From positions 653,263-717,262 of the forward strand of contig NIVC01000283.1 in assembly GCA_002269645.1 (NCBI GenBank): 64,000 nucleotides of DNA, given 5' to 3'. The notes under the pieces were generated by a model. It was not told the DNA's origin. It saw only the letters and a program-made list of their open reading frames with translations, and made no database searches. Shown here piece after piece: positions 1 to 64,000 of this stretch; position 1 is the stretch's first letter; every line of letters starts with the position of its first letter. The translations under genes were made by a program, and so were the position numbers. The DNA comes from Macrostomum lignano (Eukaryota).

Positions 1-264
1 TAAATTTTGATATGTTTTTTGCTTCTTGACTACTATTATTCTATTACTACTAATTAGTTCTTTTGTAATACTTACTTAAATACATCACAAGATAATGCTG
101 TTTTTCATCTACAAAGTCATATCATATCAATAAGAGCGCTGGCCTTTGTACTTTGATACAGACTGTACACTAGCTGGTATTGAATTCAAAGGCCAAAGCA
201 CAAAATAGTTTTCTCAAATCTGCTGAAAGAAATATATGTACGATTTATGCTCAGGCAGATACAT

Positions 265-430
265 GCGCAACCTTGGGAATCACTCGGCCGTTTCTATTGG
301 CAACACACACATGTACATGTAAGTCGGTATTGGCTGAGAGCAGCAAGTCACGTGACTACTATTCCATCCAATAGCGACTTCTATGTCTGTGTTGCCAATA
401 GAAACGGCCGGGTGAATCCCTAGGTTGCGC
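265..430. mobile_element. Foldback/MITE-like palindrome
   Basis: GCGCAACC...CGGCCGTTTCTATTGGCAACAC pairs with GTGTTGCCAATAGAAACGGCCG...GGTTGCGC. Confidence 0.6.
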
Positions 431-1284
431 CCAAGCATGCTCAGGCTGAAGATAATGTACATTATGTGCGCACAAGTATTGCTCGCGCAACTAATTGGAA
501 AACTTCATCACCCTCTTATACATGTAAACCCCAGTCCAGTCATTCTCCTCACTATCAGATCAGTCAGTTGATACTTGCCATCACTCGCAAAAAATCAGTT
601 GATGACGTGAAAAACTGAGGTGATTGTCAAAAATTCGTTAATAATCAGCTGTAATTTTGACTTTGTGTGATCACTCGAAAATTGGCCTCATTTGATGGCG
701 GTGTGAACAAGCCTCAATTGTTTCAGCAATAATGTACATTGGCCAGTCCACTGAAATGTACATATATTGCAGCTTTAGGCTGGAATTTAGACAGAGAAAG
801 GCAATAAAATTGGGGCGGGTCATGAGAGGTACGCCGGTTGCGGGGTTGAAGCTAGGGTAAGAGCCAATAAATGAGCCTTGGCTTTAAAAACACATTAACA
901 AGCTTAATTCTGTTTAACTTACTACTAACCTGAAAGTAGCTTACACGCAAATGTGTTGAGTGGCCTATCTTGTCATTGTAGAATCTAGGATATGTGGGCC
1001 CAACTAGACAGGACTATTTCATCTCATCAATGCATGCTTTCTTTACAATTGTAACAATGAATTTGCATGGGGATATCGTCTTAAATATAAAATTTAATAA
1101 TGAATAAAGAGAAAAAACTGGGACACTATGCAATCTGCTAGGGCGCTTTCACGTACATGTAGCCTTAATTTCACTTTGGCCAAAAATTTTCAGCATCCAT
1201 GCACCTTATCGACTATTCGAGTCATCAATTAGAATAAAATCATAAATGCTTCTCATGATAGCTTAGTTGTAGGGGCGTGGCGTC

Positions 1285-1582
1285 GCCACCAAAAAAATGA
1301 GTGCCTGCGGCGCTAAAATGAGTGCTTGCGGCGCCAAAATGAGTGCCTGCGGCGCTAAAATGAGTGCCTGCGGCGCCAAAATGAGTGCCTGCGGCGCCAA
1401 ATTGAGTGCCTGCGGCGCCAAAATGAGTGCCTGCGGCGCCAAATTGAGTGCCTGCGGTGCTAAAATGAGTGCCTGCGGCGCCAAAATGAGTGCCTGCGGC
1501 GCCAAATTGAGTGCCTGCGGTGCTAAAATGAGTGCCTGCGGCGCCAAATGAGTGCCTGTGGCGCCACAATGAGTGCCTGCAA
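1285..1582. repeat. 21-bp minisatellite (GCCTGCGGCGCCAAAATGAGT)n
   Basis: Direct tandem units visible. Confidence 0.95.
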
Positions 1583-1884
1583 CACCGATTCTCAAAATTA
1601 TGTACATGTAGAAATTTAGCCATGTAGAATGTCTTGGTTTGGTTCCCCAACCATAAAATCCATGGGTATAAAGCTTTTGATGCTGCAGTGTATTTTAACT
1701 AGCTTGTATAATCATATTTCTATCGAACTATTACTAATTAGTAGCGACCAATACGGAAAGATTGGAACAGCTTCTTTGCGTAGCAAATAGCCTGTAATAA
1801 TTTCCTTCAGTTCTCTCACCTGCTTTAGTCCCAAAAGTCACACCAGTTCTTTCCTCTCTCGACCCCCCTTCCGCTCCCCCTGCC

Positions 1885-2232
1885 CAAGGACTACTAAAGT
1901 AGAATGACGCGACACTCGAAATCTATGGAAAATGTTTTGAAGGCCATTTTTCGCCGAAAAATACACTACGGAGATAGGAAGTTATCATTTTATCAGCACA
2001 AAAATTGTTATTGCTTTCGATAGAAGACAGATCCAATGTTTATCTTTTGATTTTTGATATGCTGTGCCTTTATTATTGCTCTATTGATATTGCTGAAGTT
2101 GTGCCATGCATTTGAATGATTTTTAGGTACAGGAAATGTACGTAGAATCAAAAGTGGCCTTCAAAACTTTTTCCAAGAAACGTGAATGTCGCGTCCTGTA
2201 TACCGGTATACACGCTGCTTTAGTTGTCCTTG
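1885..2232. mobile_element. MITE with TIR CAAGGACTACTAAAG / CTTTAGTTGTCCTTG and inner imperfect inverted repeat
   Basis: 14/15 TIR match, flanked by CC/CC (possible 2-bp TSD). Inner inverted repeat GACGCGACA...GTTTTGAAGGCCA. Confidence 0.65.
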
Positions 2233-2889
2233 CCTCTGTTCTCTTTGCCTTCCCTGTCCTCGCTTGCTTTAACTTTTGAACCCCTATAAAATAGGGATGC
2301 ATGGACAGGGCCTGTCAGCCACGAGCCAAATATTCATCATTTGAAGAAACCGACCGAAGTACAGATAGAATCTCCTACGCTACCCGATTGAACATCCATC
2401 TGCATCCAACTCGACTATCTTTTTAACAAATCCGCTTAACGGAGACACTTCTAAACCCTTGAGTCTGTCAGTCAAAGCTGGTGGGACAGAAAGCTGAGCA
2501 AACACTGCAGATGCTGCAGATGTTGCTTTTTACCAGCTTCGGCTGATTAGAGCAAAGTTTCTGAGCAAATACTCTAAACAGGCGCTTTCCCATAGAATTG
2601 CGTGTAATGTTATGCAAGTTCAATTTGCATTTGTTTCAGCAATCGCCAACTCGTTCAAATAAAATCTAGTGGGTTCGTCTTGGTGAAATATAGATGCACT
2701 TTTTGAGTTCGAAGTACTCACGTTTGCGCGAACTGTATGGAAAAATTTGTAAAGAAATTTTGTTTGAAATTATTCTATTGAGACCTCTCTATTTCCGAGT
2801 AACTTCAGTTTATGATTGGTAGTATGACAATAATATTATGACTCAGCTTTTTTATTATGACCAGTCTGATTTCGTCTATGAACTAAATC

Positions 2890-3750
2890 TTGTCTATAAC
2901 CCAACCTGTCTATAACCCAACCTGTCTATAACCCAACCTGTCTATAACCCAACCTGTCTATAACCCAACCTGTCTATGACCCAACCTGTCTATAATTCAA
3001 CCTGTCTATAACCCAACCTGTCTATGACCCAACCTGTCTATAACCCAACCTGTCTATAACCCAACCTGTCTATAACCCAACCTGTCTATGACCCAATCTG
3101 TCTATGACCCAACCTGTCTATAACTCAACCTGTCTATAACCCAACCTGTCTATGACCCAACCTGTCTATGACCCAACCTGTCTATAACCCAACCTGTCTA
3201 TGACCCAACCTGTCTATAATTCAACCTGTCTATAACCCAACCTGTCTATGACCCAACCTGTCTATGACCCAACCTGTCTATAACCCAACCTGTCTATGAC
3301 CCAACCTGTCTATAACCCAACCAGTCTATAACCCAACCTGTCTGTGACCAAAATATCTGACTATGACCCAACCTGTCTATGACCCAACCTGTCTATGACC
3401 CAACCTGTCTATAACCCAACCAGTCTATAACCCAACCTGTCTGTGACCAAAATATCTGACTATGACCCAACCTGTCTATGACCCAACCTGTCTATGACCC
3501 ATCCTGTCTATGACCCAGCCTGTCTATGACCCAACCTGTCTATAACCCAACCTGTCTATGACCCAACCTGTCTATGACCCAGTCTGTCTGTGAGCCTGCA
3601 ACCTGTCTGTGTGACTCAAGCTGCCTATAACCCAACCTGTCTGTGACCCAGTCTGTCTATGACGCATTGACCCAACTTGACTACGACCCAAATTGTCTAT
3701 GACCAAATTATCTGTCTCTGACCATACCTGTCTATGACCCAACCTGTCAA
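2890..3750. repeat. 17-bp minisatellite (CCCAACCTGTCTATRA..)n
   Basis: Direct tandem units visible. Confidence 0.95.
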
Positions 3751-3840
3751 GAGATAGGATCCACAGAAATTTCTCTAGGCCTCACAGCAGTTGTTATCCT
3801 CCAATTTTTTACTGCAGGCATTATATGCTACAATATATTC

Positions 3841-5808
3841 TCAGAGCGGCTGTCTGTCTCGGTCCTGTTTCCTGCAGCAGAAGGTCGCGGCATTCTTCAT
3901 CATTCTCAGCAGCTGCAGTCGCATGGAGCCGTTGAAAGCTATCGCCAAGCAGGGGATCACAGCGCAGTTGCAGAAGAAAGCGTAGAAGCTGACCCAGTCC
4001 ACCCTGGCCAAGCCGCTGCTGTGCACAGCCAGGGGCAGGATGCTGACAAAGTGCAGCAGATTTCCCAGGATCAAAGCAGCCAGAGGTTTGCCCAGCTGTT
4101 GCTGGGGCGTCGCCGGCTTCTGCGGTTGAACCGCCACAATGCGTCGGTTTTGTTTCCATCGCAACTTCAGCAGCAGGCAGGCAGTGGCGAAATATGCTGC
4201 CAAAGAGAGCACGTAGAAGCAGATCATAACGCCGGACTTTGCTAGCAAACTATTCGAAGCGACTCGAACCAGCAGATGGCACACGGTGCCGTCATCGTTG
4301 GCCTCATCGGCCGCCGCTACGGAGGTTAATAGCCAGACTTGTAGGATCGCTTCAATTGTTGCCATGGAGACGAAGCCAATTAGAATTATGAGCCCCACTA
4401 GGCGAGTGGACCAAATCGAGTTGAGAGGCTTGGCGATGGCCAAGACACGATCCAGAGCGAGCAGGCTGTAGACGAACACCTCGCAGCCGATGGACACATC
4501 CCGGATGCTGAGAATTAGCTTGCGGGTGGTGACGCCTCTGAGGTGGAAAGAGGCAAAGTTCGGGGTGTGACTATTATGTCTCCTGCGATTCTCAGAATCA
4601 CACCTGCGATTGTTAGGATCTCACCTGCGATTCTCAAAATCTTAGCTGTGATTCTCAGACTCTCACCTACGATTCTAAGACTCTCACCTGTGATTCTAAG
4701 ATTCTCACCTGTGATTCTCAGAATCTCACCTGCGATTCTCAAAATCTCTGTTGTGATTCTCAGACTCTCACCTGCGATTCTCACGGACTCTCACCTGTGA
4801 TTCTCACGGACTCTCACCTGCGATTTTTTGACTCTCACCTGCGGTTTTCAGACTCTCACCTGCGATTCTCTGACTCTCACCTGCGATTCTCTGACTCTCA
4901 CCTGCGATTCTCTGACTCTCACCTGCGATACTTAGAATATCATTCGTACTATTTCTACTCCCAATCTCTGCTGTGATTCATAGTGAGTGAGAGCTGATAA
5001 ATCTCATCAGTGATAGAGGAGATTCCCCAATCTGACTTGGGAAGAAGGGATTCCCCAATCTCATCTGTGATAGAAGGGATTCCCCAATCTCACCTGTGAT
5101 AGAAGGGATTCCCAAATCTCACCAGTGACAGAAAGACGGGATTCCCCAATCTCACCTGTGACAGATAGAGGGAATTCTCCAATCTCACCTGTGACAGATA
5201 GAGGGAATTCCCCAATCTCACCTGTGACAGATAGAGGGAATTCCCCAATCTCACCTGTGACAGATAGAGGGAATTCCCCAATCTCACCTGTGACAGATAG
5301 AGGGAATTCCCCAATCTCACCTGTGACAGATAGAGGGAATTCCCCAATCTCACCTGCGATAGAACGGATTCTCGTCCTCGCTATTCCACGCCTGGCTGAT
5401 CAGCATCTGCTGCTGATGAGGCGCAGTCCGGTTCCAGAATCCCACCCCCATCCGGAACAGCAGCGCGATAAGGTCAGCGGCCAGCAGCAGCTCACAGGCG
5501 GACAGAGTCTGCGTCAACAGTCGATAAGTTCGCCGCTGAATCACCTCCGGGCGTCGGCGGGTGACAGCGAGAATCGCCGAGTTGCCGACGATGGCCACCA
5601 GCGAGACGGCGGCGTAGAAGGCGAAGAACAGCTCCGGGCGGCTCAAGGTCCAGTCGTAGTGCGGCTCCAGCTCCGGGCAGGTCTGCAGCCACGGACTGCT
5701 GCTATTGATGGAGCTGGAGTTCGGGCTGGAGTCATTCATCCCCAAGATGCTGCGGCGGTGTGGGACAATCAATATACTTTCATTACAGCTGGACACCCTG
5801 AGCCTCAT
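3841..5808 (-). CDS. Divergent rhodopsin-like (class A) GPCR, 2 coding exons (5808-5354, 4537-3841), ~383 aa
   Basis: Exons join in frame across a GT-AG intron (CGCAG|GTGAG ... CCACCTCAG|AGGC). N-terminal N-glycosylation sequons (NDS, NSS), TM1 'AIVGNSAIL', TM2 'LSACELL', TM3 'LALDRVLAI' (DRY-like) and further hydrophobic helices. The start could be 5808 or 5739. Confidence 0.8.
4580..5355. repeat. GPCR intron minisatellites: 21-bp (TTCTCAGACTCTCACCTGCGA) and 33-bp (CCCCAATCTCACCTGTGACAGATAGAGGGAATT) units
   Basis: Tandem units fill the intron; the 33-bp array abuts the donor at 5354. Confidence 0.95.
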
Positions 5809-5814
5809 TGACTC

Positions 5815-6240
5815 CTCTGACCCCCTGACCCCCCTGACTCCCCTGACTCCCCTGACCACCCTGACTCCCCTGACCACCCTGACTCCCCTGACCACCCTGA
5901 CTCCCCTGACCACCCTGACTCCCCTGACCACCCTGACTCCCCTGACCACCCTGACTCCCCTGACCACCCTGACTCCCCTGACCACCCTGACTCCCCTGAC
6001 TTCCCTTATTCCCTGACTCCCCTGACTCCCCTGACTCCCTTCACTCCCCTGACTCCGCTGACCCGGACTCCCCTGATTCCCTGACTCCCTGACTCCCCTG
6101 ATTCCCTGACCCCCTTGACTCCGCTGACCCCGCTGACTCCTTTGAATTCCTGACCCCACTGACTCTTTTCACTCCCCTAACTGCTTTGACTACTCTGACT
6201 CCCCAGACCCGCCTGACTCTCCTGACTCCCCTGAGCCAGG
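5815..6240. repeat. 9/18-bp minisatellite (CCCCTGACT/CACCCTGACT)n
   Basis: Tandem units immediately upstream of the GPCR start. Confidence 0.95.
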
Positions 6241-6662
6241 GCAGTACCAGATTTTAATCAGACGCAAACTCACCTTGGCTCAAAGCAGGCGGTATACGCT
6301 CGTAAAATGGACTCACAGCCCAGCAGAGATTAGCCACCGCAATAAGTACTACTGCACTTCCCCTTTGCCTTTAAAAATTTATTTTAAATTTTGTCCTGAT
6401 TGGCTGGCATTCGAAACCAATACCGTGACCCATTTGTAGCACTGCGTATGCGGGCAGCCATTCTCCTTGGCAACAATGCAACAAGAGCCACAGAAGTCGC
6501 TAAATTTGCCCCTTTAAGTTCAAAGTCAGTCGCTTTTTTTGTATATTTGAAAACTGAGCACCGCAGAAGGAAATCAACACTGTAGAAACAGAACAAAGGA
6601 AGAAACTTGTAAGCAAGCACACTGTCTCTGATTTGATTGATTCCAGTGCAGTGCGAATCGAT

Positions 6663-7250
<588 letters not shown>

Positions 7251-7708
7251 AGCAGGGCATGACAGACCGCAGCAAAGGCATGAATCTAATCAATCTATAC
7301 ACAAGAAACGATCACCTACTGGCCGCACCTCAACAACAAGAGAAAAAAATCCAGAAGAGAACAGTTACAAAGCAGTAAGCAAATTATTGCAGCAGGCAGG
7401 TTTTTTTCTCGGGGGGAGAAAATTTGAGACTGAACAGGATCGAGAGCCGCGACAGTAAAACAGTAAAATACAGATTATAACAGCTGTCAAGAGTATTTCT
7501 GCCAAACAGTGTCCATTTAAAAATAAAATTTATAAAACTACGGCTCAGAAGGAAATAGTTTGCCTAAAGTTGCTACCATACTACTAACTCAAACACGTCA
7601 GGAAGTAGTAGCATCAGAGAGAAAATGTTACTTTTATTTATCATTTTTATAACTGAAACAGAGAATGATCAAAATGTTTTCAAGTGACGAGTCGAGAGTA
7701 AGCAGAGC

Positions 7709-9134
7709 TCATTGCAGCCAGAGCGAGTCTCTTCGACTTGAGTAAGGTGAGGCTGAGTAAGGCGCCGTGAGAGCCGACTGCCCGCTGTGGTGCTGATGCT
7801 GCTGGTACAGCGCCTTCCACGGATCCTCTGGCAGCTTCTTGTCCGCCATAGTTGGCTGATGATAGCCGTAGCTGCTCAATACGCTGACAAAAATTAATAA
7901 ATTTGGATTGCTTGTTAGACTACTGATGTGGGAGCGGTGCGAGTAGCAATGCATGAATATATAAAAAATCGCCTAATGACTTCACAATACCACAATTTAC
8001 CTGACCACTGACCTACTCTAAGCCCTCTGACTCTCTCCTGACCTCTCCTGACCTCTTTCAGCACCAAAAGCCATGCACTCACTTATCGGACGCAGCGAAG
8101 TGCCTGAAGGCTTGACTTGTCCAGGCATCTAGCGGTGAGGGATCAATCTTATTGTAAGCCGCCGCCCCAGCAGCCAGGGAGTTGTAAGCCGCAGCCGCAG
8201 CCGCTGTGGTGGAGTCGTACCTCGGATAGTAGGTCGGGTAGGGGTTCTGGCACGCCATGGGCTGGTAGTAGTGCGACAGAGGGTTGTGGTAGGCCATCTG
8301 GTAGGCCGACGACCAGTTCGAAGCGGCCGTGGGAGGTCGGACTCCTCCAGGATGAGGCTGCTGGTGAAGCTGGGGATTATGCGACGACTCCATCAGGTGT
8401 TGATACTGCTGAGAATGAAACTGATGCGGCTGAGGCAGCTGCTGTTGTTGCTGAGGCTCTTGAGGAAACTGATGAGCAAGTTCGACTTGCTGATGAAGCT
8501 GGCTGTAGGTATGACCGTGATGGTGCTGGTGTTGATGCTGATGCAGCTGCTGATGCTGCTGCTGATGCTGCCTGTGCACCTGCGATTCGGTGACATAGTC
8601 ATGCGGCCAACTAGGCCGACTTCCCGGATGCTCGCGGGAGAAGCTGGACGGCTGACTCAGCGCCCGGGTGAAATGCTCCTGCACGGCCTGCTCCGCGCTT
8701 GACTGCCCGATGTAGGACAGCAGCAGGCAGTTGGCGCTCAGGTACATCACTGTTGGAGGCGCGCCCACCGAGTCCTCCGAGTCCTCAGCCTCTCGAGTAT
8801 CGTCATCTTTAGCTCTGTCGTCCGCGCCGCTGTGTCGTCGGTTAGTTCTCAAGCACGGCGTGTTGTCGGCGCCCGGCTGCAACGCCAGGGACTCAGTGTA
8901 GCTGAAGTGCTGTGGAGACCTCTGCTCCGACTTTGACGGGCAGGCGACTTGAATTGGCTGCTGCTGCTGATGCTGCAGCAGTGGCGGCGGCGGTGGCTGC
9001 TGATGATTTGCCTCGAATGGATCATCAGCCGTTGCGGCGGCTGCAGCTGCAGCAGCTGCTGCGGCCACAGCGGCATGCGGGATGCAGTGATCGAAGGCGC
9101 TGCCGGCGGAACCGTGATGATGCGGGCCGTGCAG
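7709..9134 (-). CDS. VGLL: Vestigial-like transcription cofactor (Vg/TDU domain); last two exons 9134-8083 and 7883-7709; 5' exon(s) not located
   Basis: 'MYLSANCLLLSYIGQSSAEQAVQEHFTRALSQ' matches the TEAD-binding Tondu motif (SANC..F.Y...VDEHFSRAL). His/Gln/Ala-rich flanks are typical of VGLL2/3/vg. The exons join in frame (AA|GTGAGT ... TGTCAG|C). Confidence 0.85.
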
Positions 9135-9204
9135 CTGCGAGAATTGCGAATTTGGAAATTCGATTTCTTTGAGAAGCTTATTGGGTGGCTTAGAGGGAAT
9201 CAAG

Positions 9205-9680
9205 GCTGAATAGGGGGCGGATTTACTATTAGCCTTGACTGAATAGGGGGCGGATTCCATCTTAGCCTTGACTGAATAGGGGGCGGATTCCATCAAGCCT
9301 TGACTGAATAGGGGGCGGATTTCATCTTAGCCTTGACTGAATAGGGGGCGGATTCCGTCTTAACCTTGACTGAATAGGGGGCGGATTCCATCTTAACCTT
9401 GACTGAATAGGGGGCGGATTTCACCTTAGCCTTCAATGAATAGGTGGCGGATTTCACCTTAGCCTTCAATGAATAAGTGGCGGATTCCATCTTAGCCTTG
9501 ACTGAATAGGGGGCGGATTCCATCTTAACCTTGACTCAATAGGGGGCGGATTTTACCTTAGCCTTTAATGAATAGGTGGCGGATTCCATCTTGGCCTTGA
9601 GTGAATTGGGGGCGGATTTCATCCTAGCTTTGCCTGAATAGGGGGCGGATTCCATCAAGCCTTGACTGAATAGGGGAGTT
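9205..9680. repeat. 36-bp minisatellite (CCTTGACTGAATAGGGGGCGGATTCCATCTTA..)n
   Basis: Tandem units in the intron upstream of the large VGLL exon. Confidence 0.95.
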
Positions 9681-10196
9681 GACAGACCTACGTATACATG
9701 TTAGGAATAATAAGTACCGACCGCATTCTGACTATGCTTTCAGCTGAAGCAACAGGCAATGATGGGATGGAATGAAAAATCCCAAAAATTACTCTTTCCC
9801 CCAAAAAATATAAACACGCTGTCCAAACTAGTTAAATATGAAAGCATTTTTGCCATTTAAGTCAATTGCATCATGCATATAGAATATTAGCAGCCACTGA
9901 CGTGTAGCTATCATGCGGTTTACCCTACACAAAGCTGTTCCTAGTTTTCATCAGGTTGCTGGTATTCAAAGAGGGGTATAGTTACAAACTCCCGTTAATG
10001 TTATTTTAAAGTCAGTCTCCAGCAGATCAAATGCACACGGCTGTTCGTTTTCAACCAGTGCTGATTGTAACAGTCTGTCAGCACCCATCAGATCGGGCAT
10101 ATCGAAACTCATTATTTAATAGGTTTGAAGCCTTGACAAAAGTCAATTGGTGAATTTGTTGATTCTGAAAAATCACAGATTCGCGCAGGGTGAAGG

Positions 10197-10812
<616 letters not shown>

Positions 10813-11469
10813 AACAGAAATGGTTGCTATGCAGCCCTCAAATCCTTGACATCGTGAGTCCCAGCGCAGCTACAGGCTACGTGCGCACACAATCGCAGCA
10901 GTGTCTCTATCACTGCGCCAGGGGTCGATGGAATGCCAAAATGGCAAAAATTGCAATGGTGGTCAATTACACTCTATACAGAGAAGAGAATTCCTTTCTT
11001 ACCGGATACTGCCCGTAGCTGGTGTAGAGCTGCGTCAGTGGCGGAGTCTGAATGTTGAGGTTCATTCTTGGAGTGCCAAGCGTCATTCCTGAACTGCCTG
11101 GGTCTGGGGGCTCGCCGGCAAGTTATTTACTGAGGAGGGTGAAGAGAATTTCAGGTGAAGAGAATGGCGTGCCGCTCGAGGTGGGGCCCGAATGCGAGAA
11201 TGGGAACTCTGCTGGGGGGGGGGATTCCAGCTTTGTCTGGTTGGCTGGCGGGATTGTCTTTGCGGGCATTTTTGCGGCAACCAATGAGGGATCAGCCATA
11301 GTCTGGCTTGGGAAATCTCGAGCAGCTTTTGAATTAGTTTATTGGCGCTCGTGATTAATTCGATTAATTTGATTTATATTGATCCGATTTTAGGTTTGCA
11401 GAAGTTAAACGAATTTCTTAGAAAATACGAGCTAATCTAAGATCATTCCTCTTAGATTAGATTAGGAGA

Positions 11470-11900
11470 GGATTAGAGGAAGAAGAGGAAAGGAGAGGAG
11501 AGGAGAGGAGAGGAGAGGAGAGGAGAGGAGAGGAGAGAGGAGAGGAGAGGAGAGGAGAGGAGAGTAGAGGAGAGGAGAGGAGAGGAGAGGAGAGGAGAGG
11601 AGAGGAGAGGAGAGGAGAGGAGAGGAGAGGAGAGGAGAGGAGAGGAGAGGAGAGGAGAGGAGAGGAGAGGAGAGGAGAGGAGAGGAGAGGAGAGTAGAGG
11701 AGAGGAGAGTAGAGGAGAGGAGAGGAGAGGAGAGGAGAGGAGAGGAGAGGAGAGGAGAGGAGAGGAGAGGAGAGGAGAGGAGAGGAGAGGAGAGGAGAGG
11801 AGAGGAGAGGAGAGGAGAGGAGAGGAGAGGAGAGGAGAGGAGAGGAGTGGAGAGGAGAGGAGAGGAGAGGAGAGGAGAGGAGAGGAAAGAGAGGAGAGAG
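11470..11900. repeat. (GAGAG)n pentanucleotide microsatellite
   Basis: Tandem units visible. Confidence 0.98.
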
Positions 11901-13009
11901 CTAAGAAGACATCTGAGAACAGACAAACGTTGAGAGAAGGTCGGATTGCCAATTGTGAAGTTTCAAGGACCCAAGAGGGCGGATAAAGAGGCTTCGCTGG
12001 ACGAGTAGCCGACCACTGCAGGCCATGACATGAGGCCCTTTTTATTGGTCAGTCTGGAGGGTCAGATGACCTCTTTGATGCCCAATCCACAGTATAGCCG
12101 GTTTTAGCTGTCCTTTTATTTTCTTTCTTTTAAAAGTATCTAAAAGTATGAAGTGAGACTATATAGGCGCATTGAGCATGCTTCATCACTCATTATTGTT
12201 TGTTTATCCTCGTCTAAAGAGAAGGAACTGAACCAATTGAAGCAAGAATGCACAGGTATGGCGGAAGCGAGATTTAGTAAAGTGATTGCAAATAAAACAC
12301 AGAAGACTACAGAGGATCTATGATAGGATTAAGGAACAACATGCTGAGAACAACACATAAGACAAATTTGCTTTGCTAAAAGAAAGCAACTCGCTAGCGT
12401 TAATAAATTAACGCATTTTCTTGTGTGTTTAAAAGTTTACTATACCCGTTCAAGCTATATATCAGACTTTGGCCCTATCTATACAATAACTGATCAATCA
12501 GTTTTCAAACTCGATTTTCGATTGCAAATGGCTACATGCAGTTCTGCACTGCCTGTCTCATATTTAAGATATTGCTTTCATTTCTTCCTTGCGCAGTTCG
12601 ATCGTTTTTGTCGTTTGAGACGAAATTGATACTGTGTGGGGTTCTTTTTACCTGCATTTTGCCGCTCTCTCTCTCTGTCTCTTCGAGCTTTCTGCTTGCT
12701 GCTTCTGGCGCAGTTGCGAAAGAGAGTATACAGGGCAAAAACGGAAAGCCTGCTATTCGTAAAAAAATGAAATTATTCTGCTTCTTTGGAAGACGAAAAC
12801 AGACTATAAGAGAGATTTTGCTCTTGATTGAGTTGTTCAGTACTCAGCTTGTGGTGCAGAAAAACCTTGCCTGCTCAGTGCTGCAGATCTGCACTGGAAG
12901 GTGGAACTGCAAACGGCCTCCTCTTGCCCTTCATGCTTAAGGAGACCAGAATCGAAAATTATTTGCTTTTTTCATGCATGCACTTCTTCGTTAACAAGAT
13001 TTCAGTTGG

Positions 13010-13700
13010 ACTAGACTAGATAGATTGGGAATACGAGATAGATTAGATCGATTAGGAATAGACTAGATAGATTGGGAATAGACTAGATAAGATTGGGAGT
13101 AGACTAGATAGATTGGGAATAGACTAGATAGATTGGGAATAGACTAGATAGATTGGGAATAGACTAGATAGATTGGGAATACGAGATAGATTAGATCGAT
13201 TAGGAATAGACTAGATAGATTGGGAATAGACTAGATAAGATTGGGAGTAGACTAGATAGATTGGGAATAGACTAGATAGATTGGGAATAGACTAGATAGA
13301 GTTGGGGGAAATAGAATAGATGGATTGGGGATAGACTAGATAGATTGAGGATAGACTAGATAGTTTGGGAATAGACTAGATAGAGTTGGGAATAGACTAG
13401 ATAGAGTTGGGAATATACTAGATAGAGTTGGGAATATACTAGATAGATTGGGAATAGAATAGAGTTGAGATGAACTAGATAGATTGGGGATAAACTACGA
13501 CCGTAGATAAGATTGGGAATAGACTAAATAGATTTGGTATAGACTACAGATTACAGATAGATTGAGAATAGATTAAATAGAATTAGGAATAGAGGATAGA
13601 GATAGGGATTAAATTAAATATATTGGGAATATACTATAGAGATTCGGAACAGATTAGATATATTGGGAATGGACTAGATAGATAGGGAATAGACTAAGTG
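13010..13700. repeat. ~20-bp minisatellite (GACTAGATAGATTGGGAATA)n
   Basis: Tandem units visible. Confidence 0.95.
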
Positions 13701-14469
13701 ATACACAAACCCAACATACAGATTGTGCATGCAGGCCGGGCCTCCGCGGCAAGTGTCTATCTTTGATTGATCCATTACGCGCGTGTCCTGAAGCAGTGGC
13801 CCTACAAATAATGGATGGAACATAGACGAAAGCAGACAGTCGGGCACTCAGAGCATTACAGAATTCAACAGGTGCCCTTGGATTGGTGGTTGGCGGCCAC
13901 CACCCCCCTGTTTTACTGTTTTTGTTGGCCTTCCATGAATCTGTAAGATATCCTGTCTGTTATGGGGTCGCCGATATCCTGTTCCCATCTTTCTTACAGG
14001 AGGGGATTGTTAACGGAATGACAGCAGGTGACGCCAGACCTGACAGGGCGGCCTTCCCCTCCCACACAATATCCCTGTTGGGGAGATATGTGGCCACGTG
14101 CAAGCCACAGTTGTCGGTGGTCTTTGTACCCATAGCTAACCAATAAAACGAGACACGACCAACTTGCAGTATTGTTAAGGCAGCCCAAGGACAAGAAGCC
14201 AGTGGGGGGGGGTGATATCCCCTGATACCACCCGCTGCGCCCATGCGGTACACAAAGACGCGGTGTAGATGTGTATATAGGCAATTTACTAAATCTGATA
14301 TAGTAAAACTCTGCACAAAAAAGCAATGACGATCTGGGATTGAATGAAAAGGGCGGCTGTGCATCATAACTCACTGCAGATCTGTGCAGACTGCTTTGCC
14401 CCTTGCCGACAAAAGTAGCTGGGGATACCAACAGACTGGTGGGCATGCAAAACGGGATAATTCATCTAG

Positions 14470-15290
14470 AAGTCTCACCCCTGAGAATCTAAGCCTTCCT
14501 AGACAAAATAACACCCCATAGATAGAATCTCGCCCAGATAATCCAGCCTTCCTGACTAAATCTCAACCTTTAGAATCTCACTCTGAGAATCTCTCCTTCA
14601 ATAGAAAATCTCACCCTGTGAACCTCTACTCATATAGAAAATCTCACCCTGAGAATCTCTTCTCCCCTGAGAATCTCTTCTCCTATAGAAAATCTTACCC
14701 TAGAATCACTCCTTCTAAAGGAAATCTCTCCTAAGAATCTCTCCTGGTATAAAAAATCTCACCCTGAGAATCTCTCCTCTAATAGAAAATCTCACCCTGA
14801 AAATCTCTCCTCCAATAGAAAATCTCACCCTGAGAATCTCTCCTCCAATAGAAAATCTCACCCTGAAAATCTCTCCTCCAATAGAAAATCTCACCCTGAG
14901 AATCTCTCCTCCAATAGAACATTTCACCCTGAGAATCTTTTCTCCTATAGAAAATCTCACCCTAGAATCTCTCCTTCTAAATGAAATCTCACATTGAAAA
15001 TCTCTCCTCCTATGGAAAATCTCACCCTGTGAACCTCTACTCATATAGAAAATATCACCTAGAAAATCTCACCCTGAGAATCTCTTCTCTTATAGAAAAT
15101 CTCACCCTAGAATCTCTCCTTCTAAATGAAATCTCATATTGAAAATCTCTCCTCCTATAGAAAATCTCACCCTGAGAATCTCTCCTCATACAAAAAAATC
15201 TCACCCTGAGAACCTCTCCTCCTATAGAAAATCTTACCCTGAAAATCTCTCCTGATCCCGAAAGAAGATCTCACCCTGAGAGTCTCAACC
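14470..15290. repeat. 33-bp minisatellite (AGAAAATCTCACCCTGAGAATCTCTCCTCCAAT)n
   Basis: Tandem units visible. Confidence 0.95.
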
Positions 15291-16099
15291 GTAGAATCAA
15301 GAACACAGCCCTGTTAACAGTCAGTCAAAAGCAGCACGGCGCGGCAACAGCGGCTCCGCCCGCTTCCCATATTCCCGAATCTCCCGCCGCACAGTCCAGT
15401 CCCGCAGTGTCTCCAGTCGGTGTCAGACAAGAGGAAAAACAGCAAAAAAGAAGCACTAAAAACTCCGAGATCGAACCTCCGGGGGCGGGCGGGAGCCGAA
15501 CCTTGGGGTAACACGAAAAATTGCGGGGATGCAAAAGAAGCAGAGACCCAAGCAACCCAAGACCAGAAAAAAAGACGGGACTTAAGAGAGACGGAGCGCC
15601 AGTTGGTGTCTCCGTTGAATTGAAGGCAAAGCAGCTTATGTATGACCCCCGCCTCTGATTGCAGTGCCAGGCCTCCTTCGGTGACAGCTGCTGCTGCCCG
15701 GCCTCGCAAAACCCTTCGATGTCAGCTGTTGGGCGGGGCATCCGGGATCCTGTCCCACTGACTGTCCCACTGCTATATGGGTCCCCGGCCTCTGGCTCTA
15801 CCACCAAATAATCACACTTTATTAATAATATAATAATAATAATAATATTAAAAATCATAGAGCTATATAAAGTACATTTGAAATCAATTACTGGTACATA
15901 AATTCGGTTTTTAGTTTAATATTAGTTTAATTTTAAATTTAAGCAAGCCTGAAGTTTATTTTTAAAGGTTTATCTCGAACCAGTTCGTCTCGATAGGTTT
16001 AGGATTGTACTTGTAGGTTTAGGGCAGGCGTCGGCAAACTCGATCCGGGCCGCGGGGTTTTTTGAAACTTTACAATAGCACCCTGCCTCGCTCAAGGCC

Positions 16100-16420
16100 T
16101 ATGACTCACGTCTCTTCTTAGCTCTCTTGCTCTTCTCTCCTGTCTCTTCTTCCCACTCTTCTCTCTCTTCCCTCGTCTCTCCCCTCTTCTCTCTCCCCTC
16201 TTCTCTCTCCTCTCTTCTCTCTCCCCTCTTCTCTCTTCCCTCTTCTCTCTCCCCACTTCTCTCTCCCCACTTCTCTCTCCCCACTTCTCTCTCCCCACTT
16301 CTCTCTCCCCTCTACCCTCTCCCCTCTCCCCTCTCTCCTCTTATCTTCTATCTTATCTTTTATCTCATCCCGTCTCTCGCCTCTCCTCTCTCATCTCTAA
16401 TATTCTATTCCCTCCTATTT
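16100..16420. repeat. CT-rich low-complexity tract
   Basis: (CTTCTCTCTCCCC)-like units. Confidence 0.9.
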
Positions 16421-16964
16421 CTACGCATCCATTAGCTGAATGCTTTATCTGGCCCTTGATATAAAAATTTTTCCGACCACTGGTTCAGGGTTTAAGAATC
16501 AGTGTAAGATTTCCGGTTGGTGTTAGGATTTAGGGTTTTAGGTTTTTGGTTACAGTTACGTTAAGAGTTAGAGGTTTCGCAGTCAATTTGACGTAGACTA
16601 AATATATCGCGAGTCGCGACCGAATTCTAGTTTTGAATCTCCATGGCTACTGCCTAAAACGCCTTATACTCGTACACAGGTCGAACCGGCTGTTCACAGG
16701 GAACAAACACCGGTGAAGGAGAGAGAAAAGAAGCAATACAAAACTTTTTTCGCGCCATTGCAGCAAATGAAGCTGGAGGGGTGTGTGAAGCAGATTCAAG
16801 CAAGCTTCCCAAGAACTCCCACCTCTAACTCTGAAATTCTAACGCAGTGTTTTTCCCAAAGTTCCAATGTCGAACTTTCTGTTGCTTGCAAGATACTTTT
16901 AAACACATTTCTCACCTCTATCGGACTTCAGTAAACATCGTAGCCTAGGTTTGTCCAATGGCAA

Positions 16965-17575
16965 CTCTACCTGACACTAATTTATGTTCTACCTGACGCT
17001 AATTTATGTTCCACCTGACACTAATTTAAGTTCTACCTGACACTAATTTAAGTTCTATTCTACCTGACACTTACTTAGTTTTACGTGACACTAGTTTATG
17101 TTCCACCTAACACTAATTTATGTTCTACCTGACACTAATTTATGTTCTACCTGACACTAATTTATGTTCCACCTGACACTAGTTTATGTTCCACCTGACA
17201 CTAATTTATGTTCCACCTGACACTAATTTATGTTCCACCTGACACTAATTTATGTTCTACCTGACACTAATTTATGTTCCACCTGACACTAATTTATGTA
17301 CTACCTGACACTAATTTATGTTCTACCTGACACTAATTTAAGTTCTACCTGACACTAATTTAAGTTCTACCTGACACTAATTTAAGTTCTACCTGACACT
17401 AATTTAAGTTCTACCTGACACTAATTTAAGTTCTACCTGACACTAATTTAAGTTCTACCTGACACTACTTTAAGTTCTACCTGACACAAATTTAAGTTCT
17501 ACCTGACACTAATTTAAGTTCTACCTGACACTAATTTAAGTTCTACCTGACACTAACTTAAGTTCTACCTGACGC
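16965..17575. repeat. 22-bp minisatellite (CTACCTGACACTAATTTAWGTT)n
   Basis: Tandem units visible. Confidence 0.95.
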
Positions 17576-18239
17576 AATTTCGGGTCAAAATTTTCATGAA
17601 GTAATTTTTCAGCTCTATAGGGAAGATAGGGAGGCTTGGTCCTCCCTCCAATACCGGTAGTGATTTCCCGCGGACGTCACTCATCCCGCGTCACCCATTC
17701 CTGACTGCACCCCCTCTACCCGGATACTCCCACGAAGGTATTCGACGCCGCATTCTTGAGGCGCACGCTGGGATTTTCGAAACCCCGGCCGGACAGGGCC
17801 GGACATTCCAGAGCGGAGTGCCCCCTCCCCCCCCCCCCGGCCAACGGAAACTCGGACAGCGAGGGCAGGTGCCCCGAGCCGCCGGGGGTAGCCTTCCGAA
17901 AATTATCGAAAAATTTCATTCAAGCAAACCAGGGTACGAGTAATTCCCATTTTTGTTGTTGAAAATTTCTATTTTTAGGGAAACCCATTAAAATTTCCTG
18001 TCAGTCGTTGGTTGGTTTCTGGCCGCAGAAACTGCATGTCTTCTCAGATAGTTTATAGGATGGGCCGAAAGCATTCCTAAGAGTCCAGAGACAACTGCGG
18101 AACTTCAATCTGTTAATGCCTTTTGTTTGTGAATCTTAGAGAGATTACTCGGGGGGGGGGGTTGTAGACTGAGGGATAATTGCCGGGGAGGGGGGTGGAG
18201 GTTATATGTCTCTACAAGTCGCTCAAATCATGTTCTAAA

Positions 18240-19430
18240 TCCTAAGTTTCAAAATGGGTCTATAATCCTAGATTTATAAATGGGTCCAGAATCCCACATT
18301 TAAAAATGGGTTTAAAATCCCAAATTTTGAAATGGGCCAAGAATCCCAATAATTAGAAATGGGTCAAGAATCCCAATAATTAGAAATGGGCCAAGAATCC
18401 CAATAATTAGAAATGGGCCAAGAATCCCAATAATTAGAAATGGGTCAAGAATCCCAGATTTAGAAATGGCTCCAAAATTCCTAATTTAGAAATGGGTCAG
18501 GAATTCCAAGAATTATAAATGGGTCAAGAATCCCAATAGTTAGAAATGGGTCATGGATCCCAAATTTTGAAATGGGTCATGGATCCCAAATTTAGAAATG
18601 GGTCATGGATCCCAAATTTTGAAATGGGTCATGGATCCCAAATTTAGAAATGGGTCAATAGTCCGATTTTTACAAATGGGTCAAGAATCCAAAATTTAAA
18701 GGGTAAAAAATCCCAAATTCAGAAATGGGTCAGGAAATCAGGAATCCCAAGAATTAGAAATGGTTTGAGAACCCAAGAGTTAGAAATGGGTCAAGAATCC
18801 CAAATTTTGAAATGGGCCAATAATCCGATTTTTAGAAATGAGTCAAGAATCCCAAATTTTGAAATGAGTCAATAATCCGATTTTTAGAAATGGGTCAAGA
18901 AGCCCAATAATTGAAATAGGTCAAGAATCCCAAACTTTAAAATGGGTCAAGAATCCCAAATTTAGAAATGGGTCAAGAATCCCAAGAATTAGACATGGGT
19001 CAAGAATACCTAGAATTAGAAATTGGTCAAGAATCCCAAATTTAGAAATGGTTCAAGAATCCCAAGTTTATAAATGGGTCAAGAATCTCAAATTTTGAAA
19101 TGGGTCAATAATCCCAAATTTAGAAATGGGTCAAAGATCCCAAATTTATAAATGGGTCAGGAATCCCAAATTAAGAAATGGGTCCAGAATCCCAAGAAAT
19201 AGTCATAGGTCAAGAATACCTAGAAGTAGAAATAGGTCCAGAATCCCAAGTTTAGAAATGGGTCAGGAATTCCAAGAATTATAAATGGGCCAAGAATCCC
19301 AAATTTAAAAATGGGCCAAGAATCCCAAATTTTGAAATGGGTCAAGAATCCCAAATTTAGAAATGGGTCAAAAATCCCAAATTTAGAAATGGGTCAGGAA
19401 TCTCAGTTCTAAAAATGGGTCAGGAATCAC
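18240..19430. repeat. ~26-28-bp degenerate minisatellite (GAAATGGGTCAAGAATCCCAAATTTA)n
   Basis: Tandem units visible. Confidence 0.93.
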
Positions 19431-19859
19431 AGCTTTTATCGAGAATCACAACTTAAAAAGTGGGTCGAGGACGCTCGAAACGCGTGCGCACATTACTCTA
19501 ATGCTCCCCAGAACCAATATCAATAATTCAGGCAGATCCCATAGCAGGATAATCAACATTATGGGGCGCAGCACTCGCAAACCACATAGACTGTTTACAT
19601 CTGGTGTCACCTTCAATTAACATTGCATTGCTGTAGACTGTAGAGCTAAGCTCTTGTTAAACTAACTTTAAAAATTCTTCAAAAGAAAGCTATATAACTA
19701 AATTACTATGCTAAGTGGGTCGCATGGCGGTTGACCAAGGACCTTTACATACCTTGGACTGGAGGCTGTAAATCCAAGATAATGAAAATGAACTTTTCGA
19801 TTAATTTTAGACCTGTAGATAAGACGTTTCGTTTCTAAGAAACAACTCTTTTCAAGGCT

Positions 19860-20066
19860 TGGTGGACATAGTAGATGAGGTGGACATTGTAGATGAGGTG
19901 GATGCAGTGGACACTGCAGATGAGGTGGACATTTTAGATTTTGTTGACATAGATGAGGTGGACATTGCAGATGAGGTGGACATTGCAGATGAGGTGGACA
20001 TTGCAGATGAGGTGGACATTGCAGATGAGGTGGATATAGCAGATGAGGTGGACATTGCAGATGAGG
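19860..20066. repeat. 18-bp minisatellite (GATGAGGTGGACATTGCA)n
   Basis: Tandem units visible. Confidence 0.95.
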
Positions 20067-20664
20067 GACGAGAATTCTCGAGAATCCAGGCCACACTAGT
20101 TCCGTAATGTTTGTTTCCAGTCCAAGTCTTCATAGAGGTCCCTGGGCCTCTATATAAAGCGGTGGCAGCATATTAAGCGCAGTTCCAAACTTACACTGCT
20201 CACGTAATAAGTTTCCCCGCGTGCTTCCCGCTTGATCCCACATGCTGCATCCTAGATGGACTGCAACTGGCACGTGAAAACGCTGGATGAAGCATTCCAG
20301 CTTGCAGGCAGCCTGAAGCATGCGGCTAATTAGCAGACCGGGACCTCCTGCTCAGCATGGGGTCACTGCCCACCGGCGCTGCAGCCAGTGGTTGCATAAG
20401 AAGCATTGCCAAGCTATATCATGCTTGCCAGATTGGCCCCGCAGTTGTTAGGGCAACGCGAGAGCCGCCATCATTGGTTTTAGAGGCCAATTAAACTCGG
20501 CTGTGGAACTGACAAGTGCGCGCTCTGTCCTGCAGTCGAACGGGATTTAAACTGCGAGCGTAATTCCTCCCTCCCACGCGGATTAAGGGATCTGCGAAAA
20601 CCATTCATGCGTCTGGGATATCAATGCTGCTTTGCTTATTTTGGCTTCTTTCTGTCTTTTTCCA

Positions 20665-21540
20665 CCATAATTGTCCTATCTTACCTGTCCAATCTTACCT
20701 GTCCTATTTTACCTGTCCAATCTTACCTGTCCTATCTTACCTGTCCAATCTTACCTGTCCTATCTTACCTGTCCTATTTTACCTGTCCTATCTTCCCTGT
20801 CCAATCTTACCTGTCCTATTTTACCTGTCCTATCTTCCCTGTCAAATCTTACCTGTCTTATCTTACCTGTCCTATCTTACCTGTCCTATTTTACCTGTCC
20901 TATTTTACCTGTCCTATCTTCCCTGTCCAATCTTACCTGTCCTATTTTACCTGTCCTATCTTCCCTGTCAAATCTTACCTGTCTTATCTTACCTGTCCTA
21001 TCTTACCTGTCCTATTTTACCTGTCCTATTTTACCTGTCCTATTTTACCTGTCCTATCTTCCCTGTCCAATCTTACCTGTCCTATTTTACCTGTCCTATT
21101 TTGCCTGTCCTATTTTACCTGTCCTATTTTACCTGTCCTATTTTACCTGTCCTATTTTACCTGTCCTATTTTACCTGTCCTATTTTACCTGTCCTATTTT
21201 ACCTGTCCTATTTTACCTGTCCTATTTTACCTGTCCTATTTTACCTGTCCTATTTTACCTGTCCTATTTTACCTGTCCTATTTTACCTGTCCTATCTTAC
21301 CTGTCCAATCTTACCTGTCTTATCTTACCTGTCCTATTTTACCCGTCCTATCTACTCTCCTATGTACTCTCCTGTCTACTTCCCTATCTACTTCGCTATC
21401 TACCCTCTTATCTACTTTCCTATCTACCCTCTTATCTACTCTCCTATCTACCCTCCTATCTACTCTCTTATCTACCCTCCTATCTACCCTCCTATCTACC
21501 ATCCTATCAACTCTCCTCTCACTCTTCTATCTACCCACCT
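20665..21540. repeat. 14-bp minisatellite (TTTTACCTGTCCTA)n followed by 12-bp (CTATCTACCCTC)n
   Basis: Tandem units visible. Confidence 0.95.
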
Positions 21541-21914
21541 ATTTTATAACTAGCAGGAGAACCCATGCTGAGCGATCCCGTCCGAAAACCCTAGGAAGCA
21601 ATGTAAACAGCACGTCATGCCCTCAGCAGGGTTCGAAACGAACGCAAAAAAACTGCAATTTGACAGACAGACAAAGATTGTTAGAATCTTGTCGCTATGA
21701 TTTAGGAAGCCAGAGACCGGCCTTGACAACAAGGAAATCCGCACAGCTCCTGCACTCCGCACCTGCAGCAGCGGGGAGTCTCAGTCCGGAATTGAAGAAA
21801 GGATTAAATAAAATATATTGACAGTAGATTGAAATTGAAAAGTGTGAAAAACTTTATCAAATCAAGCAGTTGGACCTCAGTTAGCATCACTTTTTTCTTT
21901 CTGATGGAGGAGCA

Positions 21915-22385
21915 ATTTCATCTGTGGAGGCGCCATTTCATCTGTGGAGGCGCCATTTCATCTGTGGAGGCGCCATTTCATCTGTGGAGGCGCCATTTCA
22001 TCTGTGGAGGCGCCATTTCATCTGAGGAGGCGCCATTTACATCTGAGGAGGCGCCATTTACATCTGAGGAGGCGCCATTTACATCTGAGGAGGCGCCATT
22101 TACATCTGAGGAGGCGCCATTTACATCTGAGGAGGCGCCATTTACATCTGAGGAGGCGCCATTTCATCTGAGGAGGCGCCATTTCATCTGAATAGGCGCC
22201 ATTTACTTCTGAGGAGGCGCCATTTACATCTGAGGAGGCGCCATTTACATCTGAGGAGGCGCCATTTCATCTGAGGAGGCGCCATTTCATCTGAATAGGC
22301 GCCATTTACTTCTGAGGAGGCGCCATTTTCAACTGGAGGCGCCATTTCATCTGAGGAGGCGCCATTTACTTCTGAGGAGGCGACA
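21915..22385. repeat. 20/21-bp minisatellite (ACATCTGAGGAGGCGCCATTT)n
   Basis: Tandem units visible. Confidence 0.95.
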
Positions 22386-22805
22386 GATTTCATGAAGGGA
22401 GCAGGTGAGACTTTCAAAGTCCTAAAAAATAGGTAAGTAGAAAATACACAGAGCAGCAGTTCGTGCTCCATGTGCCATCGTTCGCGCATGGACTACTAAA
22501 AAAATCGCCAGTAGAAACCCTGGACAAGCGTCACCAGCTGCTAGTCATCCATTTATTCCGATTCACAGATAGCTGCAGAGCCAATCTTAGAAATTTTGTT
22601 GCTGTCATGTAGGAGGGCTTGGGGGGTTGCTTTTTGATTGAGCTGCAGGCTGGGTAAATGTGCAGTGTACTGGGACGCTTATTGCATGGAGTCAAAATGT
22701 TGTTTTGACTGCGGGGGTTATTAGGAAAGGTTTATAAAATTGCATGGTAACAGGCAACAGCATTAATTTTGTGTCTATGTTAATATGGCGCTGTTTCCAC
22801 TTTTT

Positions 22806-23252
22806 GAGGGGCGCCAGGACCAAGGGACGCCAGGACCAAGGGGCGCCAGCACCAAGGGGCGCCAGCACCAAGGGGGGCCAGCACCAAGGGGCGCCAGCAC
22901 CAAGGGGCTTAGCACCAAGGGGCGCCAGGACAAAGGGGTGCCAGCACAAGGGGCGCCAGCACCAAGGGGCGCCAGCACCAAGGGGCGCCAGCACCAAGGG
23001 GCGCCAGCACCAAGGGGCGCCAGCACCAAGGGGCGCCAGCACCAAGGGGCGCCAGCACCAAGGGGCGCCAGCACCAAGGGGCGCCAGCACCAAGGGGCGC
23101 CAGCACCAAGGGGCGCCAGCACCAAGGGGCGCCAGCACCAAGGGGCGCCAGGACAAAGGGGTGCCAGCACCAAGGGGCGCCAAGCACCAAGGGGCGCCAG
23201 CACCAAGGGGCGCCAAGCACCAAGGGGCGCCAGCACCAAGGGGCGCCAGCAC
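22806..23252. repeat. 16-bp minisatellite (CACCAAGGGGCGCCAG)n
   Basis: Tandem units visible. Confidence 0.95.
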
Positions 23253-24049
23253 TTTTAATCGCGGCTACTTAAGGCCATTAAAACCGACCTTTAAAATTTG
23301 TTTTCAAGTTTTATACAGTTTCTGTCTGCAATGATATTTTATCTATTCAAACTCCATAATTACCACCGAAGTAAACTAAGATGATGCGGCACAAAATGCA
23401 ACATGAAAAACTTCTTATCTTAAGTTTCAGCTACTTATTAACCTTGTTAAAAGTTCCGAGGTGCTGCATGACCGACTGCCAGGGCCGGATTGGCCTTGAA
23501 GAATAGGGAGATAAGCCCCGACACAGACACTCAGCGGGGTGCCTAAACACACTTCCCAGTCAGTTAAACAGATCCCACTATGCATATATAACTGTCTATA
23601 GTTACAATTTCGTTTCCAAGCTTGTTTGGCACCAAAAAGAATTCTTCCCTTACATTATCAGCGATTAACCTGATGATTGACAATACAATACGGAAGCGAG
23701 CGGGGAAACTCGAAGAGTCTCGGATAAGTTCGACCTTCAGCTGCTCAGCGGGAGGGAAGTGGGGAAGGCTACAGTGATGGAAGCGGTTATCAGCCTCGGC
23801 ACACACATCTGTACACCCGAGAATTCCAGAATTTTTATCGCAATTCCCAATCCCCGCAACTTCTTGCTCCCATCTCTCGTGAGACTGCGCCTGTTGCGAA
23901 AGTTGCTTTTCATTTTGGCTTTGTTTGTGGACACGAGAATTCTTCTCTGGGTAACTCTTTGTTTTCACTGCTTGGTGGGTGGCGCTTAATGGTGAAAGAG
24001 CAGCCGAAATAAATGTCTTTGTCAACCAGTTTTCAGCGATTTGCGTCAT

Positions 24050-24497
24050 TGTGCTAACAGGGACACTTAGGCTTGATTGTGTCTAACAGGTACATGCAGA
24101 ACCCATTTATTGTCTAACAGGTAGATCTTATTTAGTGTCTAACAGGCACAGGTAGATACCTTTCAGTGTCTAACAGGCACAGGTAGATACCTTTCAGTGT
24201 CTAACAGGCACAGGTAGATCTTATTTTCAGTGTCTAACAGGCATAGGTAGATCTTATTTTCAGTGTCTAACAGGCACAGGTAGATACCTTTCAGTGTCTA
24301 ACAGGCACAGGTAGATCCCTTTCAGTGTCTAACAGGCACAGGTAGATCTTATTTACAGTGTCTAACAGGCACAGGTAGATCCCTTTCAGTGTCTAACAGG
24401 CACAGGTAGATCCCATTGACAGTGTCTAACAGGCACAGGTAGATCCCATTGACAGTGTCTAACAGGCACAGGTAGATCCCTTTCAGTGTCTAACAGT
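24050..24497. repeat. ~31-bp minisatellite (GTGTCTAACAGGCACAGGTAGATCCCTTTCA)n
   Basis: Tandem units visible. Confidence 0.95.
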
Positions 24498-25308
24498 GTA
24501 CACTGCTATACATGCACTTAGAACCCATTCAGAGTCCTACTTATATATTTATTCACATGAATTTCAACTGTCTCTAGACTTCACACGTCTAACAGGCAAC
24601 CCGATTCAATCCATCCCAGTCAATCTCAGCCATCAATCTCAACAGCCCGCCTGCGACATTCTCTTGCACACTGATTTCCCAAATTCCTTCTCAAACCCCA
24701 GCGGAGCCCTCAGGCATCGCCAATTCCCGGATTACTTTGAAGGAGTTAATAAACAGTAAAATGCAATAATTGAAGAGGAGCCCTCTTAACAGTCCGGGGC
24801 CGTGTTTACACAGAGCCCTGACCAACCTCCGGGAGCCTTCCATTCTGACTGTTGATTCAGCCCTGATTGCGCAATCCTGCTCATCTCAGCCCTTCATCTC
24901 TTGGTCAACAACAGTCCAGACTCCCAAAACATCGATTGAGTAATTTTTCCGACTGTTACTTTGAGCTTGTGCAAGTGGGCGAATCAGATTCTCTGAAACT
25001 TCATCATTGAACCTAAATCGAAATAAAATAACAAAGATTCGATAAAGTCAAAGATTTAATTAACACACACACACATGATGGCACACACCACTGGTCTGTG
25101 CATTCCATATTGAATTTCATATATTTTACAGACAACAGATAAGAAATAGAATTGCTTACAAATTAATATAGAATAAAGCATTAGTTTTTGAACACATGCG
25201 GAATAAATGAAAAAAATTATTGCAAAAATGCACTCATATTTACTACTGCTACTACTTTTCATTCAAGTAGTGTTTATAAGTCATATAATACATATTTTTG
25301 TTTGCATT

Positions 25309-28291
25309 TTAATTATCGTCATCTGACGACGAAGCTATTGGCTCTTCTTCGTCTGTGGTTGATTCAGCTTCGACTTCAGGTTGACCTTCAGGTTGACCTC
25401 CAGGATGGCCTCCAGGATGAGCTTCAGGTTGCCCTTCAGGTTGCCCTTTAGGATGACCTTCAGGATGACCTTCAGGTTGCCCTTTAGGATGACCTTCAGG
25501 ATGACCTTCAGGTTGCCCTTTAGGATGACCTTCAGGTTGACTTTCAGGATGACCTTCAGGCTGACCTTCAAGCGGCCTCTCAGTAGTCGGGAGGCCGGTC
25601 TGTCGACAATCTTCGCCAAGAATCTGCCGCTCCCAGATGGCCCGTCGCCTGGCAGCCTGCTCCTCCGTCTCCTCCACGTGGTACTTGGTCCGGCCGTCCC
25701 AGATGGCGGCTTTGAGCACCCGGCCGGCGCGGAACATCCGACCATCGAGCTGGCTGAGAGCCAGGCTGCACTGGCCGGACTCGGCGAAGGTGACCAGCAC
25801 GACGCCGTCGGGGTTGCGATCGTGCACCACGGCCTTGCGCACCGGGCCGTACTGGGCGCAGCGGGTCACAACATCGTCGCGGATTTTCTCCAACAGCAGC
25901 GGATCCGAGTCGAATTCGGACGGGTCAAACACGTTGGAAATCACCAAAACTCGGTCGGAGCGGCGGGCGGCGTTCGCGCCTGCGCTGACGCCAAGGCCGC
26001 CGTCTGCTGAGGCGGCGGAATCGGCGGGCGCCCAGGCCAACAGGCGGGTTTGCTGCTCTTTCACCTGCGGGTTTGGTAGCGGGCCGGTAATGCGACCTGT
26101 TGGAGCGAGTCTGGATTTTCCTAATCTGAATTCTCCCTAATCCCTAATCTAGTCGAAATTCTCTTCCATAAGTCCCCAATCTAGATTCTTCCCCATAATT
26201 CCCCAATCTTAATTCTCCTCATGATTCCCCAATCTGAATTCTCCCCATGATTCCCCAATCTGAATTCTCCCCATGATTCCCCAATCTGAATTCTCCTCAT
26301 AATTCCCAAATCTGAATTCTTCCCATAATTCCCCAATCTGAATTCTCCTCATGATTCCCTTATCTGAATTCTCTTCCATAATTTCTCAAACTGAATTCTC
26401 CTCATGATTCCCCAATCTGAATTCTCCCATGATTCCCCAATATGAATTCTTCCCATAATTCCCCAATCTGAATTCTCCCCATGATTCCCCAATCTGAATT
26501 CTTCCCATAATTCCCCAATATGAATTCTTCCCATAATTCCCCAATCTGAATTCTTCCCATAATTCCCCAATCTGAATTCTCCCCTAAATTCCCCAATCTA
26601 AATTCTCCCTAAAATCCCTCATTTGAATTCACCCCGTAATTCCCTAATCTGCATTCTCCTCATACTTCCCAATTCCCCTTTCCCAGTGAACAAAGCTCCC
26701 TATTCCCTTTAACCCGACACCCGACTCCCTCACCTTCTTCTTCTCCTTATTAGTGAGCTTCCTCCGCTTGCTGGGGTCGAACCCCTCCTTGGGCTGGAAC
26801 TTGGCCGGCTCCACGCTGACCTCGCAGTCTCGCAGCCGGTAGCCGTCCAGAATCTGCAGGGCCAGCGCCACCGACTCCTTCTTGATGTAGCCGCACCTGG
26901 CGCTGCCGTTAAAATTGCCATCTTCGTCCGTGTACAGCTTGACCTTCGGCCGGCGCGTCAGCGGGTCGTGCAGCACCATGCCGCACTTGGACATGAACTC
27001 GATGAACTCCGGCTCGGTCAGGTCTAGCGGCAGGTTCTGCACGAAAACGTGCGTGTTCTGGTCTGGCGGCACCTCGAACCATTGCTGCTGCTGCTGGTCT
27101 GGCTTCTTCTTTTTCAATTCGCGTTTCCTGCTCTGCTGCTGCTGCTGCTGGCTTGCCGTTGAAGACTCACCGTCTGCAGGGGTTTTAATAAGGGTTTAAG
27201 GGGGAAATTATTTGTTTGGCATTGGATGGCATTGGAACTCAGGCACTAAAGGGATCCCGATGTAGTATAGATCCCAAACTGGGATCAAAAGTGTTATAAA
27301 TCACATACTAGGATAAAAAGTGCTGTAGATCTTACACTGGGATCAAAAGTGTGATGGATCTCAAACTGGGATATTAGAATGTGTTATAGATCCCAAACTG
27401 GGATCAAAATGTTTTATAGATCCCAAACTGGGATCAAAATGTGTTATAGATCCCAAACTGGGATCAAAATGTTTTATAGATCCCAAACTGGGATCACAAT
27501 GTGTTTTAGATCCCAAACTAGGATTAGAATGTGTTTTAGATCCCAAACTAGGATTAGAATGTGTTATAGATCCAAAACTGGGATTAGAATATGTTATAGA
27601 TCCCAAACTAGGATTAGAATGTGTTTTAGATCCCAAACTAGGATTAGAATGTGTTATAGATCCAAAACTGGGATTAGAATATGTTATAGATCCAAAACTG
27701 GGATTAGAATGTGTTATAGATCCCAAACTGGGATCAAACTGTGTTATAGATCCCGAACTGGGATGAAAATGTGTTATAGATCCCAAACTGGGATCACAAT
27801 GTACTACACACTCTAACAAACAATTGGGGATAAAAATAGCTCAAATAAAATCCCATACCTTGCCCAGCAGTTGCGGCAGTAGTCGCTGAATCACTGTACC
27901 GAGCGTACCAGTCCCTGTACTCCTGGGAATTATAATACTGCTCCCAATATTCCCTAGCCTTCTCTTGCTCCTCCGGCGGCAGGGAGTCGAACTCCGGACC
28001 TCCAATCGGCTGCTGCTGCTGCTGCTCAGAGGTGCCGTAGCCAAGCTGATAGCGAATGAGCATTTCCGAGTCGATTCTAGGAAACCAAGCCTGTTTGTCC
28101 TCGTCCCAATCGAACACGGTGCCGTCCTCGTCAGTTCGGGTTTTTTTATTGGCCTCATTATCATTCGTCCGTTGGTTCGAGACGCCATTGGCAGCATCTT
28201 TTGCGGCGGCTTCCTCGCGTTCCAGGCGAAGTTGGGTGTCGAAATCGACGTTGTTATCGTCTGCTTCGGACATTGCCTTGGGGGCGAGCAT
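25309..28291 (-). CDS. HTATSF1: HIV Tat-specific factor 1 / CUS2 homolog (U2 snRNP-associated, RRM + UHM); exons 28291-27859, 27173-26734, 26064-25309; ~542 aa
   Basis: N-terminal 'WDEDKQAWFPRID', RRM1 'NTHVFVQNLPLD...KVKLYTDEDGNFNGSARCGYIKKESVALALQILDG', UHM 'VLVISNVFDPSEFDSDP...HDRNPDGV...LDGRMF...IWDGRTKYHVEET'. All junctions are GT-AG and in frame. Confidence 0.93.
26115..26680. repeat. HTATSF1 intron 2 minisatellite (AATCTGAATTCTCCCCATGATTCCCC)n
   Basis: Tandem units fill most of the intron. Confidence 0.95.
27250..27800. repeat. HTATSF1 intron 1 30-bp minisatellite (AGATCCCAAACTGGGATTAGAATGTGTTAT)n
   Basis: Tandem units fill most of the intron. Confidence 0.95.
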
Positions 28292-28334
28292 GCATTTTTA
28301 CGTGTTCAATTTTACAAAACAGAAACTTGACTGA

Positions 28335-29092
28335 GGAGTGACCTACTTTAATTAGGAGTGACCCACTACAGTTATGAGTGACCGAGGTCTACTTTTTGAG
28401 TGACATGCTTAGATTAGAAGTGACATAGTGTAATTAGGAGTGACATACTGTAAATAGGAGTGATCTACTATAACTAGGAGTGACATACTGTAATTAGGAG
28501 TGACCTACAGTAGTTAGAAGTGACCTACTGCAAATAAGAGTGACTTAGTGTAACTAGGAGTGACCTACTGTAATTAGGAGTGACCTACTGTAATTAGGAG
28601 GGACCTACTGTAATTAGGAGTGACCTACTGTAATAAGGAGTAACATACTAATTAGGAGTGACCTACTGTAATTAGGAGTGACCTATACTAATTAGGAGTG
28701 ACCTACTGTAATTAGGAGTGACCTACTGTAATTAGGAGTGACCTATACTAATTAGGAGTGACCTACTGTAATTAGGAGTGACCTATACTAATTAGGAGTG
28801 ACCTACTGTAATTAGGAGTGACCTACTGTAATTAGGAGTGACCTACTGTAATTAGGAGTGACCTACTGTAATTAGGAGTGACCTACTGTAATTAGGAGTG
28901 ACCTACTGTAATTAGGAGTGACCTACTGTGATTAGGAGTGACCTACTGTAATTAGGAGTGACCTACTGTGATTAGGAGTGACCTACTGTAATTAGGAGTG
29001 ACCTACTGTAATTAGGAGTGACCTACTGTAATTAGGAGTGACCTACTGTAATTAGGAGTGACCTACTGTAATTAGGAGTGACCTACTATAAT
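28335..29092. repeat. 20-bp minisatellite (TAATTAGGAGTGACCTACTG)n
   Basis: Tandem units immediately upstream of HTATSF1. Confidence 0.96.
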
Positions 29093-30364
29093 CAGTGTGA
29101 AGCAATTATAACAATTTAAACAAAGCAAGCCAACATGCATTTAAGCGGGTGCAAATAAAACATCTTATACAGTAATAACAGTAGTAAACAAGTGTATTTT
29201 AAGTTTTGTGCAATTCGAAGGAAAAACAGGAAACAATAAAATAATAGAAAAATACAACGACAATAATAACCAAAACGTAAAGTAAAAAATCTGCGAAATC
29301 TTTATTTAAAAAGGTGATCTGCTATTAAAAGCTGACAGTAATATCGCAGGCTAATACAGACACAGCTGTCATGGCTGTTTATAAGGTGATTTGACTCGAA
29401 AAATAAACGATGCCATTATCATACTGTTTGCCGGTATTAGAAATAAATTTTGATTGAACCATTTCTAAATAAAAAATACGCGTGATACGCTACTTAAAAA
29501 TTCAGCAGTAGAGTATGACGCGCATGAACATTATTAATTAACAATACAAGATCGGAAAACAAGCGTGAACTGAACTTATAATTAGCAAAATAAAAATGCA
29601 AAAAGCTTTGAAAATAAAATCGCAAAATTTTGATCATTGAAATGGCGCGAGTTTAAAATATCACATAGTTTAAGCTGAAGAAAACAAAGTTTTTGGTCGA
29701 TATCACAGGGAGAGCCAGCTCGTTAAGGAACAGGGTGCGGTTCGGATATTTCCCGATGTCGATAATTGTACACAATGTACTTTTACCTTTCAAAATTAAA
29801 GCGCATTTTTACAGCACGTACAATATTACTCGTCTTTCAAAACATATCGGCTAAAAATTGCTAATTTTTTAAAAAATAAAACAATGCTGGAGTGAACGGG
29901 AATTCGCATAGAATCAACATCGAAAATGCTTTTAATTTTATTAATAAGCGCGTATTCTACTACTCATTACTAAACATTAGTAGTTGAGTTAGTTGAAGCA
30001 TGAAAAAAACTGCAAGGAAAATTAATGATCAAATTGAAGCTGATAGCCAAAATTAATTAATTAAACATACAACCCATGCAATTAATTAGCAAAAGCAGCC
30101 AGTTTGCTGAGCTGAGCGTGAGGAATCACAAATTATGAGTAAGCAATATCAAGTCGGGGAAATTATGGAAGCTATTGATATCAGGTCTCACACATCATAT
30201 TATTATTAGTGTCCGTCCAGTTCCCGTCCTTTCCGAGCCCAGCATAAATCAAATTGTAAACATTATTCTGTGGCTACTGTAGAAAATCGTGTGAGGAAGG
30301 GGAATAGTAGAAAGCTAGCAAAGCGCGATTTTGGGGACCGATCGGGGATAGCCTTCATATAGAT

Positions 30365-31276
30365 AGGCCTTCAAAACCAATGGGTCAATAAGACTGACAG
30401 GCCTTCAAAACCAATGGGTCAATAAGACTGTCAGGCCTTCAAAACCAATGGGTCAATAAGACTGTCAGGCCTTCAAAATCAAAGGGTCAATAAGACTGTT
30501 AGGCCTTCAAAACCAATGGGTCAATAAAACTGACAGGCCTTCAAAACCAATCGGTCAATAAGACTGTCAGGCCTTCAACACCAATGGGTCAATAAGACTG
30601 TTAGGCCTTCAAAACCAATGGGTCAATAAGACTGTCAGGCCTTCAAAACCAAGGGGGTCAATAAGACTGACAGGCCTTCAAAACCAATGGGTCAATAAGA
30701 CTGTCAGGCCTTCAAAACCAAGGGGGTCAATAAGACTGTCAGGCCTTCAAAACCAAGGGGGTCAATAAGACTGACAGGCCTTCAAAACCAATGGGTCAAT
30801 AAGACTGACAGGCCTTCAAAACCAATGGGTCAATAAGACTGTCAGGCCTTCAAAACCAATGGGTCAATAAGACTGTCAGGCCTTCAAAACCAAGGGGGTC
30901 AATAAGACTGACAGGCCTTCAAAACCAATGGGTCAATAAGACTGTCAGGCCTTCAAAACCAAGGGGGTCAATAAGACTGTCAGGCCTTCAAAACCAAGGG
31001 GGTCAATAAGACTGACAGGCCTTCAAAACCAATGGGTCAATAAGACTGTCAGGCCTTCAAAACCAAGGGGGTCAATAAGACTGTCAGGCCTTCAAAACCA
31101 AGGGGGTCAATAAGACTGACAGGCCTTCAAAACCAATGGGTCAATAAGACTGACAGGCCTTCAAAACCAATGGGTCAATAAGACTGTCAGGCCTTCAAAA
31201 CCAATGGGTCAATAAGACTGTCAGGCCTTCAAAACCAAGGGGGTCAATAAGTCTGACAGGCCTTCAAAACCAATGG
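30365..31276. repeat. 34-bp minisatellite (AATGGGTCAATAAGACTGWCAGGCCTTCAAAACC)n
   Basis: Tandem units; a residual half-unit follows the inserted element at 32771. Confidence 0.96.
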
Positions 31277-32770
31277 CCCGCCTGGCCCAAACACCCGGTT
31301 TTCGTCCGGATTTGGTCCGGAATTGTCCGGTTTTAGCGGTTTTTCCGGATCAAGCTAAATTTCATCCGGATTTTATCCGGTTGTACAGTCCGGATAAAAA
31401 TTTGGAGGATCCTCCGGACCAAAACCGGATAAAAAGTTTTTTGCAAACGTCTTTCATCCGGTTATTTCACCCGGAAATTTATCCGGTCGATTTTCCAACA
31501 CAAATTGGACAAAACCCGGAGCAAAATCCGGACGGCCTCCGGACGAGAGTAGTTTTTTCGTCCGGAAATCGATCCGGTATTTCATCCACTAGTTTATCCA
31601 CTGTTCGAGACGGATCTAACCGGATAAAATACCGGATTAAATTTTACTTATATCCTCCCTACAGTTTTGAGTGAGTGTGGTTTATGTGAAGCAGATTTTC
31701 TATTCTAAATAGTCGTGGGGATTATGGAAGGAGCCTCCGATGACCCCATCATACGGTGATCCCCTCAGGCAATCCCTGGCATACACCTGGTCAGTGTCGC
31801 AAATTCCTTCCGATCTTGTCCCTCTTTGGGACTGTTTTGTTCTGCGTCACATTATTACCCTTCACAGTGACCAAGCCGGGTACCAACAAGCCGTCCACCA
31901 CCCAGCCGTCCGACTCTGGCGTACTCGGACATGTTGTCGACATATCGGAGCTGGACGGGAGTGACGACATGCTGAACCTAATAGTTCGCAATTAGTAACA
32001 GAAGAATTTTAAGTTCGACTGTTAGGAAACTTCCGTCCGTTTTGGCTGAAATAGGTTGGAGCAAGTTTTCATAGGAATGCAGCAGTGTTACTCAGTAAAA
32101 TAATTGCCATCACTGCAATCGATGACCCTCTGCCAACGAGAGGGCAGACTTTGGATGCCAGCTGGCATCCAACACAGCTTCATTATCCTCTGCATAGAAA
32201 AGTATAAAAACGGACAGAACTTTCCTAACAACCCAATAACTAAAAAATAAAATTTTGTGGTCCCCTTTGGTGTCCGAGGTAGAGCCCTTAATCTGTAGTT
32301 AGTCTATATGGTGCTTAATATATCTCTTAATCTGTTACGTGTTTTCCATTTTTCTTCTCTTATTAGTAATCAAATTTATACTGCCAAATCTATCTCCGCG
32401 TCTATCGAGATCCGGCTTTTTATCCGGAAATTCACCCGGCGTTTCATCGACTAAGGAACCCAGTCACGTTGGTCCGGCTTTTTATCCGGAAATTCACCCG
32501 GTATTTCATTCTGCACTGCTGATCCGGATTTGATCCGGTTTGTCGTCCGCATTTACATCCGCTAAAAACCGGAGGGAAACCGGAGATTCTTCCGGATAAA
32601 CCCCCGGATCTAGACCCGGATGAAAGTACTCAAAATTCACACTCTCATCCGGAATGTTAACAATTCCTCCGGCTTTCGTCCGGTATTTTAAATGGGAATT
32701 TTATATTACGAGCCGGATGAAAATTCGGAATTGTGCCCGGAGAAATTTCCGGATGATTGGGCCAGGCGGG
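31277..32770. mobile_element. Non-autonomous CMC/EnSpm-like element, 1494 bp, inserted in a minisatellite
   Basis: Perfect 14-bp TIR CCCGCCTGGCCCAA. 2-bp TSD GG; removing it restores the minisatellite unit ACCAATGGGTCAATAAG. Dense subterminal (T)CCGG(A) motifs at both ends. Confidence 0.88.
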
Positions 32771-32882
32771 GGGTCAATAAGCCAGACCGAAAATCCCTAT
32801 AAAGATGAAGCAATATAACACAGACGAAAATCAATCAAAGTGAGCAAGAGTGAACAAACCATAATAACAATAATAATATACA

Positions 32883-35800
32883 TTAAGCAGCGACTCCAGT
32901 AGTCGCAGCCGACCGCCTCTTGTGCCTGAGATACTGAGCGGACAGTGACCTGGATAAGGCGCACTGCATCGAATGAAACCAGTTGGCGTCATCTTGAAGC
33001 TGCTGATGCTGCTGAGGATTCTGTTGCTTGGAAGCTGTTCGAGTGTAACGATAGTCGATAGTCGCGGCGCCTGTTGTCGCACCTGTGGAACATCGATCTG
33101 GCGGCTCGGGTTCAACTGGTTGAATTCGTCTGACCCGCAGGGTGCCGCCAGATTGCAATTCAAGTTGCAGTTCGCGCGGCGCGTCGTGATTCGCCCGACG
33201 TCTGGGCTTCACCGCCTTCAGGCTGAGGCTCTTGGTGACGCGGGGCGTCACCACCTGCGGGGATGCGGCGGGCCGATTCTCATATGAGATTGAATTGGGG
33301 CGATTCTCATATGAGATTGATGGGCGATTCTCATATGAGATTGAGATGGGGCGATTCTCATATGAGATTGAGATGGGGCGATTCTCATATGTGATTGACG
33401 GGCTATTCTTATATGAGATTGATGGGCGATTCTCAATTAGATTGATAGGCGATTCTCATGAGATTGATGAGCGATTCTAATATGAGATTGATGGGCGATT
33501 CTCATGAGATTGATAGGCGATTCTCATGAGATTAATAGGCGATTCTCATATGTGATTGACGGGCGATTCTCATATGAGATTGATGAGCGATTCTCATAAG
33601 ATTGATAGGCGATTCTAGTTTGAGATTGACGGGCTATTCTTATATGAGATTGAGATTTGGCAATTCTCATATGAGATTGATAGGCGATTCTCAATTAGAT
33701 TGATGAGCGATTCTCATATGAGATTGATGGGGTTTTCTCGCACGAGATTGAGTTGGGGCAATTCTCATATGAGATTGAGAAGGCGCGATTCTAACATGAG
33801 ATTGAAATGGAAGATTCTCATATGAGATTGAGATGGGGCGATTCTCAGAGCGACTCCTTTAGAGAAAATTGAGAGTACCGTACTCACAGAAAGAAAATTT
33901 ATTCATGTTACTAAGAATATTTGAGGGAATTTTACGCACTGGGAAGCTCATTGCCAACATAAACTGGCAGACTGCCTTCCAGACCGAGGCTTAACCTCAG
34001 ACCCCCCTATAAAACTTGCCCGCTAAGCTCCATCATCATTATTCGTGAATTTGAAATGAACGTCGAAAACGAAAAAAAACACTTGACAGAGAAGTCAGCC
34101 AGGCCGAATAGCCAACCTCCCAGCCAGCCATAATTTACGGTTTGGGAGATCATTACTTATACACTGATATCATTATTAGAAATGCACCCGCTAGAGTTGC
34201 AGGGGGACTTTACGACACCCGCGACTCGCACTGACTTGACGCGCCGAAGTCCCCGCGAGGCATTCAAATTGGGAGGGGGGAGGGCGAGAAAAAGAGGGGA
34301 CAGAGGGGGAGAGAGAGCGGAGAATATCGACTAAAAGAACCAGAGATTAACGAGACTGCCTGGGCAGATTGAAACAGAAGTGCAGTCCCAGGGCCCAGCC
34401 CTCCCCACCGTCAGCGGCCTGACACGTAGAGGGAGAATATATCATCAAGATGTACTTTTGCGCTGAAGTCGCAAGCTAAAGACGGAATCCAATCTGTTAA
34501 AAATAAAACTGCCAATATCTCCACTCGCATCGGTCAGTCATGCGTGAAGGCCGAGCTTATGGGAGCTCATTAGGAGAGGGGGGGTAGAAGCTGAACTGAT
34601 CCCATTCAGTGGAATTCGAGCGTTTGAAGTTACCCCATTCAAGGGAAATTTCTAGGAGCCAGATTATATTATAGGAGCGTATTGTTGGGATATTTTAGTA
34701 ACAAAAAATACACAGATCCCAATTAGGGAATTTTTAGTAACTAAAACTACATAGATCATATTAAAGGGATATTTTAGCAAATTAAACTACACAAATCCCA
34801 ATCAGGGGATATTTTAGCAAATTAAACTACACAAATCCCAATTAGGAGATATTTTAGCAAATTAAACTACACAAATCCCAATTAGGGGATATTTTAGCAA
34901 ATTAAACTACACAAATCCCAATTAGGAGATATTTTAGCAAATTAAACTACACAAATCCCAAACAGGGGATATTTTAGCAAATTAAACTACACAAATCCCA
35001 ATTAGGAGATATTTTAGCAAATTAAACTACACAAATCCCAAACAGGGGATATTTTAGCAAATTAAACTACACAAATCCCAATTAGGAGATATTTTAGCAA
35101 ATTAAACTACACAAATCCCAAACAGGGGATATTTTAGCAAATTAAACTACACAAATCCCAATTAGGAGATATTTTAGCAAATTAAACTACACAAATCCCA
35201 AACAGGGGATATTTTAGCAAATTAAACTACACAAATCCCAATTAGGAGATATTTTAGCAAATTAAACTACACAAATCCCAATTAGGAGATATTTTAGCAA
35301 ATTAAACTACACAAATCCCAATCAGGGGATATTTTAGCAACTAAGCTACACGGATCCCAATTACGGATATCTCTAAACTCACCGTCAGCATCTGGTCGGC
35401 CTCCTGCAGGCTGATCTGCGACACACGCCAGCCGCCCAGACTGCCGCTCTTCTTGATCTCGCAGCGCATGGGGCCACTAGGCCTGGCTGGGCTGTGGTTG
35501 CACTCAAAGCAGCACCACATACCGTAGGCGCCATTGAACTCAAACAGATCAAAGAATCGTTTCCTGTGCAACTCTCTGAGCATGGAGTCCAGCTGGCTCA
35601 AGGCCGGGAAAGCGCTAGTGACTGTTGGCAAGAACTCAGCTTCATCTAACAGGCTGCACCAGAGGCTGCGAATAGGCAGCATGTCCGGGTGGCGCTGCGA
35701 CACGGCATGGCCCAGCTCCGTCTGTTTAATCAAGAACAGCAGATGCAGCCAGAGCCGAGGCTGAGCAGTGAGCATGCTAAACAGCGGAGTAGTCGGGCAG

Positions 35801-38800
35801 GTGTTCAAGCAGCGTTCCGAGTTGGCCTCGCACCGGAAGCCTAAGCATAGCCGGCGCTTATTAGACAGCAGACGGCGTTTTTTAACGTCCATCCATATTG
35901 CGCAGGGAGCCGGCAGGCGCAGCTTGGCGCGGGACACAAACGATACGAGCTTGCGATAGTGCTTGGAGCAGAATTTCTCTGCGGCATCGGATGACAGGGT
36001 GATGGCCTGCTGGCGATGCTGCTCGGTCCATACCGGCTCATTGTCTGCGGGCAACGGGGGTTGTAAGCGCGGCGTTAAATTCGCGTGATTAGGGATCTGC
36101 ATTGGGTCATTAGGGATCTGCATTGGATCATTAGGGATCTGCATTGGGTCATTAGGGATCTGCATTGGGTCATTAGGGATCTGCATTGGGTCATTAGGGA
36201 TCTGCATTGGGTCATTAGGGATCTGCATTGGGTCATTAGGGATCTGCATTGGGTCTCATTAGGGATCTGCATTGGGTCATTAGGGATCTGCATTGGGTCA
36301 TTAGGGATCTGCATTGGGTCATTAGGGATCTGCATTGGGTCATTAGGGATCTGCATTGGGTCATTAGGGATCTGCATTGGGTCATTAGGGATCTGCATTG
36401 GGTCATTAGGGATCTGCATTGGGTCTCATTATGGATCTGAATTGGGTCATTAGGGGTCTGCATGGGGTCTCATAAGGGATCATTAGAAATCTCATTAGGG
36501 ACCACTAGGAAGCTAAATTAAGGATCAGTAGGGAGCTAAATTAGGGATCACTAGGGAGCTAAATTAGGGATCACTAGGGAGCTAAATTAGGGATCACTAG
36601 GGAGCTAAATTAGGGATCACTAGGGAGGTAAATTAAGGATCACTAGCGAGCTAAATTAAGGATCACTAGGGAGGTAAATTAAGGATCACTAGGGAGGTAA
36701 ATTAAGGATCAGTAGGGAGCTAAATTAAGGATCAGTAGGGAGCTAAATTAAGGATCACTAGGGAGCTAAATTAAGGATCACTAGGGAGCTAAATTAGGGA
36801 TCACTAGGGAGCTAAATTAGGGATCACTAGGGAGCTAAATTAGGGATCACTAGGGAGCTAAATTAGGGATCACTAGGGAGCTAAATTAGGGATCACTAGG
36901 GAGCTAAATTAAGGATCACTAGCGAGCTAAATTAAGGATCACTAGGGAGGTAAATTAAGGATCACTAGGGAGGTAAATTAAGGATCACTAGGGAGCTAAA
37001 TTAAGGATCACTAGGGAGGTAAATTAAGGATCACTAGGGAGCTAAATTAAGGATCAGTAGGGAACTAAATTAAGGATCACTAGGGAGCTAAATTAAGGAC
37101 CACTAGGGAGCTAAATTAAGAATGCTTTAGAAATGTTTTTAGGACACCGAAATCGGATGTTTAACTATCGCATATAAGAGATAATAACTGGTCGCAGTCA
37201 TAGCAAAAGCTGGTCTTGTTGGGCCCTACCCAGCTCAGTATATAACCAACATCTCACCAGCGTCATCAGCAGCGCCGGATCCGAAATAGGCCACCATAGA
37301 AGCTGACGGCATTGCTTGCGATCTGGCCCGTTCAATACGCCGCGAGCTGCCGCCGCCGCCAGTCGAACTTCGATTGGAATTGGGCAGCATTAAACAGCTG
37401 ACTACATGCTGACTACTGCCGTGATGCTCCTGTTGCTGCTGCAGTTGCAATTGTTGCTGCTGTTGCTGCTGCTGCTGCTGCAAGCAGTCTATAGCCAAAC
37501 ACTCTAAACTATCTAATAATTGACCAGCCTCAACAAGCGAGGAGTTCGAAGCGCCAGCAGCAGCGGCAGCAGCAGCAGCCTCTACTCGATAGCCAGCCGT
37601 TGCTAGGGCCGCTCGAAGATTCGGTATTCGAGCTTCCAACGAAGCGGCAAATAGTCTGGGATTGAGCCGGGCCAGTTGCAGCAGACACGCCAGCAGTTGG
37701 CAGGCCAGCCGACCGGAATTAGCCAGCGCCAGGTGCGCGGTCAATACGTCGGCAACCGGTTCGAACTGACTGGGGTAGGCAGCCAGTAGGCGGGCAAAGA
37801 TTTCAGCTAGGGAGCGGACAGCCAGAGGCCAGGCAGGGTGAACAGCAGACAGGGCGGAGACCAGGGGCAGGCAGGCCGCCGGGTTGCGGCGCTGGATGTT
37901 GACAAGAACTGGGAGGCCGCACTCGGCCGTGTCGGCGTCCAGCTGGCCTAGCAGGGCTCGAGCGTGAGGCAGCAGGCAGTCGGGCGTGGCCAAGGACATG
38001 GCGGCTAGGAGGCGGAGCAGGTCGCGTTTGAGCTGCCGACTGTCCTGGACTGGCTGGCTTCTGGAATCGAAGAATATCGCGATTCTTGGAAAGGGGGAAG
38101 AATAGCGATTCTTAGAAAGGGGGAAGAATAGCGATTCTTAGAAAAGGGGAAGAATAGCGATTCTTAGAAAGGGGGAAGAATAGCGATTCTTTGAAAGGGG
38201 GAAGAATAGCGATTCTTAGAAAGGGGAAGAATAGCGATTTTTGGAAAAAGGGGAAGAAGAGCGATTCTTAGAAAAGGGGAAGAATAGCGATTCTTAGAAA
38301 GGGGGAAGAATAGCGATTCTTAGAAAGGGGAAGAATAGCGATTCTTAGAAAGGGGAAGAATAGCGATTTTTGGAAAAAGGGGAAGAATAGAGATTCCTGG
38401 AAGGAAAGGAATAGCGATTCTTGGAAAAAGGGAAAGAATAGGCCTAGAAAAGGGGAAAAATAAGATTGGGTGAAAAGAGAAAAAGCGCGATTCTTGGAAA
38501 AGCGAAAGAATAGCGATTCTTGAAACAGAGTAAACAATATCGTTTCTTGGAAAAGGAAAAGATTAGCAGTTCTTAGAAAGGGTAAAGAGTGATTCTTAGA
38601 AAGGAAAGAATAGATATTCTTAGAAAGGGGGTAGGAATGGGGCAATCCTTAATAGGGTGTAAGAGCGGCAATCCTTAAAATATAAAAAGTACGGGGCTAT
38701 TCTGTTTAAAATAGGGGCCCCGGCAACGGAGCATAAGAATTCTGTTAGAAAAATGGAAAAATTCATCAACAATCAAGGTTTTCAGAATAATTAGACCAGT

Positions 38801-41361
38801 CCGCACCTAAGCAACAAAATCAAATCGTCGGAATGCTTAGCAAATGCGTCTGGCGAGTGCTGCTGCAGCTGGCACAGCAGGCCAACTAAGCTCAGGTTGC
38901 CTTCGCAGGCGGCAATAATTAGAGGTGTAGCATGGCTGGTCAGAAGCTGTGCTCGGCCAGCGCTGGCCAGGCTGAGGTAGCTGCTCACTGTGCGCCGTAA
39001 AGATGAGTTAGGACAGTTGAGCAGCTTCACCAGCACAGGCAGAGATGAGGACAGCATGGAGCTGCTGTGCCGCGCCTGCGGATGGTTTGGTAAGGGAAGA
39101 GTTGGACAGCATTCTGCTTTGATTGGGGTCGGGGAGACCCGCTGGATCTGGAAGGGGACTCAGTGAGGGATCTGCAGGATGGGAAGACTTAGTGAGGGAT
39201 CTGCAGGATGGGGGGACTCAGTGAGGGATCTGCAGGATGGGGAGACTCAGTGAGGGATCTGCAGGATGGGGGACTCAGTGAGGGATCTGCAGGATGGGGG
39301 ACTCAGTGAGGGATCTGCAGGATGGGGAGACTTAGTGAGGGATCTGCAGGATGGGGAGACTCAGTGAGGGATCTGAAGGATGGGGAGACTCAGTGAGGGA
39401 TCTGCAGGATGGGGGGACTCAGTGAGGGATCTGCAGGATGGGGAGACTCAGTGAGGGATCTGCAGGATGGGGGGACTCAGTGAGGGATCTGCAGCATGGG
39501 GAGACTTAGTGAGGGATCTGCAGGATGGGAAAAGAGAATCAGTGAGGGATCTGCAGGGTGGGAAAAGAGAATCAGTGAGGGATCTGCAGGGTGGGAAAAG
39601 AGAATCAGTGAGAGATCTGCAGGGTGGGAAAAGAGAATCAGTGAGGGATCTGCAGGGTGGGAAAAGAGAATCAGTGAGGGATCTGCAGGGTGGGAAAAGA
39701 GAATCAGTGAGGGATCTGCAGGGTGCGAAAAGAGAATCAGTGAGGGATCTGCAGGATGGGAAGACTTAGTGAGGGATCTGCAGGATGGGGGGACTCAGTG
39801 AGGGATCTGCAGGATGGGGAGACTCAGTGAGGGATCTGCAGGATGGGGGGACTCAGTGAGGGATCTGCAGGATGGGGGGACTCAGTGAGGGATCTGCAGG
39901 ATGGGGAGACTTAGTGAGGGATCTGCAGGATGGGGAGACTCAGTGAGGGATCTGAAGGATGGGGAGACTCAGTGAGGGATCTGCAGGATGGGGGGACTCA
40001 GTGAGGGATCTGCAGGATGGGGAGACTCAGTGAGGGATCTGCAGGATGGGGGGACTCAGTGAGGGATCTGCAGGATGGGGAGACTTAGTGAGGGATCTGC
40101 AGGATGGGAAAAGAGAATCAGTGAGGGATCTGCAGGGTGGGAAAAGAGAATCAGTGAGGGATCTGCAGGGTGGGAAAAGAGAATCAGTGAGAGATTTGCA
40201 GGGTGGGAAAAGAGAATCAGTGAGGGATCTGCAGGGTGGGAAAAGAGAATCAGTGAGGGATCTGCAGGGTGGGAAAAGAGAATCAGTGAGGGATCTGCAG
40301 GGTGCGAAAAGAGAATCAGTGAGGGATCTGCAGGATGGGGAGACTCAGTGAGGGATCTGCAGGATGGGGAGACTCAGTTAGGGATCTGCAGGATGGGGGA
40401 CTCAGTGAGGGATCTGCAGGGTGGGAAAAGAGAATCAGTGAGGGATCTGCAGGGTGGGAAAAGAGAATCAGTGAGGGATCTGCAGGGTGGGTAAAGAGAA
40501 TCCGTGAGGGATCTGCAGGGTGCGAAAAGAGAATCAGTGAGGGATCTGCAGGGTGGGAAAAGAGAATCAGTGAGGGATCTGCAGGGTGGGAAAAGAGAAT
40601 CAGTGAGGGATCTGCAGGGTGGGAAAAGAGAATCAGTGAGGGATCTGCAGGGTGGGAAAAGAGAATCCGTGAGGGATCTGCAGGGTGCGAAAAGAGAATC
40701 AGTGAGGGATCTGCAGGGTGGGAAAAGAGAATCAGTGAGGGATCTGCAGGGTGGGAAAAGAGAATCAGTGAGGGATCTGCAGGGTGGGAAAAGAGAATCA
40801 GTGACGGATCTGCAGGATGGGGAAGGGGTCAAGGATCACTAGAGGTGACTATCAGCATTGCAGTTACCTGGAACAGACAGGACAGCAGATCGCTGGCCAG
40901 TCTTACTGGTAGAGGGTCGCTTCCGCAGCCATCAGAGCCTGACACATTACCAGCCAATGGCAATTCGGCACATCTGGCCAGCAGTTTGAGCAGGGCAGGC
41001 AGGTGAGCCTCCAGTTTGCCAGTCTCTTTCAATGAGCGACAGATTCTTGCAACGCAAAGTTCCACAGCGCTGGACTGAAGAGGGAGAATGAGGGGTTGAG
41101 ATCAATGCATCCAGAGGAATACAGTCACAAGGAGGAATAATACTAATGAATTAAAGGGCTCACTTGACCAGGGGTCAGGGCAAGGTTCTGCCCCTGACTG
41201 CAGCCACCATTGCTTGCCAAAGTACCACTGAGACACTGCAATCGCACATAAGCCAGAGCTTCATCAGCCTCGCTGAGGACAGTCTCATTGTCTAAGCTGA
41301 ACAGCTGACTGCCAACTGACAAGTCACCATGAACCAGCAGCCGCTCTAGCAGGTCTAGCAT
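32883..41361 (-). CDS. VEPH1: Melted / ventricular zone-expressed PH domain protein; exons 41361-41164, 41074-40868, 39075-38807, 38060-37258, 36044-35383, 33254-32883; ~836 aa
   Basis: N-terminus 'MLDLLERLLVHGDLSVGSQLFS...VELCVARICRSLKETG...LASDLLSCLFQ' and C-terminal block 'QPRLWLHLLFL...VTSAFP...FFDLFEFNG..GMWCCFECNH' match the Melted/VEPH1 family, followed by a PH-like C-terminus. Six exons join in frame with GT-AG sites (total 2511 nt). Confidence 0.88.
33275..33850. repeat. VEPH1 intron 5 minisatellite (GGCGATTCTCATATGAGATTGA..)n
   Basis: Tandem units containing the TCTCATATGAGA palindrome. Confidence 0.93.
34680..35372. repeat. VEPH1 intron 5 40-bp minisatellite (CAAATTAAACTACACAAATCCCAATTAGGAGATATTTTAG)n
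   Basis: Tandem units abutting the exon 5 donor. Confidence 0.96.
36088..37115. repeat. VEPH1 intron 4 minisatellites: 21-bp (GGGATCTGCATTGGGTCATTA) and 23-bp (GGGAGCTAAATTAGGGATCACTA)
   Basis: Tandem units visible. Confidence 0.96.
38070..38640. repeat. VEPH1 intron 3 ~25-bp minisatellite (AAGAATAGCGATTCTTAGAAAGGGG)n
   Basis: Tandem units abutting the exon 4 acceptor. Confidence 0.95.
39150..40825. repeat. VEPH1 intron 2 compound minisatellite (CAGTGAGGGATCTGCAGG core; ~29- and 33-bp units) with higher-order ~580-bp duplication
   Basis: Two unit variants alternate in blocks; the block starting ~39467 recurs at ~40046. Confidence 0.95.
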
Positions 41362-44300
41362 ATATGCACCCCAGCTAGCAATAGCTGCAATATGAATTTA
41401 AACATTTAAACACTGGTTTTCAAATAAAATTAACATTTTAAATAAATATAAATTAAGGAAATTTATAGTTGACTTTTAAAAAAGGGTTTTTCATATTGTA
41501 TAGCCAAAAACCCAAATAGTCCAGACCATGGCAATGTAGTTAATAAAACTTCCTAGCTAGTTTCAATGTTATAATGTCTATATTCAATATAAAATATGCA
41601 TATGGAAATAGAAATACATATTAATATTTCTATATACAAGCACTTAGCTAATCTAGTTACAAAATCAACCAACCTTCAATTCTAAATCAAAAAGAAAATA
41701 TGTACATTTAAAGAAAGCTTTCAATTTTATAATAAGGAAATAAAAAATAACAATTTGATTCTAAGCCCTATATTTATCTTATTTCAAGGCATTAGTAATG
41801 TATAATTTTTTTGTTTTTTAAAAAGCAAAATATTCTAATTTTATAAATTGAATGCATTTGACTCTATTTTAGGCCTACTAATAAATATAAATAAACCACT
41901 AGGCTTATGTTACTTTTAGAAAATACTGTATCAAAAATATTATTAAAGCATTCAATATTTTGTCTTGAAGTCAATATCATTGAAACTTGAAAGAGTGACC
42001 AAAATTATTATTACGTAGAGATAACGTACAGAGACAACAAATAGTCTTTATCTTCATTACATTAATTTACCAGAGCAAATACTATAATTAATATAATTTT
42101 ACAATAGGCTTTTATATAATTAGCTATTCCTATCCTAGACATTTATTATTTTGCTACAAATTATGATTATCTACTATTTAATATAAACCATATAATTTTT
42201 TCTGGCGATCTTCCAGTTTGTTTTGCAATATTATTTTCGAGTTTTAAATGGTACATCAATCAGTCAATGTAATGACACGCCAGAAAATGATGTCTATGGC
42301 CAGAAGGAATGCTTTAATGATTTAATAATAATTTGCTTTAATGAAAAGATACTAGACCTAGGGCCAAGGTCTATGTATTTAAAACTCTATTCAATGCAAA
42401 TTAATGCTTTAGCCTTTATGTTTAATTTATTCAAAAGAGATTAATTGAAAACATTGTCTGAAAGCAAGGTAGGCCCTATTTAAATAATTATACATTTATT
42501 ATTAATTATATGCGGTGGTAGATGGTATTGTGGCAGTGGGATGCCACTGATCGGTGGAAAACATTAACTGAAATTTACGTAACATTGTGGCAGTGGGGTT
42601 GCCACCATTTAATAATATTGTGGTAGGGTGAGCCTCCCACTTGAACTTTTGAAAATGTAATCTTCCCCGTTTCTGGTCGTAATTTTGTCGTGTTCCGGGT
42701 CTGGCCCTCCTATGTCCACCTTATGGTGCTGCCCTACGTCACCCCTTCCGTCATCTCCCGCTCCCCGGTTCTGGCCCTGGGTCCCCTGGTTCTGGCCTTT
42801 GTGCCCTTTTTTGTGCTCTTTAATTTTTGCCCATTTTCCCAATGTAATTTTTCTTTGGTACATATTTATGACCTCATGGTCCAGTGAAATTTAAAGTTTC
42901 TCTTTTTCTGTTCGTTAATGCCAAGATTATGTACCATTAAAATACTATAAATATTGCGCAGGGGGGTGCTAGAATTTCACTCCTGTTTGTTACTCCGTTT
43001 TTGTTTTACTCCGTTTAGTTACTGTTTTAATCCGAGTTCAATCTGCTTTATCAACCTTATACTCTTTAGCCTATATTGATAGTAACTAATCTCATTAATA
43101 ACTGATTATTTGTAATCGCTCTCGCGGCACCACCTGCCTTCATCAATCGTCGTTTAAATAAAATAATAATAATTTAGTTAGTTGTCATCCGTTTCAATAA
43201 CTTAATAAGCCAATTAATTATCGTTAATTAATCAAGACCATAGCTTATCTTGAGTCATTTGCCCGTGGGGCGTAAAATAACCCAGTCTCATCTCGAAGCA
43301 AGCTCTGAGACTATCAACGTTCCGAAATACGCAAATTACGGTGGTGGCAGCGCTACTCTACTGTTAGTAACACAACAAGAATACGAGGTACATTGAGTTT
43401 ACGGTGTCTGAGGACCCGCATCTGAACGCTCGCGCCAAGCACAGACCGCTCGCCTACGACTAAACTACCCCCCCCCCGGGATTGAGGACCCCGGCAGACG
43501 GAGCAACTACAAGTCGTTCTATTGGGATTCGTTCACCAATTTTCCGGATTCAATTCGTGCGAGATAACGACGGCGCCAATTCGAAGGCCTGAGCCGCAAA
43601 CACTCGACTTCCAAACAGACGAACACCGGACAGATATTCTCCCAACGACCACCCGCAAATCTAAATCGCCCCCCACCTCAATATTTTAATAATTTTTCTA
43701 TTTTTAATTGCGTGCCATCTTTTCGTAAGTTTCCAACCCTTGCGGCCAACGGCAGACGGTGACCTCACCCTTTTCCCCCCGGTTGGCCCCGTGTTTGGAC
43801 CATTGGTTGTTATAGATTTTTCCTTAGTTGGTCAATATAATTTTCATTGGTTGAGTTTTAATAATTTTGTGTGTATTTTTGCGGCTTTTGTTTTATAACC
43901 TGAGTGTGGACCCGTGTGTGGCCCCGGTGTTGATAAGTCGTGGCCCCACACCTGGGAATTTAATAATTTCATTGTATAAATAAGTGTGTTTTCGGTTGAA
44001 TTTCTTAATCTTTACCTTCCCCCCGTTTTTCGTCTTCCATTTTTGTTTTAGTTTCCATTGTTCTCGCTCGCGCTTGTGTTTTCGTGTGTTTCAGTTACAG
44101 TTTAATTCATCCTTAGTTTATTAGCGCACCGGCGTCCACGAACTCATTTTCGTCTGTAGCTTAATTTTTCTTAACAATAATAACCTGCTTGAATTAGTAA
44201 CTTTCTTTGCGTTAATAATAAACAGACGGTCAATTAATCAGTTAATACCTATCCAGTTAATATAAGCCATAGCCTATCTTGAATCCTTTGCCCGTGGGGC

Positions 44301-45765
44301 GTAAAATAACCAATCAGTCTCAACTTAAAGAAAGCTCTGAGACCATTAAACGTTCCGTAATACGTAAATTACGGTGGTGGCAGCAACTACCCTACTAAAA
44401 GTAACGAGTTCAACACTTCGACGCATTAATTCACGGAGGCAGAAACTCCGGAGTTCCTACAACTGAACGACCGTGCCGCTCTACGACCGCTCCGCTACGA
44501 TTACAACTACCCTCTCCCCGGACTTGAGAACCCGGCAGTCGGAGTAAAAGGGGAAGAATTTCGTTGTGATTCGTCCCCAGTGGAAAAGACAACGTTGATC
44601 CAACGGTGTTTCAACGGAGGTATGTCACAAAAGCGTTGGGAACAAAAAAGTTTGTCTTTGTACCCAAAATGGCCCGTAAGCAATTAAAAAAGCTTTTATT
44701 TTGCTTACTGAGCCAATATTTCATTTTTTGAAGTGCGTTGTGAAACCGTTGTAAAACCGTTGTGATTGCTCTTCGTTGAATTGCCGTTGTTTCTCAACGG
44801 TAAACCAAATTTCCCAAAAAGACTGTGAGTAAAACTGAGGTCAGGGAATTGTGTAATAACTCTAGAACTAAGTTGGATTTGCTCTACACAGTACGTATTA
44901 TGTAAAGTGTTTTCTTTTTGGCAACTACTGTGCAGTTTTTTGTTAATAATTAGTAGACAAAATTGGTTTGATAAACTTATATGTTGCAAAGCATCACGAC
45001 GCACGTCTATTTTACATAGTACCAATATTGTTTTGCAATTTCTGTTTGGAGCAGGAGAATGTGGATTTTTGTCATACTTGTTATTTTGATGGTCTGTTTA
45101 GCATATAGTTTCCTCCGATTTTCATGCTCACGTGTTTTATTTTGTGGATGGCTTGTATTGCAGATCCTTTGCAAACTTCACTTTTGAATTAGCTGGCTAG
45201 CTATCTTTTTATGTCATTATGATTAACTCACATGCTATGCATGTTTCAAAATTGTTTTTTCTTTTTTTTAGTTGCATAAATGTACACAACACACATGGCT
45301 TGGCAACAGTGGAAGTGCAATGCCTAATTGTTCTTTGCAATTTAACCCAGCAAGCATGACAGTATATAGCTTTACCTTTAACCCACTATATCTTTACTTT
45401 ATTTAGGGCTTTTATGGGCTATAGCCTAGGAACATATCAATTATTAGCTACTATGTGTGTGTAGATCAATTCCTCAAATGCCAGGTAGATGCTGTGTTTT
45501 CCTTGTTATATATTTGCTATATTTGTATAACTATTTTGTATTGTAGGCCATATTACTATAGCTATGTCATAGCTATATATATTAGCTATAAATATTTATA
45601 TGCTTTAGCTAGTGCCTGTGCAGTGCCAGGTATATATAGAAATAAAAGAATGTAATTGTTTATAATTATTCATGGTAAATATAGTATGAGTATAGTATAG
45701 TATTATTTGCCAATTACTATAAGATATTGTGATATAAATGATTTTACTTGTGAATTATTTTTCAG

Positions 45766-47682
45766 ATGTCCAAACGTAACTTTGCTAGAAAAGTGCTTCA
45801 GGGTTGTTTAGAGGAAATTGAAGTAGAGCAGCTTCAAAAAGCATCTGAACCCATTAACCAAGATCAAGCCCAAGGCAATAATCATCAACAAGATGAAGAA
45901 TTCATTCAAGCTGAAGAATACGACACTGACTTTCTTGGCAACAGTCAGGGCAATCCAATGGATAATAGTGAATCAGATGAAGACCTTGTAGAAGAGGATC
46001 AAGATATACCTGAAGTTGAAGATGCTACGCCAGAGCTAACAATTGAGCAAGAACTGCTTCTATTTTATATACTTTTTAATGTGTCACGCTCTGCTATGGC
46101 TTGGATCCTTGCCTTTTTAAATCGCAAGGGTATTTCAGTTCCAAAGTCTGTATATGGCTTGAAAAAGCATTCTGCTAATTCTTCTTATTATTCTATTATT
46201 GCTACTGAAGGAGACTTTTTCTATGTATCAATGGCCAAAAATTTGGAATTTTGTGTTAGCAATAATTATTTTGACTTTTCAAAATGCATTACTGATTCTG
46301 AAACTGGGCACATAAAAGTAAATTCCATTTTCAGTATAGATGGAATGCCCTTGTATAATAGTTCTTCCATGTCAGCTTGGCCAATTTTAATGAAAGTATC
46401 AGGCTATTTGCGTCCATTGCCCATTGCTATTTTTGTTGGTAAAAGTAAACCATCATTGAATATTTTGTTATCACGCTTCTGTGAAGAGCTAAACATTTTT
46501 TTTAGTAATGGTATTCAAGTTCTTGGCCACCATTTTAAGTTAGTCCGTGCTCTTTTTGTTTGTGATGCCCCTGCTCATGCTCATATCTGCTCTATTATGA
46601 ACCATAACTCTCGCATGGGATGTAGTTATTGTCAAGCTGAAGGTAGATATTTTGCTAATCGTATTGTTTTTTCATCTTCTATTGGTACTTTGCGAACTGA
46701 TCAGTGCTATGCTGATTCTAAAGAAAATAACCAGAAGGTAGGGCATTCAACACCTTTGCTGAGTATTAAAAATATTGGTTTTTATTCTCATTTTCCACCT
46801 GACTATCAACATGCTGTATGTTTAGGTGTTTGTAGAAAAGTTTTTAATTTTCTTTTTTCATCTAAGTTTGGTTCATCTTGTAAGATTTCAGCACTAAAGT
46901 TAAAAGAGCTGTCTGATTTTATTGATAGCTATGCCAAGTTCACTCCTGCTGAGTTTCAGCGGAGGCCTCGCCGTATTGATACAAATTTAGCTCACTTTAA
47001 AGCAACTGAGTTTCGACTCTTTTTGCTATATTTGGGGCCTTTTTTCTTCAGAAAGTTTTTACCACAAAAATACTATGACCACTTTCTTCACTTGCACTTT
47101 TGTATCTATGTTTTTTGCTCTGATGTCCACCAGACTCTCTTACCAAATGCTCATCGTTGTATTGAGATTTTTGTTAAGGAAATGGAGTCATTGTATGGTG
47201 AAGCATCAATTTCTTATAACCCTCACACTTTGCTCCATCTTTATGAATTTGTTTGTCTATATGGAAAACTTGACAATTTTTCTGCATTTGACTTCGAAAA
47301 CTATTTGGGGCATGTTAAAAGACGAATTTCAGTTACCCGCTTTGCTTCTAAGCATATTTTGCACCAGTTTTTTAATGTCCGTGCTACTCTTACAAGTGAT
47401 CCAGCTAGTATTGTGTTTTTTTCTAAGAAGTCTCCAAATAATTGTGCAGTTGTAAATGGAGTTCCAATACTCATTAGTACAGTAGTAGGAAATGTCCTAA
47501 CTGGTCATGTGTTAAAGTTTTCGCATCCTTTGTATACAAGTCCATATTCATCAGAAATTCTGAATATTGGATTTTACCATGTGACACGTAATGTTGTTAC
47601 TGGTAATGCAAGCAGAAAGTGCTTCTTGTTGCCATCATCTGGAGGTGAATATATAGTAATTCCCTATTGTTGCGCTATTTGA
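45766..47682 (+). CDS. CMC/EnSpm-type DDE transposase, 638 aa, uninterrupted ORF
   Basis: Motifs SIDGMP (D1), VCDAPA (D2), GCSYC, PPDYQHAVCLGV, KATEFRLFLLY, SYNPHTLLHL and SAFDFENYLG (E), characteristic of CACTA/Mirage-type transposases. Lies inside the TIRs. Confidence 0.9.
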   Translation: MSKRNFARKVLQGCLEEIEVEQLQKASEPINQDQAQGNNHQQDEEFIQAEEYDTDFLGNSQGNPMDNSESDEDLVEEDQDIPEVEDATPELTIEQELLLFYILFNVSRSAMAWILAFLNRKGISVPKSVYGLKKHSANSSYYSIIATEGDFFYVSMAKNLEFCVSNNYFDFSKCITDSETGHIKVNSIFSIDGMPLYNSSSMSAWPILMKVSGYLRPLPIAIFVGKSKPSLNILLSRFCEELNIFFSNGIQVLGHHFKLVRALFVCDAPAHAHICSIMNHNSRMGCSYCQAEGRYFANRIVFSSSIGTLRTDQCYADSKENNQKVGHSTPLLSIKNIGFYSHFPPDYQHAVCLGVCRKVFNFLFSSKFGSSCKISALKLKELSDFIDSYAKFTPAEFQRRPRRIDTNLAHFKATEFRLFLLYLGPFFFRKFLPQKYYDHFLHLHFCIYVFCSDVHQTLLPNAHRCIEIFVKEMESLYGEASISYNPHTLLHLYEFVCLYGKLDNFSAFDFENYLGHVKRRISVTRFASKHILHQFFNVRATLTSDPASIVFFSKKSPNNCAVVNGVPILISTVVGNVLTGHVLKFSHPLYTSPYSSEILNIGFYHVTRNVVTGNASRKCFLLPSSGGEYIVIPYCCAI

Positions 47683-47988
47683 TTATGATTATACTATTGT
47701 CTTCTGGTACTAAGTCAGTCTTGGTCAATATAGCAATTTCTTTTTTCATGCAACTGTCATCCTAGGGTGTGCAAGTGTACATTTTTCATTATTTGTAGCA
47801 TTAAATGTCTCCTTGTGTGTTCAGCTTGTTTATAAATATAAACACAAATATACATATAATATGAATAACAATTTTTTTATTTTGGTTTCAGACAATATGA
47901 ATTTCTTTATTTGATGTCACAAACATGTCATGTATATATTTCCAACATATTCCCATTATTAAGAGTATTTCTATTTCTCATTTCAGCC

Positions 47989-49984
47989 ATGAAGTTTATC
48001 GTGATCTTTCACGTTGACAAAGAAATAGTCGAATTGAGCGAGACTGAAGTCCTCTTAGAAAACTTCCAAAAATTCACTCTGGACAACTGGCGAAACTTTG
48101 TTGGCGAGCCTATTGCAAGGGCATACTACAATGAGCAAGTATGGGACTGCACAATTCTTCAGGTAACTGCACGCTTTATTCCCTGAATGTTCCCATAATC
48201 ATACTTGTATATGGGGGTCGTTTGGTATTTTTGATTTTCACTAAGTAATTTTGCATTTGCGCTAGGTTCTCCCTGACGACGATTATGACGCCACTGGGAC
48301 GGTAAATTGGCTTCGGGCGTTCAGGCGCGAGAAGCACTGCAAAATCCAAACTCTTTTGGGACTGGTCAAACGAGTACCCGATGGCAGGAGGCAAAGATTC
48401 CTTCCTTTGGAGGTTAGCTACAAACCGTTTTTGTTGCTATAAGTGTGTATTAAAACTTCGAAAGATGTTAACCATTTGTAACCATTAGTCATTATTATTC
48501 AATCGATCTCACGAACTACGTTACTATAAGTAGCGCGCAATCATTCTCAGAATCTGCAGACCGAGTCCGAGTCTGACTGCCAACGATCGCCCTCAAGCTT
48601 CTCACGGTCGGTTAGACTACCCCAAGCTGAGGATTCCGCCAGGGCAGTTCAACAAAGCCCAAGCTCGCTGCCGCTGTTGCCTTTGCCGGAGACAAGAAAC
48701 CCATCGGCTCAGCTAGCGGTTGAAACAGCTCCACCGGAAACGCCCAAATCACTGCCCCACCATGGACAGAACGACAGGTGCAGGTCACAGCAGAGTGCGG
48801 CTGAGTTGCTCAGCCCTTCGGATCAGCCAGGAGCCTTGCGTTTCAATGCAGCTGCAGCTGACGTCGCGTCATTGAACTTCGGTACCGGGGGGCTTGACTT
48901 GCTGAAGGCTAGAATGGAGGCTAAGCTTGGAGTCTCTCTGACATCGCCTCTCGGACTGTGCTACCTGGGGCTCCATACCCTTCGTCGGACATCAGCTTGC
49001 ATGACAACAATCTCAGAATTGAAGCAGTGCATGTCGCGTGCCGCTGCTGCTGCTGCTACTACATTTGGTCCAGTTGATGCAGATGCAGAATGGAAGCCGA
49101 TTGCGACCTGGCCTGACTACATTGACTTCATCAAAAATCCACCGGCTCTCGAATGGGTATGTACATCCAATAGTTTAGTGTTTGTTTTTGCAAAGTCTAT
49201 TATTTCAAAAAGCCTCCGACAGCATGCTTTCACGATAGTTGGAAAATATAATTGTCTCTGACATATTCCACATTTTATTTCATATTAATATTCCATATTT
49301 CTTCGTGACTGTCCATCTACATGTATGATAAAATTATTGGCACCCTTGCAGATGACACGGCTGCTGCTGCCCTGCAAGGCTGACGACCTTGGCAGCACCA
49401 TTCGCCGAATGGTGAGGCGAATTCTGTCACCAGAGATGCTGGCCGCTGTCAATTATAACGGAAAGGGTCTTGGTGCTCTCTCTGGCTCTGAGCTTGGGGA
49501 CACCGAACTTGCCTTTCGATCGGTGTTCTTGCCCAGTATTCTACGTAAGTTCAATGCGCGTGTGTGTGTGTGTGTGTGTGCATATCACATTAAATTCAAT
49601 GATCGAAATTAATTACTGAGTATACTGATTCTTAATTCATTTGATTTACGTATTGATAGGTTTTAAAATCAGACGGCCTATTAGTTTTAGATCAGTTATG
49701 TTTAATAATTGTATTTTTGTGACATACTTTTAGGGACGATGAAGGCAATGTACCGCGATGCTGCTGAGCGTCCAAAAGACCGCGATGTAGAGCTTGCAGT
49801 CATTGCTGCGCTGAAGCTGGGCAAGGACGGGCGAAGTCGTGGACGTCAAGGTCCGACGGAGTCAGGCAGCCAGGCGTCGGCAGCCAGAGTTGGCACATCG
49901 CAAGACCCTCCGCCTGCCAAGGTTCGACGTTCCGTTCAGAAGGTCCCTGACCCTATCATTTACGACGCTGACAGTGATGAGTGA
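47989..49984 (+). CDS. Transposon accessory gene, 5 exons (47989-48162, 48266-48412, 48551-49156, 49352-49544, 49734-49984), 456 aa, C-terminal BEN/DUF4806-like domain
   Basis: All four introns are GT-AG and the spliced frame (1371 nt) is open. The C-terminal 'GSTIRRMVRRILSPEMLAAVNYNGKG...RTMKAMY...DRDVELAVIAALKLGKD' resembles the DUF4806/BEN-like helical domain of animal EnSpm second ORFs (judged by eye). Confidence 0.72.
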
Positions 49985-52900
49985 CTGGTTTGGAGTCATA
50001 ACCTGTGAGCAGTACAATTTGAGATAATCAGCAGGCTAGAATGGGATATTGATCGTATGTTGTGTCAATTTAGCTACTTAGCTTATGTGCAGTACAATCA
50101 TTGGACACAGTCAGTTAGTTATTATTCAAAAATAAAGAAATGATTTATAAAAAACGTTGTTGAAGCCATCATATCATCCTATAAACAAGTAATTTAGTTT
50201 GCAATAATTGCCAATGATTACACTTATACCTAACCCTGAGACTTTAAACGCGTATGCATGCGAGAAATTTTTTTGCTTTGCTGTAATTTCATTTGACAAA
50301 TATATAGATCTTTGCCAAATGTCTCAACTTTAAAATGTAACGTTTTTGGACACATGAGTGACATGACACATTTGATTGCGAAAATTGGCTTTTTTCATAC
50401 TTTATTTCACGTGGATCAGCACCTCTAACAATATTTTGACCGTTGGAATAGCGTTGATTCGCAGTTGGACTGCCGTTGGTAAACCGCCGTTGTATCAACG
50501 GATTTTCCTCCAGACACGCCCAACGGAGGGCCAACGGAGGGCAACAACGTTGAATCAACGTTGGTTTTTCCGCTGGGTCTGCGCGATTTTCCGGTTTTTA
50601 TTCGTGCGAACGCAACGCTACCGGTTTCGAAGAATTACCGGCCGACCTCCAATATCAAATTTTGTTTTATCTTCTCCACCCCCACCTCAACATCCCCGGG
50701 ATTTTACCCGCCCCCTCCAAACCCGGGATTTTTGTCGTCATTTCTTCCAACCTCCGGTGTGAGTTCTCCCTCTCCTGTCCTTGGCCCTGTTTGTCTTGTC
50801 GATGTTTTTGCGTTTTCTCCCCATTTGTCCCTGTGCTTTTCTGTCTGGTCCATGCCCGGTGTCCTGCCCTTGTCACCTTTTCTCCTCTCGCTGCCCTTCT
50901 CAACGTACTACTTAAACATTGTGCTCAGCGCGTTTTTTTGCATGCCTTTCCTCTTTCCCCTTCTTCTTCCCTCCCTTTTCCGCTTTTACTATTATTCTCT
51001 TAGCTTGATCCTCCGTCTTAACAGCCTTGCGTTTAATAGTTATTTTGCGTGAATAGTTAAAATTCATTGGTGCGTGAGTAGTTTAGTCGCCAAGTTACAG
51101 TTTTTCTTTTAATAGCCTGTGCCTCCGGCACCCGTGGAGAAACCTCGTCAGTTATTCAGCCTGCAAATTTAACAATAATAATAACCGAAGTAAACTGCAA
51201 CTTAATAATTCTATTTATTTTTCCGTTAACTTTAAGCCTTAGTCTCTCTTGAGTCATTGCCCGTGGGGCGTAAAATAACCAAGTTCTCATCTCAAAGAAA
51301 GCTCTGAGACTTACTCGTTCCGTAATACGTAAATTACGGTGGTGGCAGCAACTACCCTATTGAAAGCAACAAGCTCAGCAAATCGACACATTAATTTACG
51401 GTGTCAACAACCTCCGGTGTTTCATCGCTTTGAACGACCGCGCCGCTACACGACCGCTCCGCTACGATTACGACTACCCTCCCCCCGGACTTGAGAACCC
51501 GGCAGTCGGAGTAAAAGGAGAAGAAATTCGTTGAGATTCGTCTGCGCGATTTTCCGGAGTTAATTCGTGCGAACTCAATGCCGTTCGGGTTTTCGAAGAA
51601 ACCCAACATTTCAAACCCACCAACTTTCAAATTTTTTCATTCTTCTCCACCCCCACCTCAGTATCACCACTGATTATTTTTCGAAAATTGATTTTAATAA
51701 CAATAACATTATGTGGTAGGGCGATCTACCACTGACCGACGAACGTGATGGCGCCGTGTGGTGACACTTGCTCATGACTCTCTGTTTTTCCGTCACTCGG
51801 TGCGCCATCCCTTGCCCGATCCCTCGCCCCATCTTTTGCCGTTGCTCAATTTTTTTGTTAATTCCCGTTTGCGGCTTTAGTGTCGTCCGCTGCCCCATCG
51901 TCTGCCCCATCCTTCGCCTTCCTGCCCCATCTGTTGCCCCATCCCTGTCCGGACGACATTGTTTCCCCTTTTATAAGGCCATTTCGGGCCGCCTTTTGGT
52001 TTTTTCGCGCGCGCGCGTTTTTTTCCGTATTCGTCGTTCTTCTTCGTGTAAACTCCGTGGTTTGTGCTCGTTCATTAGTGTTTGAGTTTATCCAGTTTCT
52101 GTTTAGTGTTTATAGTTTTTGCCTCCGCTAAGTAAGTTTTAATAGTTTCGCTTAATAGTTAGTCGTTCGGCACCCGGCACCGGCCGTGGACATCTCGTGA
52201 AATTAATATTAATCTCTAATAACTACCGCTTGCGCAATTAACAATAATTATTAATAATAATTTACTAGTTGTTCATTTATCGAAGCCCTTGACAGTTTAT
52301 CTTGAGTTATTTGCCCGTGGGGCGTTAAACAACCAAACTCATTTCATCTCCGAACGAGCTTTGAGGTCTCAACGTTCCGTAATACGAAATTACGGTGGTG
52401 GCAGCGCTACTATACTGATAGTAATCAGCTCAACAACTCAGAAACAGATTTACGGTGTCTAGACCATTGAGTCTACAAATCTGAACGACCGGGCCGCTAT
52501 ACGACCGCTCCGCTACGATTACGACTACCCTCCCCCGGACCTGAGGACCCGGCTGTCGGAGTAAAAGGAGAAGAAATTCGTTGTGATTCGTCTGCGCGAT
52601 TTTCCGGCTTTATTCGTGCGAACTCAACGCCGGCGGCAATCCAAACGGGAATCCGCCCCACCTCACTGGTGTCAGCAAATTTTCAAAGCCGCCCATTCCA
52701 AGAAAATTCTTCTCCACCCCCACCTCAATTATCTGGACATTAAAATTAAGCTCGCCCCTTTCTGGCCCCCATTTGTCCACCCCCTGGCGCATATATGACG
52801 TTTTCTGCCCTCTTTCTGTTCTCCCCGCCCCATTTTCTGGCTTTGTATGCCCAATTTATGGTTATTTTGTTTTTCTGTGTATTTTCTGCGGTATTTTTTT

Positions 52901-54096
52901 GTTACCTCTTTCTGGACTCTAGTGTTTTCGCCTTCCCCATTTTCTGGGCTATGTCGACCACCTTGTGTCCTTCGTTTTGGGGTATTTAACCCCGCCCCTT
53001 GCGCCTGTCTCTCCCTAGACTTCTGCTTTTCCATGCCTTTCTTTCCTTCCGATCCCTTTCTCCCTTTCTGACCCCCCCCTATTCTGCTAATCAACGTTAA
53101 ATTAACTTTTATTAATTTTGCTCAACCGGACAGTTACTTAAGTTTAGTTTAAGTGAGAGCCCGCACCGCGGCACCCCAGTCATTTGAATCGTTAGTCGCT
53201 GCTCGAGTGTGAATACAATAACTTGTTTATAATAACTTTGTTTACCGATTAATAAATAAGCAACAATTATAATTTGTCTTCTACGTTCTGGATCAAAAGC
53301 CATAGCCTATCTTAAGTCATTTGCCCGTGGGGCGTAAAATAACCCAATCTCATCTCAAAGAAAGCTCTGAGACTTCAACGTTCCGTAATACGTAAATTAC
53401 GGTGGTGGCAGCGCTACTCTACTAACAGTAATCAGTCAAGCAATCGAAGCGCATTAACTACGGTGTCTGAGGACCCTCTCTGAACGCTCGCGCCTAACAA
53501 AAACCGCTCGTCTACGACCGAAACTACCCTCCCCCCGGAATTGAGGACCCCGGCAGTCGGAGTATCAGGAGAAAATTTCGTTGAGATTCGTCTGCGCGAT
53601 ATTTCCGGATTTAATTCGTGCGAATTCAACGTCGGCGGCAGTTCAAAGTTAATATCACCCAATTCATTTGTGTCAGCAAACCAGCCAAATTCACCGCCAA
53701 AGTTTCCAATTTTTTTTCAACACCCCCCCTTTTTTCTCCGCCCCCACCTCATATATATCACTAAATCGGACCTAGTTGTAACGATGTTGATATTTAATTT
53801 TTAAAAATAATTTGATATTAAATATGTCTCTTTAGTATTATATTAATTTATTTACTATTCATAAGCGAATTTTAAAGTATTCAATATTGTACGCTTAAAA
53901 TTTGTTTTACTGTGTCCTTCATAGACATACGAGTATTGTTATATTTAAAAGACGGTTAAATCGCGATTTTGCGCTCAATTTTCTTGGGCCTCGTGCGTGC
54001 TTTTTGGTTGGTCCGCCGCCTGGTGCCTGTTCGCTATAGCTTACCACCAATAATTTAACGGCAATAGGTTATCCGGTCTGTTCAAATAAATAATAC

Positions 54097-56312
54097 TATA
54101 GCTTTTTGCAGCCCATTTGGGCTTACGCGCATTGAATTTAATCCAAGATATGTTTGTCAAAGTAATGGAGCTTTTGTCTATGGTAGCAAGGCTGGCACAG
54201 CGGCATTTAATTTGGTCCAACAAGCACCAATTTGGTCCATTTAGTTCATTTGCAGCTTAGTCCCAGAATTGTGGACCATATGCTAGGCTGTTGAACGAAT
54301 GTCATTGGCTTGTGATCGAAGCACTCGACGGAGGTGAACACGAAGGAGGTTATCAGATTTCGACTATCAGCAGAGCTCTGGAAAAGCTGTAGCGTACTTT
54401 AATGACTTTCCCGAAATTTCTTCAGATTTCTAAAAGTCAAAAACTATTTCCAGAAACTTCTTTGAGTTAGCAGCTAATCTATAACATACGCATATAAATA
54501 GTAAATAATTAATTATCACTTAAGTATTAATGTTCTAATTATATTTACGTAATGTATATAATTAAAGGGTTATTTCGCTTTGTTAAAATTAGCTAAATCT
54601 TTCTAGAAATTTCCGGAAGACAATAACAAAGCTATAAATACACGGCGGCGGCAGTGAAACAAATCACTCGCTCTCCCCTTGTTTTCTCTTTGATCTAAGT
54701 TCCGTTGGTAAATAACTAAATGAACCACCGCCTTGCTCTTATTCAATAATCAATTAAAGAAATTCTACAATGGTCCGGTGAGGCGTCGAGCGATCTCTTT
54801 CAGAATGCGTGTGCATACGCACGCCCGTGACCGCTCATCATGCCATCATTCGCGATCAGCACCGCCGTCGCTACCAACGCCGAAACATAGCACACCACTG
54901 TCTACTGCCCAGCGTCATCACTTCTCAGCGTGTCTCCCGTCGCCGTCATGTAATATAAATTTAGCTAAACCGTCGCCAACCTCCCTGTTCCCACATCTAA
55001 AAACGACACGGTATCTCGTCGGTGACCAAATAAACTACGCCTACACGGGCTCACGAACGGCCATCCGATCGAGCCATCCGCGCAGCTACATGTATGACCT
55101 CCACGTATACGTACCAGCGACATCAACCGCAGCACCGCGCAGACGCGACGTTAGCACTGGGTCTCATCCATCGCGAAGAACTCAATTAGCAATCCACAAT
55201 AAACCGGCTGGCACCACTGGCGAGTCTACACATTGCAACCTACTACGAGGTTCCTCGATAAGCCGGTGGTCAACCAGCTGGCCTAACCCGGACGACACCC
55301 ATGAATCTTCTCGGTTCTGTTTCAGCCGCAGAGCGACTACCCGCCTTGATCCCTGGCGCCTATCCGTAGTTCGGGAGTCGTCTGTCTGCAAACCGGCAAT
55401 AACCCGCAGGTCGTTCCAAACTACAGCGACAAACCGCCATCCTGGAGCAGTGCCGCAGAGATCACGGACTTGTTAACCGCCATAATGTACAATCAGTCTG
55501 AACTCCTCGACCGCAGTGCAAGCCCAGCTGCCCCTATCCGTCTCGCGGTGAACCCAGTCGTCATCTGTATTAATTTTCAGCAGCGTAATTTCAACCTGGA
55601 CTTTATTCACGGTAACCCAGCATCTAATTAACATTAATTAACCGTCATACTTAGGGACTCCGTCTCCCGTGGGGGGAACTGTTGTAGCGTACTTTAATGA
55701 CTTTCCCGAAATTTCTTCAGATTTCTAAAAGTCAAAAACTATTTCCAGAAACTTCTTTGAGTTAGCAGCTAATCTATAACATACGCATATAAATAGTAAA
55801 TAATAAATAATCACTTAAGTATTAATGTTCTAATTATATTTACGTAATGTATATAATTAAAGGGTTATTTCGCTTTGTTAAAATTAGCTAAATCTTTCTA
55901 GAAATTTCCGGAAGACAATAACAAAGCTATAAATACACGGCGGCGGCAGTGAAACAAATCACTCGCTCTCCCTTGTTTTCTCTTTGATCTAAGTTCCGTT
56001 GGTAAATAACTAAATGAACCACCGCCTTGCTCTTATTCAATAAACAATTAAAGAAAATTCTACAAAGCAACTTAAAATTTTTGGTAGAGACGCTGACATT
56101 CCAGCGGTGCGCAACAACCTGCAGACGGTTGAGAGAAGGCAAGAGTTTGTCAAATGGCTCACGAGTGTTTGGACCAAATGGATGCTTTTTGAACCAAATT
56201 AAATGCCACTGCGCCAGCCTTGCTACCATAGACAAAAGCTCTGTTACATTGGCAAACGTATCTTGGATTAAATTAAAAGCGCGTTAGCCCAAATGGGCTG
56301 CAAAATGCTATA
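54097..56312. mobile_element. Non-autonomous DNA element with long (~140-150 bp) imperfect TIRs, host of the TRIM insertion
   Basis: 54097-~54240 (TATAGCTTTTTGCAGCCCATTTGGGC...AATTTGGTCCA) is the inverted complement of ~56170-56312 (...GCCCAAATGGGCTGCAAAATGCTATA). TA at both termini. Confidence 0.75.
54388..56064 (+). mobile_element. Miniature non-autonomous LTR retroelement (TRIM-like), 1677 bp; LTRs 54388-54769 and 55683-56064
   Basis: Two 382-bp near-identical direct repeats TGTAG...CTACA (about 5 differences by eye). 4-bp TSD AAGC. PBS-like TGGTCCGGTGAGG at 54771 and PPT-like GGGGGGA just before the 3' LTR. No recognisable gag or pol. Confidence 0.9.
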
Positions 56313-56341
56313 TTAAATACAATCAGTCAAAGTTCAAACAT

Positions 56342-56373
56342 AAGACTCTCTTGTTACGAAGACTCAATTTATT
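56342..56373 (+). other. Degenerate spliced-leader (SL)-like sequence
   Basis: AAGAC-TCTCTT-GTTA-CGAAGACTCAATTTATT. 17 nt are exact to the Macrostomum SL as recalled (CCGTAAAGACGGTCTCTTACTGCGAAGACTCAATTTATTGCATG). Lacks the terminal GCATG. Confidence 0.55.
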
Positions 56374-58322
56374 ATTGATAGTGCATAGCCGTCAGCACCG
56401 AACAAAGAAGGGTCGCGTCACATAGTGGCATATGCAGGGGGCAAACGAGCCTTTGAAATATTAGCAGGAGAGTGTGGCAGGCGAGGCCGCTACTTGTCCG
56501 CCGGACTCCGCTCCACCCGATGTATGTCACTGTGCGGAATTACTAACTCGGTATTTGCATTTGCGCCATCCTGACGTCATCGAAATTTTTACTCTTAATG
56601 TAAACTTCCTTCCCACTGCCTGTAGTAGTAAGAATTTGGCTCAGGCAATTAGCCTGTTAGGCCAATATATTATAGGGCAATGTATTTGGAGAAATTTTCG
56701 AAATAGAAGTTTAGACGATTCGACGTAGGGTCGTTCTCAAAGCTAGGTCACATGTGCTAGGCCGGTCTACCACTGGGGTGAACGACGGCAGGCCTCCAGC
56801 GCGGACAACGGCGGGACGACCAGCTAGACTCCATCGGATGACGGTTGACGTCATGCTTTCAATGTTTGTTCCCATGTTTGTTCCCCCGGTTGTCCCCGCC
56901 CTTGCTCCTTCGTCTGCTCCTTTCGCTGTTCCCTCCCGTGGCCTCTGTTGTTTTAGTGCTTTGAAGTTTTTCCCTTTTCCTTCGTTGTCCTTTCCCTTGT
57001 CCCATCCTTTGTCCTAACCCCTGGGTTATCCTTGCAAAATTAATATTTACAACGTTGTTGTTGGAACCTTTTGCTCATGCGCTTTGCTCGCTTTGCTCTT
57101 TACTTTACTTTTGTTCTCTGACTTTTGAATACTGACTTGACGAGTCTGCTGTTAATATTTAATTTGCGTTTAACTAGAACAGCCTTCTCGACTAAGCGCT
57201 TGTAATTTATTAGCTCGCCCTCGGCACGGCCGAATCCATCTCTCGAGGTTTTTCTTTTAATAGTTAACAACAATAGTAATAACAATTTATCTATTACTTT
57301 AATAATAGCGATAATATTTAGTTCCAATAATAATAATTGCTTATTCAGTTGTTCTTAATCGAAGCCCCAGTCTCTATTGAGTCATTTGCCCGCGGGGCGT
57401 AAAATAACCAATCAGTCTCAACTCAAAGAAAGCTCTGAGACCCTTATCGTTCCGTAATACGAAATTACGGTGGTGGCAGCGCTACTTTACTACTGACAGT
57501 AACAAAACAGCATTTCGACAGTTTACGAATTTTACGGTGTCTGAGGACCCATTCTGAACGACCGGGCCGCTACAAGACCGCTCGAATACGATTACGGCTA
57601 CCCTCCCCCCGGAATTGAGGACCCCGGCAGACGAAGTATCCAAGGAGAAGAATCCACACATCATTCGTGAAATTTTCCGGGTTAACGAGTGCCGAGACAA
57701 CACGGCGGAAATTCAAACGTAGAATCCGCCCCACCTCACTGGTGTCGACCAACAATTCAAACCGCCGAATTCAAACGCCGCCCAACAAATTTCTTCTCCA
57801 CCCCCACCTCACACAACTTTTTGTTATTGAAAAAAAGTTTGTACATGGACCAATGATCGTACAAAAAAATTTATTTTGACAATTTCTATAAGAATCTGCT
57901 ACTAAAACCACAAGAAAACTTAAGTATGAGAAGAAATCAATCTATTTGTTAATCTTTGTTACGGAAGACAACGACAAAATATTTTAGAAAAAATGGATTT
58001 TTACTAAATTTTTTATTTAAAATACGCAGTTTAATTTCTTTCGCAAAAATAAAAGAACAAGAAATCGACTAAGGAAATGTTTTTGAGCACAATATTTTGT
58101 TTCTCTGCTCTTAATCCCAAACATAATTTATCGTGTGCAAGAAATCAGTGCGAAATTATTTAGCATGCACTCGAAAGGATTTCGATCTGTTTAACTTAAT
58201 CAGTGAATTTAGAAGTCTTACGTCTTAAAAGGTTGAATTTAGAAATACAGTTTACAGTACATATCTTTTGAAAGTCAAGGTGATTCGACCAATTAAGAAT
58301 GTTAATTTTTACGTTGAAAATA

Positions 58323-58582
58323 GGGCCTTTTCATATTACCAATTCCAGAACCAGAATCGGTTCGGAATTCCAAGAAAAACAGCAGTATAACTCTTAAACT
58401 CTGTTAATATTTGACTGCCTTAACAACCTAACTTAGCACAATTTTTCACTTTCTTCTTGGCGACTGTCATTCAATAATAAAAACTTTATAGCACGTATCT
58501 CCCTCTAGTTATGGAGACAAAAAGTTATACTTCACAAATTGATTCTGGTTCTGGAACCAGAGCAAGCAATATGAAAAGGCCC
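58323..58582. mobile_element. MITE, PIF/Harbinger-like, 260 bp
   Basis: TIR GGGCCTTTTCATATT / AATATGAAAAGGCCC, 3-bp direct repeat ATA on both sides, inner inverted TTCCAGAACCAGAATC. Confidence 0.72.
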
Positions 58583-58903
58583 ATAGAATTCTTCATTTTT
58601 ACATTGAATACAATTGAATAAAATGTAAATAGTAATAGAATAAATCAAGAACTATCCTTAAACAACAAAAAATGCACATTATAGATTTCATATCGACTAA
58701 CTACTCTTTTATAGAGGAATTTGGACACTAGTAAAATAAATATTTGATTTGCAGAAAACTATAACTTTCTTGATTTTATTTTAATTAGTTTACTTATTAT
58801 AAATTTTAATCAAATTAAATTGAAAGAATTGAAAATGATTTCAATTAATTCAATAAATTCGATTTTTTTGAAAAATTAGACAAAATTGAATATGCCGTAC
58901 AAT

Positions 58904-59950
58904 TGTGGTGATCCAGCATTGCTAGCATAGGCTGCTCCTGGGATCCCCTCTTAGCCACAGTCATTTAGTGCTTGGGCTGTAGCAGTGGGAGCTGGGCATA
59001 GGGCCTGTGCGCTTGCAGCGCTCCCGTCCCTTCCTCCTCTTCCCTTGTGCAGGCTCAGGTGTGCAGCTGTCGCGGGACAGGGAGAGAAACTCTCTCCCCC
59101 TCTCCCCCTAGCGCAGTCTGCAATGGGCTAAAAATAGAAACATTAGTCAGTGGGATATTTCTCCCTAGTAGTCTTAGTTAGTCAGCGGGAACGAGAGCAT
59201 AGCTCTCCGCCCGGGGTAGGCTCTCGTGGGGTCTTAGTTGCACTCCTTGCATGCTGCAACATGCAAGCAGTGTACCAGTAGGCCATGCGGAGGCCTCGTG
59301 ATGAGGCAGATGTCTTATGGACATCTCCAAGATCGTTCCTGGCTCCGGGTAGTCCACGGAACTGCCATGGAATCTGCCACGGAACTGCCTCTGAGCTTCC
59401 CATTGGCCCTGAGACCCCCAGATTTTAGTATAAATACAGAGTAGGTGAAGGCCCAAAAGAGACCATCTCGCTCTCGATCTTCGGATCCTCGTCTTCCGAT
59501 CCTCGTTCGGAGACTGCCTGCTTGGCTTCGAGCAAGAGCTAGTATTCCTATATGCTTTTCCTAGACTAACTAGCTTAGGCAAATTCGCTAGACGCTTTTC
59601 CTAGGGATAACCAGCAAGCAAACATTTGTTGCAGCTGCCATTGCTCGTTAAGACTGCCGCAGGCCTTTTGTGTCTTCAGCTCGCCAGACCTTCAACACCG
59701 TCTGGACCTGGTCTGGTGGCCTACATCCTACGCTGTTGGGCAACATCAGCGACACCTCATAGGCTTACGGATTGTTACTGCGACACCAGTTGAGCAATTA
59801 AACGATATTTTAGGATCGGCCTGTGACCGTTATTCACATTAATAAACGTTAACTGACTTTGTCTTGTCTTATTCATTCTCTACTTAACAGTAGGCCTACC
59901 TAGGGACAGCCTGTCAAGGATATTACCTGTAGACCTACAAGGTGGCAGCA
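58904..59950 (+). mobile_element. LTR-like segment (TGTGG...CTACA, ~1036 bp) followed by degenerate PBS AGGTGGCAGC
   Basis: TG...CA ends, TATAAATA at 59429, AATAAA at 59841, and a PBS-like motif of the same type as the array. No second LTR or TSD was found. Confidence 0.55.
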
Positions 59951-61222
59951 ACCCAACTACCAACTCGGTTTAATATCTGATTGTAACTTAATAGAGACTA
60001 AGGGTTCTCGGACCATAGTGATAGACCACTCAGGCCAGCTACCTGCCGTGCTAGTTGTTGAGGACAGACAGAGTGTGCTAGTAGGCAGCAGCAGTAGTCA
60101 TCAAAGAGTAGGAAGCGCAGGCATCACACAATATACTAAATCTCTAATAATTACTAAAAATCTACTGGCTTAACTAAAATAGTTAAATTCGTTTTATGCG
60201 AAATATTTCTCACATTGAGAAAAATGAGGTTGTGTGAGATGTAAAAATGCAAATGAGCATGCAGGAAACAGAGCAAACAAAAATAATGTAGGTAAATGTG
60301 TGAAAAAATTTCGCATAAAACGAAGAATGACACTGCACATGCACATTTAATATAAGAAGGAGACATAATGCGCACACTGAAACACCAGTAGCAATGGCGC
60401 CCAAACCTTTGATGATCAAAAGCGAGCTCTCGTCTGCCTCTCGTTGCGCCCCCAGACCCATGCAAATAATCAAACTTATGATCAAACTATACATGGTTTC
60501 CGTCCCTCGCTTTGAACCCGAATAACAATCGGACGCATCAGATAGGTCTCAAATACGTTTCAATAAAATCGAACGAACAGATATGTTTTTCGTGTTTAAA
60601 AGGTACTTAAAATTACTTTTTATTATGGTGCCAAACAAATTCAGTCATTTTAATACTTTAAAACAGACATTTTTTAGTATTTAAAAGCTACGTTTTTGGT
60701 AACGTCACAGTAACTTATCAAGTTGAAGTAAAAGGTACGTATTGGTGGCAGGCGGGATGCCACGGTTGAAATCTGAACTTTATAACAATAACTGCATGCG
60801 AAAATAATTTTTTAAAAAGTTCCCCATCCGCTGATTTTTTTATTTCTCTCGTCCATCGCTAGTTCTATTCCTCTTCCCGTCCATGGACTGAATTCGTCCC
60901 TTCTCTGATTTTTGCCGTCCCTGATTTTTGTAACGTCGTGTGGGTCGGTCGTATGTATGTCGTACAGACTCTCTGATTCAGATTCATATTCATATCAATA
61001 TCAATTAGAAGCCACAGTTATGCGGATTATTCTATCCAGTATAATATGACTTTAGTTTAGTATCTTCAGTGTACATTCTTTAGTCACAAATGTTAAATCA
61101 TATTTGTGAATGAGGTAATAATAGTAATAGCTAGTTAAGCAAATTTATAAAAACAGACTAGGCCTGTAGCCCTTATCATTTTATAATTTATGCACAATAC
61201 ATTTTACGGTAATCTTGAACTT

Positions 61223-61243
61223 CGTAAAGACGGTCTCTGACTG
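61223..61243 (+). other. 5' half of spliced-leader-like sequence
   Basis: CGTAAAGACGGTCTCTGACTG is 20/21 identical to the recalled SL 5' half, then switches abruptly to unrelated sequence. Confidence 0.55.
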
Positions 61244-62414
61244 TTTTTACCCTGGTTGCCTCTCTGGTAGCTTGTCTAAGGGTTGCGCGCAATCCGATTG
61301 GCCTGGCTTCGGCTAGCCCAATAACTAAGGGTCCGCCCCGGAGGGGCTGTGCCTGTTCAAAAATATACCCTATCTTTTCTAACCAATAGAATTTCGGCCC
61401 TCGGCCTTGGTTTAAGGGGGGGTGCCCAGAGTGAGTAGGTACTCTGGACTGCAGTGTGGCTAGGACGGGACTGAGCCCCCCGGTCGTACCCGCCCTGCAG
61501 GAAAGAAAATGACCGATTCACAAAGGTGCACGGTAGGCCCAGTAGACTGCCAGCCCTGAGGCTGAGCCCGGGTAACAGGTTGAGGGGGCCTGTGTGGTTT
61601 CAGGTGCTCCTCCAGTTATGTTTTAGTCCCATTACAGTATTGGTTTTATCAAATCCCGGCCTATGTAGCCGTCCAATCTCTCGGAGTAATGAGCTCTGTC
61701 CACTGCCCGGTCCACCCTGCTCTGTTTTTGGGTCCATCTACTGGCTCCTGCTGACGGTCCCTGCTTGCGTGTCTCTGGCTCTCATCCTGACAGTGGATTG
61801 GTGTCCTGGGAAGGATGTTCGTCCCGTACCGGGGACAACCGGCTGAGTCTGGTGTCCTCTTGCCCCTGGTGCCTCTTCTCGACCCCTTGGCCTGCCCCCC
61901 AATAATGAGCTGGATAGGCGATGCCCTTGTGGCTTGCAGCCCTATAGGAGGGTTTTCTGGTTTACCTCTTGATAGGAGACTCGCCCTCGGATACAAGCCT
62001 CCCAGACTCGCTCCAATAGTTAGCCCTTTCCAAGACTTCTGGGTTTCCCCGCTCTTGGACGGCTCCTTTCCAAGACTTCTGGGTTTCCCCGCTCTTGGAC
62101 GGCTTTAAGTAGTATATCCAATTCTGTTTTTCGCGCACTCCCGAGGACCTGTCTGCTGGGGGGGGGGGTGGCCTGGGTGGACTCGGTCTTAGCACCGTCC
62201 CTGATTCCACTGTTGGTTTGGCGGTGTCTTGTACCGTAGGTTTAGGTCCACTTCGCCTCCCGTGCTTTATGCCGGGCCCAATCTCCATCCCAATCGGGGT
62301 ATATCGGGCTCTAAAAACAGCTAATGCTGTGCCCCTGGCAGTGCCTGTCGCGGCAGAGCCCTTCCATGTGGCTGATCCGCGGGTCCCCCTTAGGACCCTT
62401 TTGTTTAACAAACA
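61242..62414. mobile_element. GC-rich LTR-like repeat fragment (TGTTT...AAACA) with internal perfect 40-bp duplication (62025-62104)
   Basis: Sharp GC-rich block in AT-rich flanks with TG/CA ends and an enhancer-like tandem duplication. No coding homology recognised and orientation is uncertain. Confidence 0.4.
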
Positions 62415-63426
62415 AACAATCTTGAACTTTATAGTTCAATAAAATGCTTTAAATTTTGTGGAAAACATTTTTGCATATCCTAATATCTTTCTTCTGAATT
62501 CCCAAATGGCAATAATTATGTGAGTTACTCAATTGGAGCTTTGCTGTTGTTACCAATCACTAATTATTTGCCGTAACCCTTCTTGTAGAGGAAGTATTGT
62601 GCTAGTCGGGCAGAAAATGCTGTCAAACTAATGCTGAAAATGCTGATATTGACAGCAAAACCTTCCGTTTTGTGCCAATACAATATGGAAGGTCGAAGAG
62701 GGGGGGGGGAAGCAAAAACTACCTGCGCCAGTGGCCGACTGTGCAATCGGTGAGTCTCTTAATTTGCGTTATTTATTTTTTAAATAAAGACGTATAGTTG
62801 TGGCAAAATCTAAAATCCAACTTTTCAGGAATCGTGCTGGACTCAAAATCACTGCGACGTCAGTTAGGATGCGTCGGTGCCCGTTCTTTTATCGCAGCAT
62901 TCTAAAACGAATGATGCGGAAATCGAAATGTGACAGACAGATCGACGACGACGCAGACGTAGAGAGCGACTAATAACTCCCCCGGCTTGCCTGTCAGGCT
63001 TGACGTTTTATTCGCCGACGTAGTCCGACTTGGTCGGCCAATAAAATCTTTTTGCTACGTCTCTTTAAAGAGGAAAGAAATTGCATTGCTCAGTGAAAAT
63101 TCTCAGTTGCTAATTTTTCACTTTCGCCTTTGTTATTTGTCAACGTATCAGTTCCCCAAAACTGTCAAAAAAGTCCGACATTTCAGTCAAGCAGCCAGGT
63201 CACGTGATTGCAAAACTCAAAAGTGCAAAAAGTAAGAGCAATATGCCTGTGGTGGATTGTCATTATTAAGGTCTCATAGAAGTCACCTGGGACCGTCCCT
63301 GGACGTCTCAAAATTACATATCGGATACGTATCTACAACTATCAAAAGTACTATCCCTGGGACGAGACTTTGGGAATTCAGGGGGTCGTCTCCGATACGT
63401 ATCGATACGAAATTTTGCGTTACGGG

Positions 63427-63710
63427 TAACAAGCTCAGCAAATTTACGGTGTCTCATCATTTGAACGACCGCGCCGCTACACGACTGCTCCGCTACGATT
63501 ACGACTACCCTCCCCCCAGACTAGAGAACCCGGCATTTGGAGTAAAACAGGAGAAAGGATTTCGTTGTGATTCGTCTGCGCGATTTCCGGATTATTCGTG
63601 TGAACTCAACGCCGGCGGCAATTCAAACGTGGAATTCGCCCCACTTCATTGGTGTCAGCAACTAATTTCAATCAACCCATTTCCAAGAAAACTTTCTCAA
63701 CCCCTCACGT
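63427..63710 (+). repeat. Seventh, 5'-truncated copy of the array core
   Basis: TTTACGGTGTC...GAACGACCGCGCCGCTAC...GATTACGACTACCCTCCCCCC...GATTCGTCTGCGCGATTTCCGG matches the other cores. The first block and the PBS motif are missing. Confidence 0.85.
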
Positions 63711-64000
63711 GTCTTCAAATAAGGTTAAATAATAAATTGATTGAAAAGATAGTTTATCATAACAACAGGTGACAAGTCTTAAAAAATTCTTTTTCTCGAC
63801 ACAAAAAATAGTGAAGGTATGAGAGTTAAGAAATAATTAATTTCCTAGATTCTCTGTTTTTTCTTAAAGCTAAAATTCCAACAAAAATGATTTGTTAACA
63901 TGCGTGTTACATGTTTCTCACTTCTTTTTGAATTGTTACACTACTTACAGAAATTAAGCATGTGTTCAACAGATTTTAAATATGGTTGCCTCATTGTCCA

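What the first reader, a model, noticed from the sequence alone, without database searches (positions are those of the whole stretch)
42619..57811. Array of ~1 kb units: conserved structured core alternating with divergent variable segments
Seen: six units (plus a truncated seventh at 63427) share a ~430-bp core, while the ~550-bp segments between them are not alignable by eye apart from a short GGCAC-containing motif and AT-rich tracts. Potential stems are kept while loops vary. Examples are TACT-nnn-AGTA (loops GTT/AAA/GAT/AAC/GAC in five units), CCGTAA..TTACGG, GTCTCA..TGAGAC, GCCC-GTG-GGGC and CCGG-n-CCGG. Known: TGGTGGCAGCG is complementary to the 3' end of eukaryotic tRNA-Leu and is a typical LTR-retrotransposon primer-binding site. 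Some variable segments carry TATA-like and AATAAA-like motifs, as an LTR U3/R would. Unusual: no polypurine tract precedes the next unit (the junction is pyrimidine-rich CTCCACCCCCACCTCA), the putative LTR ends in TTACG rather than CA, and each unit has a different U3-like part. Inference: either an atypical tandem TRIM or non-autonomous element multiplying by an unconventional route, or a locus collecting 5' ends of related LTR families (a piRNA-cluster-like repeat/spacer archive), or an array of structured ncRNA genes each with its own promoter. This is the best candidate for an undescribed system in the window.
Basis: partly seen in the sequence, partly recalled or inferred. Interest (0 to 1): 0.85.

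Follow-up and report, generated by a model that had tools for sequence, protein, structure and literature searches.

The report
Nested solo LTRs mimicking a tandem array
The apparent array of 1-kb repeats is a stack of retrotransposon long terminal repeats (solo LTRs) from related flatworm (Macrostomum lignano) Ty3/gypsy-type families that inserted one into another, which is an ordinary kind of genome debris with a few curious details.

Summary
The repeated core and the very divergent segments are real. The region is not a tandem array, though. Each ~1.0-kb unit is a separate integrase-type insertion. It has TG…CA ends, a 6-8/10 terminal inverted repeat and a perfect 4-bp target-site duplication (6 of 6 units).

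Five units form a nest: A in B in C in E, and D in E. The 5' stubs of E, C and B lie at 42511-42618, upstream of the reported start. A sixth unit (F) stands alone, and U7 is a fragment. The long gaps are other transposons.

The organism is Macrostomum lignano. One of its gene models carries the core-derived peptide both before gag-protease-integrase and after it. The units are therefore best read as solo LTRs of related Ty3/gypsy-type families: a fast-evolving 5' part with a TATA-like box, provisionally U3 and R, and a conserved 3' core, provisionally R/U5.

Rfam gives no match, and the core stems show no covariation. The tandem-TRIM and ncRNA readings are not supported.

Three details remain unexplained:
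- a strongly conserved hairpin plus tRNA-Leu-complementary 11-mer lies inside the LTR, and an unrelated solo LTR nearby has a similar module;
- all four nested insertions hit the first 65 nt of their host LTR;
- every orientable transposon in 42-64 kb is on the + strand.

The parts
42511..53751 (+). Solo LTR E, the outermost host of the nest. Its own sequence is 42511-42528 + 51665-51711 + 52732-53751 (1085 nt). TSD TATA at 42507-42510 and 53752-53755.
   Evidence: One search shows the TG...CA ends and the identical 4-bp flanks. In one search the rebuilt element aligns end to end with the others. In one search the 5' palindrome, rebuilt across the 9-kb insertion, folds (z -2.8).
42529..51660 (+). 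Solo LTR C, inserted 18 nt into E. Its own sequence is 42529-42585 + 50694-51660 (1024 nt). TSD GTAT at 42525-42528 and 51661-51664.
42586..50689 (+). Solo LTR B, inserted 57 nt into C. Its own sequence is 42586-42618 + 43685-44575 + 50580-50689 (1034 nt). TSD ACAT at 42582-42585 and 50690-50693.
42619..43680 (+). Solo LTR A (1062 nt), inserted 33 nt into B. TSD ATAT at 42615-42618 and 43681-43684.
   Evidence: Terminal inverted repeat 8/10.
51712..52727 (+). Solo LTR D (1016 nt), inserted 65 nt into E. TSD ATTA at 51708-51711 and 52728-52731. It is the closest relative of the LTR of the M. lignano gag-pol model P0121.
   Evidence: In one search, 52466-52561 translates to a peptide 90.6% identical to P0121 aa 216-247.
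56753..57811 (+). Solo LTR F (1059 nt), not nested. TSD CACA at 56749-56752 and 57812-57815.
63427..63710 (+). U7: the 3' part of an LTR of the same group, lacking the 5' ~700 nt and the 11-mer.
   Evidence: 85% identical to D over 250 nt.
60744..61222 (+). Possible 5' fragment (G) of a further related LTR. It begins with the terminal palindrome TGGTGGCAGGCGGGATGCCAC.
   Evidence: In one search the palindrome folds (z -2.3). In one search it aligns in register with C positions 2-175 (z 3.7). The evidence is weak.
44576..50577 (+). 6.0-kb DNA transposon inserted in LTR B. TIRs CCCAG[T/C]GGAAAA, 2-bp TSD TC, 638-aa transposase-like ORF at 45766-47682. It is not part of the repeat units.
   Evidence: In some searches a second copy in M. 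lignano contig NIVC01000027.1 is 99.7% identical over exactly these bounds and has a 2-bp TSD. One search finds homologues with DUF4218 or transposase names.
43314..43365 (+). Most conserved block of the core, given here for unit A. The same block lies at ~44346, 51311, 52367, 53375 and 57442 in the other units. It comprises the hairpin CCGTAAT-N6-ATTACGG, then TGGTGGCAGC(G/A) (tRNA-Leu 3'-end complement), then a short stem that pairs the 11-mer with CTAC(T/C).
58904..60128 (+). Solo LTR H (1225 nt) of a different family. Ends TGTGGTG...CATCACA, TSD CAAT. It carries an internal ...CCTACA-AG-GTGGCAGCAAC..ACTACC module 188 nt before its 3' end.

Best explanation
The region is a cluster of solo LTRs in the flatworm Macrostomum lignano. 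They come from several related Ty3/gypsy-type LTR retrotransposon families.

Shown: each ~1.0-kb unit is a separate integrase-mediated insertion. It has TG...CA ends, a short imperfect terminal inverted repeat and a 4-bp target-site duplication. Five units are serially nested, in the same orientation, within the first 18-65 nt of the host LTR. Reading along the strand this gives 5' stubs, then whole units, then the remainders of the hosts, which looks like a tandem array.

Inferred: each insertion arrived as a full-length element and was later reduced to a solo LTR by LTR-LTR recombination. The variable 5' ~600 nt is U3 plus part of R. It holds lineage-specific short repeated motifs, a TATA-like box and an AT-rich AATAAA-like tract, and it evolves fast. 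The conserved 3' ~430 nt is R/U5, which lies in the 5' leader of the genomic RNA and is constrained.

The tRNA-Leu-complementary 11-mer with its hairpin lies inside the LTR. It therefore cannot be the primer site that defines the present LTR boundary. It is either a retained older LTR/PBS boundary or an accessory tRNA-binding or structural module.
For: - Ends and TSDs: 6 of 6 units have ends defined by homology and identical 4-bp flanks: ATAT, ACAT, GTAT, ATTA, TATA, CACA. The chance expectation is about (1/256)^6.
- Terminal inverted repeat: 6-8 of 10 positions match in every unit.
- Nest reconstruction: removing each inner insertion restores full-length units that align from the first base to the last. 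It also restores E's 5' palindrome and the conserved CCACTGA box across 9 kb.
- A bona fide two-LTR element in the same window (54388-56064) also has a 4-bp TSD. So 4 bp is what LTR integrases give in this genome.
- Organism: the embedded DNA transposon ORF is 99% identical to a M. lignano protein.
- Link to an autonomous element: profile search with the translated core found M. lignano protein A0A1I8GNL1, here P0121. The core-derived peptide occurs at aa 210-247, directly before gag, Asp protease and Integrase_H2C2. It occurs again at aa 1791-1838, after the integrase. The two copies are 31/32 identical. This peptide derives from sequence downstream of the 11-mer, so that sequence is present at both ends of the element.
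- Background: M. lignano is known to hold many Ty3/Mdg4 families of the Mag, CsRN1 and Gmr1/Osvaldo clades, and solo LTRs (PMC12801592).
- No Rfam family matches and the core shows no covariation.
Against: - No full-length copy with these LTRs could be read as DNA. P0121 and P0123 have no contig on record. The LTR status therefore rests on a chimeric gene model at protein level. Its second core copy could in principle belong to an adjacent nested unit rather than to a 3' LTR.
- All seven copies in the window are solo or fragmentary.
- The hairpin plus 11-mer is the most conserved block of the unit. That is unexpected for a mere fossil.
- U3/R/U5 borders are inferred from motifs only. No transcript data were available.
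Confidence: 0.75

Rival explanations
1. Each ~1-kb unit is itself a complete non-autonomous retroelement of the form 'LTR + tRNA-Leu PBS + ~330-nt leader + terminal CA'. It is mobilised in trans, and the 11-mer serves as a working primer-binding site.
For: - The hairpin plus 11-mer is the best-conserved block.
- Conservation spans about -105 to +330 nt around it, as around a true PBS and leader.
- The unrelated unit H has a canonical ...ACA, a 2-nt spacer and then GGTGGCAGC inside it.
- No full-length copy lies in the window.
- All copies have the same ~1-kb size.
Against: - With priming at the 11-mer, reverse transcription would give LTRs ending at TTACGG and a two-LTR product. No unit has a second LTR or a polypurine tract.
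- The terminal inverted repeat pairs the 5' end with the real 3' end, not with the site before the 11-mer.
- Sequence downstream of the 11-mer occurs on both sides of gag-pol in P0121.
Confidence: 0.12
2. A tandem repeat (satellite or tandem TRIM array) made by unequal crossing-over, with selection keeping only the core.
For: Neighbouring cores lie ~1.0 kb apart in two places. Tandem TRIM arrays are known in plants (Wukong, PMC4528315, seen).
Against: - Every unit has its own different 4-bp TSD, and the 5' stubs of the host units are stacked at 42511-42618.
- Tandem Repeats Finder reports no ~1-kb period, although its longest period here is 500 nt.
- Unit F is isolated in non-unit DNA.
Confidence: 0.02
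3. An array of structured non-coding RNA genes, each with its own promoter.
For: Small invariant hairpins in the core and a TATA-like box upstream of each core.
Against: - No Rfam match at gathering score or at E<=1.
- Covariation term +0.78, with 3 of 49 pairs showing a double change.
- The units carry transposon ends and TSDs.
- The core peptide flanks gag-pol in P0121.
Confidence: 0.02
4. The region is a one-strand transposon trap, either a piRNA-cluster-like locus or a long intron of a minus-strand gene. The stacking and common orientation would then reflect selection or retention at the locus rather than a property of the LTR family.
For: - All orientable transposons in 42-64 kb are on the + strand: LTRs A-F and H, the 54388-56064 element, the DNA transposon ORF and the non-LTR insert at 61223-62417.
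- The long ORFs upstream that look like host exons are on the - strand.
Against: - No small-RNA or transcript data are available.
- This reading explains orientation but not the clustering of nest sites within 65 nt of the LTR 5' ends.
- It is compatible with the best explanation rather than opposed to it.
Confidence: 0.09

Closest known systems
Solo LTRs of Ty3/gypsy (Ty3/Mdg4) LTR retrotransposons of Macrostomum lignano (Ustyantsev et al. 2025, PMC12801592)
   Same: TG...CA ends, a short terminal inverted repeat, a 4-bp TSD, a variable promoter-bearing 5' part and a conserved 3' part. The core peptide flanks a gag, protease and integrase model from the same species.
   Different: The clade (Mag, CsRN1 or Osvaldo-type) was not determined. 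The LTRs carry an internal hairpin plus tRNA-Leu-complementary 11-mer 330 nt before their 3' end, which is not a standard LTR feature. They hold no canonical heat-shock elements.
Non-random nesting and 'autoinsertion' of LTR retrotransposons (Jedlicka et al. 2019, PMC6911290)
   Same: Elements insert into older relatives at preferred regions. That study reports a weak preference for palindromes. Here all four nest sites lie in or within 45 nt downstream of a terminal palindrome.
   Different: That study was on plants, and it found LTRs were not commonly targeted. Here the first 65 nt of the LTR is hit four times out of four.
Tandemly arranged TRIMs (e.g. Wukong in maize, PMC4528315)
   Same: Repeated LTR-like units about 1 kb apart, with a PBS-like motif in each unit.
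   Different: TRIM arrays share LTRs between units and arise by unequal crossing-over. Here each unit has its own TSD, there is no PPT and there is no LTR-internal-LTR organisation.
Target-site preference of Drosophila gypsy for alternating pyrimidine-purine sites (YRYRYR, 4-bp TSD). This is recalled from the literature and was not checked here.
   Same: 4-bp TSDs, of which 5 of 6 alternate purine and pyrimidine (ATAT, ACAT, GTAT, TATA, CACA).
   Different: Different host and probably a different clade. The resemblance is a lead only.

Membership tests
LTR of an LTR retrotransposon (solo LTR) | 5'-TG...CA-3' termini with a short terminal inverted repeat | tested here: met
   All six units: TG[T/C]G... 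and ...CCTCA. 6-8 of 10 terminal positions are inverted-complementary.
LTR of an LTR retrotransposon (solo LTR) | Flanked by a 4-6-bp target-site duplication | tested here: met
   6 of 6 have perfect 4-bp TSDs, all different. The two-LTR element at 54388-56064 also gives 4 bp.
LTR of an LTR retrotransposon (solo LTR) | The same sequence occurs as a direct repeat on both sides of gag-pol in full-length copies | tested here: inconclusive
   Protein level only. The core peptide lies before gag and after integrase in M. lignano A0A1I8GNL1, with the two copies 31/32 identical. No DNA was obtainable.
LTR of an LTR retrotransposon (solo LTR) | U3-R-U5 organisation with a promoter and a polyadenylation signal | tested here: inconclusive
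   TATA-like motifs at ~260-400 nt in 5 of 6 units, and AATAAA in 3 of 6 with AT-rich tracts in the rest. No transcript data.
LTR of an LTR retrotransposon (solo LTR) | PBS directly after the 5' LTR and PPT directly before the 3' LTR in the full element | not testable with these tools
   No full-length DNA copy is available. The genome of this species cannot be searched with the tools at hand.
TRIM or tandem TRIM | Two LTRs flanking a short internal region with a PBS and a PPT | tested here: not met
   A unit has no internal direct repeat of its ends. The segment before the 3' end is pyrimidine-rich, not a PPT.
Tandem repeat or satellite | Head-to-tail copies without individual target-site duplications | tested here: not met
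   Each unit has its own TSD, and stubs of the hosts lie upstream. Spacing is irregular.
Structured ncRNA gene family | Match to a curated RNA family, or compensatory base changes supporting a fold | tested here: not met
   Rfam gives 0 matches at gathering score and at E<=1. RNAalifold covariation term is +0.78. ARAGORN finds no tRNA.
piRNA cluster | Dense small-RNA production from a transposon-rich locus with one-strand bias | not testable with these tools
   Only the one-strand orientation of the transposons is seen.

The most novel reading that the evidence does not exclude
These M. lignano LTR families share two real, undescribed properties.

(1) An internal module is maintained by selection. 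It looks like a former LTR end followed by a tRNA-Leu primer-binding site held in a hairpin. It is seen in two otherwise unrelated LTR families, A-F and H. In D, F and U7 a second, weaker copy, CCCCACCTCA-C-TGGTGTC, lies ~65 nt before the end. This would mean the LTRs grew at their 3' side by downstream shifts of the priming site, or that they keep a second tRNA-binding site with a role in replication.

(2) Integration is directed to the first ~65 nt of a resident LTR, next to its terminal palindrome. This would build pseudo-tandem LTR stacks.
Probability: 0.2. Interest if true: 0.5.

Novelty: new member of a known kind. Interest (0 to 1): 0.22.

Why it matters
Mainly as a caution. Serial nesting of solo LTRs near one another's 5' ends can pass for a repeat/spacer array with a conserved structured core. 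Checking for target-site duplications resolves it.

The leftovers are of modest specialist interest. One is an internal tRNA-Leu-complementary hairpin module shared by two LTR families. The other is an apparent preference for inserting just inside the 5' end of a resident LTR. If they hold genome-wide, they would bear on how LTR boundaries shift in evolution and how integration sites are chosen in a flatworm model with very active retrotransposons.

Tried and rejected
- Rfam at gathering score on the whole window, and at E<=1 on 41.5-64 kb: nothing.
- ARAGORN on the window and on the fetched loci: no tRNA.
- RNAalifold on six cores: no covariation.
- Metagenome scan for AAATTACGGTGGTGGCAGC: three hits, each matching only 19-22 nt. 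The one contig checked has 57% G+C. I read them as chance matches.
- Profile of the minus-frame translation of the core against the 5.8-billion-protein set: no hit.
- Gag-protease part of P0121 as query: only one further M. lignano protein, P0123, known from UniRef only. Neither protein has DNA on record.
- Other M. lignano loci reached through the DNA-transposon protein, L001 and L005 (45 kb in total): no copy of the units.
- P0006, P0029 and P0033 came from other assemblies and were not searched for the units.
- Exact look-ups of the window ORFs 45766-47682 and 37235-37999: not on record, so no allelic or homeologous locus could be compared.
- No reverse-transcriptase or integrase ORF was recognised by eye among window ORFs of 110 aa or more. 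Only 10 ORFs were scanned with Pfam.
- Full-text search for the 11-mer found only unrelated papers.
- Availability of alternating Pu/Py target sites as an explanation for the 5'-end clustering: rejected, because such sites are spread over the whole LTR.

Full report
**What is there**

A search for the core finds seven copies, all between 43.2 and 63.7 kb and all on the + strand. Start-to-start spacings are 1041, 6967, 1051, 999, 4074 and 5907 nt, so the region is not a regular array. TGGTGGCAGCG, or a one-mismatch variant, occurs once in each of the six full copies, against 0.7 matches expected by chance.

**Each unit is a separate insertion**

Reading the sequence shows that every unit ends in ...CTCCACCCCCACCTCA. 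Unit starts of the form TGTGG[C/T]AG... also occur as a stack of three short stubs at 42511-42618, upstream of the reported start. I defined the ends by homology and then compared the four bases on either side. They are identical for all six units:

| Unit | Own coordinates | TSD | Position |
|---|---|---|---|
| A | 42619-43680 | ATAT | 33 nt into B |
| B | 42586-42618 + 43685-44575 + 50580-50689 | ACAT | 57 nt into C |
| C | 42529-42585 + 50694-51660 | GTAT | 18 nt into E |
| D | 51712-52727 | ATTA | 65 nt into E |
| E | 42511-42528 + 51665-51711 + 52732-53751 | TATA | outermost |
| F | 56753-57811 | CACA | stands alone in non-unit DNA |

Six perfect 4-bp duplications at ends fixed beforehand cannot be chance, at about (1/256)^6. 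Removing the inner insertions gives six elements of 1016-1085 nt that align from the first base to the last. Element E was rebuilt from three pieces up to 9 kb apart. The rebuild regains the conserved terminal palindrome and the CCACTGA box. The first ten bases and the reverse complement of the last ten match at 6-8 positions. These are the marks of integrase-mediated insertion of LTR-type ends.

**What fills the gaps**

- 44576-50577 is a 6.0-kb DNA transposon with TIRs CCCAG[T/C]GGAAAA and a 2-bp TSD. A copy 99.7% identical over exactly these bounds lies elsewhere in the Macrostomum lignano assembly GCA_002269645.1. Its 638-aa ORF is 99% identical to a M. lignano protein, which identifies the organism.
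- 53756-56752 holds an inverted-repeat element (arms 54094-54239 and 56170-56315). A 1.68-kb two-LTR element is nested inside it.

**Conserved and variable parts**

In the alignment of the rebuilt units:
- the first ~30 nt (palindrome) and the last ~430 nt are conserved, with core pairwise identity of 65-84%;
- the middle ~570 nt align at ~30%.

A shuffling test still finds residual similarity between several variable segments (A-E z 8.6, C-F 6.0). They are therefore homologous but fast-evolving, not of separate origin. Each variable segment has its own short repeated C/T-rich motif (for example TGCCCCATC four times in D). Most also have a TATA-like box at ~260-400 nt, then a GGCAC motif, then an AT-rich AATAAA-like tract just before the core. 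This is what U3/R of diverging LTR families looks like.

**Link to an autonomous element**

The genome could not be searched as DNA. I therefore translated the core and searched protein collections.

The minus frame gave nothing. A plus-frame profile hit M. lignano protein A0A1I8GNL1, here P0121. It is a chimeric gene model. The peptide FTVSRPIESTDLNDRAAIRPLDYDYNYPPP is 90.6% identical to the translation of unit D at 52466-52561. It lies directly before a gag, Asp-protease and Integrase_H2C2 polyprotein. It occurs again, 31/32 identical, after the integrase.

This peptide is encoded 60-190 nt downstream of the 11-mer. Sequence beyond the 11-mer is thus present at both ends of a gag-pol element. 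Together with the TSDs and the terminal inverted repeat, this makes the whole ~1-kb unit the LTR and the copies in the window solo LTRs.

The domain order is protease, then the RNase H end, then integrase, which is the Ty3/gypsy order. M. lignano is known to hold many such families and solo LTRs (PMC12801592). The weak point is that this is protein-level evidence from a gene model. No DNA of a full-length copy could be obtained.

**The 11-mer**

CGCTGCCACCA is the 3' end of a known human 3' tRNA fragment.

The 11-mer sits ~685-737 nt into the LTR and ~330 nt before its end. It therefore cannot be the priming site that sets the present LTR boundary. Yet together with the preceding hairpin CCGTAAT-N6-ATTACGG it forms the most conserved block of the unit.

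A solo LTR of an unrelated family, H (58904-60128, ends TGTGGTG...CATCACA, TSD CAAT), has ...CCTACA-AG-GTGGCAGCAAC..ACTACC 188 nt before its own end. This looks like a former LTR end plus PBS. D, F and U7 also have CCCCACCTCA-C-TGGTGTC ~65 nt before the end.

I read these as retained older LTR/PBS boundaries or as an accessory module. This is inference only.

**RNA structure**

Rfam gives nothing at gathering score or at E<=1. RNAalifold predicts 49 pairs, nearly all invariant, with a covariation term of +0.78.

The only place with compensatory-looking change is the 5' terminal palindrome. It reads GTGGCA/TGCCAC in B, C and G, against GTGGTAG/CTACCAC in D. It folds in 6 of 7 copies.

**Unexplained patterns**

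- The four nest sites lie 18, 33, 57 and 65 nt from the host's 5' end. The chance is about (65/1020)^4, or ~2e-5.
- Five of six TSDs alternate purine and pyrimidine. Such sites are spread over the whole LTR, so site availability does not explain the clustering. Either integration is directed to this end of an LTR, or the left flank of the locus is a hot spot. One nest cannot tell these apart.
- The common orientation is less telling, because every orientable transposon in 42-64 kb is on the + strand. The long upstream ORFs that look like host exons are on the - strand. This fits an intron or a one-strand cluster.

**Verdict**

This is an ordinary structure, nested solo LTRs, that imitates a repeat/spacer array. 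The tandem-TRIM, satellite and ncRNA readings are rejected. The single-LTR mobile-unit reading is kept at low probability.

Noticed in passing
window 54388-56064: A 1.68-kb non-autonomous or internally deleted LTR element. It has 382-bp LTRs that are 98-99% identical (TGTAGCG...TTCTACA), TSD AAGC, a PBS-like TGGTCCGGTGAGG right after the 5' LTR and a G-rich tract before the 3' LTR. Each LTR carries four canonical heat-shock elements, and these are the only ones in the 64-kb window. This recalls the heat-inducible M. lignano LTR families of PMC12801592.
   Followed up: partly
window 44576-50577; L001 8808-14810: A recently active 6.0-kb DNA transposon. The two copies are 99.7% identical. It has TIRs CCCAG[T/C]GGAAAA, a 2-bp TSD and a 638-aa transposase-like ORF with hundreds of homologues in animals (DUF4218, weak DUF1258), plus a second ORF.
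   Followed up: partly
window 58904-60128: A solo LTR of a different family (H). It has TSD CAAT, TATAAA at 59429 and AATAAA at 59841. It holds an internal '...ACA + GGTGGCAGC' module like the one in the units under study.
   Followed up: partly
window 61223-62417: A GC-rich 1.2-kb insert flanked by a 12-bp duplication, AATCTTGAACTT, and ending in AACAAACAAAC. It is probably a non-LTR retroposon copy. It interrupts the possible LTR fragment G.
   Followed up: no
window 54094-54239 and 56170-56315: 146-nt inverted repeats, 89% complementary, that bracket the small LTR element. This is probably a foldback or MITE-like DNA element into which the LTR element inserted.
   Followed up: no
window 38069-38631 and 39157-40821: Two minisatellites: a 26-nt unit x 22 copies, and a 33-nt unit x 54 copies at 92% matches. 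They lie between the nearest minus-strand ORFs that look like host exons and the LTR nest.
   Followed up: no
window 42-64 kb: Every orientable transposon is on the + strand, while the long ORFs at 3.8-38 kb that look like host exons are on the - strand. This suggests an intron of a minus-strand gene or a one-strand transposon cluster.
   Followed up: no
window 52556-52570 and equivalents in B, C, U7: GGA|GTAAAAGG in the core looks like a splice donor. The P0121 gene model leaves the LTR exactly there and resumes 12 nt before the gag ATG. The gag mRNA may therefore be spliced from within the LTR.
   Followed up: no
L001 16726-21317: A non-LTR retrotransposon next to the DNA transposon copy. 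It has a 447-aa ORF1 and a 1083-aa ORF2 with endonuclease, reverse transcriptase and RNase H domains.
   Followed up: partly
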